This document shows, one piece after another, positions 1 to 64,000 of a stretch of 64,000 bases of DNA (the stretch's first letter is position 1; every line of letters starts with the position of its first letter). The DNA is from an uncultured cyanobacterium (lineage in GTDB: Bacteria > Cyanobacteriota > Cyanobacteriia > Phormidesmidales > Phormidesmidaceae). The stretch spans positions 896,001-960,000 of the forward strand of contig CAWBZI010000001.1 of the NCBI GenBank assembly GCA_963793265.1, given 5' to 3'. Made by a program: the position numbers and the translations under genes. The notes under the pieces were generated by a model, which was not told the DNA's origin, did no database searches, and worked only from the letters and a program-made list of their open reading frames with translations.

Positions 1-35
1 ATATTACAGTGATTGGGCAAATTTTTAGAAAGTGA

Positions 36-797
<762 letters not shown>

Positions 798-842
798 GCC
801 TATTTTCTGATGGATATCAGCAGTTCACAACAGTAGGAAAGC

Positions 843-1172
843 GTGCCTCAAGAACCTTGGGAAGTTCGAAGATATGTAGATGAAAGAGGCGTACGACCTA
901 TCGAAGTGTGGTTATCAAAGCTGGACAAAAAAACTCAAACCAGAATTGAAGCTAGGCTAGATAGAATTATTGATGGTAATTTTGGAGATCACAAGCTCAT
1001 AGCTGAAGGATTGTATGAGCTGCGCTTCTTTTTTGGCCCCGGCTATCGGATTTACTATGCAGTTGTAGAAGAGCGAATAATTTTATTACTGGCAGGAGGA
1101 GATAAAAAGAGCCAGGCCAAAGACATTAAAATAGCAAAAATGATGTGGAACGATTACCAAGCTGACTCATAG
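843..1172 (+). CDS. Type II TA toxin, RelE/ParE family (HI1419-like addiction-module killer)
   Basis: GNFGDHK...GLYELRFFFGPGYRIYY...LLLAGGDKKSQAKDI signature; GTG start after AGGA. Confidence 0.88.
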   Translation: MPQEPWEVRRYVDERGVRPIEVWLSKLDKKTQTRIEARLDRIIDGNFGDHKLIAEGLYELRFFFGPGYRIYYAVVEERIILLLAGGDKKSQAKDIKIAKMMWNDYQADS

Positions 1173-1185
1173 GGAGCTTTGCTAC

Positions 1186-1491
1186 ATGCCTTCAGATAGC
1201 TATCACGAGAGCCATATAAAGAAGCTCCTAGATCCTGAATACTCGTCTTTGTACATAGAAACATCTTTAGAAGAGACGATTAAGGATAGGAATATTATGG
1301 CGTTTCTGCGAGCTTTGAGAAACGTTTTAGAAGCTGCTGACAGGAGGCAAACGACCGTTTCTGAAGTTTATCTGTTGAGAGAACACGTGTATCAAACACT
1401 GCTTAAAAAGCAAAACCTCACTGTCGAAGAGGCTGCTTTCGCTCTCAAAGAGGTTGGAATAATCCCTGAGGCGGGGCTTGTAGAGGCATAG
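1186..1491 (+). CDS. Putative cognate antitoxin (HI1420-like), divergent
   Basis: 13 nt downstream of the toxin; N-terminal SYH..I..L.DPE...Y....LEE and FLRALRNVLEA resemble cyanobacterial addiction-module antidotes. Confidence 0.65.
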   Translation: MPSDSYHESHIKKLLDPEYSSLYIETSLEETIKDRNIMAFLRALRNVLEAADRRQTTVSEVYLLREHVYQTLLKKQNLTVEEAAFALKEVGIIPEAGLVEA

Positions 1492-1625
1492 ATTAGCCGA
1501 TACGTTTAAGAAGAGTGTGTCTAGCCTCTGCTAAAGGAAGAGATAGGCGAAGGAAATGTTCATAGCACAACGTTAATTGTTACGATAGCTAAAAGCTAAT
1601 CAAGCGTAGGGCTACGCGATTTATT

Positions 1626-2789
1626 ATGGGCCGTGTTGGAGTTTTACTACTGAATTTGGGTGGGCCAGAAAAGCCGGAGGACGTTCAGCCCTTCTTGTTT
1701 AACCTATTTTCAGACCCAGAAATTATTCGTATTCCATTCCCAGCGCTGCAAAAGCCGCTAGCCTGGTTTATTTCTAGCCGCAGGGCGAAAACGTCGCAAG
1801 AAAACTATCAGCAAATCGGGGGCGGTTCGCCATTGCGGCGCATTACCGAAGAGCAGGGCGCGGCGCTGAAAACGAAGCTTAAGGAACGCGGCGAGGAGGC
1901 TGAGGTGTATGTGGGGATGCGCTACTGGCATCCTTTTACTGAAGAGGCGATCACTCAAATCAAAAAAGACAGCCTCGAAAAGCTTGTCGTACTCCCCCTC
2001 TACCCTCAATACTCCATCAGCACCAGTGGTTCTAGCTTTCGCCTGCTAGAGCAAATATGGCAAGACGATCCAAAACTCGCCCCGATTGATTACACGCTAA
2101 TCCCATCCTGGTATTCACGCCCCGGCTACATCAAGGCCATGGCGGGGCTGATTCGCACCGAGCTAGACAAGCTGCCTGAGCCCAATGGCGCGCATATTTT
2201 TTTCAGTGCGCACGGCGTACCCGTGAGCTATGTAGAGGAATTCGGCGATCCGTATCAAAAAGAGATTGAGCACTGCACTGATTTGATTATGCAGGAGCTG
2301 GGTCGCCCTAATAACTTCACGCTGGCCTATCAAAGCAGGGTCGGGCCGATTGAGTGGCTTCAGCCCTACACCGAAGACGCGATTGAGGGGCTAGCTGAGC
2401 AGGGCGTCGATGACCTGGTAGTGGTGCCGATTAGCTTTGTCTCTGAGCATATCGAGACGCTGCAAGAAATTGATATTGAGTATCGTGAGCTGGCAGAAGA
2501 AGCCGGTATTAAGGGCTTTCACCGGGTGCCTGCGCTGGATACGGATGAAACGTTTATTACTGATTTGGCCGATATGGTGGATGAGGCGCTTGAGGCTGAG
2601 CCTGTTCAGTTTTCGGATCTGGAAAAGCCTGAGAAGAAGGTGAAGATTTACCCACAGGATAAGTCTGCCTGGGGGATGACGCCGGTTGCGGAGGTGTGGA
2701 ATGGACGCTTTGCCATGTTAGGCTTTTTGGCTTTGCTAGCTGAGATCTTGATGGGCAAAGGGCCGCTGCATTCGATCGGACTACTGTAA
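1626..2789 (+). CDS. hemH: Ferrochelatase with C-terminal CAB/Hlip domain
   Basis: [28 protein letters not shown]-terminal [16 protein letters not shown] motif. Confidence 0.96.
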
Positions 2790-2813
2790 TTTTGAGAGAA
2801 GAGGACTGCTTGT

Positions 2814-3431
2814 ATGGAAGCTCAACCTAAACGCTCAATTTTTGGCGAATTTAGGCTGCAAATTACGGTATTGCTGAGCCTGGTTGCTTTGCTGTGGGCG
2901 ATAGAAGCTGTGGATTGGTTCGTCTTTCGAGGTGCTCTAGATCAGCTATTCGGCATTAGACCGCGTACGGCGGCTGGGCTATGGGGCATTTTGTTTGCGC
3001 CTTTTTTGCATGGAAGTTTTAGCCATCTGTTTGCTAATACCATCCCATTGGTGAGCCTGGGCTGGCTGGTGATGCTGCGTAAAACGAGCGACTGGTTTGC
3101 GGTGAGTGCGATCGCTGCTCTATGCAGTGGATTAGGCACCTGGCTCATCGGCGCATCCAACTCCACCCACATTGGCGCAAGCGGCGTTATTTTTGGATAC
3201 TTTGGCTTTTTACTGCTGCGAGGTTACTTTGAGCGTAGCTTTGTTGCGATCGTCTTCTCTGTCTTAGTCACCTTCCTATACGGCGGTATCATCTTAGGCA
3301 CCCTCCCTTTTTTCAACGCGCCAAACGTCTCTTGGGAAGGTCACCTTTTCGGCTTTATAGGCGGTGCTGTAGCGGCCTGGCTACTCGCTAAACCTAGTGT
3401 AAAAAATGAGAAGTCTATTGATTCTTGGTAG
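2814..3431 (+). CDS. Rhomboid-family intramembrane serine protease
   Basis: HGSFSHLFAN, GASG (catalytic Ser), GHLFG (catalytic His), multiple TM helices. Confidence 0.9.
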   Translation: MEAQPKRSIFGEFRLQITVLLSLVALLWAIEAVDWFVFRGALDQLFGIRPRTAAGLWGILFAPFLHGSFSHLFANTIPLVSLGWLVMLRKTSDWFAVSAIAALCSGLGTWLIGASNSTHIGASGVIFGYFGFLLLRGYFERSFVAIVFSVLVTFLYGGIILGTLPFFNAPNVSWEGHLFGFIGGAVAAWLLAKPSVKNEKSIDSW

Positions 3432-3460
3432 CTGATTCTGGGTGGCCAAGGCTCGCTGGC

Positions 3461-4618
3461 TCAACCTTCTGGCGTCAACCGGCGGCCTGGATCTAAAGTT
3501 TCTGCCACTGCCTCTGTCAAATAGCTCGCTGCGGCCTCTACGGCGGCGACTGCATTTTCATAGAGCATTCGCGTCGGGCCTAATACGCCTAAGCTACCGA
3601 CCGGGCCTGGGGCGCATCCGTATGTCGTGGTCACTAGCGCGCAGGTCTGCATAGGTTCAACTGGATTTTCTGCCCCAATCCAGATGCGTAAGCGCCGATG
3701 GCCTGAGCCGTCTTCATGGAAGAGGCGATCGCCTATCAAAGGAATACTTGCTTGCCCTTCAGCCGAGATTAGCGGCCATAGCTGATCGCGCCCGTCTTCT
3801 AAAAGCTGAACAATGCTACGAATTTGACTGCGTTCAGAAAATTCAGGCTGATCAAGCACTTCAGCTAGGCCGCTGACGAGAATCTGGGTAGCTGGATTTT
3901 TATGCGATCGCCTCGCCAATCCCACCATCGCCTGCTGCAAATCGCCTGCTAAATCCACCGCGTACTGATAAAACGCCTGGTCAAGATCAGTCCAGTTAAG
4001 GGCCACATCACGCAGCGATCGCCCCTTCAACTGCTCAGTCAAAAAATTAGACAATATTTGCAGCTCAGAGTCGCTAGCCGCTTGAGACTCATCTGCACTC
4101 ACCATTGGATGCGGCATCAGAATCGAATGATTCGTATGCGTGTCAATCACCACCAGCAGCAGTTGCTCATCGCTCACTCGAACGAGCTGCAAATGCTTGA
4201 TTTTTGCCTCGTTTCGCTGCGGCATCGTCACCAGCGCGATATGACCGCTCAAGCTCGCAAGCACCTGCGCTGACTCTTGCAATAGCGCCTCCATGACTTG
4301 CCCGTCCCAATTCAACCGCTGGCCGACAGTGCCTTTTATCTGCTGAGCCATCTGCTCAGTGAGCGGCCCGGAAGGCGTCATCAGCTCGTTCACATAGGCG
4401 CGATACCCCGAGTCTGAGGGAATGCGTCCAGCAGAAGTGTGTGGCTGATACAGCAGACCTGAGTCTTCTAGCGCACCCATTACATTGCGAATAGTCGCTG
4501 AGCTAACTTTAAGGTCATAGCCGCTCACCAACGACTTAGAGCCTACGGGCTCTGCGGTGCTTACGTAGTGGCGTACCGTTGCCCGCAGAATGTTCTGTTG
4601 TCTGGGGTTAAGCTTCAT
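3461..4618 (-). CDS. hrcA: Heat-inducible transcription repressor
   Basis: AEPVGSK, SSATIRN, QPHTSAGRIPSDSGYR, GVLGPTRM. Confidence 0.95.
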   Translation of the reverse strand: MKLNPRQQNILRATVRHYVSTAEPVGSKSLVSGYDLKVSSATIRNVMGALEDSGLLYQPHTSAGRIPSDSGYRAYVNELMTPSGPLTEQMAQQIKGTVGQRLNWDGQVMEALLQESAQVLASLSGHIALVTMPQRNEAKIKHLQLVRVSDEQLLLVVIDTHTNHSILMPHPMVSADESQAASDSELQILSNFLTEQLKGRSLRDVALNWTDLDQAFYQYAVDLAGDLQQAMVGLARRSHKNPATQILVSGLAEVLDQPEFSERSQIRSIVQLLEDGRDQLWPLISAEGQASIPLIGDRLFHEDGSGHRRLRIWIGAENPVEPMQTCALVTTTYGCAPGPVGSLGVLGPTRMLYENAVAAVEAAASYLTEAVAETLDPGRRLTPEG

Positions 4619-4856
4619 GCATGCATTGCCTATTAATGCCTGTCTTAATTGTGCACTACCTTAACCGATTGTTAAGTCCGATGACTGTAACGATTAAGGC
4701 AAAACGATCCCCGATTATGAAGCGCTATAAAAGGGTTGTCACGATGTTGTGTGAGTAATGTTCGGCAATATTCTCAATATCCTGGTAAATTCAGAGAGTT
4801 GCGGTAACGCTCATGCATCGTTGTTGTAACGCTCTTAGCCAGGTTATGCCGACATC

Positions 4857-5954
4857 ATGTCTGACCTTCCTTTTACCCTCGATCAGCTCCGAATTTTAAA
4901 GGCCATTGCTGCCGAGGGTAGCTTTAAGCGCGCTGCCGACAGCTTGTATGTGTCTCAGCCTGCGGTGAGCTTGCAGGTGCAAAATTTAGAGCGATCGCTC
5001 GCGGTTCCACTATTCGACAGAGGCGGACGCCGCGCCCAGCTTACCGAAGCCGGGCATTTGCTTTTAGAATATGGCGATCGCATCCTCAGCCTTTGCCAAG
5101 AAACCTGCCGCGCCATTGAAGATCTGCAAAATCTTCAGGGCGGTACCCTGATCGTAGGCGCGAGCCAAACCACCGGCACCTACCTGCTGCCGCGCATGAT
5201 CGGTCAGTTTCGCCAGCGCTATCCAGACGTGGCCGTACAGCTCCACGTTCACTCCACTCGCCGCACCGCTTGGGCTGTGGCCAACGGTCAGATAGATTTG
5301 GCTATTATCGGCGGCGAACTGCCGCCTGAGCTACAGGAGTCCTTAGAAATCGCGCCCTATGCCGAAGACGAACTAGCGCTGATTATGCCAGTGTTTCATC
5401 CGCTTGCCACCAGCGAAGTGATTGCCCGCAGCGATTTGTATAAGCTGAAATTTATTACCCTCGACTCGCAATCGACTATTCGCAAGGTGATCGATCAGGT
5501 GCTAACGCGCGGCGGCATTGAAACCCGCAGGCTGCGTATAGAAATGGAGCTAAACTCGATTGAAGCAATTAAAAATGCAGTTCAATCAGGCTTAGGTGTT
5601 TCGTTTGTCTCTACCTCTGCGATTGAAAAAGAGCTGCAAATGGGCGTTATTCACCGCGCTCGGATTGAATCGGTAGAAGTCACGCGAACGCTCTCCGTTA
5701 TCTTTAACCCCAATCGCTATCGCTCAAAGGCAGCAGAGGCGTTCACGAAAGAAATTCTGCCGCAGTTTACAAACCGGGAGCTAGCGTTCACAAAGGCCAG
5801 CTCAAAGGCTTCTAAAATGAATGGGAAAGCGGTAATTGCAAAAGCCGCGGCTGACAGCAAAGCGGCGGCCAGTGCAACCACCAAAGGATCGTCTATGAAG
5901 CTTTCTGAGTCAGTCAATGGCGTCACGAAAGCAGCGGTTGATGCAGACGCATAA
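4857..5954 (+). CDS. rbcR: LysR-family regulator, RbcR/Ycf30 type
   Basis: [39 protein letters not shown]-terminus typical of Ycf30; LysR substrate domain. Confidence 0.85.
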
Positions 5955-6031
5955 TGCGTTTGTTTGCCAAACTCTTTATATCGCTGTAAGACAGCCGTAG
6001 TGTTTGCCCCGTTTGACGCTAAAATCGCCCC

Positions 6032-7438
6032 ATGCAACTGCACTGCACCCGTCCAAATTGCCCTAATCCGCTCAATAGCTTCCCCAGCCTCGATAATCCC
6101 AAACTTCCCAGGCCGCTGAAGCAGAAGTATTGCAGCGCCTGCCGCATGGAGCTAATTTTGGGCGGTCGCTACCTGCCTATGAGCGTACTAGGTAAGGGTG
6201 GATTCGGCACTGCTTTTTTAGCCCGCGATTTTGATTCTCCCACCAAGCGAAACTGCGTTGTCAAATTATTTCAGCCACCAGTGACGCTTACGGCTACGCA
6301 GATGGCGACTGCCCAACGGCTATTTGGCACTGAGGCTGAGGTTCTAGAACGCCTCGGCTTGCTACACCCTCAAATTCCTAACCTGTACGCTTACTTTCCG
6401 CTGCTGATTACCAACCCGCTGACGAATCAGACAGAAGAACTGTTTTATCTGGTGCAGGAGTTTGTAGATGGCGAAGATCTGGAGAAAGTTTTAGAGCGTG
6501 ACGGCAAGTTTTCGGAAGCAGCCGTGACTGAAGTGCTTAGAGAAATGCTGGGCGTGTTGGACTTTGTGCACAACAAAGGAGCCATTCATCGCGACGTGAA
6601 GCCCTCGAATATTATGAAGGGGCGAGATGGGCGGCTGTCGCTGCTCGACTTTGGCGCGGTGAAAGAAGTGACGGCCCCGTCAGGCGTACAGCGCGGGCCA
6701 ACGACCATTTGCTCGCCAGACTATGCCCCACCAGAGCAGATTATGAATGGGGTCGTAGATCCTAGCTCGGATCTGTATGCGTTGGCAGCCACCTGCGTTG
6801 TGCTGCTGACCAACATGAGTTCTAGTGAGCTGCGCGATAGTTCGACAAATAGCTGGCGGTGGCATTCTCACACGCAGGTATCTGCGCCACTATCTCAGGT
6901 GCTCGATAAAATGCTGATGGCGCGTCCGAGCGATCGCTATCCCACTGCCAAAGCCGTCTTATCGGCCCTCCCATCACCAGGAAAAACCATCGGCTGGCCC
7001 CCACCTCTGCTACCAACGCCAACGCCAAAACCTGTGCCAAAACCCGTGCCACCTCAAACGCAGGCTGCGCCTTCGCCACCTATGCCACTGATGCAGTTTT
7101 TGAGCAGTGCGGCTTTTTTAGGATCAGAAGCGGGGTTGTTGGCAATCGCAACGTTCAGCCTAGCCACGGCTGGGACGGTTCTTGTGGGCGGCGGCGTCTG
7201 GATTGCAATGATTGCGATGCTGACGTTTCTACAGCTTCGTCGCGTTATTGAAGGCTGGGACTTTTTGATTATTGCCGGGCTGACGCTGGTTGCGGTAGTT
7301 CTATTTGCCCCGCTCAATAGCCTGCTAAACGGTAACTTATTAACTATCTTGGTGATTGCGGTAGTCTCTGCAGGTGTCGCGGTTGCGATCGCTGTTCTTT
7401 TCCGCCTTATCTTTGGCTTAGTCTCTCGTATTATGTGA
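6032..7438 (+). CDS. Hanks-type Ser/Thr kinase with N-terminal Cys4 zinc ribbon, Pro-rich linker and C-terminal TM helices
   Basis: CTRPNC...CSAC; GKGGFG, HRDVKPSN, DFG; hydrophobic C-terminus. Confidence 0.92.
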   Translation: MQLHCTRPNCPNPLNSFPSLDNPKLPRPLKQKYCSACRMELILGGRYLPMSVLGKGGFGTAFLARDFDSPTKRNCVVKLFQPPVTLTATQMATAQRLFGTEAEVLERLGLLHPQIPNLYAYFPLLITNPLTNQTEELFYLVQEFVDGEDLEKVLERDGKFSEAAVTEVLREMLGVLDFVHNKGAIHRDVKPSNIMKGRDGRLSLLDFGAVKEVTAPSGVQRGPTTICSPDYAPPEQIMNGVVDPSSDLYALAATCVVLLTNMSSSELRDSSTNSWRWHSHTQVSAPLSQVLDKMLMARPSDRYPTAKAVLSALPSPGKTIGWPPPLLPTPTPKPVPKPVPPQTQAAPSPPMPLMQFLSSAAFLGSEAGLLAIATFSLATAGTVLVGGGVWIAMIAMLTFLQLRRVIEGWDFLIIAGLTLVAVVLFAPLNSLLNGNLLTILVIAVVSAGVAVAIAVLFRLIFGLVSRIM

Positions 7439-7460
7439 TTTATATATAAAAACGGTTTAC

Positions 7461-8885
7461 TTGCCTCCTATGTCTAAACGAAACGAGCTACCTGCTCTAA
7501 TTGCAACTTTACTTATCACATCTGCCTTGATAGGCGGCGGCGCATGGTGGCTTATAAACCAACTAGACGGGAGCGGCATTGATATTCCAACTGCAGGTGA
7601 GCGAGCCCAGCCTGATAGCGAGGATCGAACGTCTTTGGCTGGTGCTGACGGCAGTTCAGGGCAATCGATTCTGCCCGGTTCTACTTCTGAAGCAAAGCAA
7701 AACGGACTTGATGCGCTAGCGACTAGAGACTATGCAACGGCTCAAACAGAATTTGAAGCGGCGCTTGCAGAAAACCGTAACGATCCTGAGTCCCTTGTCT
7801 ATCTCAATAACGCCAAAATTGGTGATGCGCCCGCTTACGAGGTGGCAGTTTCAGTGCCCGCAGGAAAAGTTGTCGATCCGGCACTAGAGATACTCAGAGG
7901 GGTTGCCCAGGCACAGCTAGATATCAATGCAGCAGGCGGCATTGATGGAACGCCGCTAAAATTATTGCTGGTAGATGACGAGGGCAGCGAAGAGAGAGCT
8001 AAAGAACTTGCGTCCGAGTTAGTTGTGAATGAAAGTGTTTTAGGCGTGGTGGGTCACTTTTCAAGTGATACGACGTTAGCGGCAGCTGAGGTTTATGAGG
8101 CCAATGGGTTGACGATGATTTCGCCGACGAGCACGGCTGTGAAGATTACCGATGCGGGCGACTATATTTTTCGCACGGTGCCGAGCGATCGCTTAGCCTC
8201 TGCTACATTAGCCCGCTACGTCGTAAACGAGCTGAACAAGCAAAAAGCTGCTGTCTTCTACAGTTCTAAAAGCACCTACAGCCGTTCAGTAAAAGCAGAG
8301 TTCGCCACTGAGCTACTCAGCAATAACGGCGAAGTTGTGGCTGAATTTGATATTGATGAGACTGGATTTAGCGCGGGCAGAGCCGTACAAGAGGCCAAAG
8401 ACGCAGGCGCAGAGATCATTATGATGGCGCTGACTGTAGCTACTGTAGACACATCAATTCAGGTCATAAATGTGAATCAGGGGGAGCTGCCCTTGGTAGG
8501 TAGTGATGGGCTCTACAATCCTAAGGTGCTAGACGTGGGTCGTAAAAACGCTGAGGGACTAACCATCGCCGTGCCCTGGCATGTCTTGAGCCACGAAGGA
8601 AGCCCTTTTGTCACTGAGTCGCTGGAACTATGGGGTGGCGTTGTCAGCTGGCGCACTGCAACTGCTTACGATGCCGTAAAATCTTTGGCTGCTGCGATCG
8701 CACAAGCGCCAACTCGTGATGGGGTGCAATCGGCTCTATCGACCTCTGGATTTAACGTTGAAGGGGCAACGGACGCAGTGAAGTTTTTCCCAGCGTCGGG
8801 CGATCGCAATCAGCCCTCTCAACTGGTAAAGGTAGTCCCTGGTGGTGCTGCTGGCGGCGAGTATACCTATGAGCCTATCCAGTGA
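7461..8885 (+). CDS. Membrane-anchored type 1 periplasmic binding protein (LivJ/branched-chain amino acid-like) with TPR-like helix pair
   Basis: N-terminal TM; DPESLVYLNNA; GVVGHFSSD, ISPTSTA, YIFRTVPSD; start uncertain (TTG 7461 or ATG 7470). Confidence 0.85.
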   Translation: MPPMSKRNELPALIATLLITSALIGGGAWWLINQLDGSGIDIPTAGERAQPDSEDRTSLAGADGSSGQSILPGSTSEAKQNGLDALATRDYATAQTEFEAALAENRNDPESLVYLNNAKIGDAPAYEVAVSVPAGKVVDPALEILRGVAQAQLDINAAGGIDGTPLKLLLVDDEGSEERAKELASELVVNESVLGVVGHFSSDTTLAAAEVYEANGLTMISPTSTAVKITDAGDYIFRTVPSDRLASATLARYVVNELNKQKAAVFYSSKSTYSRSVKAEFATELLSNNGEVVAEFDIDETGFSAGRAVQEAKDAGAEIIMMALTVATVDTSIQVINVNQGELPLVGSDGLYNPKVLDVGRKNAEGLTIAVPWHVLSHEGSPFVTESLELWGGVVSWRTATAYDAVKSLAAAIAQAPTRDGVQSALSTSGFNVEGATDAVKFFPASGDRNQPSQLVKVVPGGAAGGEYTYEPIQ

Positions 8886-9045
8886 GCCTGATGTTTGGCC
8901 TGAGGGCGACGTGACAGCTCGTAAAACACTCGAGCGGCTCACTAGCACAAGGCGAAAGACAGTTCGTACAGCAGCTCGCTTTGCACCATATCAATCATAT
9001 CTGGCACTACACATGTGGCGGCATGTAGATGCCAAGCCAGATTGA
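8884..9045 (+). pseudogene. C-terminal remnant of an AlkA-like DNA-3-methyladenine glycosylase
   Basis: EPDVWPEGDV...AARFAPYQSYLALHMWR matches the HhH-GPD C-terminus (D.WP.GD; PY.SY.A..LW); no N-terminal part or credible start. Confidence 0.65.
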
Positions 9046-9087
9046 AAGACTTCACAAGACCAAAAGACCTCAAAAGACCTGATCGGC

Positions 9088-10467
9088 TCAGCCGCCAAAC
9101 CCCGACTTCTTCGCCTTTGCTTTCTTCTTAGAGCCCTTCGGCTTCTCAGTCTTTCCGACAGCCTGCACCGCTTCTTGAAACAGGTTATGCAAATGCACTG
9201 GCACGCTCGCACTCTCAGGTAGCTCAGGCGTCAAAGGCTTTCCGTACCGCGCTAGCACGCCGTTCAAATCCGTCTCTATATCAAGCTGAGGCTGATTAAC
9301 CACCCGACGCAGTGATGCCTCAACAGGTGCGGCATGAGCCTCTACAATCTGCTGCCATACATAAGCATTCACCTGCTCATCTTCTAGATACTTCAGCACC
9401 ATGCGATCAAGGTTTGCCGCTGCATCCGTATTGCCCGGCTCATCGGCGAGCCTTTCTTCAAAGCGACTGTAGTCCTTGAGCAGCATTTGCCCCCACCGGG
9501 GATGCACAAACACCGTTACAGCCTCAGCATTGCGAAACTCATCCGGCAAGCTGGCCTTTGGCATCACCATTTTGAGCGCCTTTGAGCTTTTCAGCAGAGC
9601 CTTAGCAGCCGTACTTTCCTCACCCAAAGAATCCATTGCATCAGCGACTTCCGCCTCAGAAAGCCCAGCGTCTTTAGCCATCTCCCCTAGAGACTTTGAG
9701 CTATCAATTCCGGCATCTGTCAACTGCTGCTCGGTGTTCTTTTCTTGATATATCTGAAACTTTTTGTTGAGTTCATAGCCTGATAGCGTTACCTGCTCGC
9801 CGCCAAAAAGGTCTACAAAGTCCTCATACTGCTGCTTCACAGACGCCCAAGCGGCCTCTTTCAGCTCGGGAGCATCGCCATACAAGTGCTGGGGAAACCA
9901 CTTTTTGAAGTTACCAATCGCAACGGCCAGCTTAGGCTTACCTAGCTTACCCAGTAGCGTAATTGGCCCCGAAAAAGTCCAGGCTGCCTGAGGTTCTGTG
10001 CTCAACGGCATCAGCCGACCTAACACGATCTCTTTAGGACTAATACGGGCCAGTAGCTCAGGATTCTGTGAAGGGTCGGGCCAAACGCTATACGCCTTGT
10101 CAGTTAGCCAGTTTACCAATACGTAGCTACCTTCGCCTACGCTACGCACCACAAATAGGCCGTTAAAACTTCCCTTCCAGCTTTGCAGCCGAGATTCATC
10201 GGCGGGCGATAGCGTCCTATCAGCGCGCGCAAACACATCAATCACACTAGAATCTGCGACCTTACCCTCAGTGAGAAACATATCAATAGCGAGCGCGCTA
10301 CGATTGAGCCCAGATAGGCTAGGCTTCGACCATCGGCTCAACTGCTCGGCGCTAAAAGTTTCTAGGGCAGTTGCGATCTCTCCTTCTGCATCTAAAACGA
10401 AGTCAGTCAAAGACTCTTTGAGTCTCATATCACTAACGAGGGCACTCGCTGCCTGCTTATCTACCAT
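9088..10467 (-). CDS. Hypothetical protein (cyanobacterial type)
   Basis: 459-aa ORF with Lys-rich ...KSGFGG C-terminus; no function recognised. Confidence 0.8.
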   Translation of the reverse strand: MVDKQAASALVSDMRLKESLTDFVLDAEGEIATALETFSAEQLSRWSKPSLSGLNRSALAIDMFLTEGKVADSSVIDVFARADRTLSPADESRLQSWKGSFNGLFVVRSVGEGSYVLVNWLTDKAYSVWPDPSQNPELLARISPKEIVLGRLMPLSTEPQAAWTFSGPITLLGKLGKPKLAVAIGNFKKWFPQHLYGDAPELKEAAWASVKQQYEDFVDLFGGEQVTLSGYELNKKFQIYQEKNTEQQLTDAGIDSSKSLGEMAKDAGLSEAEVADAMDSLGEESTAAKALLKSSKALKMVMPKASLPDEFRNAEAVTVFVHPRWGQMLLKDYSRFEERLADEPGNTDAAANLDRMVLKYLEDEQVNAYVWQQIVEAHAAPVEASLRRVVNQPQLDIETDLNGVLARYGKPLTPELPESASVPVHLHNLFQEAVQAVGKTEKPKGSKKKAKAKKSGFGG

Positions 10468-10520
10468 TCGCTTTCGACGGATCTCCTACGACTTTTTAAT
10501 ACGTTTTCTGATGCAAAATA

Positions 10521-10558
10521 CAAAAATAGGCCAATCGAGCATACACCCGATTGGCCTA
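10521..10558 (-). terminator. Intrinsic terminator after the GlsB/YeaQ gene
   Basis: Stem TAGGCCAATCG/CGATTGGCCTA followed by TTTTTG on the minus strand. Confidence 0.7.
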
Positions 10559-10589
10559 GTCTTTTTCTAAAATCTCTCTAAATTAAGAT

Positions 10590-10853
10590 CTATGCTGTGC
10601 GCTTTGTAACAGCGTAGTAGATGAAGAGGGTTAAGATTGCGCCGAGTACGGCAACGATGACGCTACCTATGCTGAAGGTTGCCGCTACGCCGCCGCCTAT
10701 CAGTGAATACAAGAAGCCACCTACGAACGCACCAATAATACCTAAGATCATGGTGCCTAAAATACCAAGACCCTGATCACCAGGGTAGATAGCACGAGCG
10801 ATCGCGCCAGAGATTAAGCCTAATACAGCCCAAGCGATGAGATTGCCTATCAT
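10590..10853 (-). CDS. GlsB/YeaQ/YmgE-family (transglycosylase-associated) small membrane protein
   Basis: GLISGAIARAIYPG...LGIIGAFVGG...AVLGAIL pattern. Confidence 0.88.
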   Translation of the reverse strand: MIGNLIAWAVLGLISGAIARAIYPGDQGLGILGTMILGIIGAFVGGFLYSLIGGGVAATFSIGSVIVAVLGAILTLFIYYAVTKRTA

Positions 10854-11196
10854 GTGTTTTTCTCCGAATGTGTTGACCAGAAAAGCCCAAACTTAGGCAT
10901 TTCCTTCTGTGTGATTCCACTCTACCGGAACAGAAACTAATCTCAACCCCTCGCAAGAAATAGGACACCCTATACCGTCTGTATGATTTATAACAAAGCC
11001 GTGAGAATCAGTAGGGTTATCCAGGTTCGTTAACTTCGGTTGAGAGCGGTCTGATGGATAACTTACTCAACGCAAGAGCAAACCTGAGCCGTTGCACTTC
11101 AATTTTTAACTTCCACTAAGGGAGGATAGTTTTGATCCCAATTCAGAGTAGTGTTGTAATACTGCATTATTTTTGTTTCAAAAGAGGACAACTTAC

Positions 11197-11370
11197 ATGT
11201 CTGCTTCTTTCCTCCCTTCTATACTCGTGCCTACCGTTGGCCTAGTGTTTCCAGCCATCACCATGGCTGCACTATTCCTCTACATTGAGCGCGGTCAAGC
11301 CACTACCTCAGACGGCACTTCCTCTACCTTTGGCCAAATTTCAGAAGATAGCCAAACAGACGTAGTGTAA
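11197..11370 (+). CDS. psaI: Photosystem I subunit VIII with C-terminal extension
   Basis: [34 protein letters not shown] 11197 after GAGGA. Confidence 0.9.
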
Positions 11371-11456
11371 TCGCTATCTGAGCGTGCCTAATCTGAGCGC
11401 ACCTATGGGTGAGCGGTTTGACTTGAGCTAAATGGATCAAACAAACTAGCTTAAAC

Positions 11457-11489
11457 AAAAAGCGACCCTTCTTTTGAGGGGTCGCTTTC
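11457..11489. terminator. Bidirectional terminator between convergent psaI and psbJ
   Basis: AAAAAGCGACCC...GGGTCGCTTT inverted repeat with A/T tails. Confidence 0.75.
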
Positions 11490-11526
11490 TATGGAATCTA
11501 CTAAGTTCAATGGTGAAGAAGCCGTT

Positions 11527-11646
11527 CTAAATGGCAGAACCGGTTCCCACATAAGAACCATAGAAAAAGATGCCGACAACCACCAGCACGCCTGTGCCAG
11601 CAACGGTCGCAACAATCCACAGGGGAATTTTACCGTTTTGAAACAT
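11527..11646 (-). CDS. psbJ: Photosystem II subunit J (not in ORF track)
   Basis: Hand translation [39 protein letters not shown]. Confidence 0.95.
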
Positions 11647-11719
11647 GAGACTCTCTCCTACTCACAACGTTAACAATCTTGAGCGCTAGTCTGCCGATTT
11701 AACTTTCTACTTAAAGAAT

Positions 11720-11842
11720 CTAGTTAAAGAAGTAGCTAGAGAACAACAAACCGGTCACAAAGACAACGAGTAAACCTAAAAACAAAGACGTCCGGTTTAG
11801 CTCAACGGGCTGCTTGTTCGGATTAGTGGGTCTATCAGCCAT
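11720..11842 (-). CDS. psbL: Photosystem II subunit L (not in ORF track)
   Basis: Hand translation [47 protein letters not shown]. Confidence 0.96.
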
Positions 11843-11881
11843 GGGGTATCTCCTTTGTATAGAGGGCTTAGTGTATGAGGG

Positions 11882-12016
11882 CTATCGTTGGATGAACTGC
11901 ATCGCGGCGATCGCGCCTAAAAAGAACACCGAAGGCACAGCCAAAGCATGAACGCTCAGCCATCTGACGGTAAAAATGGGATAAGTAATCGGCTCGTTAG
12001 GGTTTCCACTGGTCAT
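11882..12016 (-). CDS. psbF: Cytochrome b559 beta subunit (not in ORF track)
   Basis: Hand translation [44 protein letters not shown]. Confidence 0.97.
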
Positions 12017-12071
12017 GGCAAATCTCCAAAAGTATCTTCTTTAAGTTTGTTTTAAGCTGCTCGCACGTTAA

Positions 12072-12308
12072 CTATCGAGGCAATACAGTATCGGGGTTAT
12101 ATCGATTGTCGATAATGGGCATTTCCATTTCGTTACTGGGATAGTACTCGTTAGGGCGAGGCGTGCCAAATGCGTCGTACGCCAAGCCTGTCGAAACAAA
12201 TAACCAGCCTGCAATAAACAAAGCAGGAATTGTGATGCTGTGAATAATCCAGTAGCGAATACTCGTTACAATGTCGCCAAAAGGTCTTTCACCGGTATCG
12301 CCAGCCAT
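12072..12308 (-). CDS. psbE: Cytochrome b559 alpha subunit
   Basis: [41 protein letters not shown]. Confidence 0.97.
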
Positions 12309-12466
12309 ATCTTTAAGTCTCCTAAACTAAAGCAAATCAACACGTAACATCTATCATACGAAACTCTTTGCGCTCCTCACAACAAATCCATCGCAATTTC
12401 GGAAATGAAATGGGAAAGTGCCCTCCCTCATAGGTAATAAAACCTAGTGAGAAGAGGGCATATATC

Positions 12467-13537
12467 CTAAGCAGTCGGCGCAGATGCCATTGGCTCTTCT
12501 TCATAGCGCAGCAAGTAGCCCCGCTGACCTAAGACATAGCCTCGGTCTGTGCCTAGAAACTTAATGCGATAGAAGTTCGTTGGCACGTTTTCCACGGCCT
12601 TATCTTTAGCCCAAGTCTCACCGCCGTCGCTGCTCACAAGCAAGTTGCCGCTACCGCCCGTTACCCAAAGCTCTTCAGGCGTCCGATAGGCCATATCCAA
12701 CAGGCCCCAGCTAGAGGCAAATTCAGGATTAATAGGCTCTGTAAAGTCTTCGTACTCAACGCTCTCAGTCCCAAACTGCATCTGACCACCGCGAGCAATC
12801 AGCCACAGCAGGCCGTCTTTGTTAAAGCCCATATTTTGTAGGCGCTTAGAGTTTTCTCTGTTGTGAGGCTGCCAGGCGTCCTGACCCGGTAGCCACGTGG
12901 AGTAAAAGTTACCCCGCGCTGATACGGCAACGTAGCGACCTTCAGAATCGCGCGTCATGTTGCGCACTACGCCTACCGCCGACTGTACCAAGCCTTTCCA
13001 CTGCTGACCGCCGTCTTTGGTCACATAGATAGCGCCAATGTCTGTTGCTAGCTCAGCCGATTTCTTGCCGGTTGCCGTCACCAATAGCGGCTGACCCGGC
13101 AATTGCGGATCGAGCGGAATATTCGACCAGGAAGTACCGCCATCGGTGGTGTGCAGCATGATGTTGGGTTGACCTACTAGCCAACCTTCATCACCTTCAA
13201 AATCGATTGAGGTAAACGTGTACTGCTGTTCACCTAGCTCTAATATTCTGGGCTCCCAGGTTTTACCAGCGTCTGTCGATTCAAGTAGCGTCGTGCGGCT
13301 ACCGACTAGCCAGCCGTGTTCGCCATCCGAGGCAAAGGCCACGTCTGAAATTGACGCCTCAGTAGGTAGAGCAATCACTTCCCAAGGGTTCGTCTCAGTT
13401 TCAGCTAAAAATATCTTATTGCAACTAGTCGCTAACAGTGCGACCATCACCAGCACAAAGCTTTGTCTAAAGACCGCTTTTAATCTGCCTTTATCTATCG
13501 TTTTTCTTACGTGTTCTAAAACCGTCTGCATGACCAC
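12467..13537 (-). CDS. ycf48: PSII assembly factor Ycf48/HCF136
   Basis: BNR-repeat propeller, lipobox-like LATSC, VAVSARGNFYSTW, RLQNMGF; synteny rubA-ycf48-psbEFLJ. Confidence 0.94.
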   Translation of the reverse strand: MVMQTVLEHVRKTIDKGRLKAVFRQSFVLVMVALLATSCNKIFLAETETNPWEVIALPTEASISDVAFASDGEHGWLVGSRTTLLESTDAGKTWEPRILELGEQQYTFTSIDFEGDEGWLVGQPNIMLHTTDGGTSWSNIPLDPQLPGQPLLVTATGKKSAELATDIGAIYVTKDGGQQWKGLVQSAVGVVRNMTRDSEGRYVAVSARGNFYSTWLPGQDAWQPHNRENSKRLQNMGFNKDGLLWLIARGGQMQFGTESVEYEDFTEPINPEFASSWGLLDMAYRTPEELWVTGGSGNLLVSSDGGETWAKDKAVENVPTNFYRIKFLGTDRGYVLGQRGYLLRYEEEPMASAPTA

Positions 13538-13627
13538 TCCAGCAAAAATCCAATCCAGTAAAAATCAGTCTATATAAAGATGCGAGCCGTTTGAGAGCGC
13601 ATCTGTGTAACAAGCCGTAGAAGGCTC

Positions 13628-14098
13628 TTATTGCAAGCCGTAGAGGCTTAGAAAGAAGAGCACGCCTAAGCCCAAAGCGCCAAAAATCAGCAGGTTCTTT
13701 TGCCCCGGCGTCAGTGTGTTCACGCCGAATCCATAGTTCAAATTCTCTTTAAACCCAGAAGCGGTACCGACCGGGCCGATGTTGCTAAATTGCGTAGTGC
13801 TAGAGCCACACACCGGGCAGCGCCACTCTTTGGGCAGCGCTCTAAACTCAATGCCAGGTGGGATTTCGCTGCGGTTGTCGCCTTTTGCAGGCTCGTAGGT
13901 GTAGCCGCAAGAGCGACACTCAAAGCAGTCCATCTCAGCAGGTGTTAGCGGCTTTGGTGGCGCTTCTGGGTCGGCCTCTGGGTCGGCTGCTGGCTTGACG
14001 GCTGGCTGAGGCGATTCCTCAGTTTTAACTAGCGGAATCATCTCTTCGACAGGCGGCGACTGCTCTGGGTCGAGATTAGATGGTGGCTCTGTGCTCAT
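13628..14098 (-). CDS. rubA: Membrane-anchored rubredoxin A
   Basis: ECRSCGYTY...WRCPVCG; GFKENLNYGFGVN; C-terminal TM. Confidence 0.92.
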   Translation of the reverse strand: MSTEPPSNLDPEQSPPVEEMIPLVKTEESPQPAVKPAADPEADPEAPPKPLTPAEMDCFECRSCGYTYEPAKGDNRSEIPPGIEFRALPKEWRCPVCGSSTTQFSNIGPVGTASGFKENLNYGFGVNTLTPGQKNLLIFGALGLGVLFFLSLYGLQ

Positions 14099-14366
14099 TG
14101 CTTAGGGTGAGAGTTGGAAGGGCGAAATTGCGAAAGGTGAGATAAAAAATATGAGAATATCTGTTAACTATTATTGCATACGGCGGGTTTCATCTAGGCC
14201 ACTACGCCTTTAGCGGTAGCGATTTTACAGCGAGCCTAGTCACAAAAAGGGTCGCTTCTGAAAGAATGCGGTTCTATCGCAAAATCCAGCTTAGAAATTT
14301 AGGAGCCAGAGAGAACCGAGGCCGCTACAATAAGAGGGATTTTAGAAGAATTGAAGGCGATCGCGT

Positions 14367-14729
14367 GTGTTTGTTTTAAGTGGATACGAATACTTTCTCG
14401 GCTTCTTGCTGATCAGTAGCTTAGTGCCCGTTGTCGCATTAGGCGCATCTAAACTGCTCAGACCTGCCAACGCAGGGCCAGCGAGTCGCACAACCTACGA
14501 ATCAGGCTGCGAACCGATTGGTGGGGCCTGGATTCAGTTCAACATTCGCTACTATATGTTTGCACTGGTATTCGTTATTTTTGACGTAGAAACAGTGTTT
14601 TTGTACCCTTGGGCAGTCGCCTTTCACACGCTTGGGGTTTTAGCTTTTGTAGAGGCGCTAATTTTTATCGCGATTTTGGTCGTTGGCCTAGTGTACGCAT
14701 GGCGTAAAGGAGCATTGGAGTGGTCGTAA
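14367..14729 (+). CDS. ndhC: NDH-1 subunit 3
   Basis: [34 protein letters not shown]. Confidence 0.97.
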
Positions 14730-15526
14730 ACTCAGATATGGCATCAGGAATGAAAGCAGGATCTTTGCAGGGCAAAGGCAGAAACATGCTGCTAGACGGG
14801 ATGAACCCCGGCGAGCGGATTATGAACCCTGCGCAAAATGCAGGGATTACACAAGACTTGTCAGAGAACGTCATCATGACGACGGTCGATGACCTCTATA
14901 ACTGGACGCGGCTATCGAGCCTGTTTCCTCTTTTGTACGGAACGGCCTGCTGCTTCATTGAGTTTGCAGCGCTGCTGGGTTCTCGCTTCGACTTTGACCG
15001 CTTTGGCTTGGCTCCTCGGGCCAGCCCCCGCCAGGCAGACTTAATTATCGTGGCCGGTACTGTGACTATGAAAATGGCACCCGCGCTGGTTCGCCTATAC
15101 GAGCAAATGCCAAAGCCTGCCTACGTGATGGCGATGGGTGCTTGCACGATTACCGGCGGTATGTTTAGCTCTGATTCGCCAACGGCGTTGCGTGGTGTAG
15201 ACAAAATTATTCCTGTGGATGTTTACATTCCAGGCTGTCCGCCCCGCCCTGAGGCGATTTTTGATGCAATTATCAAGCTGCGTAAGAAGATTGCCAATGA
15301 GTCTATGCAGGAGCGCGGCCAGTTTGAAAGTACTCACCGCTTCTATACGCGCGACCACAGCATGAAGGTGGTTTCACCTATTCTGACTGGCAAATATTTG
15401 GCTTCTGGTACTAGAGAGGAGCCGACTCGTGAGCTGATGGCAGCAATGGGTATGCCGGTTTCACCTGATAAGCGTAATGCTGAGGTGGAAGGTGTGGAGC
15501 TAGACGACAGTAAGGAGAAAGCGTAG
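14720..15526 (+). CDS. ndhK: NDH-1 subunit K
   Basis: [25 protein letters not shown]; start may be a downstream ATG. Confidence 0.96.
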
Positions 15527-16057
15527 ATGGCAGATACAGAAGAGAAGAAAGCAGAAGGCACAGAAGAAACGGCCATTGTCGAAGCTGGTGAGGTATCTAC
15601 CTGGCTTAGTGAGCAAGGGTTTCAGCATGAGACTTTAGAGCGTGACCACTCTGGAGTGGAAGTGTTAAAGGTTGAGCCTGATTTTTTACTGCCTTTTGCA
15701 ACTGCGCTGTATGCCAACGGCTTTAACTATTTGCGCTGTCAGTGTGCTTACGATTCTGGCCCCGGTCAGGATTTGGTGAGCGTGTACGACCTTACTAAGA
15801 TGACTGATGATGCAGACGCGCCATCAGAGGTACGAATCAAATGCTTTTTGCCGCGTGAGAATCCTAGAATCTCCTCGGTGTATTGGATTTGGAAGGCGGC
15901 TGACTGGCAAGAGCGCGAGTGCTATGACATGTATGGCATCATCTATGACGGACATCCAAACTTGAAGCGACTGCTGATGCCTGAAGATTGGGAGGGCTTT
16001 CCGCTACGGAAGGACTATATTTCTCCTGACTTTTATGAGCTGCAAGATGCTTATTAG
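15527..16057 (+). CDS. ndhJ: NDH-1 subunit J
   Basis: [35 protein letters not shown]. Confidence 0.96.
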
Positions 16058-16105
16058 GCAAGGCGCTTATTAGGACAGTCGTGGATTGTTGAAATAGCAG
16101 ACGGA

Positions 16106-16129
16106 GGGCGTAAAGCCTTACGCCCCTAC
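16106..16129 (-). repeat. GTAG-type REP-like palindrome
   Basis: Minus strand GTAG-GGGCGTAAGG-CTTTACGCCC: GTAG followed by a GC-rich imperfect palindrome; intergenic between convergent genes. Confidence 0.55.
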
Positions 16130-16220
16130 AGTTGATTCTGTGGGGGTTTCGATGTTTTATGATCCAGTGCAGCGAATATTGCTACTAGCGACATCCTATT
16201 AGGGACAGTTCTTTAACAAT

Positions 16221-17147
16221 CTAGCCTGCCGGGAAATAAGTGCGGGCAGGCGCAAATATCTGCTCAGCTCTTTCAGAACCGAAGTAGCGCCAGTGCCAGG
16301 GCTCAAAGGTGACGCCCTGCGTATTGCCTTTGGGAAAAGACTCTTCAAATCCATAAGCGTAAGCGTTTGTCTTTAGCCACCGGTAGGCTGCTGTATTTTC
16401 AAAGCTGTACTTGATGTCGGTATTGGGCTGATCGGCATCGGCAATGTCTATAGCGTAGCCGGTATGATGTTCACTATGGCCAGGCGGTGCACTGTACCTA
16501 GCAGCCTCAGCCTCACTGCCTTTGCGCTCAACCTGATTTTCAAATAGCTGCGCTTGATCGGCAAAGGTGCGAAATCCTGAAATTGGCATGATGTTGATAC
16601 CTTCAGCAGCAGCAGCAGCTCGCATGTTAGCAAAGGACTGTACAGCTTCGAAGTCTAGAGATTCGGCGCGCTCATAAGATTCGCGGACGAAAGAACCCAC
16701 GCTCTCTAACCTAGCTGGATTGTTTTCGGCGTAGGGCAAGTGGTTGAAGGCGTCACCAGATATGCCTGCTGAAGGGATTTTAGGGGCACCTGCGATCGCC
16801 CCCGCCCCTAAAGAACCCACCGACTGCTCACCCAGATCCTCTTGAGGATAAGCACTTTCATCGGGCAGATTAAAGGTCGAGTCTGTGCCAGAGGGAACGG
16901 GAATAGGCTTAGGAACTCTACCTGGAATAATATCTGGGCTGGGTTTGATAGCGGCCTGTGAGCTATTTTCGTCAGCGAGGGGCGATCGCGTATCGTTCAA
17001 AGCTGCCTCAGGCTCTTTATTTCTCAACAGGCTACTTTCCAAAACGCTCGCTCTGAGCGTCAGCCCACCCAGCACAATTACAACAGCGGTGATGCAGGAG
17101 ATCGCAACGTAGAGCGTCGACTTAGGAATAGAGTGAAAAAGCTTCAT
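16221..17147 (-). CDS. M15B D-Ala-D-Ala carboxypeptidase (VanY-like), membrane anchored
   Basis: ISGFR, SAPPGHSEHHTGYAID, FEPWHWRY. Confidence 0.92.
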   Translation of the reverse strand: MKLFHSIPKSTLYVAISCITAVVIVLGGLTLRASVLESSLLRNKEPEAALNDTRSPLADENSSQAAIKPSPDIIPGRVPKPIPVPSGTDSTFNLPDESAYPQEDLGEQSVGSLGAGAIAGAPKIPSAGISGDAFNHLPYAENNPARLESVGSFVRESYERAESLDFEAVQSFANMRAAAAAEGINIMPISGFRTFADQAQLFENQVERKGSEAEAARYSAPPGHSEHHTGYAIDIADADQPNTDIKYSFENTAAYRWLKTNAYAYGFEESFPKGNTQGVTFEPWHWRYFGSERAEQIFAPARTYFPAG

Positions 17148-17217
17148 CGACAGAGCACCAGGCCAAAAGGGCGAGAATAATCGTTACGTCTAGTTGATTG
17201 TACCTAGCCGATTGTAC

Positions 17218-19089
17218 TTAATCCGGGCTGACAAGCTGCGCGGCGATCCAACCGCTTGCGCCCGACTTTGGGAAATAGACCTCATGCCAGCTATAGCCGC
17301 CTGAGTCTTTAGCAGAGTTGCGAATGACGACGCGATCGCCCGGATAAGCGATATGCGCCACCTCATAATCAGTGCCAGGGCCAGAGCGAATATTTTTACT
17401 GCCTGCCTGACCCGCAATCGCAGCATTGGTATTATCCGCTGGCGGCTGTGGTTTGGCCTGCTGTGGTCTAGACTGCTGTGGCGGTGCAGCGTCGCCATCT
17501 ACTTGAATGAGCTGCCCGGCTATCCAGCCCGAATTACCACTGGGCACCAGCACTCGATACCAGGGATTGCCGCCCGAGTCACTGCTGCGGTCTACGACTT
17601 TGACGCGATCGCCCACCCGCACCGAATCGACCACACCGTAGGTCGTACTTGGCCCCGAGCGAATATTCTTACTCCCCGGCTGCCCCACAATTGAGCTATT
17701 AGACCCCGGTACCGATGCCGTTTGAGGTGGAGCCGGGACAGAAGGAGCCACGGGTGTCGGCGGTGGAATTTCAAGATCAGCCGTTGGGTCTTCGGCCTCT
17801 GTTTCACCAGACTCCACTTCCGGGTCTTCAGCTGGGCTCACCTCAGCAGAGTTATCTGGGCTAGCATCCGCAGCCCCCGGTAGCCGATCCATTACGACCA
17901 GAGCCCCTAGCAGCACGCTAAAGCCAACCATACCGCCGATAATTACGGCATTTTTCCACTGCCCGGAAGACTGCGCAGGCTGAATTCCAGAGGGCACCGC
18001 CGCTGCATACGAACCTGTCGGCGGCACGGCCATTTGAGTATTGGCGCTGTTAGGACTTTGATAGCTAGCGCTTTGATAGCCAGTGCTTTGATAGCCAGAG
18101 GCAGCAGCAGGCGCAACAGCCGCCGTCGAATAGGCTGAGTCGGGCGAGCCAGGCGGCGCAGAAATAATCGTCTGCGAAGACTGCCTGGTTTCAGGAATGC
18201 CGCCATCGCTATGCGGCACTGGCGTTGCCGCTGTCATACCGTTCAAAATTAGGCCATTCAAGATAGACAGCATTTCTTGAACGACCGGAAACCGACTTTG
18301 CGCGCTCATATGAATGGCACAGTCTAAAAAATTACCAAACTCAGGCGTCAGATTGGGCGCATACTGCCGCCACAGCAGCTCGCCAGTTCTCGGATCAATC
18401 TCTAGCTCCTGCGGAATTTTGCCCGTGAGCGCATAAATCGCCGTCATCCCAAGGCTGTAAAGATCGCTAGCAAAAACAGGACGGCCCGATAGCTGCTCAG
18501 CAGGCATATAGCCAGGCGTGCCGACCACAATAGAGTGTGAGCTGTGGGCGTGGCTGTCGATGATGGTGTTCATCGTTTCTTTCACTGCACCGAAGTCGAT
18601 CAGCACCGGCTTGCCGTCTTTTTGTCGCAGAATTATGTTGTCAGGCTTAATATCGCGATGCACAATGCCTTCGCTATGGACATGAGCAACCACGGGCAGT
18701 AGATTTGCCAGAATGTTTTGTACCGCTCTCTCAGGCAATGGCCCTTCCTTTTGCACGCGCTGCGTTAGCGTATCGCCTTGCACCCATTCTTCAACCAGAT
18801 AAAACTGATCGGCTTCTGAGAAATAGGCGTACAGGCGCGGAATTTGCTCATGGCCTTCGCCCAGCTTTTCTAAGATGGCCGCTTCGCGCTGAAAGCGATC
18901 TTTCACCATCTGGCTCGTCTGCGGATTGTCATGAACCGGCTTAAGCTGCTTGAGCACACACTGACGGTTAGACGGCATCTGCGTGTCTTCGACTAAAAAC
19001 GTTTTACCAAAGCCGCCATCGCCCAACACGTTCAAGACCCGATAGCGATTGCTCAGTGTTACAGGCGTCATGTCCTCTGGAGATGCCAT
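17218..19089 (-). CDS. Ser/Thr kinase with TM helix and two C-terminal SH3b domains
   Basis: GDGGFG, HRDIKPDN, DFG; TM IIGGMVGFSVLLGALVV; two KNIRSGP...W..V...SG..GWIA.QL repeats. Confidence 0.92.
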   Translation of the reverse strand: MASPEDMTPVTLSNRYRVLNVLGDGGFGKTFLVEDTQMPSNRQCVLKQLKPVHDNPQTSQMVKDRFQREAAILEKLGEGHEQIPRLYAYFSEADQFYLVEEWVQGDTLTQRVQKEGPLPERAVQNILANLLPVVAHVHSEGIVHRDIKPDNIILRQKDGKPVLIDFGAVKETMNTIIDSHAHSSHSIVVGTPGYMPAEQLSGRPVFASDLYSLGMTAIYALTGKIPQELEIDPRTGELLWRQYAPNLTPEFGNFLDCAIHMSAQSRFPVVQEMLSILNGLILNGMTAATPVPHSDGGIPETRQSSQTIISAPPGSPDSAYSTAAVAPAAASGYQSTGYQSASYQSPNSANTQMAVPPTGSYAAAVPSGIQPAQSSGQWKNAVIIGGMVGFSVLLGALVVMDRLPGAADASPDNSAEVSPAEDPEVESGETEAEDPTADLEIPPPTPVAPSVPAPPQTASVPGSNSSIVGQPGSKNIRSGPSTTYGVVDSVRVGDRVKVVDRSSDSGGNPWYRVLVPSGNSGWIAGQLIQVDGDAAPPQQSRPQQAKPQPPADNTNAAIAGQAGSKNIRSGPGTDYEVAHIAYPGDRVVIRNSAKDSGGYSWHEVYFPKSGASGWIAAQLVSPD

Positions 19090-19313
19090 CGCTTCGTTCC
19101 TAATAAATAATGAAAATATGAGATTGCTTGCAGACCGATAAAACGCAGCAATTAGTCGTTAATACGCCGTTTACTAGCCTTATTCCCGATATATGAGTCT
19201 AAGAGAATTAGCCTTTACTTTAAAGGCTGTTATAGCGAAGGGAGCGTTTATTTACACAAACTGCACAATGCTGGTTGAATGGCTCTAAGGCAACTCCTGA
19301 ACGCAAGGCTGCT

Positions 19314-21738
19314 ATGGCTACCAATTCGTCTGAAACTCTGCTGACTAGCCCCTATATTGAGCTAAATAATCGCGGTAAGCTGCTGCGGTTTGATCTGTGT
19401 GAGGACGAGCATCGGTTAGGGCGCGATCGCACCTGGGCCAATTTGCCAATTCCTGAGCAGGGCTGGGAGGTGATTTCAGGGCGGCATATTCTGTTTAAGC
19501 GGGAGGGCGATCGCTACCGAGCGTATGACGGCGATGGCAAAGGAAAGCCCAGCACTAACGGGCTGTTCATGAATCACACCCGAATCAAGCCTCAGCCGGG
19601 TTGTTTGCTGCTCAGACAATACCCAACTGCAAATCGGTCAAAATCCTCAGAACATGATTTTGATGGATTACACCGTACGGCCCAAAGCGCCGGTAACCAG
19701 CAACAGGCCGAACACGTCGCGACTGAACTTAAGAACGCTGCAATCGCCCAAAGTGGAGCTAGGCCGTGAGCCCGAAAATCAGGCGGCGGCAATGATGCTA
19801 AATGCCCCATCGGTATCGCGGCATCACGCTTCAGTTACCCGCGCTGAGAATGGCACCTACACGCTGCGCGACCATAGCGCCAACGGCACTTTTGTAAATA
19901 AGCAGCGGCTAAAAGCGCCGCATAAGCTTCAAGATGGCGACACGATTCAGATCGGGCCGTTTACGCTGCTGTATCGAGAGTCGCTGCTAGAGATTTTTGA
20001 TACGGGCGATCGCATTCGCCTAGACGCGCTCAACTTGGTGCGCAAAGTCAAATACGCCAACACCGAAAAAACCATCCTCAACGACGTTTCAGTCGCCATC
20101 GAACCAGGGCAGCTCGTCGCGATTGTCGGCGGCAGTGGTGCTGGCAAATCCACGCTGATGAAAACGCTGCTGGGCATTGCCCCAACTACATCAGGCGTCG
20201 TGCTGCTCAACGGCGACGACCTGCGCCAAAACTTTGATCTCTATCGCAGAGATATCGGCTACGTACCGCAAGATGACATCGTTCACCGCGAGCTAACCGT
20301 AGAGGAAGTGTTGACCTATGCCTGTCAGCTTCGCCTGCCGCCCGACACCAATATTGAAGCGGCCATTACGAACACGTTGAATCAAGTAAAGCTCAGCCAC
20401 GTTCGGCATACCGTGGTTCATCAGCTCAGCGGCGGGCAGCGCAAGCGCGTCAGTATCGCGGTGGAATTACTCGCCAATCCCAAGCTGTTCTTTTTAGACG
20501 AGCCGACCTCGGGCCTTGACCCTGGCCTGGATAAAAAGATGATGGAGCTGCTGCGAGAGCTAGCCGATCAGGGCCGGACGATTGTGCTAGTGACTCATGC
20601 GACGAGTAATTTGGAGGCGTGCGATCGCGTCATTTTCATGGGCAGCGGCGGTCAGCTCTGCTACTTTGGCCCGCCCGAAGACGCCATGACCTTTTTTCAA
20701 GCCCCTTCTCCCGACTTCAAACACTTCGCTGATATCTATATCAAGCTCGATGAGGGAAACACCGACGATCAGCGGGCGCAGAACGTACAGCACTGGGCTG
20801 AGAAATTTAAGCGATCGCCCATCCATCATCAATACGTAGAAACAGCCCTATCAGGCGCACAAAACAGCAGCTCTTCCGTCCGACCCAAGCGACAAAAAGG
20901 CTCCTGGTTCAGGCAGTGGTGGATTTTAGGTCGGCGGTACTTAGATCTGGTATTACGCGACAGGTTCAGCCTCCTTCTCTTATTCTTCACGGCTCCCATC
21001 GGCGTCGCGCTCTTAAGACTAGCCCTACGCGGCGAAAGCCCCATCGCTGAACCCGCCGTGCCAGTCGCACCCGAACACGCCCCCATGGCCCTGCGCGTTC
21101 TGTTCGTTTTCACCTGCGCCACCATTTGGGTCGGCCTTTCCAGCACCGCTCAAACCATCGTCAAAGAAGCCAACATCTACCTGCGCGAGCGCCTCGTCAA
21201 CTTACAGCTCGTCCCCTACCTCGGCTCCAAATTTTCTATCCATGCCGCCTTAGCGATCATTCAAGCCTTCCTACTCATGCTTGTGATCATCATCGGCTTT
21301 GAATCCCCCGATCCAGACCTATTGCCCTGGTTTGCAGGCGTCATCATCACCACCTTTCTCACCCTCATCGCCAGCATCAGCCTGGGCCTAATGATTTCAT
21401 CCATAGTTAAAAATCCCACTCAGGCCAACAGCGCCCTACCTTTGCTGCTCCTGCCTCAGATTATATTCTCCGGCATCCTCTTTGATCTCGACGGCCCGGC
21501 CCGCTTCATTTCCTGGCTAATGATCAGCCGCTGGTCTATCGGCGGCTATGCAGCTTCACTAGATATCAACAGCATGGTGCCTGAAGCAATGCCCGGCGTC
21601 ACTTTACCCTTCGATGGCAATACTGCCTACGATGCAACCTGGGAAAACTTGGCGCTGAACTGGGGGATTTTGTGTGTGCATAGTCTGGTGTGCTTGAGCG
21701 TCAGCCTATGGCAACAGAAGCGCAAAGATATTCTATGA
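19314..21738 (+). pseudogene. FHA-FHA-ABC(G-type)-permease fusion split by a +1 frameshift near 19611 (sequence error or recent lesion); downstream part 19654-21738 intact
   Basis: FHA1 (LGR, SGRH, STNG) in one frame continues as SDNTQLQIGQNPQN in the next; FHA2, Walker A GGSGAGKS, LSGGQ, DEPTSGLD and ABC2 TM domain. Confidence 0.8.
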
Positions 21739-21806
21739 CGAAGATACTTTTATCTGAGCCCGCGCTACACTCATCGTGGAAATTATTTCTTTAACCTGCC
21801 TGATTC

Positions 21807-22157
21807 TTACTGCTCTGCGCCTTGAAATACCGCTGCAAAACCATCGCCAGCTTGAACTCTCGCCGCCATCTTTTCCAGGTCTAGACGCTTGAGCTGACTG
21901 ATATCCACAGACTGCTGTGCTAACCACAAACGATACTTCGCATCGACGGCTAGAAACACTTCGGCATTACCGCCCAACACAGCCGTTATCTTAAGCGCCA
22001 TTTCCGGGCTAAGTCCGATCTTTCCGTTCAAAATCCGTGTAATCGTCGAAGGTGATACACCTACCTGCTCAGCTAAGAAGCTCGCTGAAATACCGGCTGG
22101 CTCCATGTAATCTTCTTCGAGAATTTCTCCTACAGATACAGGCGTTTTTAATGACAT
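21807..22157 (-). CDS. higA: HigA-family antitoxin
   Basis: GEILEEDYMEP, HTH (GVSPSTITRILNGK), SPEMALK; follows the toxin gene. Confidence 0.88.
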   Translation of the reverse strand: MSLKTPVSVGEILEEDYMEPAGISASFLAEQVGVSPSTITRILNGKIGLSPEMALKITAVLGGNAEVFLAVDAKYRLWLAQQSVDISQLKRLDLEKMAARVQAGDGFAAVFQGAEQ

Positions 22158-22169
22158 AGGTTCTTATCT

Positions 22170-22460
22170 CTAGTGAATCGCGTCGGTGTACTCAATCTCA
22201 TAGACGTTTCCGTCTTTGTACACAAAAAGCAAGCGGTAGTTTCCACTCACTCGTATCTCCCAACAATCAGCTCGGCCCTTAAACGGCTTGAGATTAAAGC
22301 CAGGTGAGCCAAACGTTTCTAGCATCTTCCCTTTGCTATCAGCTTCGTTCAGCAGCGTCAGAATTCGGTCTATTTTCTTAGCGGCTTTAATCGGCAACTT
22401 TAGCGGCTTGTCTTTCTCCCAGAAGTTAGCCAGTCTTTTGTCGGAGAATGTTCTAATCAT
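22170..22460 (-). CDS. higB: HigB-family toxin
   Basis: MIRTFSDKRL, PGFNL..KG, WEIRVSGNYRLLF, C-terminal His. Confidence 0.85.
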   Translation of the reverse strand: MIRTFSDKRLANFWEKDKPLKLPIKAAKKIDRILTLLNEADSKGKMLETFGSPGFNLKPFKGRADCWEIRVSGNYRLLFVYKDGNVYEIEYTDAIH

Positions 22461-22565
22461 ACTTTGCGTTTTGCGTTTTGCGCATTATGCACACTCACAA
22501 GGTACACCATTGGTTCATCTTCTCCTAGACATAATTAGCAGCGGATCTTCGATTACCTCACAACA

Positions 22566-22604
22566 CAAAAATCAGGTGCCTGATCTTGATTAAGATTAGG
22601 CACC
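22566..22604 (-). terminator. Terminator after the PEP-CTERM gene
   Basis: Stem GGTGCCT(A/G)ATCTT / AAGATCAGGCACC followed by TGATTTTTG on the minus strand. Confidence 0.65.
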
Positions 22605-22656
22605 CAAAGTCGGTATTCAAAGTGTTGGTATAGCGTCTACAAACTGTATGGCTAAC

Positions 22657-23583
22657 TTATACAGTTTGACGGCGACGGCTGCGAAGCGCGATCGCACCAA
22701 AGCCGATCAAGGCCATTACCGTAGCAGGTTCAGGCACTTTAGCAGTTGCCAGTCCAACTAGGCGAGTATTACCATCGCCAATCGCGCTGAGGCTTGTGGC
22801 CTCACCCGTTGCCAGATTCACGCCATAGAACATGCCGCCCGAGGTTGCATAGGCTATGTTATCGCCTGCGCTCATTGAGAGAATGTCGAAGCCGCCAACG
22901 TCATCAAAGTCGAAGCCGAGTGCGCCGATGGTGTTGAGCCCGCCCGCGTTGGGTGGGTTTTGTAGCACTAGCGTGTCTTGGGCAAAATCGATGCCGTAGA
23001 GCTGAGTGCTACGGCCTGCGGGCGCGCCAGGGAAAGAGTTGGTGTAGCCGACTGCGGTGATGTTGGGATCTACACCAGCGTTGATATCGTCTGCAACGTA
23101 GGCCAGGGTGCCGTCAGGTTGAACGCCGGGCGTGTCGGCGTCAAAGTCAGCGATCGCACCCGTATCTACATTAATGCGAAAGTTTTGGTCGTTAGCCCCT
23201 TCAAGGCGGAGGCGATCGGCAGCAGGGTTAAAGTCAAAGCCTGAAAGCTGACCACCGTTGAAAGAAAGCGGTGAAAGCGTACTTTCTAACGTTGCCATGC
23301 CTGTAGATGTGTCAATCGTATAGATGGCATCTGTATCAGAGATCGAGTAGAGCTTGCCATTAGCAGGGCGAAAATCAATGCCTAAAAGCGTTCCGTCAAC
23401 GCCGCTGACGGCAACTGAGTTGGTTTTGGTAGGGTCGGCCAAATCAAATGACAATAGCGTGTTGCTATCAGTCAGACCAAACGCCCGGATAGTTGCGGCT
23501 GAAGCCGAAGAGATACCGGAGAGGAGCGCAGCCGCAGAAGTCGCTGCTGACAGTAGTATGAGCGCTATCTTATTCATTTTCAT
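22657..23583 (-). CDS. Secreted DUF4394-domain protein with PEP-CTERM sorting signal
   Basis: Signal peptide from ATG 23583; GIDFRPANGKLY, GFDFNPAADRLR, QNPPNAG; C-terminal VPEP-TM-RRRQ. Confidence 0.88.
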   Translation of the reverse strand: MKMNKIALILLSAATSAAALLSGISSASAATIRAFGLTDSNTLLSFDLADPTKTNSVAVSGVDGTLLGIDFRPANGKLYSISDTDAIYTIDTSTGMATLESTLSPLSFNGGQLSGFDFNPAADRLRLEGANDQNFRINVDTGAIADFDADTPGVQPDGTLAYVADDINAGVDPNITAVGYTNSFPGAPAGRSTQLYGIDFAQDTLVLQNPPNAGGLNTIGALGFDFDDVGGFDILSMSAGDNIAYATSGGMFYGVNLATGEATSLSAIGDGNTRLVGLATAKVPEPATVMALIGFGAIALRSRRRQTV

Positions 23584-23718
23584 AATTTTGTGCGTTTCGT
23601 AGGATTTGAATAGTGAGTGTTTTAAGAACACTTGCGATCTCAGCTAAAGGGAGATTGCATATTCAGTACGAATCCGAGAAAGTACTGGTTCTAAACCAGC
23701 CCCTTCTTCACAGTAAGT

Positions 23719-24951
23719 TCATCGTTCTTTTGATAGCACCTGCTCGTATCGACGACCTGCGATCGCCCACGTAAACTCCTCTTCAATAAACCGCCGCCCG
23801 TTCTGCGAGAGCGTTTGCCTCAGCTCAGCCGAATCAAAAAGCTGCGCGATCGCCCGCACATAGTCCTCAATCGCATTGGCTCGCAATGCCCGTAGCGGCA
23901 CCGTGCCATCATCTACCGTTAAGCCTTCTAAGCCGCGATCGCTCGCCACCACCGGAATCCCCGCCGCCATCGCCTCTAGCGTCTTATTTTTGATGCCATA
24001 TCCCGTCCGCATCGGCACCACACACACCGTTGACTCATGCAGATAAGGCGTCATCTCCGGCACTTTGCCCGTCACCGTCACATTCTCAATTTCGCCTAAA
24101 GCTTTGACCGCAGCGCCGGGCCGAGCACCTACCAAAGAGAGCGTCGCCTGTGGGTAGCGATGGCGCACTAAAGGAAAAATGTCTCTGGCTAAAAAGGTTA
24201 CAGAGTCAATGTTGGGCAGATTGTCCATTGCACCGATAAACACCAGGCTATAGCCGCTCGGATCTTGGGGGCGCATGGGAAATAGCGTGAGATCTACGCC
24301 GTTAGGGATGATAGCGATGTTGGAGTTGCCGCTCAGCTTAGCCATTTGCGTTTGGTCTTCGGCGGTGGTGACGACGAGGTTTGAGAATTTTTGGCAGTAG
24401 TTTTTTTCGTAGCGTTTGAGTAGCGGGAGGTTGAGGCGATCGCGCCAGGGCTTCTCAGCCGTCCCTCCTGCTAGCTGATGCGCGCAAGTTCCATACACCG
24501 AACTATGAATATTCACCACAGAAATAGGAATATGTCGCCCCACATCCGCTGGCACATACGACTCATTAACGCTGTGCTCACAGGTAATCACATCAAATTG
24601 CCCGCTCTCAATTTTGCCATTCACCCAGCGCTGCATTTCCTCTGAATGCATCCCACTCACGCTCGGCGGTACACCGTCTACCGCAAACTTTACCAAGCGC
24701 TGCCCTTTGCCTAATAGGCCAGAATCTTTGCTACTAGAAGGTCTTTGAAAAACAGCCAGCTCATTCACCCATTCTTCAAGCGCTGCAACCTCCGCGTCCG
24801 ATACATCACCACCGCGCAGCGTTGCCAACGAAATTTGATGCCCTTGCTGCTTGAGATATTTGAGCAAATTAAACGTTCTCACCGAAGTACCGCCCCGCGT
24901 CGGCGGATACGGAAACGTGGCGGAAAGCATCAAAATATTCATAGCAGGCAT
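23719..24951 (-). CDS. Glycosyltransferase family 4
   Basis: FPYPPTRGG, IPNGVD, GIKNKTLEAMAAGIPVV. Confidence 0.92.
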   Translation of the reverse strand: MPAMNILMLSATFPYPPTRGGTSVRTFNLLKYLKQQGHQISLATLRGGDVSDAEVAALEEWVNELAVFQRPSSSKDSGLLGKGQRLVKFAVDGVPPSVSGMHSEEMQRWVNGKIESGQFDVITCEHSVNESYVPADVGRHIPISVVNIHSSVYGTCAHQLAGGTAEKPWRDRLNLPLLKRYEKNYCQKFSNLVVTTAEDQTQMAKLSGNSNIAIIPNGVDLTLFPMRPQDPSGYSLVFIGAMDNLPNIDSVTFLARDIFPLVRHRYPQATLSLVGARPGAAVKALGEIENVTVTGKVPEMTPYLHESTVCVVPMRTGYGIKNKTLEAMAAGIPVVASDRGLEGLTVDDGTVPLRALRANAIEDYVRAIAQLFDSAELRQTLSQNGRRFIEEEFTWAIAGRRYEQVLSKER

Positions 24952-25949
24952 TATTCAGTGACGGGATGCAGCGCGGGTAAATAGGCTTTTTGCCGAGCGT
25001 TTTCAGGCAGCTTGGCTTCCTTTTGTCCCAAGTCGCGAGCGCGAGCACAGTAGATATCAAGTGGCGAAATCAGCATATCGATAGCCGGGCCTTTGGCTAA
25101 AGCGCGAGCGGCAGCGGCTTTAGGAAAATCTTTAAGCGCCCAGCGCAATAGGCTGCGGTTGCGTTCTCTAGTCGGTAACGGCCAGGCCAAATCGATGCCG
25201 TGCAGCTCATGTAGATAGCGGTTGGATTTACCGTAGCGGTACCATTGGCTGTGCAAATCTTTGAGCGTTTGCCGGTGCCGGTGCTGAATGGTCGCCTTGG
25301 GTGCGTAGTGAATTTTCCAGTCGCTTTCTCGCTGCACACGCCAGCAGATATCAGCGTCGCCGCCGGTTGTAAGATACGGGCGAAATAGCCCTACGGCCTC
25401 TAGCGCTTTTTTACGAATGGCCAAATTAGCCGTTTGACCGTAGGGGCAAAACTTATGAGCCAGTGTGTCTTGTTGGCTCATGATATGTTTGCGGTCGGCG
25501 TAGCTCTCTAGCAGGGTAGTGCCAGGGAAGGCGACGATTTCGCCTGCAACGAGGCCGATGGTTTTATCTTGAAAAGGTTGGATTAAATAGGTGAGCCAGT
25601 CGGGCTGTGGGTAGCAGTCGGCGTCGGTAAAGGCTAGAAACTCGCCGGTAGCTGCGCGGATGCCAGTGTTGCGAGCGGCGTAGGCACTTTGGATGTCGCG
25701 TTCGTTGAGGATTTTGAGGGTGAGGTTCTGGGCGGTGAAGGTGGCAGCGGCGGCGGCTAGGAGTTGGGGGGTGCGATCGCAACTCCCATTATCCACCAGC
25801 AAATACTCCACCCGATCAGCCGGGTACGTCTGCCCCATCAGGCACTCTAGCAGCCCTGGCAAATCCTGCTCGCCATTGTAAATAGGCACAATGACCGAAA
25901 CCGTGGGGAAGTATGAAGCGGAGATATCCGCGCTCGTTACGGTAGCCAT
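24951..25949 (-). CDS. Glycosyltransferase family 2
   Basis: VSVIVPIYN, VDNGSCD, ARNTG, FTDAD; stop overlaps the GT4 start. Confidence 0.92.
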   Translation of the reverse strand: MATVTSADISASYFPTVSVIVPIYNGEQDLPGLLECLMGQTYPADRVEYLLVDNGSCDRTPQLLAAAAATFTAQNLTLKILNERDIQSAYAARNTGIRAATGEFLAFTDADCYPQPDWLTYLIQPFQDKTIGLVAGEIVAFPGTTLLESYADRKHIMSQQDTLAHKFCPYGQTANLAIRKKALEAVGLFRPYLTTGGDADICWRVQRESDWKIHYAPKATIQHRHRQTLKDLHSQWYRYGKSNRYLHELHGIDLAWPLPTRERNRSLLRWALKDFPKAAAARALAKGPAIDMLISPLDIYCARARDLGQKEAKLPENARQKAYLPALHPVTE

Positions 25950-26124
25950 TGCAGGGTAAAAAAGAACGAATCAACAAATGTTATATCAATGTGATCGTGA
26001 CAGCTTTGCTGATATTCGCTAACGCAAACTGAATAATCTTCAAGATATCCTTATGGAATCTAGCTTGCCCAAGAGAAATACTCATATCTAAATAAGTTAA
26101 TTCGTCCTTCTACCCTTCGCACCT

Positions 26125-27138
26125 GTGCTTAACGACTCTACTGCTACACCCAAAGTTAGTATCTGCGTACCTACCTACAACCGCGCCGCTATTTTGCCCT
26201 ACGCAGTCGAAAGCGTTTTGAGCCAAACCTATCCAGACTTTGAACTACTCATCTGCGACGACGCCTCACCTGACAATACCGCTGAAGTCGTCAGTCAGTG
26301 GTCAGATCCGCGCATTCGCTACATCCGCCATCCGCAAAACATCAAGCGCAGCCGCAACATGCGCTCAGGCTATGAAGCAGCAGCAGGCGAGTACTTCATC
26401 AAGTTCGATGACGACGACGCCCTGACGCCTACTTTTTTAGAAAAAGCCGTTGCCGTTCTCGACGCACAGCCCGAGGTAGATTTCGTCTGCACCGACCACT
26501 GGATTATCAACGCCCGCAATGAGCGTGATGAAGAAGCAACGGCTGCAAACTCGGCAAAATGGGGCAAAGACCGCCTGAGACACGGCGTTATTGATGACTT
26601 AGTTGAAGAAACTTTTTTGCACCAAAGCTTACAGGTCGGCTCCTCGCTGTTTCGCAAAAGCAGCTTAGAAGCTGTGGACTTCATGCGTTTTGAGGCAGAC
26701 GGCTGTGAGGACTTCGATCTTTTAGTTCGCTGCGCTTTGGCCGATCAAACCGCGTATTTTATTCCTGAACGGCTGATGGAATATCGCTTTCATGGCGGTC
26801 AAACGAGCCTTAAGCAAGACATTCATTTCCTCACGGCCAAGTCGTTTTGTCTGGACAGCTATCGTTTTTCTCATCGGCCTGCGCTAGAAGCAGCGCGTAT
26901 CAATAAGCTCAATGGGCTTAAGCAGGTGTTGGCAATGCGCCTGATAGAAAAGGGTGAAGCTCAGCGCGGACGGCAGCTTATTCAAGAGCTTAAGACGGCA
27001 GGGGCACTTTCTAATCGAGCCAAAGTAGGACAAATGCTATCGTACTTACCAAGTTGGATTAGGCAGCTTGCTTTTCAGGGGTTCCGCCAGGTTCGGCCCA
27101 AAGACTACAGCGAGAAAGTACGTAATGCCGCAGGATAA
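26125..27138 (+). CDS. Glycosyltransferase family 2
   Basis: VSICVPTYNR, CDDASPD, KFDDDD, EDFDL. Confidence 0.92.
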   Translation: MLNDSTATPKVSICVPTYNRAAILPYAVESVLSQTYPDFELLICDDASPDNTAEVVSQWSDPRIRYIRHPQNIKRSRNMRSGYEAAAGEYFIKFDDDDALTPTFLEKAVAVLDAQPEVDFVCTDHWIINARNERDEEATAANSAKWGKDRLRHGVIDDLVEETFLHQSLQVGSSLFRKSSLEAVDFMRFEADGCEDFDLLVRCALADQTAYFIPERLMEYRFHGGQTSLKQDIHFLTAKSFCLDSYRFSHRPALEAARINKLNGLKQVLAMRLIEKGEAQRGRQLIQELKTAGALSNRAKVGQMLSYLPSWIRQLAFQGFRQVRPKDYSEKVRNAAG

Positions 27139-28108
27139 GCCTTCTCAAAAAGAATCTAGCCGCAAACCTTGGAAGTTCCCCTGGAAACTGGGCGGGCTTC
27201 TGATGCTCCTTGCAGTAAACCTCGCTTGGATCGGCCTGGGCAAATGGGAGAAAACCGTTTCAGCCTCAGAAGATTCGATTCAAGCTTTGAAGAATGTGAG
27301 TGCAAAAGAAGTAACCGAAGAACCCGCCGATAGATACGTTTATCGAGATAGCGATCACACGTATGAACTGCCGAAGGCGACTGTGCATGTGGTGAGCGCA
27401 TCGCCCGCTGACTCCGTTTCGATAGCGATCGCAGATGAGCTAATGACCGTCGAAGCATTTGCTCAGGAAATACCAGGCGCTATAGCGGTTATCAACGGTG
27501 GCTTCTTCGATCCTAACAACGGTAAAACCACGTCTCACCTCATTAGCCAGGGCCAGGTTGCAGGCGATCCAGAAGAGAACGAGGGACTCACAGGTAACCC
27601 CCGGCTGCAAGCCTTTCTTCCCCAAATCTTTAACCGCTCAGAGTTTCGGGTTTATAACTGCCCGCTGGCAGATAGATCTAGCCCGTACGACATCACCTTC
27701 CATGACGCGCCTGTGCCAGAGGGTTGCAAAATTGAAAGTGCGATTGGGGCTGGCCCGCAGCTATTGCCCGCCGATACGAGTGAAGCTGAGGCATTTACGG
27801 CCTATGAAAATGATGAGCTGGTGCGAGATGCAATCGGCAGCGTGCATCCGAATGCTAGAAGCGCATTAGCCCTTTATCCAGACGGTGGGCTTTCGCTGAT
27901 CATGGTAGCCCAGCGCCTCGATGCTCCTGGCCTAACGCTAGCCGAGCTTACAGAATTTGCCTCTACTCTAGGTGCGAGCCAGCTTCTTAACTTGGACGGT
28001 GGCAGCTCGTCCTCTTTGTATTACAACGGACAAACGCATCTAGCCCGATTAGATGCTGAAGGCAATCCCATTCAACGCTCGGTAAAGTCCGTCATCGTAA
28101 TCGAATAG
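27125..28108 (+). CDS. Phosphodiester glycosidase (NAGPA/EpsL-like) family protein
   Basis: INGGFFD, GAGPQL, ARSA, NLDGGSSS; N-terminal TM; ATG 27125 overlaps the GT2 stop. Confidence 0.85.
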   Translation: MPQDKPSQKESSRKPWKFPWKLGGLLMLLAVNLAWIGLGKWEKTVSASEDSIQALKNVSAKEVTEEPADRYVYRDSDHTYELPKATVHVVSASPADSVSIAIADELMTVEAFAQEIPGAIAVINGGFFDPNNGKTTSHLISQGQVAGDPEENEGLTGNPRLQAFLPQIFNRSEFRVYNCPLADRSSPYDITFHDAPVPEGCKIESAIGAGPQLLPADTSEAEAFTAYENDELVRDAIGSVHPNARSALALYPDGGLSLIMVAQRLDAPGLTLAELTEFASTLGASQLLNLDGGSSSSLYYNGQTHLARLDAEGNPIQRSVKSVIVIE

Positions 28109-28132
28109 GTGATCAATATAGCGATCGGCTAA

Positions 28133-28798
28133 CTAAGGGTGTACCCAGTGTTCCATCTGAGATACAAACGGCCCAGCGCCGACTAATGCACCGACATAAT
28201 TTTCTGGCATAGGCACCACGTCTAAATACCATCCTTCTGGGCAGTCAATTGGGACGCTCGCCAACCGAGGCGGACTTAGCTGCACCTCAACCGTCTGCAT
28301 CGACTGCGTTAGGCCCAATCCAATCGCCTTTAAGTAAGCCTCTTTGCAAGTCCATCGCTGCAAAAAAGCCTGAAGCTGCTCGCTAGATGGCATCGATTTC
28401 ACCTGCGCTAGCTCACCCGAAGACAGGCAGCGTTCCATCATGCCGTCTAGCCGCTGAATCGTTTTTAGCCGTTCAATATCGATGCCCACTTGCCTGTGAT
28501 GTCCTAAAACGCACAGGGCGATTTCGCCTGAGTGAGAGAGGTTGAAATAAACGCCATCGATGCTGGGTTTGCCGTATTTGCCGTATGAAAAGGTGATTGA
28601 TTGGGGCGATCGCACCAAAGCCTGCCCTAGCAAATGCCGCAACGTCCCTCTAGCAACCACATACCGCCTTTTATCATCAGCAAACTTGAAACGGTTAGCC
28701 CTGGACTTTTCGTCTGATGAAAGACACGTAAAGTAGGCACTAACGGTATTTTCGGACACCTGTAGCGGAATCTGCCATACCTGAACCACCTCGCTCAT
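28133..28798 (-). CDS. Sfp/HetI-type 4'-phosphopantetheinyl transferase
   Basis: YGKP, FNLSHS, VGIDIE, WTCKEAYLKAIG. Confidence 0.95.
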   Translation of the reverse strand: MSEVVQVWQIPLQVSENTVSAYFTCLSSDEKSRANRFKFADDKRRYVVARGTLRHLLGQALVRSPQSITFSYGKYGKPSIDGVYFNLSHSGEIALCVLGHHRQVGIDIERLKTIQRLDGMMERCLSSGELAQVKSMPSSEQLQAFLQRWTCKEAYLKAIGLGLTQSMQTVEVQLSPPRLASVPIDCPEGWYLDVVPMPENYVGALVGAGPFVSQMEHWVHP

Positions 28799-29157
28799 CT
28801 ACCGCTCCGACCCGTCCGTCATGGGTAGGTAAATTTTATTCATAAAGTAAACGCAAAATGTTGTTGTTTGTGTAAAGAGAGCAGACGGAGGTGATTATAC
28901 CTAGAGCAGTGTGCCAGTATTCTTCCTGAGAAGGTCGGCAAATTAAGTCACTAAATACGCTTAATTTGGTCAATTCTTCGGAAGCCAGTCGTCAAGTATC
29001 TGAAACTGACTCCAAGCTTAGCCTCAAAATATATCTAAAAATGCTCCGAAGCTAAGAACGAGCGCTAACCTCTCCGTAAATCGCCCTATTTACGACGGTT
29101 TAACCCAAACGCCCGTAGCTTCACTGATACATAATTGCTACTTTTTCGGCATCAGCA

Positions 29158-31050
29158 ATGGTTTATTCTCCACCTAAACATAGTCAAATAACGACACCTA
29201 AAAGTGTCGATACACATACGAACGAAACGCAGGGCACCCAGTTTTCTACGCTGGTAGAGCTACTTCAATATCGAGCAAAAACGCAGCCAAATGATTTGGC
29301 CTATCAGTTTTTGGTTGACGGTAAGAAAGCAGGTGCGGCTTACACCTATGCAGAATTAGATGAGCAGGCACGGGCGATCGCAGCCCTCCTCCAGCAGCAA
29401 AACGCCAAAGGCGATCGCGCCCTCCTCCTCTACCCACAGGGCATAGAAGTCGTCGCGGCCTTTTGCGGCTGTCTCTATGCAGGCGTCATCGCCATCCCCG
29501 TGCCGCCCCCCGATGCAGGCCGCATGAAGCGCACCCTTCCCCGCCTGCGCGAAATCATCAAAGATGCTAAAGCCACCATCGTTCTTAGCAACGACCGCAT
29601 CATTGAGCTGATTAAAGGCTCTGACGTTGAACTTCCTGAAGGGGATAACAAACTCGACAATATGCACTGGATCGACACCGAAGCAGTCGATCTGTCGCTA
29701 GCGCAGGAGTGGAAAGATCCTGAAGTCAATAAAGACGTATTAGCCTATCTGCAATACACATCAGGCTCTACCTCAACGCCCAAAGGCGTGATGCTCAGCC
29801 ACTACAACCTGCTGCACCACTCCGACTACCTGAAACGTGGCTGCGGCTACAAGTCTGATGGCCCCACCGTCACCTGGATGCCTTACTTCCACGATTACGG
29901 CCTCGTCGAAGGACTTATGCAGCCGCTTTACAACGGCGCGCCCTGCTACATCATGGCTCCGCTGGCCTTTGTAAAAAGACCTTTACGCTGGCTGCAAGCA
30001 ATTCAAAAGTACGGTGCAACCCATAGCCAGGCTCCCAACTTTGCCTATGAGCTGTGCATAAAGCGAATCAAACCCGCTAAGCGTGAAGGGCTAAACCTCA
30101 GCGGTTGGCTCAGCGCCGGAAATGCCGCCGAGCCGATCAACCCTCGGGTCATGCGCGAATTTCATGAGGCTTTTGCTGACTACGGGTTTAAGTGGGAGAG
30201 CTTTTCGCCCGCCTACGGATTAGCGGAAGCAACGCTGCTGGTTTCTTCTACGCCTGTCGGAGAAGCGCCCGTCATTCTGTCTTTAGAAGCAAGCGAACTT
30301 GAGAAAGGTCGAATTGCGTTAGCCGGGCCTGAGTCTAGCTACATTCGCGAAGCTGTGAGCTGTGGCGCTTTGGTCTGTGAAACTGAGGTTGCCATTGTCA
30401 ATCCTGATGCGCTGACGCGATGCGCTGACGATGAGGTCGGTGAGATTTGGGTGAATGACCCTGGTGTAGCGCATGGTTACTGGCAGCGGCCTACAGCAAC
30501 TAGAGAAACGTTTGAGGCTCAGATTGCTGATGAAGGCGCGACTCGCTACCTGCGTACGGGCGACCTGGGCTTTATTAAAGACGGCAACTTGTATATTACA
30601 GGCCGCATTAAAGACTTAATTATTATTCGCGGCACAAATCACTATCCCCAAGATATTGAGTGGACGGTGCAGCAGGCTGATGCAGCAATGCGGCCTGACT
30701 ATGGCGCTTGTTTTTCGATTATTGAGGATGGGGAGGAGCGGCTGGTCGTGGTGCAGGAGGTGGAGCGATCGCTACAAAAAACCCTCAATGCCGAAAACAC
30801 CATCACCGAAATTCGCCAGGCAATCTCCGAAGCCCATGAGCTTCAGGTATACGCTGTGGCCCTCGTAAAGTCCGGTAACGTGCTCAAAACCTCCAGCGGC
30901 AAAATTCAGCGCCGCAAATGTAAGGCCAGCTTTTTAGCAGGCGAACTAGAGGTAGTTGCCGACTGGAGTGAGAACCCGAGCCTGACCGCCAAGGTTCGGA
31001 ACTTGACTCACGAAGTCGAGTCATTAGCGCAAACGTTAGCAAGTAAATAG
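29158..31050 (+). CDS. Fatty acyl-AMP ligase (FAAL)
   Basis: YLQYTSGSTSTPKGV, SQAPNFAY, AYGLAEATL, FAAL-type insertion, YLRTGDLGF, NHYPQDIE, KTSSGKIQR. Confidence 0.92.
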   Translation: MVYSPPKHSQITTPKSVDTHTNETQGTQFSTLVELLQYRAKTQPNDLAYQFLVDGKKAGAAYTYAELDEQARAIAALLQQQNAKGDRALLLYPQGIEVVAAFCGCLYAGVIAIPVPPPDAGRMKRTLPRLREIIKDAKATIVLSNDRIIELIKGSDVELPEGDNKLDNMHWIDTEAVDLSLAQEWKDPEVNKDVLAYLQYTSGSTSTPKGVMLSHYNLLHHSDYLKRGCGYKSDGPTVTWMPYFHDYGLVEGLMQPLYNGAPCYIMAPLAFVKRPLRWLQAIQKYGATHSQAPNFAYELCIKRIKPAKREGLNLSGWLSAGNAAEPINPRVMREFHEAFADYGFKWESFSPAYGLAEATLLVSSTPVGEAPVILSLEASELEKGRIALAGPESSYIREAVSCGALVCETEVAIVNPDALTRCADDEVGEIWVNDPGVAHGYWQRPTATRETFEAQIADEGATRYLRTGDLGFIKDGNLYITGRIKDLIIIRGTNHYPQDIEWTVQQADAAMRPDYGACFSIIEDGEERLVVVQEVERSLQKTLNAENTITEIRQAISEAHELQVYAVALVKSGNVLKTSSGKIQRRKCKASFLAGELEVVADWSENPSLTAKVRNLTHEVESLAQTLASK

Positions 31051-31063
31051 GAGGGATACAGCC

Positions 31064-32947
31064 ATGACGCTTAAGCAATATCAGCTCGCAGAACAGCTAG
31101 AAGCGGCCTTGGGCAATCCCCATCAGCCCGACAGCCTCATGTCCTTTCAGCACACCGCTGAACTAGACGAAGCCGAGCAGTTTCCTCACGACGAAATCGC
31201 CTGGCTCTACAACTGGGGCCTGCAAAACTACTACATCCCCACCGAATGCGGCGGCAAATTCACCTCCTTTGAAGAGTTCGTCGCCTTTGTCCGCGTCCTC
31301 GCCCGCCGCGACCTCAACATCTCCATCGCCTTTACCACGCTGTTCTGGTCATTCCTCACCTGGATGGCAGGTACCGACGAGCAAAAAGAAAAGCTCTCAA
31401 GCCTGATGCGCGAAGACCACACGGCCATGTGTTTGGCCTATTCGGAGCGCGAACACGGCAGCGACTTAGTAGGCGGCGGTGTAACAGCAACTAAAGTTGA
31501 CGGCGGCTACTTACTCAACGGCGAAAAGTGGCCCATCAACCGCGCCACCATTTCAGGCGTTACCTTCGTGCTCGCGCGCACCGATCCCAAAGGCGGCAAT
31601 CGCGGCCTTTCCTTATTCATGGTGGAGAAGAAGGATCTCAACCCCAGCCAGGTTTACAATCTGCCAAAAATTAAAACCCACGGCATCAAAGCAGCAGACA
31701 TGAGCGGCATCGGCTTTAGCGACTGCTTTGTGCCTGAGAGTATGCTGCTTGGTAAAGAAGGGCATGGCCTAGAGCTAGGGCTTAAGGGATTCCAAATTAC
31801 ACGGGCGCTTTGCGCGGCCTTCTCTCAAGGCGCAGCGGATACCTGCTTGCGTACCACGCTTAACTTCGCTGTGAACCGCAGGCTCTACGACAAAACCGTC
31901 ATCGACATGCCCCACGCGCGGCGCACTCTGTCGAATGCCTTCTTAGATATTCTCATTTGCGATTGCGTCAATATTGGCGCGGCTAGAGGCTTTCACGTCG
32001 CCACCAATCAGTTCAGCGTGTGGTCAGCCGTAGACAAATACTTTGTGCCCGTGACCTTAGAAAAGGTCATGAAAGACACCTCTGTTGTGTTGGGCTCGCG
32101 CTTTTATATGCGAGACGAGCACGACTCGGGCGTCTTTCAAAAGGCACTGCGAGATAGCGCCATCATCAGCATGTTTGACGGCAGTTCGGTAGTGAACTTA
32201 CACGCGCTGATTTTGCAGCGACGACAGCTTGCCAAAGCACGGGTGAAGATTCGCGATAAGCCGAAGAAGCTAGCGGCGATGAAGGCGCGTTTGGCACAAA
32301 GCTTTTCACTCGACAAAGACGTACCTACGTTTGAGCCGAACAAGCTGGAGCTAATTAGCCGGGGCGCTGACGATGTGATGCAGGGCTTAGAGTTTGCGCT
32401 TGAAAAGCTTGCGGAGCTTGAATCCTCGAACGATTCGACGGTTGATAAAGCCGTGCTTTCCCAAGTGCTGGAACTCGGCCAGGTCATTCTCGAAGAGCTG
32501 GATGCTCAGGACGAATTGATTGCGCGATCGGCCTTTGAGCATGGTCACGATCAGTCGTTTGAAAGCTTTGAGCTAGCGAAGCAGTACTGCTATTTGCACG
32601 CTGCGATCGCCGCCATCCTCATGTGGGTTCACAACCGGCAACTCCCCGAACTTGGCGACTTTTTCGCCAAAGGCGAGTGGCTTGTTCTTAGCCTACACCG
32701 GCTGCTCTCTCACTTCCGCCTGTCGCTAACCCCGCCCCCAGCGGCCTACCACGAAAACGTAGCCCAGCACCTTTTGCAGCTACACCAGACGGATCGCATG
32801 TTTTCCATCGTTCCTTTTCAGCTTGCACAGCCAAACCCAGCTCAAGCCGCTGAAAGAACTGCTCCGAATACCGCAACAGCTAACCCCACCCCACAGGAGA
32901 CTCCCACCCATGCAGCAACTACAAAGCAAGAACTTCAGCTCCACTAG
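31064..32947 (+). CDS. Acyl-CoA/acyl-ACP dehydrogenase with long C-terminal extension
   Basis: AYSEREHGSD, LNGEKWPIN, F.DCFVP, R.LY, MFDGSS. Confidence 0.88.
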   Translation: MTLKQYQLAEQLEAALGNPHQPDSLMSFQHTAELDEAEQFPHDEIAWLYNWGLQNYYIPTECGGKFTSFEEFVAFVRVLARRDLNISIAFTTLFWSFLTWMAGTDEQKEKLSSLMREDHTAMCLAYSEREHGSDLVGGGVTATKVDGGYLLNGEKWPINRATISGVTFVLARTDPKGGNRGLSLFMVEKKDLNPSQVYNLPKIKTHGIKAADMSGIGFSDCFVPESMLLGKEGHGLELGLKGFQITRALCAAFSQGAADTCLRTTLNFAVNRRLYDKTVIDMPHARRTLSNAFLDILICDCVNIGAARGFHVATNQFSVWSAVDKYFVPVTLEKVMKDTSVVLGSRFYMRDEHDSGVFQKALRDSAIISMFDGSSVVNLHALILQRRQLAKARVKIRDKPKKLAAMKARLAQSFSLDKDVPTFEPNKLELISRGADDVMQGLEFALEKLAELESSNDSTVDKAVLSQVLELGQVILEELDAQDELIARSAFEHGHDQSFESFELAKQYCYLHAAIAAILMWVHNRQLPELGDFFAKGEWLVLSLHRLLSHFRLSLTPPPAAYHENVAQHLLQLHQTDRMFSIVPFQLAQPNPAQAAERTAPNTATANPTPQETPTHAATTKQELQLH

Positions 32948-33218
32948 CGTCGCAACACCCGTCAAAGCCTCTCCAGTTGAAGCGATTCAAGCTTGGCTAG
33001 TAGAGCAAATTGCTGATGTTTTGTCGATTGACCCTGGCACCATCGAAGTTGCCCAGCCGCTCACTCGCTACGGTTTAGATTCTATTGATGCTGTCACCTT
33101 GGTAGGCGACTTAGAAGACTGGCTTGACCTTGAGCTGCCCTCTACTTTGCTATGGGACTATCCCAGCATTGAAAAGGCATCGGCATTCATGGTGGAAGAG
33201 TACGACGTGAGCCTTTAA
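32910..33218 (+). CDS. Acyl carrier protein
   Basis: YGLDSID phosphopantetheinylation site, L.STLLWDYPSI; ATG 32910 with CAGGAG SD inside the 3' end of the dehydrogenase. Confidence 0.92.
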   Translation: MQQLQSKNFSSTSVATPVKASPVEAIQAWLVEQIADVLSIDPGTIEVAQPLTRYGLDSIDAVTLVGDLEDWLDLELPSTLLWDYPSIEKASAFMVEEYDVSL

Positions 33219-33301
33219 ATAGGTCTGTAAAGACTGTCGTAGGGCTCAGTTAACGCGGGCACTTTGCCCATAGTCGCTAATTTTGATTAGAAGCAAAGAC
33301 A

Positions 33302-34774
33302 TTGAACTTCTCTGAGTTTTCGTTTTGGTGGGTGCTCGCGCTCACCAGCATTCCTTTTTTCACGGTGCGCTACGTCGGCAAGGTTTTTGACCGATGGAGC
33401 GATCGCGCTGACACCATCGGCCTTGCCGCCCTCTCCCTGCTCCTCTTCCTCAACGCGAGCAGCACCAGCTTTGCAGTCTTCTTATTTGAGATTCTGTTTA
33501 ACTACTTCATGGTCAGCCTCATGCTGCGCCGCGAAGGGAAACAGGCAAAGCTCATCGCTGCGGCCATCATCATATTTGATGTCGCCGTCCTCGCCTACTT
33601 CAAATACCTCACCTTCTTCATAGAAGACTTTGTTGGTCTTGCCACCACCGTGCCGAACAATTGGGAATCAACGTTTCCCCTGCCTGTCTTCGGCAACATC
33701 CCCCCCGGCGTTTCGTTCTACACCTTTCAAATGGTAGCTTTTGTCGTCGATTCGTACACGGCCCGCCGTAAAAAGCCAATCAAGCTACTCGACTACATCA
33801 ACTTCGTCTCGTTCTTTCCTCAGATTGTGGCAGGCCCGATTGAGCGTCGCAGCAAGCTACTGCCTCAGATCCAGAACTTCAAGTTCAAGTTCACTGCTGA
33901 CAACTTCGATATCGGAATGCGCTGGCTATCGCTGGGCCTGTTCATGAAGTTTGTACTGGGCGATAACATCGCGCCCTACGTTAGCGCTAATAGCGCAGGC
34001 ATGGCGGAAGCTGCAAATCCCTGGCTAGTCTGGTTTTACGCCTTTTTATTCACGCTGCGGATCTACTTCGACTTTGGTGGTTATAGCTTCATGGCCGTTG
34101 GCATTGCCCGCATCCTCGGCGTCAAGCTCACGCTTAACTTTCTCTCGCCCTACACCTCTCAAAGCATTAATGAATTTTGGCGACGGTGGCACGTTTCGCT
34201 CAGCACATGGTTTCGTGACTATGTATTTTTGCCGCTGATGGGCAAGCGTAAAAAATGGGCGGCGTTTTTCCTATTCATTACCTTTGTGCTGTCGGGCTTT
34301 TGGCACGGTGCCGCCTGGAACTTTATGATTTGGGGCGCTTATCACGGCGGGTTGCTGCTGCTGCTGCGCTATGCCGGGCGACCGTTTTCTAAGGTGACGA
34401 GCAAGTTCATCAAGAAACCGCAGATCGTCTCTTGGGCGCTGACGTTCGGAGCGGTAATTTTAGGCTGCTTGTTCTTTATGGACACGAACATCACGCGGCT
34501 GATAGCTAAGCTACAAACGCTAGTCACGCCCTGGGCCTATTCGCCCGCTAATTTCATAGAGGCGATTAGTACGTTTAATACCCCTGAAGGTTTGGTGCTG
34601 AAGATGGCGCTGGTGTTAGCGATCGCATTCCTCGCCATAGAGCACATCGAAGTGTGGCAAAAGCGCACCGAATACGAAATTCTCACCTCTCCCTGGCTCT
34701 CACGCATTCTGCTAGGCATGACCATTGTGTTGGCTGCCCAAGCCCAGTCCGAATTTATCTACTTCGAGTTCTAG
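33302..34774 (+). CDS. MBOAT O-acyltransferase (AlgI/DltB family)
   Basis: PPGVSFYTFQ, FFPQIVAGPI, FWRRWHVSL, GFWHGA; C-terminal EFIYFEF; TTG start. Confidence 0.93.
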   Translation: MNFSEFSFWWVLALTSIPFFTVRYVGKVFDRWSDRADTIGLAALSLLLFLNASSTSFAVFLFEILFNYFMVSLMLRREGKQAKLIAAAIIIFDVAVLAYFKYLTFFIEDFVGLATTVPNNWESTFPLPVFGNIPPGVSFYTFQMVAFVVDSYTARRKKPIKLLDYINFVSFFPQIVAGPIERRSKLLPQIQNFKFKFTADNFDIGMRWLSLGLFMKFVLGDNIAPYVSANSAGMAEAANPWLVWFYAFLFTLRIYFDFGGYSFMAVGIARILGVKLTLNFLSPYTSQSINEFWRRWHVSLSTWFRDYVFLPLMGKRKKWAAFFLFITFVLSGFWHGAAWNFMIWGAYHGGLLLLLRYAGRPFSKVTSKFIKKPQIVSWALTFGAVILGCLFFMDTNITRLIAKLQTLVTPWAYSPANFIEAISTFNTPEGLVLKMALVLAIAFLAIEHIEVWQKRTEYEILTSPWLSRILLGMTIVLAAQAQSEFIYFEF

Positions 34775-34787
34775 GAAAATCACTGCC

Positions 34788-35726
34788 ATGAAACTACCAA
34801 AACTCGCAAGCTGGATTGCGATCGCTGGACTCACCTGGAGCGCAGGATTTATCTACAACACGCGCTTAGGCGGCGATCCGCACTGGCTCGGTCAGCTCTA
34901 TAAAAACAAAATGGCGATCGCTGCCGACATCCCGGAACCCAAACTCATCATCACAGGCGGCTCCGGCGCTCACTACACCGTCAATTCCGATCTGCTAGCT
35001 GGCGAACTCGATATGCCTGTCGTCAACTTAGGGCTAGATGGGCCAATCGGGCTAGACGTGATTTTGCCGAGCGTTTTAGATGCCGTAGAACCGGGTGACA
35101 CTGTGCTACTGGTACCTGAATACCTAATTTTGTCTCCAATTAAGGATCTTAGAGATGGCTTAGGCGAAAAGTCAGCCTGGTTTGGCTTTGTTACTGACCA
35201 GGCAGGCGCTGGCGATCTTTCAGCTAAGCAGGTGGCCCTGGGCGTTTTTCAGCTAGGCATTCCCTCATTAAAAATAACCATAAAAGCCGCCGCCGACCTG
35301 CTCGAAGAAGGCCGCTTTGCAGGCTACTACGATGGCCCACTTACCGAACGCGGCGATCCTATCGAAACGAAGCTACGCACCGGGGAATGGTGGCCGTTAA
35401 AGATCGAAGCGCCTATCTCGGCTCATGCTGCCGAACGTATCGATCAGTTCAAATCAGAAGTCGAAGCCAGAGGCGGCGAACTTATTTTGTCGGTACCTTG
35501 GATATATGGCGATACTACCGACCCAGAAACCATAGAAAATATCCAAAAAACGGCGGATGCCCTCAGCGAGATTGCGCCTGTGCTGGTCGATAGCGAAACG
35601 CTAAATGTTCAGGCTGAGCCAACATTGTTTGCCGATACTCACTACCATTTAATTCCTGAAGGGAGAGAAGCGCGATCGCAACAGCTCGCCCTTCAGCTAA
35701 AACCGCTTCTATCCAATCCAAAATGA
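34788..35726 (+). CDS. Membrane-anchored SGNH-like protein (DltD/AlgJ analogue)
   Basis: N-terminal TM; IITGGSG (block I Ser), NLGLDG (block II), DTHYH (DxxH). Confidence 0.7.
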   Translation: MKLPKLASWIAIAGLTWSAGFIYNTRLGGDPHWLGQLYKNKMAIAADIPEPKLIITGGSGAHYTVNSDLLAGELDMPVVNLGLDGPIGLDVILPSVLDAVEPGDTVLLVPEYLILSPIKDLRDGLGEKSAWFGFVTDQAGAGDLSAKQVALGVFQLGIPSLKITIKAAADLLEEGRFAGYYDGPLTERGDPIETKLRTGEWWPLKIEAPISAHAAERIDQFKSEVEARGGELILSVPWIYGDTTDPETIENIQKTADALSEIAPVLVDSETLNVQAEPTLFADTHYHLIPEGREARSQQLALQLKPLLSNPK

Positions 35727-36970
35727 CCCCCTCAGCGCCCGCTACCAATCCCCATATCTGCATCGTAGGCGGCGGCTTCGGCGGTCTATACACCGCGCTA
35801 TATCTACAAAAATATCGTCACCTTAAAAGCAGCCGCATTACGCTGATCGAGCCAAAAGAACGATTTTTATTTACGCCGATGATGTACGAACTCATCACCG
35901 ACGAGCTTAAAGAGTGGGAAATTGCACCGACCTACAGCAGCTTAGTAGCAGGCACGAATATCATCTGGAAGCAGACTCGCGCAGAGGCCGTAGATTTGCA
36001 GCAGCATACTGTTACTGTCGCTGGCGGCGATCACATTCAATATGACTACCTGGTCGTCGCTCGCGGGGCTGATAGTCGCCCGGTCAATATCCCCGGCGTC
36101 AATGATCACACGCTAACGTTTCGGTCGCTACAAGATGCGCTCAATCTGAAGGCTAGACTCGCCCAGCTTGTTCAAATCCAGGCGCTTCAAACCAACATTC
36201 AACCGATCAATATCAACATTATCGGCGGTGGGCCTAGCGGTGTGGAGCTAGCCGGTAAAGTCTCCGACTACTTAGGCGACCGCCCTCACCAAACCACGCT
36301 TATAGAAAGGGGCGATAAAATTCTGGCACCTTTTGAATCCAGGCTGAGGCGGATTGGCGAAAAAGCGCTGAAACGTCGGCGCGTTAATGTTCTCACTGAA
36401 GCGTCGGTGTCGGAAGTGCGATCAGATTCAGTCACCGTGGAAAAGGATGGCGTTAGCGTATTGCCTAGCCACCTGACGCTGTGGGCTGTGGGCACTCAGC
36501 CTAAGCCCTGGCTGGGCGATCGCCTCCTCGAAGAGAATAAAAAAGGGCAAAGGCTCACGAGGCGATCGCTCCAACTCCCCAACCACGACAACGTATTTGT
36601 TCTGGGTGATAGTGCAGACGTGCGCGATCGCAAAAACAAGCCCGCCCCCGACACCGCCCAAGCCGCCTTCCAAGCCGCCAGCAAAGTTGCCGCCAACATC
36701 GCTGCTCTTACCAAAGGCAAACAAACCAAACCCTTCAACTACCTGCATCTAGGCGACATGCTCACCCTCGGCATCAACGACGCGGGCCTGTGGAGTTTTG
36801 GCATCGCCCTCAGCGGCCCTATCGCTGCCCTCTCTCGTCGGGGCGTCTACATTTTCCGAATGCCCACTCGCCGCCACCAAGTTAAAGTTGCGCGACGCGC
36901 GTTGGGCGAACTATGCAGAGCTATTTTCTTACCCTGGAAAAGGCGGCGCGAGCCTAGCTATGAAAGCTAA
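35723..36970 (+). CDS. Type II NAD(P)H:quinone oxidoreductase, NdbB/NDC1-like
   Basis: GGGFGGLY, RFLF.P..YEL.T.E..WEIAP, GGGPSGVELA, TAQAAFQ; ATGA overlap with the upstream gene. Confidence 0.85.
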   Translation: MTPSAPATNPHICIVGGGFGGLYTALYLQKYRHLKSSRITLIEPKERFLFTPMMYELITDELKEWEIAPTYSSLVAGTNIIWKQTRAEAVDLQQHTVTVAGGDHIQYDYLVVARGADSRPVNIPGVNDHTLTFRSLQDALNLKARLAQLVQIQALQTNIQPININIIGGGPSGVELAGKVSDYLGDRPHQTTLIERGDKILAPFESRLRRIGEKALKRRRVNVLTEASVSEVRSDSVTVEKDGVSVLPSHLTLWAVGTQPKPWLGDRLLEENKKGQRLTRRSLQLPNHDNVFVLGDSADVRDRKNKPAPDTAQAAFQAASKVAANIAALTKGKQTKPFNYLHLGDMLTLGINDAGLWSFGIALSGPIAALSRRGVYIFRMPTRRHQVKVARRALGELCRAIFLPWKRRREPSYES

Positions 36971-37007
36971 TCGCCTCATATATTTCTAAATTCTTAAATC
37001 AGCAGCT

Positions 37008-38927
37008 ATGACTTCTCTTCAGTCAAAAAAACAGAGCAAATGGAGCGCCTTTCATCGGTATCTAGAGCACTATAGCTTGGATGTGCGATCGCTAGCCCTC
37101 CTCAGAATTGGCCTGGCCCTCACTATCCTTGCCGACCTCTTCACCCGCGCAGGCGATCTCGTCGCCCACTACACAGACGCAGGCGTCCTACCCACAGCCG
37201 TACTCAATGACGGCATTTTACAGCCCGGCTACTGGTCAATCCATGCGCTCAGCGGTCAGCCGGTGGTGCAAGGCATTCTTTTTTTCGTGGCAGCGATTAG
37301 TGCGATCGCCATGCTATTTGGCTACCACAGCCGCATCGCCACCATCGCCTCCTGGGTTTTGCTGATCTCAATGCAAAACCGCAATCCGCTGCTACTATTT
37401 GCAGCCGATGACGTACTGCGAGCGGTCATGTTCTGGGCCATGTTTTTGCCCTTAGGCGCAGCCTACTCGGTTGATCGCGCCATGAACACCGCCATCCGCC
37501 CCGTCCCGCTGCGAATTCTATCAGGTGCCACGCTCGCCCTCATGGCTCAGCAGTGCTTCATCTACATTTTCTCCGCCATTTTCAAAACCACCAACGCCGC
37601 CTGGTGGCCCAATGGCACTGCCGTCTACTTTTCGCTCAGCTACGATCAGTACGTCACGCCGCTAGGCCACTTCCTTCTAAATCTAGGGCCGCTGCTCACG
37701 ATATTTACCTTCGTTACGCTAGTGCTCGAATGGATCGGGCCGCTGTTGATTTGGTCGCCCGTTCGCAACGATCTGTGCCGGATGATCGCAGTTGTCCTAT
37801 TCATTAGTCTTCACGCAGGCTTTGGCCTCACGCTGAACTTAGGCATCTTTCCGTTTCTGAGCATCATTACCTGGCTGGCGTTTATTCCCACCTCTACATG
37901 GGAGGCTTTGAGCAAGCGCGTTTATGGGCCTAACAAAGAAGGAAAAGGACGCGGCCCACAGCGCACGGGATTAAGAATCTTCTACGATGCCGACTGCGGA
38001 TTTTGCAAAAAGGTTGTGCATCTCATTCGGATGCTGTTAGTGCTGCCACATACGCCTTTAGCCACTGCGCAAAGCATTCCAGAAATCAACGAGGCTATGG
38101 AGAAGCAAAACTCTTGGGTGATTGTCGATTGGCAAGGGCGGCATCATTACAAGTTTGAGGGTATTGCCTATGTGGTTAGCCTGTCGCCAGTTTTTTGGTT
38201 TCTTGCACCTGTGCTGCGATCGCCCCCACTCATGGCCATCGGCACCCCTTTCTACGAATGGATCGCCACCCATCGCAAAATCGCAGGCCGCTTCACCCGC
38301 CCCTTCAAATTCAAGCCACTCACCGTCAAAAATCCTGGTTGGTTAAGCGCTATTGCCCTACTCCTCCTCGCGCTCACCTTTTCCTGGAACCTACGCAGCG
38401 TCGTCATGCACCGAGCCTTCGTCGAAAGCTCTCAGCCAACAGCAGCGCTAGTGCGCAGGGTCGTTAATAGCCGCACAGCTCAGCGGTTCGACTGGATCGG
38501 CAACGCTACCAGACTAGATCAATCCTGGAGCATCTTTGCACCAGGGCCACCGACTGATGATGGTTGGCACGTGGTTACCGGAGAGCCGCTGACGGCTTTG
38601 GCGACGGCTTCAGCGACTGAAGAAGCCACCGAAATTGATGTGCTTAGGCCGCAAGAGAGCATTAGTTTTGAGAAGCCGACTTTAGGCGATCGCGCCAAAT
38701 TCTACAAAAACATGCAGTGGCGCACCTTCTACATCAACCTCAACCGTAATATCGGCAAAAAGGTCTTCCCCAACTACGGCGAGTATCTATGCCAGCAAAG
38801 CGCCAGCAAAGGACATCCTTTAGAAAATCTGCGCGTCTACTTCATGGACGAAAGAACTGTAGATCCTGGCCTTACTCAGCCTGTAGAACAAACCTTAATC
38901 TGGGAGCAATCTTGCCAAAACCTTTAG
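37008..38927 (+). CDS. HTTM-domain membrane protein with inserted DCC1-like thiol-disulfide domain
   Basis: DVRSLALLRIGL, QNRNP, LPLGAAYSVD, W..GTAVY, LHAG; FYDADCGFC; DQSWSIFAP. Confidence 0.82.
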   Translation: MTSLQSKKQSKWSAFHRYLEHYSLDVRSLALLRIGLALTILADLFTRAGDLVAHYTDAGVLPTAVLNDGILQPGYWSIHALSGQPVVQGILFFVAAISAIAMLFGYHSRIATIASWVLLISMQNRNPLLLFAADDVLRAVMFWAMFLPLGAAYSVDRAMNTAIRPVPLRILSGATLALMAQQCFIYIFSAIFKTTNAAWWPNGTAVYFSLSYDQYVTPLGHFLLNLGPLLTIFTFVTLVLEWIGPLLIWSPVRNDLCRMIAVVLFISLHAGFGLTLNLGIFPFLSIITWLAFIPTSTWEALSKRVYGPNKEGKGRGPQRTGLRIFYDADCGFCKKVVHLIRMLLVLPHTPLATAQSIPEINEAMEKQNSWVIVDWQGRHHYKFEGIAYVVSLSPVFWFLAPVLRSPPLMAIGTPFYEWIATHRKIAGRFTRPFKFKPLTVKNPGWLSAIALLLLALTFSWNLRSVVMHRAFVESSQPTAALVRRVVNSRTAQRFDWIGNATRLDQSWSIFAPGPPTDDGWHVVTGEPLTALATASATEEATEIDVLRPQESISFEKPTLGDRAKFYKNMQWRTFYINLNRNIGKKVFPNYGEYLCQQSASKGHPLENLRVYFMDERTVDPGLTQPVEQTLIWEQSCQNL

Positions 38928-39044
38928 CAAAAACTTAACGATAAACCGCCGCCAAACATCAGCATATTTTGCAAGCCCCGCGTAAGATAGAGTACTTATC
39001 CAACTGTTTTGGTCTGACCTTTAGTTGGCAGCTTACGTCAAGCA

Positions 39045-40424
39045 ATGACAAACTTCTCGCAGCGCTTTGTGCTGTTCAACAAACTTCGGCAGTGGTTCAC
39101 CAAAACGCCCGAACGAGCACTCGATCAAGCCTACGAAGCAGCCCTTAAAATTCGCCAGCTCGAAGACAGGCACTTTAACGGCAATCCCGTCTCCGAAAGC
39201 GCGAGCGGCTATAGTCGCAGCTCTTATCAACTGCTGCAAAAAGACCTTAAAAAATATCTCAGCATTATCAAAAGACGGATGGCCGAGTTTAGAGCCAGCA
39301 GCTCCGTCTATTCGGTTTCTAGCGTTAGTGTTAGCGATGGGCTTAGTAGCGATCGCCTCTCCCCCACCGCAGGCTCTATCAACGCCCCGCTTCCCGAAGA
39401 TGTCCCACTCAACGAAATCAACGGCCCGGCCATATTCTTTACTAAGCTCCAACTTATTGATGCCGTTTTAGAGCGCTACCAAAAGCCCTCCGTCTATGCC
39501 CTTAGTGAAATCCAACCGCCGCTCCCACCTGCTGGTTTAACTAACCCTTCCAACGGTAAGGCGAATGGCAAGACGAACAAAGTTGCCACTAACGACTTTT
39601 CTCAAGACAACGCCAACGAAGCACTCTCTAGCAAAAGCAATGTCCTCCCGCGTTCAATCCTGCGCACCGTAGATCGCATTAAGCAAGACCTTGATCCTGA
39701 AGCAGAAGTCGATGTCGTCCGTAGCTTTCGCAACTCCAAAACACAGACGACCGTTGCAATCACCTTCGTTTTGCAGCTCATCATCATTCCTTTGCTCGCC
39801 CAATATCTCAGCAAAAACTTCATCGTCGGCCCCATCGTAGAGCAGGGCCGCGACCTCACCCAGGCCGAGGTTTTCCTCAACGAGGAGATGGAAGAAGACG
39901 CGCTCCACGAATTGCAACGCTATGAAGAGCGCATTCGATTTGAAGTGCTTATCGGCCAGGCACCAGAGATCAATGAGGTCGAAATTGAAGACCGGGTACG
40001 AAGGAAAGCTTTTGACATAGAAGAAGAGTACCGGCAGCGCAGCGCCGATGCGATTGAAAACGTGTTTGCCGATGTGATCGCGGTTCTCACTTTCTCGCTG
40101 ATCCTCACCAACTACAAAGATAAAGTTGCCACTCTCAAATCCTTTATCGACGAGATCGTCTACGGCCTCAGTGACAGCGCCAAAGCCTTCATCATCATCT
40201 TATTCACCGACATATTCGTTGGCTTTCACTCTCCCCACGGCTGGGAAGTTTTGCTAGAGGGCATGGCTAACCACCTCGGACTCCCAGCTAGTCACGACTT
40301 CATTTTTCTCTTCATCGCCACCTTTCCAGTCATCCTAGATACGGTCTTCAAATACTGGATCTTCCGCTATCTCAACCGCATTTCCCCTTCAGCGGTCGCC
40401 ACCTACAAAAACATGAACGAATAG
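39045..40424 (+). CDS. pxcA: Proton extrusion protein (CemA family)
   Basis: TPERALDQAY, GLSDSAKAFIIILFTDIFVGFHSPHGWE, FPVILDTVFKYWIF. Confidence 0.96.
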   Translation: MTNFSQRFVLFNKLRQWFTKTPERALDQAYEAALKIRQLEDRHFNGNPVSESASGYSRSSYQLLQKDLKKYLSIIKRRMAEFRASSSVYSVSSVSVSDGLSSDRLSPTAGSINAPLPEDVPLNEINGPAIFFTKLQLIDAVLERYQKPSVYALSEIQPPLPPAGLTNPSNGKANGKTNKVATNDFSQDNANEALSSKSNVLPRSILRTVDRIKQDLDPEAEVDVVRSFRNSKTQTTVAITFVLQLIIIPLLAQYLSKNFIVGPIVEQGRDLTQAEVFLNEEMEEDALHELQRYEERIRFEVLIGQAPEINEVEIEDRVRRKAFDIEEEYRQRSADAIENVFADVIAVLTFSLILTNYKDKVATLKSFIDEIVYGLSDSAKAFIIILFTDIFVGFHSPHGWEVLLEGMANHLGLPASHDFIFLFIATFPVILDTVFKYWIFRYLNRISPSAVATYKNMNE

Positions 40425-40524
40425 CGTTTACGGAACTCTCATCGCGAAGAATATGTCTGGTTTTAGCAGGTCTACCCGGCTAAAACCGCTCGGCCTTTTG
40501 CAGATCCATTCGTTCGCCCGCTAA

Positions 40525-41751
40525 GTGAGTATGGTGCATCCTCCTGTTTCTAATTCGCCCGTAAGATCTAAAAAATATGAGGTAGCCGCTGCTACAGGTC
40601 GCTTCAACGGCATCAAATTAATAGCAACAGGTGTACTCGGGCTCACAGCAGCGATCGCCCTTTGGGAAGGCATTTTACGGCTCACCGTAGAGTCAAGCCA
40701 GGGCATTCACAACCACCCAGTCCTCGGCATTATCGACAGCCCAGGGCCGATGCTCCAAACCAAAGAGGGGTTCAATCGAGTCAGTCTCAACAGCCTCGGC
40801 ATGAGGGCATCTGAGCCCACACCAAAGCCCGTGGGTGAGTACAGAATTTTGATGCTGGGTGATTCTTTTATGCGCGCTGATGAGGTGAGCGATGGGCTGA
40901 ACTTTAGCGATCGCCTCCAAACCGCCCTCGATCCAACCGCCGACGCCGCTGATTCAGACCAAGCGCAGACCTTCACCAGCACCAGCAACCGCCAAACCGT
41001 AGAAACAATTCAGGTCATCAATGCAGGCAAACCCAGCGCCTCACCCGCTGGCTATCTATACGCCGCAGACTTTCACCAGCAAACCTTCGCGCCTGATAGC
41101 ACCGTTATTCAGCTAACAGAGCACGATTTCATCATGGACATGAGCAACGAATATTCGGAGTTCTATCTAGAGAAGACAGGCGAAGATACCTACAAGGTTA
41201 AACGAAATGAGGCGTTTGGTAGTGCCGATCCACTCGCTCAAAAAGTGATAGACGCTGTGCCCCAGGCGCGATCGCTCCTACAAATGTCTACCCTCCGCAT
41301 CGGCGGACGCAACCTAAACGCCGCCCTTTCTCCTACCGACTCTCACGCCGAAGCAGAAACAACCCTCTCCGCAGAAGACGAAACCGCCACCCAAGCCAAA
41401 GACGCCGCCATGGTGCGCTGGACAGTTCAGCAGCTCAACCAGCAATTCCCCAACCTGGTCATCCTTTTCATCCCCGCCATGAACTATCAAGACGCCGCCG
41501 AAGTCAGCAGCGAACCACGCAACGCCGCTATCGAAAATGCGCTCACAGCCGCCACTGCTGACCAGGACGTTCCTTTTGTTAATATGCGCGCCGACTTTCT
41601 AGCCCACTACCGCAGCGATCGCACCCACCTCAAAGGCTTCAACAACACGATTCCTGGCGAAGGCCACCTCAACGCAACAGGCCACACCCTTGTCGCGCAA
41701 AGACTCGCCCGCTTCTACCAGCAGCCCAACAGCCCACTACGGAGAAACTAA
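40525..41751 (+). CDS. SGNH/GDSL hydrolase-like protein (AlgJ/PatB-like)
   Basis: N-terminal TM, NSLGMR, RILMLGDSF, INAG, GHLNATGH. Confidence 0.8.
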   Translation: MSMVHPPVSNSPVRSKKYEVAAATGRFNGIKLIATGVLGLTAAIALWEGILRLTVESSQGIHNHPVLGIIDSPGPMLQTKEGFNRVSLNSLGMRASEPTPKPVGEYRILMLGDSFMRADEVSDGLNFSDRLQTALDPTADAADSDQAQTFTSTSNRQTVETIQVINAGKPSASPAGYLYAADFHQQTFAPDSTVIQLTEHDFIMDMSNEYSEFYLEKTGEDTYKVKRNEAFGSADPLAQKVIDAVPQARSLLQMSTLRIGGRNLNAALSPTDSHAEAETTLSAEDETATQAKDAAMVRWTVQQLNQQFPNLVILFIPAMNYQDAAEVSSEPRNAAIENALTAATADQDVPFVNMRADFLAHYRSDRTHLKGFNNTIPGEGHLNATGHTLVAQRLARFYQQPNSPLRRN

Positions 41752-41754
41752 GCC

Positions 41755-43164
41755 ATGATTTTCTCCACTCCAGAATTCTTTCTATTCTTCGGCGTCGTAC
41801 TGCTATTTCTTGTCATCGCCAAAGGCCAAAGCACCAAAAAATACTTCCTCCTAGCCGCCAGCTATTTCTTCTACGGCTACTGGGACTGGCGCTTCACCTT
41901 TCTCATGCTCGCCATGACCGTTGTCAACTACGCACTCGGCCAGCGCGTATACACCGCCTCGACACACCGTCTCAAAAAGCTCAGCCTCACAGCCGCCATC
42001 GTTTTCGACTTAGGCGTACTCGGATTCTTCAAGTACTACAACTTCTTCATCGACTCAGCCAACTACGCCCTCCAACCCTTCCAGACAGGCACAGCAACCT
42101 TCTCATCGCTCAACATCATTTTGCCAGTAGGCATCTCATTCATTACCTTCCAAGTAATGGCCTACGTCATCGACATCTACCGCGGCGTCACACCCCCTGC
42201 CGATACCTTCTGGGACTTCGCTCTCCTCACAGCCTTTTTCCCTCAGCTCGTCGCAGGCCCCATCCTCAAAGCCAAACAGTTCCTCCCCGAGCTACAAAAA
42301 AAGACTGTCATCCGCCGCCAAAATCTACTGGCCGGAATGCAGCTATTCCTACTGGGCCTCTTCCGCAAAATCGTCATTGCCGATCGCCTCGCCCCCTACG
42401 TCGATACCGTCTTCAGCACCCCTCAAGATTTCAGCTCATTCACAATCTGGCTAGCTGTAATCGCCTACGCCATCCAAATCTACTGCGACTTCAGCGGCTA
42501 TAGCGACATGGCCATCGGCACCGCCAAATGCCTCGGCTACAACATCCCTATCAACTTCAATCTCCCCTACATCTCCCGCAGCATCACCGAATTCTGGCGG
42601 CGCTGGCACATCTCTCTTTCTACCTGGCTACGCGAATACATCTACATCCCACTCGGCGGCAACCGCAAAGGCAAACCCCGCCAATACCTCAACCTATGGC
42701 TCGTCATGCTACTCGGCGGCCTCTGGCACGGCGCAAGCTGGAACTTCGTCCTCTGGGGAGCCCTACACGGCAGCGCCCTAGCCGTTCACAAATTCTACGC
42801 CGACTACATCCGTCCCAAAATCTCGCTACCCGCATCGCTATACAACGCCATCACCTGGGCCATCACCTTTCTATTCATATGCAGCACCTGGGTCTTATTT
42901 AGAGCAGCCACCTTCCCCCAAGCCTTCACCGTGCTCCAAAGCATGTACATCTGGACACCCACCGGCATCAACTGGTACGCTACCGGCCTTATCGTGGCGA
43001 TACCAGGCGTTTTTATCGCTGACTATCTCGGTCATTTGCTCTACCAGGGCCGGTTCATTCAGCTCAACCGCTTCAGCCATTGGTTCTGGCTCTCCTTCTG
43101 GCTGCTTGGACTGCTTTTCTTAGCGCCCCAAACCCCACAGCCTTTCGTATATTTCCAGTTCTAA
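41755..43164 (+). CDS. MBOAT O-acyltransferase (AlgI-like)
   Basis: LPVGISFITFQ, DFSGYSDMAIG, FWRRWHISLS, GLWHGASW; C-terminal PFVYFQF. Confidence 0.94.
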   Translation: MIFSTPEFFLFFGVVLLFLVIAKGQSTKKYFLLAASYFFYGYWDWRFTFLMLAMTVVNYALGQRVYTASTHRLKKLSLTAAIVFDLGVLGFFKYYNFFIDSANYALQPFQTGTATFSSLNIILPVGISFITFQVMAYVIDIYRGVTPPADTFWDFALLTAFFPQLVAGPILKAKQFLPELQKKTVIRRQNLLAGMQLFLLGLFRKIVIADRLAPYVDTVFSTPQDFSSFTIWLAVIAYAIQIYCDFSGYSDMAIGTAKCLGYNIPINFNLPYISRSITEFWRRWHISLSTWLREYIYIPLGGNRKGKPRQYLNLWLVMLLGGLWHGASWNFVLWGALHGSALAVHKFYADYIRPKISLPASLYNAITWAITFLFICSTWVLFRAATFPQAFTVLQSMYIWTPTGINWYATGLIVAIPGVFIADYLGHLLYQGRFIQLNRFSHWFWLSFWLLGLLFLAPQTPQPFVYFQF

Positions 43165-43200
43165 TGTCTTAGCCTGGTCAAGCCCAAAAAAATCGTACAG

Positions 43201-43240
43201 AAGTCCGCTAGGCTGCTCGAACTGAGCCTGGCGGACTTTT
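43201..43240. terminator. Terminator between the convergent MBOAT gene and psbM
   Basis: AAGTCCGCTAGGCT...AGCCTGGCGGACTTTT. Confidence 0.7.
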
Positions 43241-43264
43241 ATGTTTGGTTTAGCTAATCGAACG

Positions 43265-43375
43265 TTATGCGCCTGTGTTCTTGCTCGCGGTTTGGATATA
43301 CAGAATGAGCAGAAATACGGTGGGAACGAATACGAATAGGACGCTAGCTACAAATCCGAGTTTGTTAGTTTCCAT
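43265..43375 (-). CDS. psbM: Photosystem II subunit M (not in ORF track)
   Basis: Hand translation [36 protein letters not shown]. Confidence 0.95.
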
Positions 43376-43492
43376 GAGAGCGAACCTTACTCCTAGATAG
43401 TTTTGTCAGTGATCCTGTCAAGGATCTTGGCCTCCTTAGCATATCACCCTAAGTTCGTTCTCAGCTCTGAATCAAAGCACCTTCAGGCAAGC

Positions 43493-43915
43493 TTACTCAG
43501 CAGTTACAGAAGCAGGCTCATCCGACTCAGAGTCCAGCTCAGTGCTCGATCCGAGGGCAGCTTCTGCGGCCTTCTTAGCCGCAGCCTCTGCTTTTGCCTT
43601 CTTCAAGCTCTCCTTCTTATCCGGCTTCGTCTCAACCGTCGCAGGCCCCTGAATCGTTGTCTGACAGGCCAAACGACAGCTAGAAGGTCGCTTGCGTAAC
43701 ATCTTCTCTTCTACTGCTGTACGAGGCGATAGATTCTGAGCGCCTTCTAAAATATCGACAACGCAGGTGCCGCACTGCCCATAGCCGCCACACTGGGTCA
43801 GTTTCCCCATAAAGGTATAGATGTCGATATCGTTCTCCTGAGCCTTAAATCTCAGGTTAGAGCCGAGGGAGGCTTCTATTTCCTTATTTTCTTTAACAAA
43901 CTTAATACGAGCCAT
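43493..43915 (-). CDS. 2Fe-2S ferredoxin-like protein
   Basis: [10 protein letters not shown] and RLACQ; Lys/Ala then acidic tail. Confidence 0.9.
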
Positions 43916-44015
43916 GAGTTAAGCGTTACCTGGGTATTACCTGGGTTTCAAGGGCGATCGCGACTCGTCATCTACACAAAAGTCGCCAATCACGTAGCCG
44001 AGTTGTTGAGTGCTA

Positions 44016-44033
44016 GTTACACTTCTTTATACA
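44016..44033. promoter_or_regulatory. Possible HLR1 (RpaB-binding) direct repeat in the ferredoxin/psbB divergent region
   Basis: GTTACACT-TC-TTTATACA resembles (G/T)TTACA(T/A)(T/A)-N2 repeat; imperfect. Confidence 0.35.
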
Positions 44034-44359
44034 CCTTCATTTTTACATTTAGAGGGGCCAACATAAGCTAAGTGAATACATTTTCATCTAGTTAGCCACT
44101 CTAAAAAGGTGTGGAGACACTCAGATATCAGGCCGGATATCCGGTCTTTTCAGGTCTGCAAAGGCTAGAAAAAGGTCGGATATCTGGTAGCCTTATTAGT
44201 ATCTGAAGTCTTACCAAAAGACGTTCACATTCTAATTAATAAAGTGATCGCTGCTTAAATTTTAAGCTAGCGTTCACTTTACTTAGCTCAATAGTACTTA
44301 GCTCAACCATTGAGCTAGACACAATCATTTTTTTAGTAACACAAGGAGGAGCGTAGTCA

Positions 44360-45901
44360 ATGGGTCTACCTTGGTACCGAGTACATACCGTCGTCCTGAA
44401 CGACCCAGGCCGACTGATTTCTGTACACTTGATGCATACGGCGTTAGTGGCAGGCTGGGCAGGCTCTATGGCCCTGTTCGAGCTGTCTACTTTCGATCCG
44501 AGCGATCCCGTGCTGAACCCGATGTGGCGGCAGGGCATGTTCGTGCTGCCTTTCATGACTCGTCTGGGTGTGACGGGCTCATGGGGCGGCTGGGACGTAA
44601 CCGGAGCAGTTGGCGTTAGTCCTGGCTTCTGGTCGTTTGAAGGTGTAGCACTCGCTCACATCGTTCTATCTGGTCTATTGTTTTTAGCCGCTGTATGGCA
44701 CTGGGTCTACTGGGATCTAGAGCTATTCCGCGATCCACGCACAGGTGAGCCCGCACTGGACTTGCCTAAAATGTTCGGCATTCATCTATTTCTATCTGGT
44801 TTGCTTTGCTTCGGCTTCGGCGCATTCCACCTCACCGGCCTCTGGGGGCCTGGCATGTGGGTTTCTGACCCGTATGGCCTTACCGGGCACGTGCAGGGCG
44901 TCGCGCCAGAATGGGGGCCAGCAGGCTTTAACCCGTTCAACGCTGGTGGCGTGGTTGCAAACCACATTGCAGCCGGTATTGTCGGTATTATCGCAGGCTT
45001 ATTTCACCTCACCGTGCGACCACCGCAGCGCCTCTACAAGGCCCTGCGCATGGGTAATATCGAAACGGTGCTCTCAAGCTCTATTGCCGCTGTATTCTTC
45101 GCTGCCTTTATCGTGGCCGGTACAATGTGGTACGGATCAGCCACCACGCCAATTGAGCTATTTGGCCCAACTCGCTATCAGTGGGACGGCAGCTACTTCG
45201 CTGAAGAAATCGACCGCCGCGTTCAGCGTGCTGTCGCCTCCGGTGCCTCTACGGAAGAAGCCTATGAGGCCATTCCTGAGAAGCTAGCGTTCTACGACTA
45301 CGTAGGTAACAGCCCTGCAAAAGGTGGCTTGTTCCGCGTTGGCCCTATGGACTCTGGTGACGGTATTGCAACCGCATGGCTCGGACACCCTATCTTCCAT
45401 GATGCAGAAGGCCGTGAGCTATCCGTTCGCCGCCTGCCTAACTTCTTCGAGACGTTCCCTGTCGTCTTGGTAGACAAAGACAACGTATTGCGCGCTGACA
45501 TTCCTTTCCGACGCGCTGAATCAAAGTACAACTTTGAGCAGGTAGGCGTTGAGGTTGACTTCTACGGCGGTAAGCTCGACGGTCAAACCATCACTGACTC
45601 TGCTGCTGTAAAGCGTTATGCGCGTAAAGCTCAGCTTGGCGAACCGTTCGACTTCGACCGTGAAACGCTAGATTCTGACGGTGTATTCCGCTCTAGCCCA
45701 CGCGGCTGGTTCACCTACGGACACGCAGTCTTCGCACTGCTGTTCTTCTTTGGCCACATCTGGCACGGCTCTAGAACACTGTTCAGAGACGTATTTGCCG
45801 GTGTCGACCCCGACCTATCACCCGAGCAGGTCGAGTGGGGCTACTACCAGAAGCTTGGTGACCGCTCAACGAAAGCAGCCAAAGCAGCTAACAAGGTTTA
45901 G
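44360..45901 (+). CDS. psbB: Photosystem II CP47
   Basis: [19 protein letters not shown] through [17 protein letters not shown]. Confidence 0.99.
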
Positions 45902-46024
45902 GTGTTCAAAGCTGGTTGGAAGGGTGGCAATCGCTCATCTTTCTAACCAGTTTCATCCTCAACTCGTCAGTTTCTCCTTAAGTTTGTTACGCTCAAGACA
46001 ACAGTCGTTCATTGGAACAAGACC

Positions 46025-46123
46025 ATGGAAGCAGTTGCTTACATTTTGATTTTCGCCCTTATTATTGGTACTTTGTTTTTTGCGATCGCATTCCGCGAAC
46101 CCCCCAAAATCACAAAGGACTAA
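46025..46123 (+). CDS. psbT: Photosystem II subunit T (not in ORF track)
   Basis: Hand translation MEAVAYILIFALIIGTLFFAIAFREPPKITKD*. Confidence 0.96.
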   Translation: MEAVAYILIFALIIGTLFFAIAFREPPKITKD

Positions 46124-46203
46124 TCACACTTATCCCGAGCAGCTATTCAAACAGGCATCCCTCCTGTAGCGAAGCGTCGGACTGATAAAGTTGTAGGTAC
46201 ACT

Positions 46204-46250
46204 TAAAGGCTCAGGCGTCATCTTTCAAGGTGAGCCTGAGCCTTTATCTT
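46204..46250 (+). terminator. Terminator after psbB-psbT
   Basis: TAAAGGCTCAGGC...GCCTGAGCCTTTA then T-rich. Confidence 0.7.
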
Positions 46251-46319
46251 TATGTATTAGTTTCTCATCGCCTCGTTTTGTCGTAACGTTGCAATAGGGG
46301 AAGCTTGAGGCCCAATCCC

Positions 46320-46913
46320 ATGCAGTGTCCATTTTGCCAGCATCCCAACAATCGCGTTTTAGAATCCCGCTCAGCCGAGTCGGATAGAAGCATTCGCCGT
46401 CGCCGTGAGTGCCTGGAGTGCGATCGCCGGTTTACGACCTATGAAAGGATTGAATACGTACCGATTACAGTCGTCAAAAGGGGCGGCGACAGAGAGTCAT
46501 TCGACCGCTCAAAGCTCCTACGCGGCATATTTACCGCCTGCGAAAAAACTGGTATTAGCGCTCACACTATCGAAATGATAGTCGATGAAATTGAAGCCGA
46601 GCTTCAGCAGCAGGCCGTGCGAGAAGTGACCAGCGAAGCCATTGGGGAGCGCGTACTTGCGCGATTGCAAAAAATTAGTGAAGTCGCCTATGTCAGGTTC
46701 GCCTCCGTGTACCGGCAGTTTCAGGGCATTCGCGACTTTACTGAAGCACTTACTCAGTTAGAAGGGCAAATAGAGAGCCAACCAGAAGATTCCGTAAAAA
46801 GTGACGCTTCAAGCATCGAAAGTACGCGTTCACAGCAAAACAGTTATCCTCAGATTGAAGCCAATCCTCAATACGATGATGAGGGTCAGTTAGCCTCATC
46901 GGTCAACGTATAG
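46320..46913 (+). CDS. nrdR: Ribonucleotide reductase repressor
   Basis: [26 protein letters not shown] cone, [10 protein letters not shown]. Confidence 0.96.
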
Positions 46914-47211
46914 TCTACGCACAGCTCACAAAATTGAGTGACTTTTATCGACTAATTGATCTATGATTAATGTTCTTGTGACAGCAGACCTCAAAGGCTT
47001 CTTTAGCCCTTCCCACTTATAAATTTAGTCCTGCAATACTGGTAGAGCTTTCAGACAGCTCTAAGTCAAGACTTTACAAGCGGTGCGCGCGCTGCTTTGT
47101 AGCTTTCTATCTAGTTCAAGCGTATTTGTTCAAAGAAGAAGGCAAAGCAAAGATTGTGTGCTCGCGAGGTGTTCACTCGTACGCGGAGAAAACTGTAGGA
47201 AAACATCTAGC

Positions 47212-48189
47212 ATGGCCAACCCGGATAACACATCATCAGCAGATATTGGTTTTACACATGAGGATTTTGCAGCACTTTTAGACCAATACGATTACAACTT
47301 TAACCCTGGCGATATTGTGCCTGGCACGGTATTCAGCATCGAGCCACGGGGGGCCCTAATCGATATTGGCGCAAAAACTGCGGCTTATCTCCCTATTCAG
47401 GAGATGTCTATTAACCGGGTCGAAGGCGCTGAAGAAGTTTTGCAGTCGAATGAGACTCGTGAGTTTTTCATCCTGACTGACGACAACGAAGATGGTCAGC
47501 TAACGCTCTCGATTCGCAGAATTGAGTACATGCGAGCCTGGGAGCGCGTGCGCCAGCTTCAGCAGGAAGATGCCACCGTTCGCTCTATTGTGTTTGCAAC
47601 CAACCGAGGGGGCGCGCTAGTTCGTATTGAAGGGCTGCGCGGATTTATTCCCGGCTCTCACATCAGCACTCGCAAGCCAAAGGAAGATTTGGTAGGTGAA
47701 GAGCTGCCATTGAAGTTCTTAGAAGTAGACGAAGAGCGCAACCGTTTGGTCTTGAGCCATCGTCGTGCTTTGGTTGAGCGTAAGATGAACGGCCTACAGG
47801 TGAGCGAAGTTGTTATCGGCACCGTTCGCGGCCTGAAGCCATACGGCGCGTTTATTGATATCGGCGGCGTGAGCGGTCTACTGCACATCTCTGAAATTTC
47901 TCACGACCACATTGACACGCCTAACTCCGTGCTCAATGTGAATGACGAAATCAAGGTAATGATTATCGATCTTGACGCTGAGCGCGGTCGAATTTCGCTA
48001 TCGACTAAGCAGCTTGAGCCCGAGCCAGGCGATATGGTAAAAAATCCTGACTTGGTTTACGAGAAAGCCGAGGAAATGGCTGAGCGGTTCCGCGAGCAGC
48101 TAAGACAGAAGGCTTTAGGGGAGAGCGGTGAAGCTCCCGTAGAGGAAGAGGAGTTTGTCGAAGAAGAAGAGTTGGTTACGGTTGAGTAG
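47212..48189 (+). CDS. rpsA: 30S ribosomal protein S1
   Basis: Three S1 domains; DIGFTHEDFAALLD; ATG 47212 after TAGGA (upstream extension in the ORF track unlikely). Confidence 0.95.
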   Translation: MANPDNTSSADIGFTHEDFAALLDQYDYNFNPGDIVPGTVFSIEPRGALIDIGAKTAAYLPIQEMSINRVEGAEEVLQSNETREFFILTDDNEDGQLTLSIRRIEYMRAWERVRQLQQEDATVRSIVFATNRGGALVRIEGLRGFIPGSHISTRKPKEDLVGEELPLKFLEVDEERNRLVLSHRRALVERKMNGLQVSEVVIGTVRGLKPYGAFIDIGGVSGLLHISEISHDHIDTPNSVLNVNDEIKVMIIDLDAERGRISLSTKQLEPEPGDMVKNPDLVYEKAEEMAERFREQLRQKALGESGEAPVEEEEFVEEEELVTVE

Positions 48190-48225
48190 GCTTTTGCCTA
48201 ACAGCATCAGCTCGTAGAATGATAG

Positions 48226-48258
48226 AAAGGGGAAGGCTTGTGGGTCTTTCCCTTTTTT
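48226..48258 (+). terminator. Terminator after rpsA
   Basis: AAAGGGGAAGGC...GTCTTTCCCTTTTTT. Confidence 0.7.
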
Positions 48259-48300
48259 ATGGCTTGAACTTAGTGCTCAAAATCGAAACATCAGCGCAAC

Positions 48301-49092
48301 ATGGCTACAATTTGCTGCTCACGGTTCCAGTCTGAGAACGTTCAGTTTGAGAATGTTCAAACAGTGCTTTTTGACAAGGACGGCACGCTAGCTAACGTAG
48401 AAAATTATCTAAAGGCGCTGGGAGAAGCGCGATTACATTTTATAAACAAGCAGGCTCCCGGACTTCAGCCCTCACTATTAGCGGCATTTGGGCTTCAGCA
48501 CAGTAATGGAACTGAGGGTGGCATTGATCCTGCCGGACTAATGGCAGTTGGGAGCCGACGAGAAAATGAAGTGGCAGCGGCGGCTTATGTAGCAGCCTCA
48601 GGGCAGAGTTGGGTAGCAGCCTTAGAAATGGTCAGCAACGCTTTTCAGAAGGCCGAAGCGTCTTTGCCACAAAAGATCACTCAAACGGTGCCCATAGCAG
48701 GCGCAGCAGAACTTTTACAGCAGCTTAAGCAATCTGGGCTGAAGCTAGGCATTGTGTCTTCAGATGTACATGCAGAAGTGGAGGCTTTTATAGAGCACTA
48801 TCAGCTTCCAGGAATTGACTGGTACTGTGGCGCAGCAGCAGAGACATTACCCAAGACGCATCCCGATTTCTTGACGTTTGTATGCCGAGCGATGGACGCA
48901 AACCCTGAGACTACGGTTATCGTAGGAGACTCGGCGGCTGACCTACAGATGGCCTCCCAGGGAGCCGCTGGCTTTATTGCGATGACGGGTGGTTGGCGAT
49001 CGCCCCCCTCAATAGAAGTAATCAAACATATACAAACCGATTTAGCGATTACAGTCATCAATCAACTCAGCCAAGTTGAAAGTTACAACTAG
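48301..49092 (+). CDS. HAD-family hydrolase
   Basis: FDKDGTL motif I; VGDSAAD motif IV. Confidence 0.9.
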   Translation: MATICCSRFQSENVQFENVQTVLFDKDGTLANVENYLKALGEARLHFINKQAPGLQPSLLAAFGLQHSNGTEGGIDPAGLMAVGSRRENEVAAAAYVAASGQSWVAALEMVSNAFQKAEASLPQKITQTVPIAGAAELLQQLKQSGLKLGIVSSDVHAEVEAFIEHYQLPGIDWYCGAAAETLPKTHPDFLTFVCRAMDANPETTVIVGDSAADLQMASQGAAGFIAMTGGWRSPPSIEVIKHIQTDLAITVINQLSQVESYN

Positions 49093-49180
49093 ATCTATAT
49101 CAATCCTTTAGATTGGTACAAAGCCCAAACTGGTGAATACTCGTAGAAGGCAAAAAAATAAGGTTAAGGAGGACTGGCTA

Positions 49181-50443
49181 TTGTCTCGTCGCTACCTGTT
49201 TACGTCAGAATCGGTTACAGAGGGCCATCCCGATAAGATTTGCGATCAAATTTCAGACACTATTCTAGATACCGTTTTGGCACTAGATCCTGAGAGTCGC
49301 GTAGCTGCTGAAGTGGTTGTCAACACTGGCTTGGTTGTGGTTACCGGAGAGATTTCCTCTACGGCAACGACTAACTTTGTAAAAGTTGTCAGACAAAAGA
49401 TTAGAGAAATCGGATATATCAATCCTAAAAATAACGGCTTCTCAGCCGATAGCTGCTCGGTGCTGATCGCACTAGACGAGCAGTCAGCCGATATTGCACA
49501 GGGCGTAGACACCGCTCAAGAAACCCGCGAGCAAACCAGCGACGAACGTTGGGACGCTATCGGTGCTGGCGACCAAGGCATCATGTTTGGCTTCGCCTGC
49601 AACGAAACGCCTGAACTGATGCCGCTACCCATTTCTTTGGCACATCGCATTTCGCAAAAGCTCTCTGTCGTCCGAAAAAGCGGCGAGCTGTCGTACCTTG
49701 GCCCAGATGGTAAAACTCAGGTCACTGTTGAGTATGAAGACGGTAAGCCAGTAGGAATTGACACTATCTTAGTGTCTACTCAGCACACAGAAACCATTGG
49801 TGAACTGAGCAGCAACGAAGACGTTCAGGCCAAAATTAAAGCAGACCTTTGGAAAACAGTCGTCCTGCCTGCTTTTGCTGGTTTAGATTTGCAGCCGTCT
49901 GAAAAGACTCGCTTTTTGGTTAATCCTACCGGCAAGTTTGTTATCGGTGGCCCTCAAGGCGACTCTGGCCTCACGGGTAGAAAGATTATCGTTGATACCT
50001 ACGGCGGCTACTCTCGTCACGGCGGCGGTGCCTTCTCTGGCAAAGACCCCACAAAGGTAGACCGTAGCGCTGCTTATGCCTGCCGCTACGTGGCCAAAAA
50101 TATTGTCGCTGCCGGTTTGGCCGATAAGTGCGAAGTTCAGCTCAGCTATGCTATTGGCGTTGCCAGACCCACCAGCATCTTTATTGAAACCTTCGACACC
50201 GGCAACATCTCTGACGACAAGCTGTTAGAGCTGGTTAATAAGCACTTTGAGCTGCGTCCAGCAGGCATTATCGAAACCTTCAACCTGCGCGGCCTGCCCA
50301 AAGAGCGCAAGGGTCGCTTCTATCAGGAGCTTGCGGCCTACGGTCACTTTGGCCGTGACGATCTTGACCTGCCATGGGAAAAGACTGACAAGGTTGCAGC
50401 ACTAAAAGCGGCTATTGAAGAGCGAACACCTGTTAGCGTGTAG
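49181..50443 (+). CDS. metK: S-adenosylmethionine synthetase
   Basis: [31 protein letters not shown] 49181 after AGGAGG. Confidence 0.97.
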
Positions 50444-50480
50444 TGTTCACTGACGACAAGGTTGGATAAAACACGCTTTA

Positions 50481-50515
50481 AAAGAAGGCTTCCTAATTCT
50501 AGGGAAGCCTTCTTT
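50481..50515 (+). terminator. Terminator after metK
   Basis: AAAGAAGGCTTCC...GGAAGCCTTCTTT. Confidence 0.75.
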
Positions 50516-50574
50516 GATAGGAATGGTAGAGTTTAAATAATTGCTCGTCGTTTAAGAATTCTCAGGATCTATAT

Positions 50575-51045
50575 ATGGTTCCTTTTCCACCCTATCAACC
50601 CAAAACGCTATCTCTGGGGCCGTTAGAAGCTGAGATTCTTGGAATTTTATGGAAGCTTGGGCCGACGCCCGCTACGGTCATACACCAGCATATCTTGGCA
50701 GACATTGACCGTGAGCTGACCTACTCTTCGGTTTCAACCGTATTGAAGCGGTTAATTAAAAAGGGATGGGTGAGCTGCGATCGCACAAACCGAATCCACA
50801 TCTGGACATCCCGTGTCTCCGAGCAGCAGGCCGAAATCCTCAAAGCGCACGAACAGCTCCATCGCTTCTTAGCTGTCGGTAGCCCTGAGATCGTAGCTGC
50901 CTTTGCCGATACACTAGACGACCAAAGCCTAGAGCAGATGGATGCGATCGCTCAAAAAATTCAGGCCGCTCGCAAAGCCAGAGAAAACGCAGCCGCCACT
51001 ACTAATGAGCAATCACCTGAGGCGTCATTGGAGCAAGACTCATGA
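50575..51045 (+). CDS. BlaI/MecI/CopY-family repressor
   Basis: LGPLEAEILGILW, LTYSSVSTVLKRL.KKGW. Confidence 0.9.
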   Translation: MVPFPPYQPKTLSLGPLEAEILGILWKLGPTPATVIHQHILADIDRELTYSSVSTVLKRLIKKGWVSCDRTNRIHIWTSRVSEQQAEILKAHEQLHRFLAVGSPEIVAAFADTLDDQSLEQMDAIAQKIQAARKARENAAATTNEQSPEASLEQDS

Positions 51046-51938
51046 TGCACCTGAACATGATTGCAATTGCCGGGGCGATCGCCATCCTCATTCGTTTGGC
51101 TAGCAGCTCCACGAATAGAAGCAAATTACTCAACGGAGTAAAGCCTTCTCTTAACTGGCAGACGCAATGGCACCGAACACTCATTGCCTTTGTCGTCCCC
51201 CCCTTACTGCTGCTCACAACCGCCGTTGCCGTCATTACGATGGGCATTAGCACAGGCCATCATCACTGGGAAGGTCAAATTAGCTACGCCATCGCGTTAC
51301 TGTTCGTAGTGATCGCACTCTTCTGCTGGGCTCATCTACTCTGGCTTTCTTTCAAAACACAGCAAGAACTCAAACGTCATCCTGTCAAAACCATTGGCGC
51401 TAGCACGTTGGGACGCGTCATGGACGTATCTGCCGTATTTAGCGCTCAGGTAGGGCTATGGTCTTCAGAACTTATCGTCAGCAGGGGTCTACTGACGCAT
51501 TTAGACAGTGAGCATCTAGCCGCCGTCTTAGCCCACGAGGCAGGCCATCGACGCTATCGAGATACCTTCTGGTTCTTTTGGCTAGGCGGATTGCGTAGGC
51601 TCACAGGCTGGCTGCCCTACAGCGAAAACCTTTGGCAGGATCTTCTTCTCCTCAGAGAAATCCGCGCCGACCGCTGGGCCGCGCGCAGTGTAGATACGCT
51701 GGTGTTAGCCGAATCACTCATGAGCGTTATCACCGCTCCGCTCGCCCCAGAATCGGTATGTGCAGGGTTTAGCTGCGCAGCGCCCCGTAGCCGACTGGCA
51801 CAACGCATAGATGCCCTATTAGAAATTGATTCGACTACAGCAACGAGTAGTGTTAGTTCGTTCAAGGTCATGCCCTGGCAGTGGGTTGCTATCTCTTTCA
51901 CACTCGCGCCGCTGCTAACGATTCCTTTCCATTATTAG
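51042..51938 (+). CDS. M56-family membrane metallopeptidase (BlaR1-like protease domain only)
   Basis: TM helices, AVLAHEAGH (HExxH), REIRAD; ATGA overlap with the repressor gene. Confidence 0.85.
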   Translation: MMHLNMIAIAGAIAILIRLASSSTNRSKLLNGVKPSLNWQTQWHRTLIAFVVPPLLLLTTAVAVITMGISTGHHHWEGQISYAIALLFVVIALFCWAHLLWLSFKTQQELKRHPVKTIGASTLGRVMDVSAVFSAQVGLWSSELIVSRGLLTHLDSEHLAAVLAHEAGHRRYRDTFWFFWLGGLRRLTGWLPYSENLWQDLLLLREIRADRWAARSVDTLVLAESLMSVITAPLAPESVCAGFSCAAPRSRLAQRIDALLEIDSTTATSSVSSFKVMPWQWVAISFTLAPLLTIPFHY

Positions 51939-51962
51939 ACGAAGGCATTGCCTAAAAGCTAT

Positions 51963-53222
51963 TTAATCGAGCGAGTCGTCACCGTGCCAGCTCACCACTG
52001 GGGGCGTCGTTTCGACCAGTATTTGCCCTCTCGAAATAACTGTCTCTACCGTCGCGCGCTCCAGAATTGCCTCGTATGGACTATGAGCATCCAACACAAT
52101 CAAATTTGCGGAATTTCCAACAGCTAAACCATAGCCATCTTGAACCCCTAGCGTGGCCGCACCGAATGTCGTCACCATGTTGAAGCAGGCTTCAATCTCA
52201 TCAAAGCCCGTCATCTGACACACATGCACCGCCATTTCAGCCACCGCTAGCAAGTTTCCAGTCCCCAGGCTGTACCAGGGATCTTGGATGCAATCGTGGC
52301 CCAAGCTGACATTCAAACCGCTACGCCACAGCTCTTTTACTCGGGTAACACCGCGTCTTTTCGGATAGGTGTCGGTTCGCCCTTGCAAGGTGATGTTAAT
52401 CAATGGGTTAGCGATGAAGTTTATGCGCGATCGCTTCAAAGTTCCCATCAGCTTCATCGCATAGGCATCGTTATAAGACCCGAATGCTGTCGTATGGCTA
52501 GCGCTCACCTTCTCACTCATGCCGCTGCGAATGGCACAGGCTGCAACCACTTCCAAAAATCGTGAGTGCGGATCGTCAATCTCATCACAATGGATATCAA
52601 TCAGCCGATCATACTTCTGCGCCAATTCAAAAATACGATGCACCGAGCGCACCCCGTCTTCGCGCGTCATCTCGTAGTGCGGAATCCCCCCAACCGCATC
52701 GGCCCCCAGCCGCAAAGCTTCCTCCATTAGCGCCTCATTCTGCTCGCTACCATAGAGTCCATCTTGAGGAAAAGCCACAACCTGCAAAGTCATCCAGTCT
52801 TTTACAGCCTCACGAACTTCTAGCAGGCCCTTTAGCGCTGTTAGCTCTTTTTCGCTGACATCTGCATGAGTTCGTACATACAGCACACCTTTGCTAGCCT
52901 GCTGCTTCAGTGTTTTAATCGCCCGCTGCTTAACGTCTTTGAGCGTTAGAAAGTCCTTGCGATCACGCCAAATCTCAATGCCTTCAAACAACGTGCCGCT
53001 CTCATTCCACCGAGGCTCACCAGCCGTCAGCGCCGAATCTAAGTGAATATGCGAATCAACAAAAGGCCCACTGACTAACTTTCCACTCAGGTCTAGCTCG
53101 GTAGAACCAGTGATAGAAAGGTTAGGGGCGATCGCACTAATTTTTCCATCAGCAATCGCAATATCCATTACCTCATCTTCACCGACCAGCCGAGCGCGTC
53201 GTAACACCAGCGAAGCATCCAT
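51963..53222 (-). CDS. codA: Cytosine deaminase
   Basis: DSHIHLD, WNESGTLFEGI, VAFPQDG, IDIHCDEIDD, GHDCIQDPW; probable start ATG 53222. Confidence 0.92.
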   Translation of the reverse strand: MDASLVLRRARLVGEDEVMDIAIADGKISAIAPNLSITGSTELDLSGKLVSGPFVDSHIHLDSALTAGEPRWNESGTLFEGIEIWRDRKDFLTLKDVKQRAIKTLKQQASKGVLYVRTHADVSEKELTALKGLLEVREAVKDWMTLQVVAFPQDGLYGSEQNEALMEEALRLGADAVGGIPHYEMTREDGVRSVHRIFELAQKYDRLIDIHCDEIDDPHSRFLEVVAACAIRSGMSEKVSASHTTAFGSYNDAYAMKLMGTLKRSRINFIANPLINITLQGRTDTYPKRRGVTRVKELWRSGLNVSLGHDCIQDPWYSLGTGNLLAVAEMAVHVCQMTGFDEIEACFNMVTTFGAATLGVQDGYGLAVGNSANLIVLDAHSPYEAILERATVETVISRGQILVETTPPVVSWHGDDSLD

Positions 53223-53356
53223 ATCCAACCCGTCTTGACTGAAGAACCTTGCGCTGTATGAAGAAAAGCTAACCAGCACATCCAAAAAGTATAAGATCCT
53301 TTTGGGAGAGGTTTTTTCGTGACGCCTAGCAGCGCTTCAAACGAAAATTTACACGA

Positions 53357-53740
53357 ATGGAAATACAGCAGCGCATCAACCAGCAGCGCATACGACACAT
53401 CATCGACAGCTACATGCTCTCAGGCTTGAGCGATGAAGCTGATGCTTTTGATGCCTACGTTAAAGACCTGCTTAATCAATATCCTCAAGGTTTAATTGAG
53501 CTAGCTTTGGTTGAAACACTGACAAAAAGCTGGCTGACAATTCCCATGCAAAAAGGTATTGCTTTTTTAGCAACTGCGCATGAGTGTCTTAAAAGATGGC
53601 AGTCAGAGGCCGCTACTATCGCGCTTACACCTAGCCAATTTTCACATATCACAGGTCTCGATCCTCATGTCGCTTTTGCAGCGATCGCCCAATCGACGGA
53701 TCAACCCACAGCGCACTCAGCTCAATCGGTCGTAGATTAA
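53357..53740 (+). CDS. Hypothetical protein
   Basis: 127-aa ORF filling the gap between codA and comF; no function recognised. Confidence 0.7.
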   Translation: MEIQQRINQQRIRHIIDSYMLSGLSDEADAFDAYVKDLLNQYPQGLIELALVETLTKSWLTIPMQKGIAFLATAHECLKRWQSEAATIALTPSQFSHITGLDPHVAFAAIAQSTDQPTAHSAQSVVD

Positions 53741-53774
53741 TAGACTGACGAGCCCAGGGGATAGGGTATTCAGC

Positions 53775-54551
53775 TTAATGTAATGAAGCTCTTGCGACTG
53801 TGGCAATACCGGCAACCAAAAATCCTGACTGCTCAAGTGTATGAACCGCACTCTGAGCTGTTGCCCCTGTCGTATAGATATCATCTACTAGCAAAACCGA
53901 CGCCTTGATGCGCCCATGGGTTCGCTGCGCTGCCTTGTACAAAGAGGTACCGACTTCAAACACTTGGTTGAGGTTTTGCTGACGGGCTACCGGGCTCAAT
54001 TCGTGCTGAGGCTTGGTGGCTTGCGATCGCACTAAACCATGAGGTAGCGAAGGCAGTCTGCTTACTCGGCTAAAAGAATTAGCAATTAGCTCAGCTTGGT
54101 TATAGCCCCTGCTTTTTTGGCGATCAGCATGAAGCGGAATAGGAACGGCATAAATATTATTCGCGTGACTGGCCAAACCGTTTGAGGCGTCAGACTGATA
54201 GGCTAGCCAGTGTTGAGCCAGTGCTGCACCGAGGGGCTCTGCTACATCTGGGCGATCGCCGTACTTCATCGCTAAAATCGCCCGCTTTAAAGCGCCGCCA
54301 TACAAACCCGACGCAACCACCGCTAGCTTATCTGATACGTCGTTTCTGACTGGGATAGGCTTACTTTGCTGCTGCGCAACTTGACGATAGCAATCTGTGC
54401 AAAAAGTTTTAGGGGTTGGGCGATCACATACCGCGCAACCCTGACTCAAGAACAAACTGCCCAAGGAACCTAAACCTGTCCGGCTAAACCGCTCACACCA
54501 TCGGCCACCCATAGCCACCAAATCTTTCAAATTCCAGTCCTCAAAGCTCAA
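53775..54551 (-). CDS. comF: ComF-family protein (zinc finger + PRTase domain)
   Basis: CAVC...CTDC, VPIPLH, RGYNQAE, LLVDDIYTTGAT; start uncertain. Confidence 0.88.
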   Translation of the reverse strand: MSFEDWNLKDLVAMGGRWCERFSRTGLGSLGSLFLSQGCAVCDRPTPKTFCTDCYRQVAQQQSKPIPVRNDVSDKLAVVASGLYGGALKRAILAMKYGDRPDVAEPLGAALAQHWLAYQSDASNGLASHANNIYAVPIPLHADRQKSRGYNQAELIANSFSRVSRLPSLPHGLVRSQATKPQHELSPVARQQNLNQVFEVGTSLYKAAQRTHGRIKASVLLVDDIYTTGATAQSAVHTLEQSGFLVAGIATVARASLH

Positions 54552-54581
54552 TTCTCAAAGCTCAGCTTTAAAATCTCAGCC

Positions 54582-54746
54582 TTAAGCAGGACTCGCCTGA
54601 GCCATAACTGTTGTTATTCTGCCGTCTGGATAAACTAGGCACATCGTATCTTGATCGTCATAATCATTTGGAGAATACGAGGTGGCAGTGTCAGCAATGC
54701 TATCGGTGGTCGAATTTGAAGGCTGAGATGATTTACGTGATCGCAT
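54582..54746 (-). CDS. Candidate 54-aa small protein (below ORF track cutoff)
   Basis: MRSRKSSQPSNSTTDSIADTATSYSPNDYDDQDTMCLVYPDGRITTVMAQASPA*; co-oriented directly upstream of comF. Confidence 0.4.
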   Translation of the reverse strand: MRSRKSSQPSNSTTDSIADTATSYSPNDYDDQDTMCLVYPDGRITTVMAQASPA

Positions 54747-55160
54747 AGGGAAATGACTCTTAAAAAGTGACGAAACTCTCGAACTCCCTTCTATTGTTCA
54801 GGATCTACTCAAGGCACCGCGAGCGTATAAGTAGCCGACTTTTTAGGTGCTGCTCAGCACATCTAAATAGAACATAAAGAAAACACCTAAACGTCTTTCA
54901 TATCAACACATTCAGGTGTTTTCTAGTCACGCCATATTAATCCTTGTACAGAGGTTCTTCAGGCAAGCCTTAAAAACTATCGAGCTAGTTTATCTCATCT
55001 TCATGTAGAAACCTCTCTGCCACGTAAATTCACATAGAATCCGGGTGTTCCTAAGACGATTGCGCACAAATGTCTCTGCGAACCCATATTATTAAGACAA
55101 AGTGAAAGTGTAAAAACAAAATAAAGCTTCACTATGCAATAGTCTTTCTCGGCAGAATCT

Positions 55161-55799
55161 TTGGGCGTTGAACTTCGCAGCTACGTTTATCTCGATAATC
55201 TTCAGGCTCAGCACGCAGCTTACATCGGCACCGTTTCAATCGGGTTTCTACCCCTACCAGGAGACGCTTCTCTCTGGATAGAAGTCTCCCCTGGCATCGA
55301 AATCAATCGCATTACAGACGTTGCCCTCAAATCTGCCGTTGTGCGACCTGGCGTTCAGGTTGTTGAGCGGCTGTATGGCGTCTTAGAAATACACGGTAGT
55401 CAGGGAGAGGTAAAGGCTGCTGGTCGCGCAATTTTAGGGTACTTAGGGCTCAAGCAAAAAGATTCTTTAAAGCCAGAGCTGATGTCCAATCAGGTTATCC
55501 GCAATCTCGACCCGCACCACGTACAGCTCATCAACCGCACGCGCCGGGGCCAGATGATCCTCGCCGGAGAAACGCTCTATGTAATGGAGTGCCAGCCTGC
55601 CGCCTATGCTGCTTTAGCCGCCAACGAAGCCGAAAAAGCGGCGTTTATCAATATCCTCCAAATCTCTGCTATTGGCAGTTTTGGCAGGTTGTACTTAGGT
55701 GGGGCTGAACAAGACATCTTAGCCGCTGCTCGCGCTGTTGAAGCCGCCATGAATGCCTTACCAGGTCGTTTGGATGACGACGATGATGACGACGAGTAG
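55161..55799 (+). CDS. ccmP: Beta-carboxysome tandem BMC shell protein
   Basis: [51 protein letters not shown]. Confidence 0.9.
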
Positions 55800-55910
55800 C
55801 TCCTATGTAAAGCCGTATAAAAGTTGTGCAACCAACTATGGCTAGCGTTAGGTGTCTAGAATTTGGCATACAATAGCTCCATCTAGTGTGCAACCAGCAT
55901 TAAGCCAATC

Positions 55911-57878
55911 ATGAGCAGCCCGCGCCTTCATCCCCATACTATTGAAGAAGTCCGCGATCGCGCTGATCTCGTTGATATTGTTTCTGAGCAGGTCGTTCTC
56001 AAAAAGCAGGGCAAAGACTTCGTGGGCCTCTGCCCTTTCCACGACGACAAGTCGCCCAGCTTTAGCGTTAGCCCTACCAAACAGTTTTACTACTGCTTTA
56101 GCTGCGGAGCCGGGGGCAACGTCTTCAAATTTATGATGGAGCTAGGCCAGCGCTCCTTTGCTGACGTTGTACTCGATTTAGCAAAGCGCTATCAGGTTCC
56201 TGTCACTACCATGGAGCCTGCGCAGCAGCAGGAACTACAGCGCAAGCTCACCCTCCGCGAACAGCTCTACGAAATCGTTGCCGTCGCTGCAAAATTCTAC
56301 GAACACGCGCTTTTCCAGCCGGACGGTAAGCAAGCCCTCACTTATCTAAGAGGAGAGCGCAAGCTTAGCGACGAGACTATCAAGCATTTCTTGCTAGGCT
56401 ACGCACCGGAAGGCTGGCAAACCCTTTACGGATACTTAGTAGAGCAAAAGCACTACCCCGTTAATTTAGTTGAGCAGGCGGGGCTGATCGTACCGCGCAA
56501 AGGTGGCAGCGGCTATTACGACCGATTTCGCGATCGCCTTATGGTGCCTATCCATGATGCTCAAAATCGACTGATTGGCTTTGGTGGCAGGGCTCTCACT
56601 GCCGATGCTAAGCCCAAATACCTCAACTCTCCTGAAACCGAGCTGTTCGATAAGGGCAAAACTCTCTACGGGCTAGACAAAGCGAAAGCCTCTATTGCCA
56701 AACAGGATCGCGCCATTGTCGTAGAAGGCTACTTTGATGTCATTGCGCTTCATGCAGCAGGCATTACCTGTGCTGTCGCATCTCTAGGCACCGCGCTCAA
56801 TGCAGCTCAGGTAAAACAGCTTTTACGCTACACCGAATCTAAGCAAATCATTTTCAACTTTGATGCTGACGCTGCCGGGATAAAAGCGGCTGAGCGTGGA
56901 ATTGGAGAAGTCGCGGAGATGGCCTATCGGGGCGACGTGCAGCTGCGCATTCTTACTATCCCTGACGGCAAAGACCCCGATGATTATCTGCGCGTTCATA
57001 CTGCTGAAGAATACATTGCCTTAGCCGATAGCGCGCCGCTCTGGCTGGACTGGCAAATCAATAAGATTGTGCGTGATCGCGACCTCAAACAGGCCGACCA
57101 GTTTCAGCAGGCATCTCAGGCCGTAGTCAATCTGCTAGGCGATATTGCCAACGCCGATACCCGAACTCACTACTTACGGTACTGCGCTGAAATTTTCAGC
57201 CAGGGTGACAGCCGAATCGTACCGCTTCTAGCCGAAAACCTACTCGCTCAAGTTCGTCGCAAGCGCAGATCGCCTGGAGACAAAAAGACAAAATCTAACG
57301 ATGTCCAAGTTCTCAACCGTAGCTTTTTAGAAGAGGCCGAAGCGGCGCTGCTGCGTATCTATATTCACAGCCCTAGTAGCCGCCGTGCAATTTCTGAAGG
57401 TCTAGAGCTACGCGATTTAGGATTCAGCTTTTCTCATCATCGCGCCTTATGGCGAACCGTCACTGAGCTAGTTCGCATAGAAGCAGAGAGCAACCCACAT
57501 TCAGAAACCAGCGTTGTTACCGAGCCGCCAAAGCAAAGCCTGCTAGAAACGCTGCGAAATTTTTCTTCCGAATCAACTGGGCCGCTCTCACTGGTTCATC
57601 ATCTGCTTTATCTCGAAGAAAAAACGAAGTTAGACGTGCTGCGTGAGCCTTTGGTGATTAGAGCAGCGATCGCCTGTCTGGAAAAAAATATGTGTGAAAA
57701 GCGCTACCGCCTCTTGCTAAACCTGTGGTCTGAGAGCGATTTTTCTGCCTCCGTTGAGCAGCACACGCAATATCAGAAGAAAATCATTGCAGAAAAGCAT
57801 CGCATCGCTGAGCTTGAAAGAGAACGCAGCGTGGATTTTGCCGATCTTGCCAGCGTTCCATGGGTGCAGGGAAGCTAA
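55911..57878 (+). CDS. dnaG: DNA primase
   Basis: CPFH...CFSC zinc finger, KYLNSPET, VEGYFDV, FDADAAG, KDPDD. Confidence 0.97.
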   Translation: MSSPRLHPHTIEEVRDRADLVDIVSEQVVLKKQGKDFVGLCPFHDDKSPSFSVSPTKQFYYCFSCGAGGNVFKFMMELGQRSFADVVLDLAKRYQVPVTTMEPAQQQELQRKLTLREQLYEIVAVAAKFYEHALFQPDGKQALTYLRGERKLSDETIKHFLLGYAPEGWQTLYGYLVEQKHYPVNLVEQAGLIVPRKGGSGYYDRFRDRLMVPIHDAQNRLIGFGGRALTADAKPKYLNSPETELFDKGKTLYGLDKAKASIAKQDRAIVVEGYFDVIALHAAGITCAVASLGTALNAAQVKQLLRYTESKQIIFNFDADAAGIKAAERGIGEVAEMAYRGDVQLRILTIPDGKDPDDYLRVHTAEEYIALADSAPLWLDWQINKIVRDRDLKQADQFQQASQAVVNLLGDIANADTRTHYLRYCAEIFSQGDSRIVPLLAENLLAQVRRKRRSPGDKKTKSNDVQVLNRSFLEEAEAALLRIYIHSPSSRRAISEGLELRDLGFSFSHHRALWRTVTELVRIEAESNPHSETSVVTEPPKQSLLETLRNFSSESTGPLSLVHHLLYLEEKTKLDVLREPLVIRAAIACLEKNMCEKRYRLLLNLWSESDFSASVEQHTQYQKKIIAEKHRIAELERERSVDFADLASVPWVQGS

Positions 57879-57964
57879 GCCTCCTGAAACCCTCGTCTCA
57901 AGTCCTAGCCGGGAATCCTACAGATATGCTGCAAGGCATATCAAAAGCACACGACAGATACACT

Positions 57965-58417
57965 ATGTCTTCGTCCTCCTCGGCACTTCACCCCAAAGAC
58001 TTAGGCAACTACGGTGAGCAGCTTGTCTGCCAATGGCTTGTACAAAAGAACTGCCAAATTATTCAGCGGCAATGGCACAGCCGATTTGGCGAGATTGATT
58101 TAATTGCCAAAGGTCAAAGTGGTCAAGGCGTACTTCGATGCGAAACGCTAGCCTTCGTTGAAGTAAAAACTCGGAGCCAGGGAAACTGGGATGCTGATGG
58201 ACTCCTCGCTATCACCCGATCAAAACAAAAGAAGCTACGCACCACAGCCCGCTATTTTTTAGTCAGACATCCGCATTTTTCAGCACTACCTTGCCGCTTT
58301 GATATCGCCTTAGTCATCTGCCACGCCCGTCTGCCCGCTAATCGACTGACGCTACAGGTTCCAAACACCCAAAAGTATCTCAGCCTTCAGTCATACATTC
58401 GAGACGCCTTCCAGTGA
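57965..58417 (+). CDS. YraN (UPF0102) family protein
   Basis: LGNYGE, RFGEIDLIA, LAFVEVKTRS, CRFDI; start uncertain. Confidence 0.9.
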   Translation: MSSSSSALHPKDLGNYGEQLVCQWLVQKNCQIIQRQWHSRFGEIDLIAKGQSGQGVLRCETLAFVEVKTRSQGNWDADGLLAITRSKQKKLRTTARYFLVRHPHFSALPCRFDIALVICHARLPANRLTLQVPNTQKYLSLQSYIRDAFQ

Positions 58418-58435
58418 CACTCCCCGCCCGTTCTA

Positions 58436-58825
58436 TCAGGCTAGCGTCTCAGGGCAATAGCCCAAACCAATCACAAACTGCTCACGAAACTCTTCAATTT
58501 CGCAGCGATCGGGTTTGCCGTGAGTCACAACTGCAACCTGATAGCGGCGCATCACATCAACTGCTGACTGGCCCATCTCTAGGCCCCACAAAGCCATACG
58601 CACTCGAATCCCAGGCTCATAGGCCGTACCAATTTCATCAAGAAAAGCTGAGAAATTCTGCTCGGCTTGAACATCTGCACTATCGTGCAATTTCACCTTT
58701 ACTATCCAACCGTTTATTTGATGAATAACCGTTATAAACTCAAGCGGTAGCTGGGTTACACCAAGCAAGCGTTCCACTACGCGTAACGTCAAGCTTGCAT
58801 TCGTTAGGTAATAGAGGTATTCCAT
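58436..58825 (-). CDS. Conserved-looking cyanobacterial hypothetical protein
   Basis: 129-aa ORF MEYLYYLTNASLTLRVVE...GLGYCPETLA. Confidence 0.75.
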   Translation of the reverse strand: MEYLYYLTNASLTLRVVERLLGVTQLPLEFITVIHQINGWIVKVKLHDSADVQAEQNFSAFLDEIGTAYEPGIRVRMALWGLEMGQSAVDVMRRYQVAVVTHGKPDRCEIEEFREQFVIGLGYCPETLA

Positions 58826-58955
58826 CGTCCAGAGTAGGGGTGCTACAGTCTAATAGTTTTGTTTTCTTAGCTCTGTTTGCTAAAGGGAACCAAGCTACTT
58901 TGACAGTAGCTAGTACAAACAAAGTCAGTTTTTCAGCGCAACTTCATTTCTTATT

Positions 58956-60173
58956 ATGGCGCAGTGTCCTCCTGAATCCTCGTCTGTAAGCTCAATTGAT
59001 GAGTCAAACTACACAATCTCCCAGCCAGCGATCACAATCGATCGTCAGCTGGCCGCTTACAACTATGAGCTGCCCGAGAACTTAATCGCTCAAAACCCAG
59101 TTGTTCCTAGAGATAGCTCGAATCTGCTAGTGGTAGATGGACCTAATACGCACCAGCATCGCCGTTTTCGAGAGATAACAAATCTACTTTCACCAGGAGA
59201 TTTGCTTATCCTTAATAATACGCAAGTTATTCCAGCGCGACTGTTCGGCAACAAACAAAATACTCAAGTCGCTTCAAAGCAGATAAACCCCAGTTTGGAC
59301 GAAAGCCGGAAAAGTGGCGCTGCCGTTGAAGCTCTGCTAATAGAGCCGCTGGCAGAGGATCGCTGGTTAGCTTTGGTGAAGCCAGGAAAGCGACTTCAGC
59401 CGGGAACGACGATTGAATTTAAAGACTCATCAGAGAATCTATTGCTCACGGCTTTGGTAGAAGCACGAGACGAGGCCACTAACGGGCGTATCCTAAAACT
59501 CATACCTCACAAAAATGCCTCTATAGATGAGCTAATACACCAGCTAGGGCAAGTTCCTTTGCCGCCTTACATTACGCGATCTGAGTCTTTACCAGAACAG
59601 TACCAAACGGTTTTTGCTCGCAGACAAGGCGCGATCGCAGCTCCCACAGCCGGACTTCATTTCACCCGCTCGCTGCTACAAAAGCTCAAAGATAAAGGTA
59701 TTCAAACCGCCGAAATTACGCTGCACGTTGGGATTGGCACCTTTCGCCCGGTAGAAGTGGACAACATCGAAACGCACCAGATGCACCAGGAGCGGATAGA
59801 AGTACCTGAAGCGACTGTTGAGAAAATCCGGCAGACCAAAGCTCAAGGGGGTCGGGTGATTGCCGTTGGAACAACATCAACTCGCGCGTTAGAGGGCGTA
59901 GCGGCTATTTATGGCGAGCTTCGACCATATAGCGGTAAGACTGATGTTTTTATATATCCTGGCTACCGTTGGCAAGTCATCGATGGGCTCATTACAAACT
60001 TTCACCTGCCGGGGTCTAGCCTACTGATGATGGTAAGCGCATTGATTGGACGAGAAAGGCTGATGGCACTTTACCAGGATGCGATCACCCACGAGTATCG
60101 TTTCTATTCTTTCGGTGATGCCATGTTAATTTTGCCAGGAGCGACTCTCTCTAATGCCCATATTGAGGATTAG
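58956..60173 (+). CDS. queA: SAM:tRNA ribosyltransferase-isomerase
   Basis: PLPPYI, YQTVFA, AAPTAGLHFT, TLHVGIGTF, TNFHLP, YRFYSFGDAM. Confidence 0.97.
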   Translation: MAQCPPESSSVSSIDESNYTISQPAITIDRQLAAYNYELPENLIAQNPVVPRDSSNLLVVDGPNTHQHRRFREITNLLSPGDLLILNNTQVIPARLFGNKQNTQVASKQINPSLDESRKSGAAVEALLIEPLAEDRWLALVKPGKRLQPGTTIEFKDSSENLLLTALVEARDEATNGRILKLIPHKNASIDELIHQLGQVPLPPYITRSESLPEQYQTVFARRQGAIAAPTAGLHFTRSLLQKLKDKGIQTAEITLHVGIGTFRPVEVDNIETHQMHQERIEVPEATVEKIRQTKAQGGRVIAVGTTSTRALEGVAAIYGELRPYSGKTDVFIYPGYRWQVIDGLITNFHLPGSSLLMMVSALIGRERLMALYQDAITHEYRFYSFGDAMLILPGATLSNAHIED

Positions 60174-60210
60174 AATGCTGGGCATCAAAAACCCTTGAAT
60201 GCTTTAAACG

Positions 60211-60244
60211 CAAAAAGCGCCCTCCCGAAGGAAGGCGCTTTTTG
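60211..60244. terminator. Bidirectional terminator between queA and psbA
   Basis: CAAAAAGCGCCT...AGGCGCTTTTTTG. Confidence 0.8.
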
Positions 60245-60297
60245 TTTAGATCCAAATCAGAACGCTAGGCGTCTGACAAAAGGATTCAGCTTATCAA

Positions 60298-61380
60298 CTA
60301 CGCAGCAATCGAAGGAGCAGTCAAAGCTACAGGGGCAGCTTCGCCAGCAGCCAAGTCGAGTGGGAAGTTGTGTGCATTTCGCTCGTGCATCACTTCCATA
60401 CCGAGGTTGGCACGGTTGAGAACGTCTGCCCATGAACCAATCACACGACCCTGTGAGTCGATGATCGACTGGTTGAAGTTGAACCCGTTCAGGTTGAACG
60501 CCATCGTGCTGATGCCCAAAGCGGTAAACCAGATGCCCACTACTGGCCATGCACCCAACAAGAAGTGGAGGCTACGGCTGTTGTTGAACGAGGCGTACTG
60601 GAAGATTAGACGACCGAAGTAGCCGTGCGCTGCAACGATGTTGTATGTCTCTTCTTCTTGACCAAACTTGTAGCCGTAGTTCTGTGACTCAGTTTCTGTC
60701 GTCTCACGTACCAACGAAGAGGTTACGAGTGAGCCGTGCATTGCTGAGAACAATGAACCACCGAATACACCAGCAACGCCCAACATGTGGAAGGGGTGCA
60801 TCAAGATGTTGTGCTCTGCTTGGAACACCAACATGAAGTTGAATGTACCCGAGATACCCAAAGGCATCCCATCAGAGAACGAACCTTGACCCAAGGGGTA
60901 GATCAAGAACACTGCTGTTGCCGCTGCGACTGGCGCAGAGTAAGCAACACAGATCCAAGGACGCATACCGAGGCGGTAGGATAGCTCCCACTCACGACCC
61001 ATGTAGCAGAAGACGCCGATGAGGAAGTGGAAGATGACCAGCTGGTAAGGGCCGCCGTTGTAGAGCCACTCATCAAGAGAAGCTGCTTCCCAGATGGGGT
61101 AGAAGTGGAGGCCAATTGCGTTAGATGAAGGTACAACCGCACCAGAGATGATGTTGTTGCCGTACATCAATGAACCTGCAACAGGCTCACGGATGCCGTC
61201 GATGTCCACAGGAGGCGCAGCGATGAACGCGATTACGAAACATGCGGTAGCAGCGAGTAGTGTAGGAATCATCAAGACGCCGAACCAGCCAACATAGAGG
61301 CGGTTTTCGGTGCTTGTGACCCACTGACAAAACTGCTCCCACAGAGAGGCGCTTTGGCGCGTCTGTAGTGTAGTAGTCAT
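60298..61380 (-). CDS. psbA: Photosystem II D1, standard oxygen-evolving form with Glu130 (D1:2-like)
   Basis: 360-aa D1; YMGREWE (E130); D170, E189 and [14 protein letters not shown]-terminus present. Confidence 0.99.
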
Positions 61381-61450
61381 TATGAATCCTTTTTAATTAT
61401 CTAGGTACGAGGCGGAAGACACGAAAAAGATGAACTTCGCCTATGAATTA

Positions 61451-61479
61451 AATATAACCTATATGAGTCGTTTTGTAAA
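61451..61479 (-). promoter_or_regulatory. Sigma70-type psbA promoter
   Basis: Minus strand TTTACA-17 nt-TATATT, about 70 nt upstream of the ATG. Confidence 0.7.
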
Positions 61480-61526
61480 GTTAGGCAAACATTATGATGA
61501 GAAAATTCTTAAAGATTAATCATTGG

Positions 61527-62555
61527 TTACGTCAAAGGGCCTAGCAGAATAACTGGCTTACGGACTCGCGCAACGAGGCCCCCAGGGTAGGTACCAGTAC
61601 GGCTACCGTTAGGGGCACTTAAGAGATTTATGAGAGCTTCTATTTGCTGGAAGCTAGGCGGCTGATCAAGGGCTTGATGCAGCAATTGACGAAAAACGCG
61701 CCGTTGAAGGGCCAAAGGAGCGCTGTCAATTAACTGAATGCTAATTTCCCAGACGATGCCATTGTTTGAACTCATATTGTTCTCAGAAATCGCTTGAACG
61801 TATAGCTGCTCAGCTTGAGCCTGTAGATAGGCAACGTCTGCTGCTGTGATTTCTGATAGTTGAGAGAGCGATCGCTCTACTTGCGGATTGAAGTGCTCGC
61901 GTAAATAGGGCAGTAGTTCTTGACGAATGCGATTACGACGAAACGTCAGGTCGCTGTTACTGCTATCTTCCCAGACTGCGATTTGCTGCTGCTGACAAAA
62001 ATCGCCCGTCTCTTGCCGACTAAACCCTAAGAGCGGTCTTACTAATGAAACCTTTGGCTCGGTAGCATTCAACAGTCGCTGCCAAGGAAGAGAACTCAGG
62101 CCGTCGATACTGGTGCCTCTAGTGAGATTGTATAAAACGGTCTCGGCGCGATCACTAGCCGTATGCCCTGTCACCACACAGTCATAGCCTTGTGCTTTAG
62201 CAACTTCAGCAAACTTTTCGTAGCGCCATTGCCTCGCTGCGGCCTCACTGTTCAAAGGTTCACGCGCAACTTCTAGCCAGGCAGAAATGCCCCAACTATC
62301 GGCAAGCTTTAAGACATGCGCGGCATTATCAGCGGAGTCTATTCGCCATTGATGATCGCAGTGCAGCAGACCTAAAGACCAGTTCCAATGATTCTTAAGA
62401 TCTAGTAATAAGCGGGCTAAACAAAGCGAGTCCTGCCCCCCAGAAACAGCCATGAGGACACGGCTATTCTTTGGAAGCAGGATGCTTTTGCGTAGCAGGG
62501 TGTGTAGTTTAGCGTGGGCGTTAGACCATGCCATTGCGCCTGTAGCTTCTGTCAC
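61527..62555 (-). CDS. tilS: tRNA(Ile)-lysidine synthetase
   Basis: AVSGGQDS, TGHTASDRAET, RPLL, EDSSN, RNRIR. Confidence 0.95.
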   Translation of the reverse strand: MTEATGAMAWSNAHAKLHTLLRKSILLPKNSRVLMAVSGGQDSLCLARLLLDLKNHWNWSLGLLHCDHQWRIDSADNAAHVLKLADSWGISAWLEVAREPLNSEAAARQWRYEKFAEVAKAQGYDCVVTGHTASDRAETVLYNLTRGTSIDGLSSLPWQRLLNATEPKVSLVRPLLGFSRQETGDFCQQQQIAVWEDSSNSDLTFRRNRIRQELLPYLREHFNPQVERSLSQLSEITAADVAYLQAQAEQLYVQAISENNMSSNNGIVWEISIQLIDSAPLALQRRVFRQLLHQALDQPPSFQQIEALINLLSAPNGSRTGTYPGGLVARVRKPVILLGPLT

Positions 62556-62650
62556 TAGCCTTTGTCACTTCGCTATACAACTCGCTATACAGCCTACGCT
62601 GCTATCAAAACAATTATGAGAAAGCAGCAATAGGGAGGTGGCTGCAAAAC

Positions 62651-64000
62651 CTAGTCCTTAGTGATGTCGTCTTTAATGTCAGTCGCTTTATCCTTGGCCT
62701 GATCTGTAGCCTCATTAATTCGCTGCTTGGCGCGATCAAGCCAGCTACTGCCGTTAGGGCCATCTGCGGCCTGCCTGGAACCTTGCAATTCAGAGCCTTG
62801 TAAGTTGCTTTGGACACCATCGACGCCGCCTTTGAAGCGATCGCGCACGCCATCAAAGCTACCCTGGCCAATTCCCTTAGCATTATCAAGACCACCTTGG
62901 ACTGAGCCCTTAGCGCCATCAACACCACCTTGGACGTTAGAGCGGATGCCATCAATACCGCCTTGAGCATTAGCGCGTGCGCCATCAATGCCGCCTTGAA
63001 TATTAGAACGCAGGTTACCAAGACCGCCTTGAGCACCACCTTTAATGTTATCGATACCGCCTTTAACAGAGCCAGATACACCATCTAGATCCATCGTGAC
63101 ATCACCAGCCTTGCCCTTCATACGGCCCGCAAGACCTGTACCTACGGCGGCAGCACCCCCAGCAATCGCGGTTCCCCCTGCCACAGCCTTGCCTAAGCTT
63201 GCTCTGCCAGCACGTTCTGCAGAAGCTGTCATACTATCAGCCTCTATAGACCCACCAATCTTAGACCCGCCCACATTGGCTGGATCGGTGCCTAAGCTAG
63301 GATCAGTACCCGGAACGTTGCCGCTACGAAAAGAGTTACGACCGACACCATCTGATTTACCGCCAGCATTCGCGCTATAGCCAGCTTCCTCTTCAGTACC
63401 ACGCTTACCCGCAGCCCAAATTAATAAGCCTAAGCCCGCCAAAGGAAGTAGTAACCACCACCAGCGACCTCGCCCAGCAGCCAAGCTATCCACACCATCG
63501 ACAGCCTCCCCAGCGAGGTTACCAGCATCATCGACGGCACCATCGACTGCGCCATTATTGCCATTAACACCTTCGACAACGCCCACGCCCAAAATAGGAT
63601 CTACACCTTCAGCAAGCAGGGTGCCATCAGCATCAACAAAGTCACCCTCAGCATTTACCAAGTAGCCTTCTGAGCTGATAAGGTTGCCGTCAGCATCGAC
63701 CCGTTGACCATCGGCATTAAGCGTACCAACGCCATCGGTTGTGGCCTCAGCTTCACCCTCTGCGATCGCTGCGGGATTCGCTTCACCAGTCGCGTTCTCA
63801 GCCGCTCCTTCAGCACCCTCGCCGCCACTGCCAGCAATAGTGGCTACGGGTAAGACACTATTGCCGCTCAAACCAGCACTTTCAATAGCCGCTTGTCCAG
63901 GCTGACCAGTAGCGTAGCCCAAGAACGCGGCCACAGCAGGAGATGCGCCACCTGCATAAACAAAGGAGTAAGGCTGAGAGAAGGGATAGCGCGGATCGCT
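62651..64000 (-). CDS. Membrane protein, 5'-truncated by the window end; probable N-terminal phosphate-binding-like domain, TM helix and Gly-rich repetitive tail
   Basis: Frame open to 64000 (SDPRYPFSQPYSFVY..SPAVAAFLG resembles the end of PstS-like domains); TM WWWLLLPLAGLGLLIW. Confidence 0.75.
   Translation of the reverse strand, partial: SDPRYPFSQPYSFVYAGGASPAVAAFLGYATGQPGQAAIESAGLSGNSVLPVATIAGSGGEGAEGAAENATGEANPAAIAEGEAEATTDGVGTLNADGQRVDADGNLISSEGYLVNAEGDFVDADGTLLAEGVDPILGVGVVEGVNGNNGAVDGAVDDAGNLAGEAVDGVDSLAAGRGRWWWLLLPLAGLGLLIWAAGKRGTEEEAGYSANAGGKSDGVGRNSFRSGNVPGTDPSLGTDPANVGGSKIGGSIEADSMTASAERAGRASLGKAVAGGTAIAGGAAAVGTGLAGRMKGKAGDVTMDLDGVSGSVKGGIDNIKGGAQGGLGNLRSNIQGGIDGARANAQGGIDGIRSNVQGGVDGAKGSVQGGLDNAKGIGQGSFDGVRDRFKGGVDGVQSNLQGSELQGSRQAADGPNGSSWLDRAKQRINEATDQAKDKATDIKDDITKD
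62804..63067 (-). repeat. Eight tandem 33-bp (11-aa) coding repeats
   Basis: VKGGIDNIKGG/AQGGLGNLRSN/IQGGIDGARAN/AQGGIDGIRSN/VQGGVDGAKGS/VQGGLDNAKGI/GQGSFDGVRDR/FKGGVDGVQSN. Confidence 0.85.

Follow-up and report, generated by a model that had tools for sequence, protein, structure and literature searches.

Analysis of a 64-kb stretch of cyanobacterial DNA (the window) revealed a unit of seven genes at positions 29158–38927, which constitute a conserved set that is inherited together in many cyanobacteria. This unit probably (about 0.6) specifies a Dlt-like relay, in which a fatty acyl group is passed across the cytoplasmic membrane, from a dedicated acyl carrier protein onto a periplasmic glycan. 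All seven genes lie on the forward strand and encode, in order, one fatty acyl-AMP ligase (FAAL; 29158–31050, 630 aa), for which the best NCBIfam matches are FAAL models; a long acyl-CoA-dehydrogenase-family flavoenzyme (31064–32947, 627 aa) with Pfam N, M and C domains; a stand-alone acidic acyl carrier protein with a PP-binding match (ACP; 32910–33218, 102 aa); a Pfam MBOAT protein (33302–34774, 490 aa); an SGNH-fold protein (34788–35726, 312 aa), assigned by predicted structure as it has no Pfam or NCBIfam match; a type II NAD(P)H dehydrogenase-family flavoprotein (NDH-2; 35723–36970, 415 aa), assigned by PDB matches; and a membrane protein (37008–38927, 639 aa) that matches Pfam HTTM at cut-off and is DCC1-like (HTTM/DCC1).

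The distances between the genes from FAAL to SGNH are 13, −38, 83 and 13 nt, in agreement with the tight packing described in an earlier note on this DNA; the negative value reflects the ATG start of the ACP, located after AGGAG, which makes this gene overlap the dehydrogenase gene by 38 nt. The NDH-2 gene overlaps the SGNH gene by 4 nt and is followed after 37 nt by the HTTM gene. The earlier note placed the end of the unit at 35726, which is too short, and its gene list overlooked the two next genes of the conserved unit (35723–36970 and 37008–38927), which encode the co-inherited NDH-2 and a GGCX-fold HTTM protein. Its description of a divergent Sfp-type phosphopantetheinyl transferase (PPTase) was accurate (Sfp/HetI type, 28133–28798, reverse strand; Pfam ACPS, NCBIfam HetI under cut-off), as was the reported absence of PKS/NRPS condensing enzymes: no KS or condensation domain is encoded within the 64-kb window, and the whole genome gave 8 KS and 1 C-domain matches, none of them on contig C1.

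A dehydrogenase-based search found 89 loci, 80 of which were fetched, and 61 of these extend at least 7 kb downstream. The gene order, which had been put forward as a check, is conserved: the dehydrogenase is followed by the ACP in 60/61 loci and the MBOAT in 58/61, and preceded by the FAAL in 51/57. SGNH, NDH-2 and HTTM are each found downstream in 45 of the 61 loci, and all five downstream genes are jointly present in only 31. The dehydrogenase, SGNH and HTTM have close orthologs in an identical set of 21 of 401 genomes, including those with scattered operons. The MBOAT ortholog is found in 21/21 cluster genomes versus 0/31 others, and the second NDH-2 copy in 15/15 versus 2/15. The cluster genomes are akin, so the 21 genomes do not represent 21 independent events.

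Genes that have become detached from the operon are kept elsewhere in the genome (FAAL, HTTM and SGNH in 5/5 genomes each, NDH-2 in 4/5), and the detached FAAL orthologs are 61–64% identical in all five genomes. Several genomes show joint decay of these genes. One genome (G283) lacks the dehydrogenase and MBOAT and retains broken pieces of SGNH and HTTM; another (G329) retains the PPTase, NDH-2 and a broken HTTM at the former site of the core; and in Crocosphaera watsonii WH 8501, HTTM and SGNH are broken and the ACP is followed by a transposase. One genome (G405) has the operon without a close NDH-2 ortholog. The trio of FAAL, dehydrogenase and ACP is apart from the MBOAT–SGNH pair in Microcystis, and Nostoc PCC 7120 carries the unit as alr4060 and its neighbours.

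The PPTase is the sole PF01648 match of the genome, is single in 5/5 genomes (two of them without the cluster) and adjoins the unit in only 23/57 loci. It is therefore a housekeeping enzyme and not a dedicated component of the relay, although it is needed for priming the ACP. The best PDB matches of the FAAL are 7r7e/f/g (534–536 bits), followed by 3kxw and FadD32. Its full-length alignment with 7r7f (536 bits) also covers the region following YGLAEAT, presumably the FAAL insertion. It reaches the cut-off of no NCBIfam model, although its best matches are FAAL models. The genome's four other strong FAAL matches lie within or next to ACPs and PKS genes of their own, which argues against the ACP of the unit serving a PKS or NRPS elsewhere. 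The ACP features Ser58 within a GLDSID motif (codon 33081–33083) that is found in 84/84 relatives.

The dehydrogenase likely acts on acyl-ACP. Its Asp372 (FDGS) aligns to the catalytic Glu of the YEGT motif of canonical acyl-CoA dehydrogenases, a feature that is absent here, and is invariant in 32/32 aligned sequences. With Asp at this position, simple 2,3-desaturation cannot be assumed for the unsaturated acyl-ACP of the earlier proposal. ETF was sought in cluster genomes and was absent from 5/5, which leaves the dehydrogenase without its usual acceptor. MbtM, MbtL and MbtN, which had been offered as a model, are distant relatives only (MbtN, E 4e-5; MbtM far under cut-off). A closer match is the FAAL–dehydrogenase–ACP trio (37–48% identity) that precedes an NRPS both in Acinetobacter baumannii and in Ralstonia and whose dehydrogenase shares the FDGS motif. 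The A. baumannii trio (38%, 37% and 48% identity) is followed by an NRPS and an RND-sized gene; from this gene order and passages of PMC5376624, it would correspond to A1S_0112–0114, which those passages report to be required for the lipopeptide Ac-505. The same three-gene order is seen for A1S_0112–0114, friulimicin LipA/LipB/LipD, nocuolin NocH with NocI/NocC, ClyA/ClyB and MbtM/N/L. NocI and NocC act as acyl-ACP desaturases in vitro (PMC9486936) and genetics assigns a cis-3 double bond to LipB (PMC9113097); LipB, NocI and NocC are likened to the window dehydrogenase by description only. These starter trios pass their acyl chain on to an NRPS, PKS or ketosynthase, whereas the cyanobacterial trio precedes an MBOAT.

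Both motifs that had been noticed in the MBOAT are present: His335 in FWHG, which at least 95% of the 85 sequences in the alignment share, and the C-terminal EFIYFEF, in which the tail F485-I-Y487-F-E-F conforms to the FIYFxF pattern found in 84/84 full-length orthologs. DltB provides the only PDB sequence matches, and the score against the curated DltB model TIGR04091 is 192, under the cut-off of 375. This subfamily features a P-L-M-G loop (P, M and G in 85/85), whereas other MBOATs, four in the same genome and 14/14 second MBOATs, carry PLGG[SN]R. The difference falls where DltB has an insertion, and we presume from DltB–DltC work that this loop reads the donor. The SGNH-fold protein has an N-terminal helix (residues 5–27) that is likely a membrane anchor, and Foldseek searches with its structure model (pLDDT 93.5) returned SGNH proteins, including DltD (6pfx, E 1.9e-4). 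Of the two motifs assigned to this partner, GGS was confirmed (GGSG at 57–60, with Ser59 invariant in 50/50 aligned relatives) but DxxH was not, as it occurs in the last 60 residues of only 3/50. Instead, D283-T-H285-Y-H287 forms a DTHxH motif found in 50/50, and the invariance of one Asp and two His makes a variant SGNH catalytic triad likely. The unit therefore shows several features of bacterial tail-Tyr MBOAT–SGNH relays, namely a catalytic His, an FxYxxF hexapeptide and an SGNH fold with its Ser, but has DTHxH in place of the canonical DxxH.

The Dlt-like relay reading of the earlier note is supported by the FIYFxF tail, the SGNH fold with its DltD match, the conserved gene order and the separate ACPs of the other FAALs. 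The unit shares with Dlt an adenylating enzyme, a stand-alone carrier, an MBOAT, an SGNH-fold protein and the FxYxxF motif. In contrast to Dlt, the loader is a FAAL, by models and structures, and not a D-alanine-activating DltA; the tail motif is fused to the MBOAT with no separate DltX; and the unit also includes a dehydrogenase, NDH-2 and HTTM. To our knowledge, teichoic acid is absent from cyanobacteria. The C-terminal Tyr hexapeptide fused to the MBOAT and the separate membrane-anchored SGNH partner resemble PatA/PatB, AlgI/AlgJ and WssH/WssI. Passages of PMC12148441 describe PatA/AlgI/WssH-type pathways as carrier-free and acyl-CoA-fed, and assign the shuttling of the acyl group in PatA and DltX to the tail Tyr. 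The cyanobacterial unit differs from such systems in that an ACP and loader are co-inherited with the MBOAT and in its cytoplasmic loop.

A pathway is proposed where the housekeeping PPTase would prime Ser58 of the ACP and the FAAL would load the ACP with a medium- or long-chain fatty acid after adenylating it, as expected from their families. Oxidation of the acyl-ACP by the dehydrogenase would follow, likely giving an enoyl group, with Asp rather than Glu as the base. By analogy with PatA and DltX, His335 of the MBOAT would transfer the acyl group onto Tyr487 in the tail of the same protein, from where Ser59 of the SGNH protein could accept it and use it to acylate a hydroxyl or amine group of a sugar beyond the membrane. 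Finally, the NDH-2 copy may reduce a membrane quinone, and HTTM, with the quinol at Lys193, may alter the acyl group or the acceptor. This quinol-dependent tailoring is the least certain step and is put forward tentatively; no such step in an acyl relay of this kind was described in the literature searched.

The PDB matches of the window NDH-2 are NDH-2 and FSP1, and the protein is likely quinone-reducing. It is 41% identical to the universal NDH-2 copy of the genome on contig C5, which is presumably NdbB; the window protein is hence not the universal single-copy ortholog but a second, cluster-linked copy. One source gives the name NdbB to the NDH-2 copy of a Microcystis cluster. The HTTM/DCC1 protein is predicted to have a GGCX fold: in Foldseek searches with its model (pLDDT 89), all 15 matches at E ≤ 1e-3 were GGCX, and residues 13–635 superpose on residues 32–490 of human GGCX, the vitamin K-dependent carboxylase (Z 24.1), with no counterpart of GGCX residues past 490. 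A profile match to GGCX (E 1e-19) yielded a residue map, in which the equivalents of GGCX Lys218 (the base that deprotonates the quinol; Lys193), Trp223 (Trp199), Asp263 (Glu241), His287 and Phe299 are kept; roles for residues 218, 223, 263 and 299 are described in passages of PMC12647623. Lys193, Trp199 and Glu241 are found in 45/45 close relatives and in 52, 52 and 51 of 52 distant ones, among which Lys193, Trp199, Asp134, Tyr186, Gln505 and Trp507 are invariant. The glutamate-binding Asn159/His160 of GGCX are replaced by Ala132 and Ala/Gly133, and for this reason HTTM was not counted as a carboxylase. It could act in the manner of GGCX on a different substrate. MloH, grouped with GGCX among these carboxylases, carboxylates Asp in malonomycin synthesis according to passages of PMC12186529, PMC12647623 and bioRxiv 2026.08.19.745780; the missing Asn159/His160, a thioredoxin-like CxxC domain (DCC1) inserted at 319–430 and the envelope-acylation context set HTTM apart from GGCX and MloH. 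A split HTTM-DCC1 and DUF5819 pair is left without assigned function in passages of bioRxiv 2026.08.19.745780.

It is also possible, at well under even odds, that NDH-2 and HTTM are support proteins, with NDH-2 standing in for ETF to reoxidize the dehydrogenase flavin, the CxxC domain maintaining a redox state or assisting folding, and no acyl chemistry at the GGCX-like site; this can coexist with the core of the Dlt-like relay. In its favour are the lack of ETF, the Crocosphaera- and Cyanothece-type loci in which NDH-2 directly follows MBOAT while SGNH and HTTM are elsewhere, the CxxC at 330–333 being invariant in 45/45 close relatives, and the loss of the glutamate-binding residues. However, the CxxC cysteines are kept in only 47/52 and 49/52 distant relatives, so the membrane site is retained more strictly than the CxxC, and NDH-2 adjoins HTTM without the dehydrogenase in two genomes (G197 and G329). 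A more ambitious and rather doubtful proposal is a bacterial vitamin K cycle in an envelope pathway, where a dedicated reductase of NdbB/FSP1 type supplies a naphthoquinol to the GGCX-fold enzyme and a functionalized acyl chain reaches a surface glycan through the carrier-fed MBOAT–SGNH relay. The GGCX-fold enzyme would deprotonate the dehydrogenase-made enoyl group at its activated carbon, so that it could be carboxylated, oxygenated or isomerized outside the membrane.

With regard to the acceptor, recurrent neighbours of the unit include PMT_2-type and LA_3751-family glycosyltransferases, AglJ-like GT2, ArnE/F-like flippases, sugar aminotransferases and second MBOAT–SGNH pairs, and these genes point to a surface glycan. 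The LA_3751 family is present in 13/21 cluster genomes versus 2/31 others (one broken), and no single glycosyltransferase family occurs in all cluster genomes. Because LA_3751 is missing in 8/21 and pxcA, a neighbour in 18/42 loci, is next door downstream in the window, a periplasmic or surface glycan is a likely rather than a definite acceptor. In Nostoc, Table 5 of PMC2779892 lists alr4057 as up 2.49-fold on overexpression of the EPS regulator sigJ, as one gene among 111 upregulated. It is unlikely that the relay instead yields a glycolipid or acylated metabolite in place of a decorated polymer, with a lipid, an (amino) sugar linked to a lipid or some small secreted glycoside as the acceptor. 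In favour of this, a block of cupin, LegC-like aminotransferase and LA_3751 glycosyltransferase genes is repeatedly found next to SGNH and HTTM, genes for polyprenyl-phosphate GT2 and flippases also turn up repeatedly, and the A. baumannii trio resembles the Ac-505 genes. Passages of PMC10143770 also propose that the suomilide and varlaxin MBOATs acylate small-molecule sugars, varlaxin AerO/AerP/AerQ being a cyanobacterial adenylation domain, carrier and MBOAT; those systems, as described there, differ in their NRPS cluster, aromatic or short acyl donor and small-molecule acceptor, and the passages mention no SGNH, dehydrogenase or HTTM. Against such an acceptor, the frequent neighbours include no recurrent exporter, NRPS, PKS or thioesterase gene, and the characterized MBOAT–SGNH pairs with a tail of this kind act on polymers (passages of PMC12148441). 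That the unit is two unrelated modules, with the trio feeding a PKS/NRPS elsewhere and the MBOAT–SGNH pair being an ordinary acetyl-CoA O-acetylase, is very unlikely: homologous trios do feed NRPS/PKS in Acinetobacter, Ralstonia and Streptomyces, the genome does encode KS and C domains, and the two parts are separate in Microcystis, but ACP and MBOAT are together in 58/61 loci, presence and absence agree genome by genome, the other FAALs and PKSs have ACPs of their own, and the PLGG[SN]R loop of other MBOATs is missing from this one.

In the current account of bacterial MBOAT–SGNH systems, as given in passages of PMC12148441, the donor is either D-Ala on DltC or a carrier-free acyl-CoA. If correct, the Dlt-like relay proposed here would add a third donor type, in which a natural-product-style fatty acyl starter module feeds envelope acylation, and would give a genetic explanation of hydrophobic, fatty-acylated surface glycans among Microcystis, Nostoc, Coleofasciculus and Leptolyngbya relatives. 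The HTTM/DCC1 family, uncharacterized and extensive beyond this context (4072 clusters at E ≤ 1e-30), gains a pathway context through one member that is inherited along with an acyl relay and a paralogous quinone reductase. The function of bacterial GGCX-fold proteins thereby becomes testable in Nostoc PCC 7120.

The seven genes at 29158–38927 are read, with a probability of roughly 0.6, as a fatty-acyl, carrier-fed relay with a fused tail, accompanied by a co-inherited protein of GGCX (vitamin K-dependent carboxylase) fold and a quinone-reductase paralog. An earlier sequence-only note had proposed a Dlt-like fatty-acyl relay at 28133–35726, comprising a PPTase (28133–28798, minus strand), FAAL (29158–31050), dehydrogenase (31064–32947), ACP (32910–33218), MBOAT (33302–34774) and SGNH-fold gene (34788–35726). 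All six genes were confirmed, with the individual positions given here, but the extent was too short: an NDH-2 gene (35723–36970), which shares 4 nt with the SGNH gene, and an HTTM/DCC1 gene (37008–38927), 37 nt beyond it, extend the unit downstream. The source genome (5.68 Mb, 99% complete) is cyanobacterial, and the closest homologs bearing a name are from Phormidesmis. All parts come from known families and follow the scheme of Dlt and PatAB; the arrangement is not described in the literature searched, leaving aside the Dlt mechanism paper (10.1038/s41564-023-01411-0), whose survey or supplements may list it.

Conservation was assessed at loci around the dehydrogenase, one genome per species (89 found, 80 kept); the counts below over-represent close kin, the search patterns having been built on the dehydrogenase of the window itself. 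Among 61 loci with at least 7 kb of downstream DNA, the dehydrogenase is followed by ACP in 60, MBOAT in 58, and SGNH, NDH-2 and HTTM/DCC1 in 45 each, with all five present in 31. FAAL lies upstream in 51 of the 57 loci with enough upstream DNA, and the PPTase in 23. Scans of 28700–40600 for promoter-like sites (4 versus 8.5 expected) and terminator-like sites (19 versus 13.8 expected, sd 4.4) were uninformative. The upstream GT4-GT2-GT2-NAGPA genes and the downstream pxcA were rejected as members, both being found in close relatives only. The region upstream of the PPTase (22657–28108) encodes a PEP-CTERM DUF4394 protein, a GT4, two GT2s and a NAGPA-family protein, and the GT-NAGPA order is kept in Phormidesmis-like loci only; two short ORFs at 21807–22460 resemble a HigB/HigA toxin–antitoxin pair.

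One set of 401 genomes was searched separately with three of the proteins. SGNH matched in 26 genomes (21 at E<1e-80, one broken piece, four weak), the dehydrogenase in 23 (21 at E<1e-200, one at 46%, one at 27%) and HTTM in 32 (21 at E<1e-165, three broken, one at 38%, seven weak). The strong matches fall in an identical 21 genomes, and MBOAT is present in all 21 of these versus 0 of 31 chosen others; since kin are not independent, these counts express linkage and not a P value. An NDH-2-type gene was present in all 30 genomes tested, the window gene being a second copy. A score cut-off with the window NDH-2 failed to split cluster copies from the universal paralog (38 of 66 cluster copies have the latter as their better-scoring match), and linkage was therefore measured by copy number: a second copy occurs in 15/15 of the cluster genomes tested (there are 20 apart from the source genome) versus 2/15 others.

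The genes of the unit also decay jointly. Where the operon is split, FAAL, HTTM and SGNH are each kept elsewhere in 5/5 genomes (one HTTM and one SGNH broken) and NDH-2 in 4/5, genome G405 being the miss. Broken HTTM genes occur in genomes G283, G297 and G329 and in Crocosphaera watsonii WH 8501, together with the loss or breakage of other parts. As separate observations, locus L150 (G263:C11:3030-7038) holds a second dehydrogenase–ACP copy directly 5′ of an HTTM gene that a stop codon interrupts, MBOAT is tandemly duplicated in genome G179 (L043), and a short metagenome contig of 65% GC, possibly non-cyanobacterial, carries an MBOAT (46%) and SGNH (32%) pair (L244).

The PPTase, listed with the relay in the earlier note, is a housekeeping enzyme: it is the sole PF01648 match in the source genome, is single in 5/5 genomes, two of them without the cluster, and remains in place in G329, where the core is gone. 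The earlier note had also raised the alternative that the ACP serves an assembly line elsewhere; four other strong FAAL matches do exist in the genome, but they sit in or next to ACPs and PKS genes of their own, which makes this unlikely. The best solved relatives of the FAAL are 7r7e/f/g (536 bits), which we take to be an olefin synthase FAAL, followed by 3kxw and FadD32. In the dehydrogenase, Asp372 (FDGS) occupies the catalytic Glu position of MCAD-type enzymes and is kept in 32/32 orthologs. FAAL–dehydrogenase–ACP trios 5′ of NRPS-type genes in A. baumannii and Ralstonia are 37–48% identical and displace MbtM/N/L, suggested earlier, as the closest model; their dehydrogenases carry the same motif, so that Asp372 is a subfamily trait and not a sign of decay. 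Judged by gene order, the Acinetobacter trio resembles A1S_0112-0114, which PMC5376624 places in the Ac-505 lipopeptide cluster. Trios described as similar make unsaturated starters, as shown by genetics for LipB (PMC9113097) and in vitro for NocI and NocC (PMC9486936). A search for ETF found none in 5/5 cluster genomes.

The Dlt analogy is supported by the conserved ACP–MBOAT–SGNH order, the FIYFxF tail and an SGNH fold with DltD among its matches; the DxxH motif of the earlier note is not borne out. In the MBOAT, His335 lies within FWHG and the C terminus reads EFIYFEF, FIYFxF being the C-terminal end of 84/84 full-length orthologs. Its loop reads PLMG (P, M and G in 85/85), whereas the genome's four other MBOATs and 14/14 neighbouring second MBOATs have PLGG[SN]R, and DltB has an insertion here, at what is presumably the carrier-contact site. 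The SGNH partner has the GGS motif as proposed (GGSG, Ser59); in place of DxxH it has D-T-H-Y-H, with DTHxH in 50/50 aligned relatives. Neither Pfam nor NCBIfam gave a match for this protein, and its alignment matched no PDB sequence, but the structure matches of its model (pLDDT 93.5) are SGNH proteins, including DltD (E 1.9e-4). PatA and DltX are acylated on the tail Tyr (PMC12148441). According to the same source, PatAB and the other MBOAT–SGNH pathways apart from Dlt are without a carrier protein, in contrast to the window unit with its ACP. The source genome has five MBOATs, four with the tail Tyr motif. At 40525–43164 lie a second SGNH-like gene and an MBOAT with tail FVYFQF and loop PLGGNR, an AlgI/AlgJ-like pair that is likely fed by acetyl-CoA.

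The HTTM model (pLDDT 89, pTM 0.88; thioredoxin-like insert at residues 319–430) matches human GGCX only (15/15 matches at E≤1e-3), with residues 13–635 superposing on GGCX 32–490 at Z 24.1. PDB sequence searches with the protein or two full-length alignments did not find GGCX, and only an HTTM-domain profile with distant members did so (E 1e-19). Its alignment pairs Lys193 with Lys218, Trp199/200 with Trp223, Glu241 with Asp263, His269 with His287, Phe281 with Phe299, and Ala132/Ala133 with Asn159/His160. PMC12647623 gives the residue roles in GGCX: Lys218 takes the proton from the quinol, which Trp223 and Asp263 keep in position; CO2 is held at Phe299; and Asn159, His160 and Tyr395 make up the binding site for glutamate. 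Lys193 and Trp199 are kept in 45/45 close and 52/52 distant relatives, and together with the residue map this indicates that the quinol site is retained and the glutamate site is not. HTTM is not classed as a carboxylase here; it may act in a carboxylase-like manner on a different substrate, just as MloH acts on Asp (PMC12186529, PMC12647623, bioRxiv 2026.08.19.745780). Loci L160, L161, L164 and L165 have split HTTM-only genes (315–331 aa), each overlapping a 181–188 aa partner, and resemble the HTTM + DUF5819 pairs of that preprint. A predicted HTTM–SGNH complex scored 0.00, which bears neither way on contact. From the membrane topology of GGCX, the GGCX-like site would face the periplasm. 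NDH-2 matches structures of bacterial NDH-2 and of FSP1, which reduces vitamin K; its universal paralog is presumably NdbB, a reductase of the vitamin K pathway, and in one source a cluster copy carries the label NdbB.

Several gene associations recur around the unit. A WbuC-like cupin, a LegC-like sugar aminotransferase and an LA_3751-family glycosyltransferase, the last sometimes fused to a GT2, form a block beside SGNH and HTTM (loci L036, L041, L047, L095, L186–L215). Among loci L043, L044, L048, L095, L124 and L097, those of Microcystis type have an FkbM-family methyltransferase adjoining the MBOAT, and Hyella has a sulfotransferase between ACP and MBOAT. G000:C7:287943-294695 groups an LA_3751-family glycosyltransferase with a second membrane glycosyltransferase, GT2 genes and what is likely a GtrA-type flippase, and is a candidate site for acceptor-glycan synthesis.

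Frequent neighbours across loci are PMT_2-type and LA_3751-family glycosyltransferases, AglJ-like GT2s, ArnE/F-like flippases, sugar aminotransferases with cupin, FkbM methyltransferases and second MBOAT–SGNH pairs. Among 42 loci with DNA beyond HTTM, 22 have a second MBOAT or neighbour membrane protein and 18 have pxcA. By NCBIfam, one group of these membrane proteins is the LA_3751 family, found in 13/21 cluster genomes versus 2/31 others, and a 520–550 aa group has no name. The Nostoc PCC 7120 orthologs are alr4060 for the MBOAT and BAB75757 for the dehydrogenase, and by numbering alr4057 is likely the FAAL; alr4057 rose 2.49-fold with EPS genes, as one of 111 genes, upon sigJ overexpression (PMC2779892, Table 5). 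In Nostoc sp. TCL26-01 and Anabaena species, NDH-2 and HTTM orthologs come after the counterpart of alr4061. The neighbouring genes, the distribution of LA_3751 and the rise of alr4057 under sigJ favor a surface glycan as the acceptor of the relay, with a glycolipid or small glycoside as alternatives.
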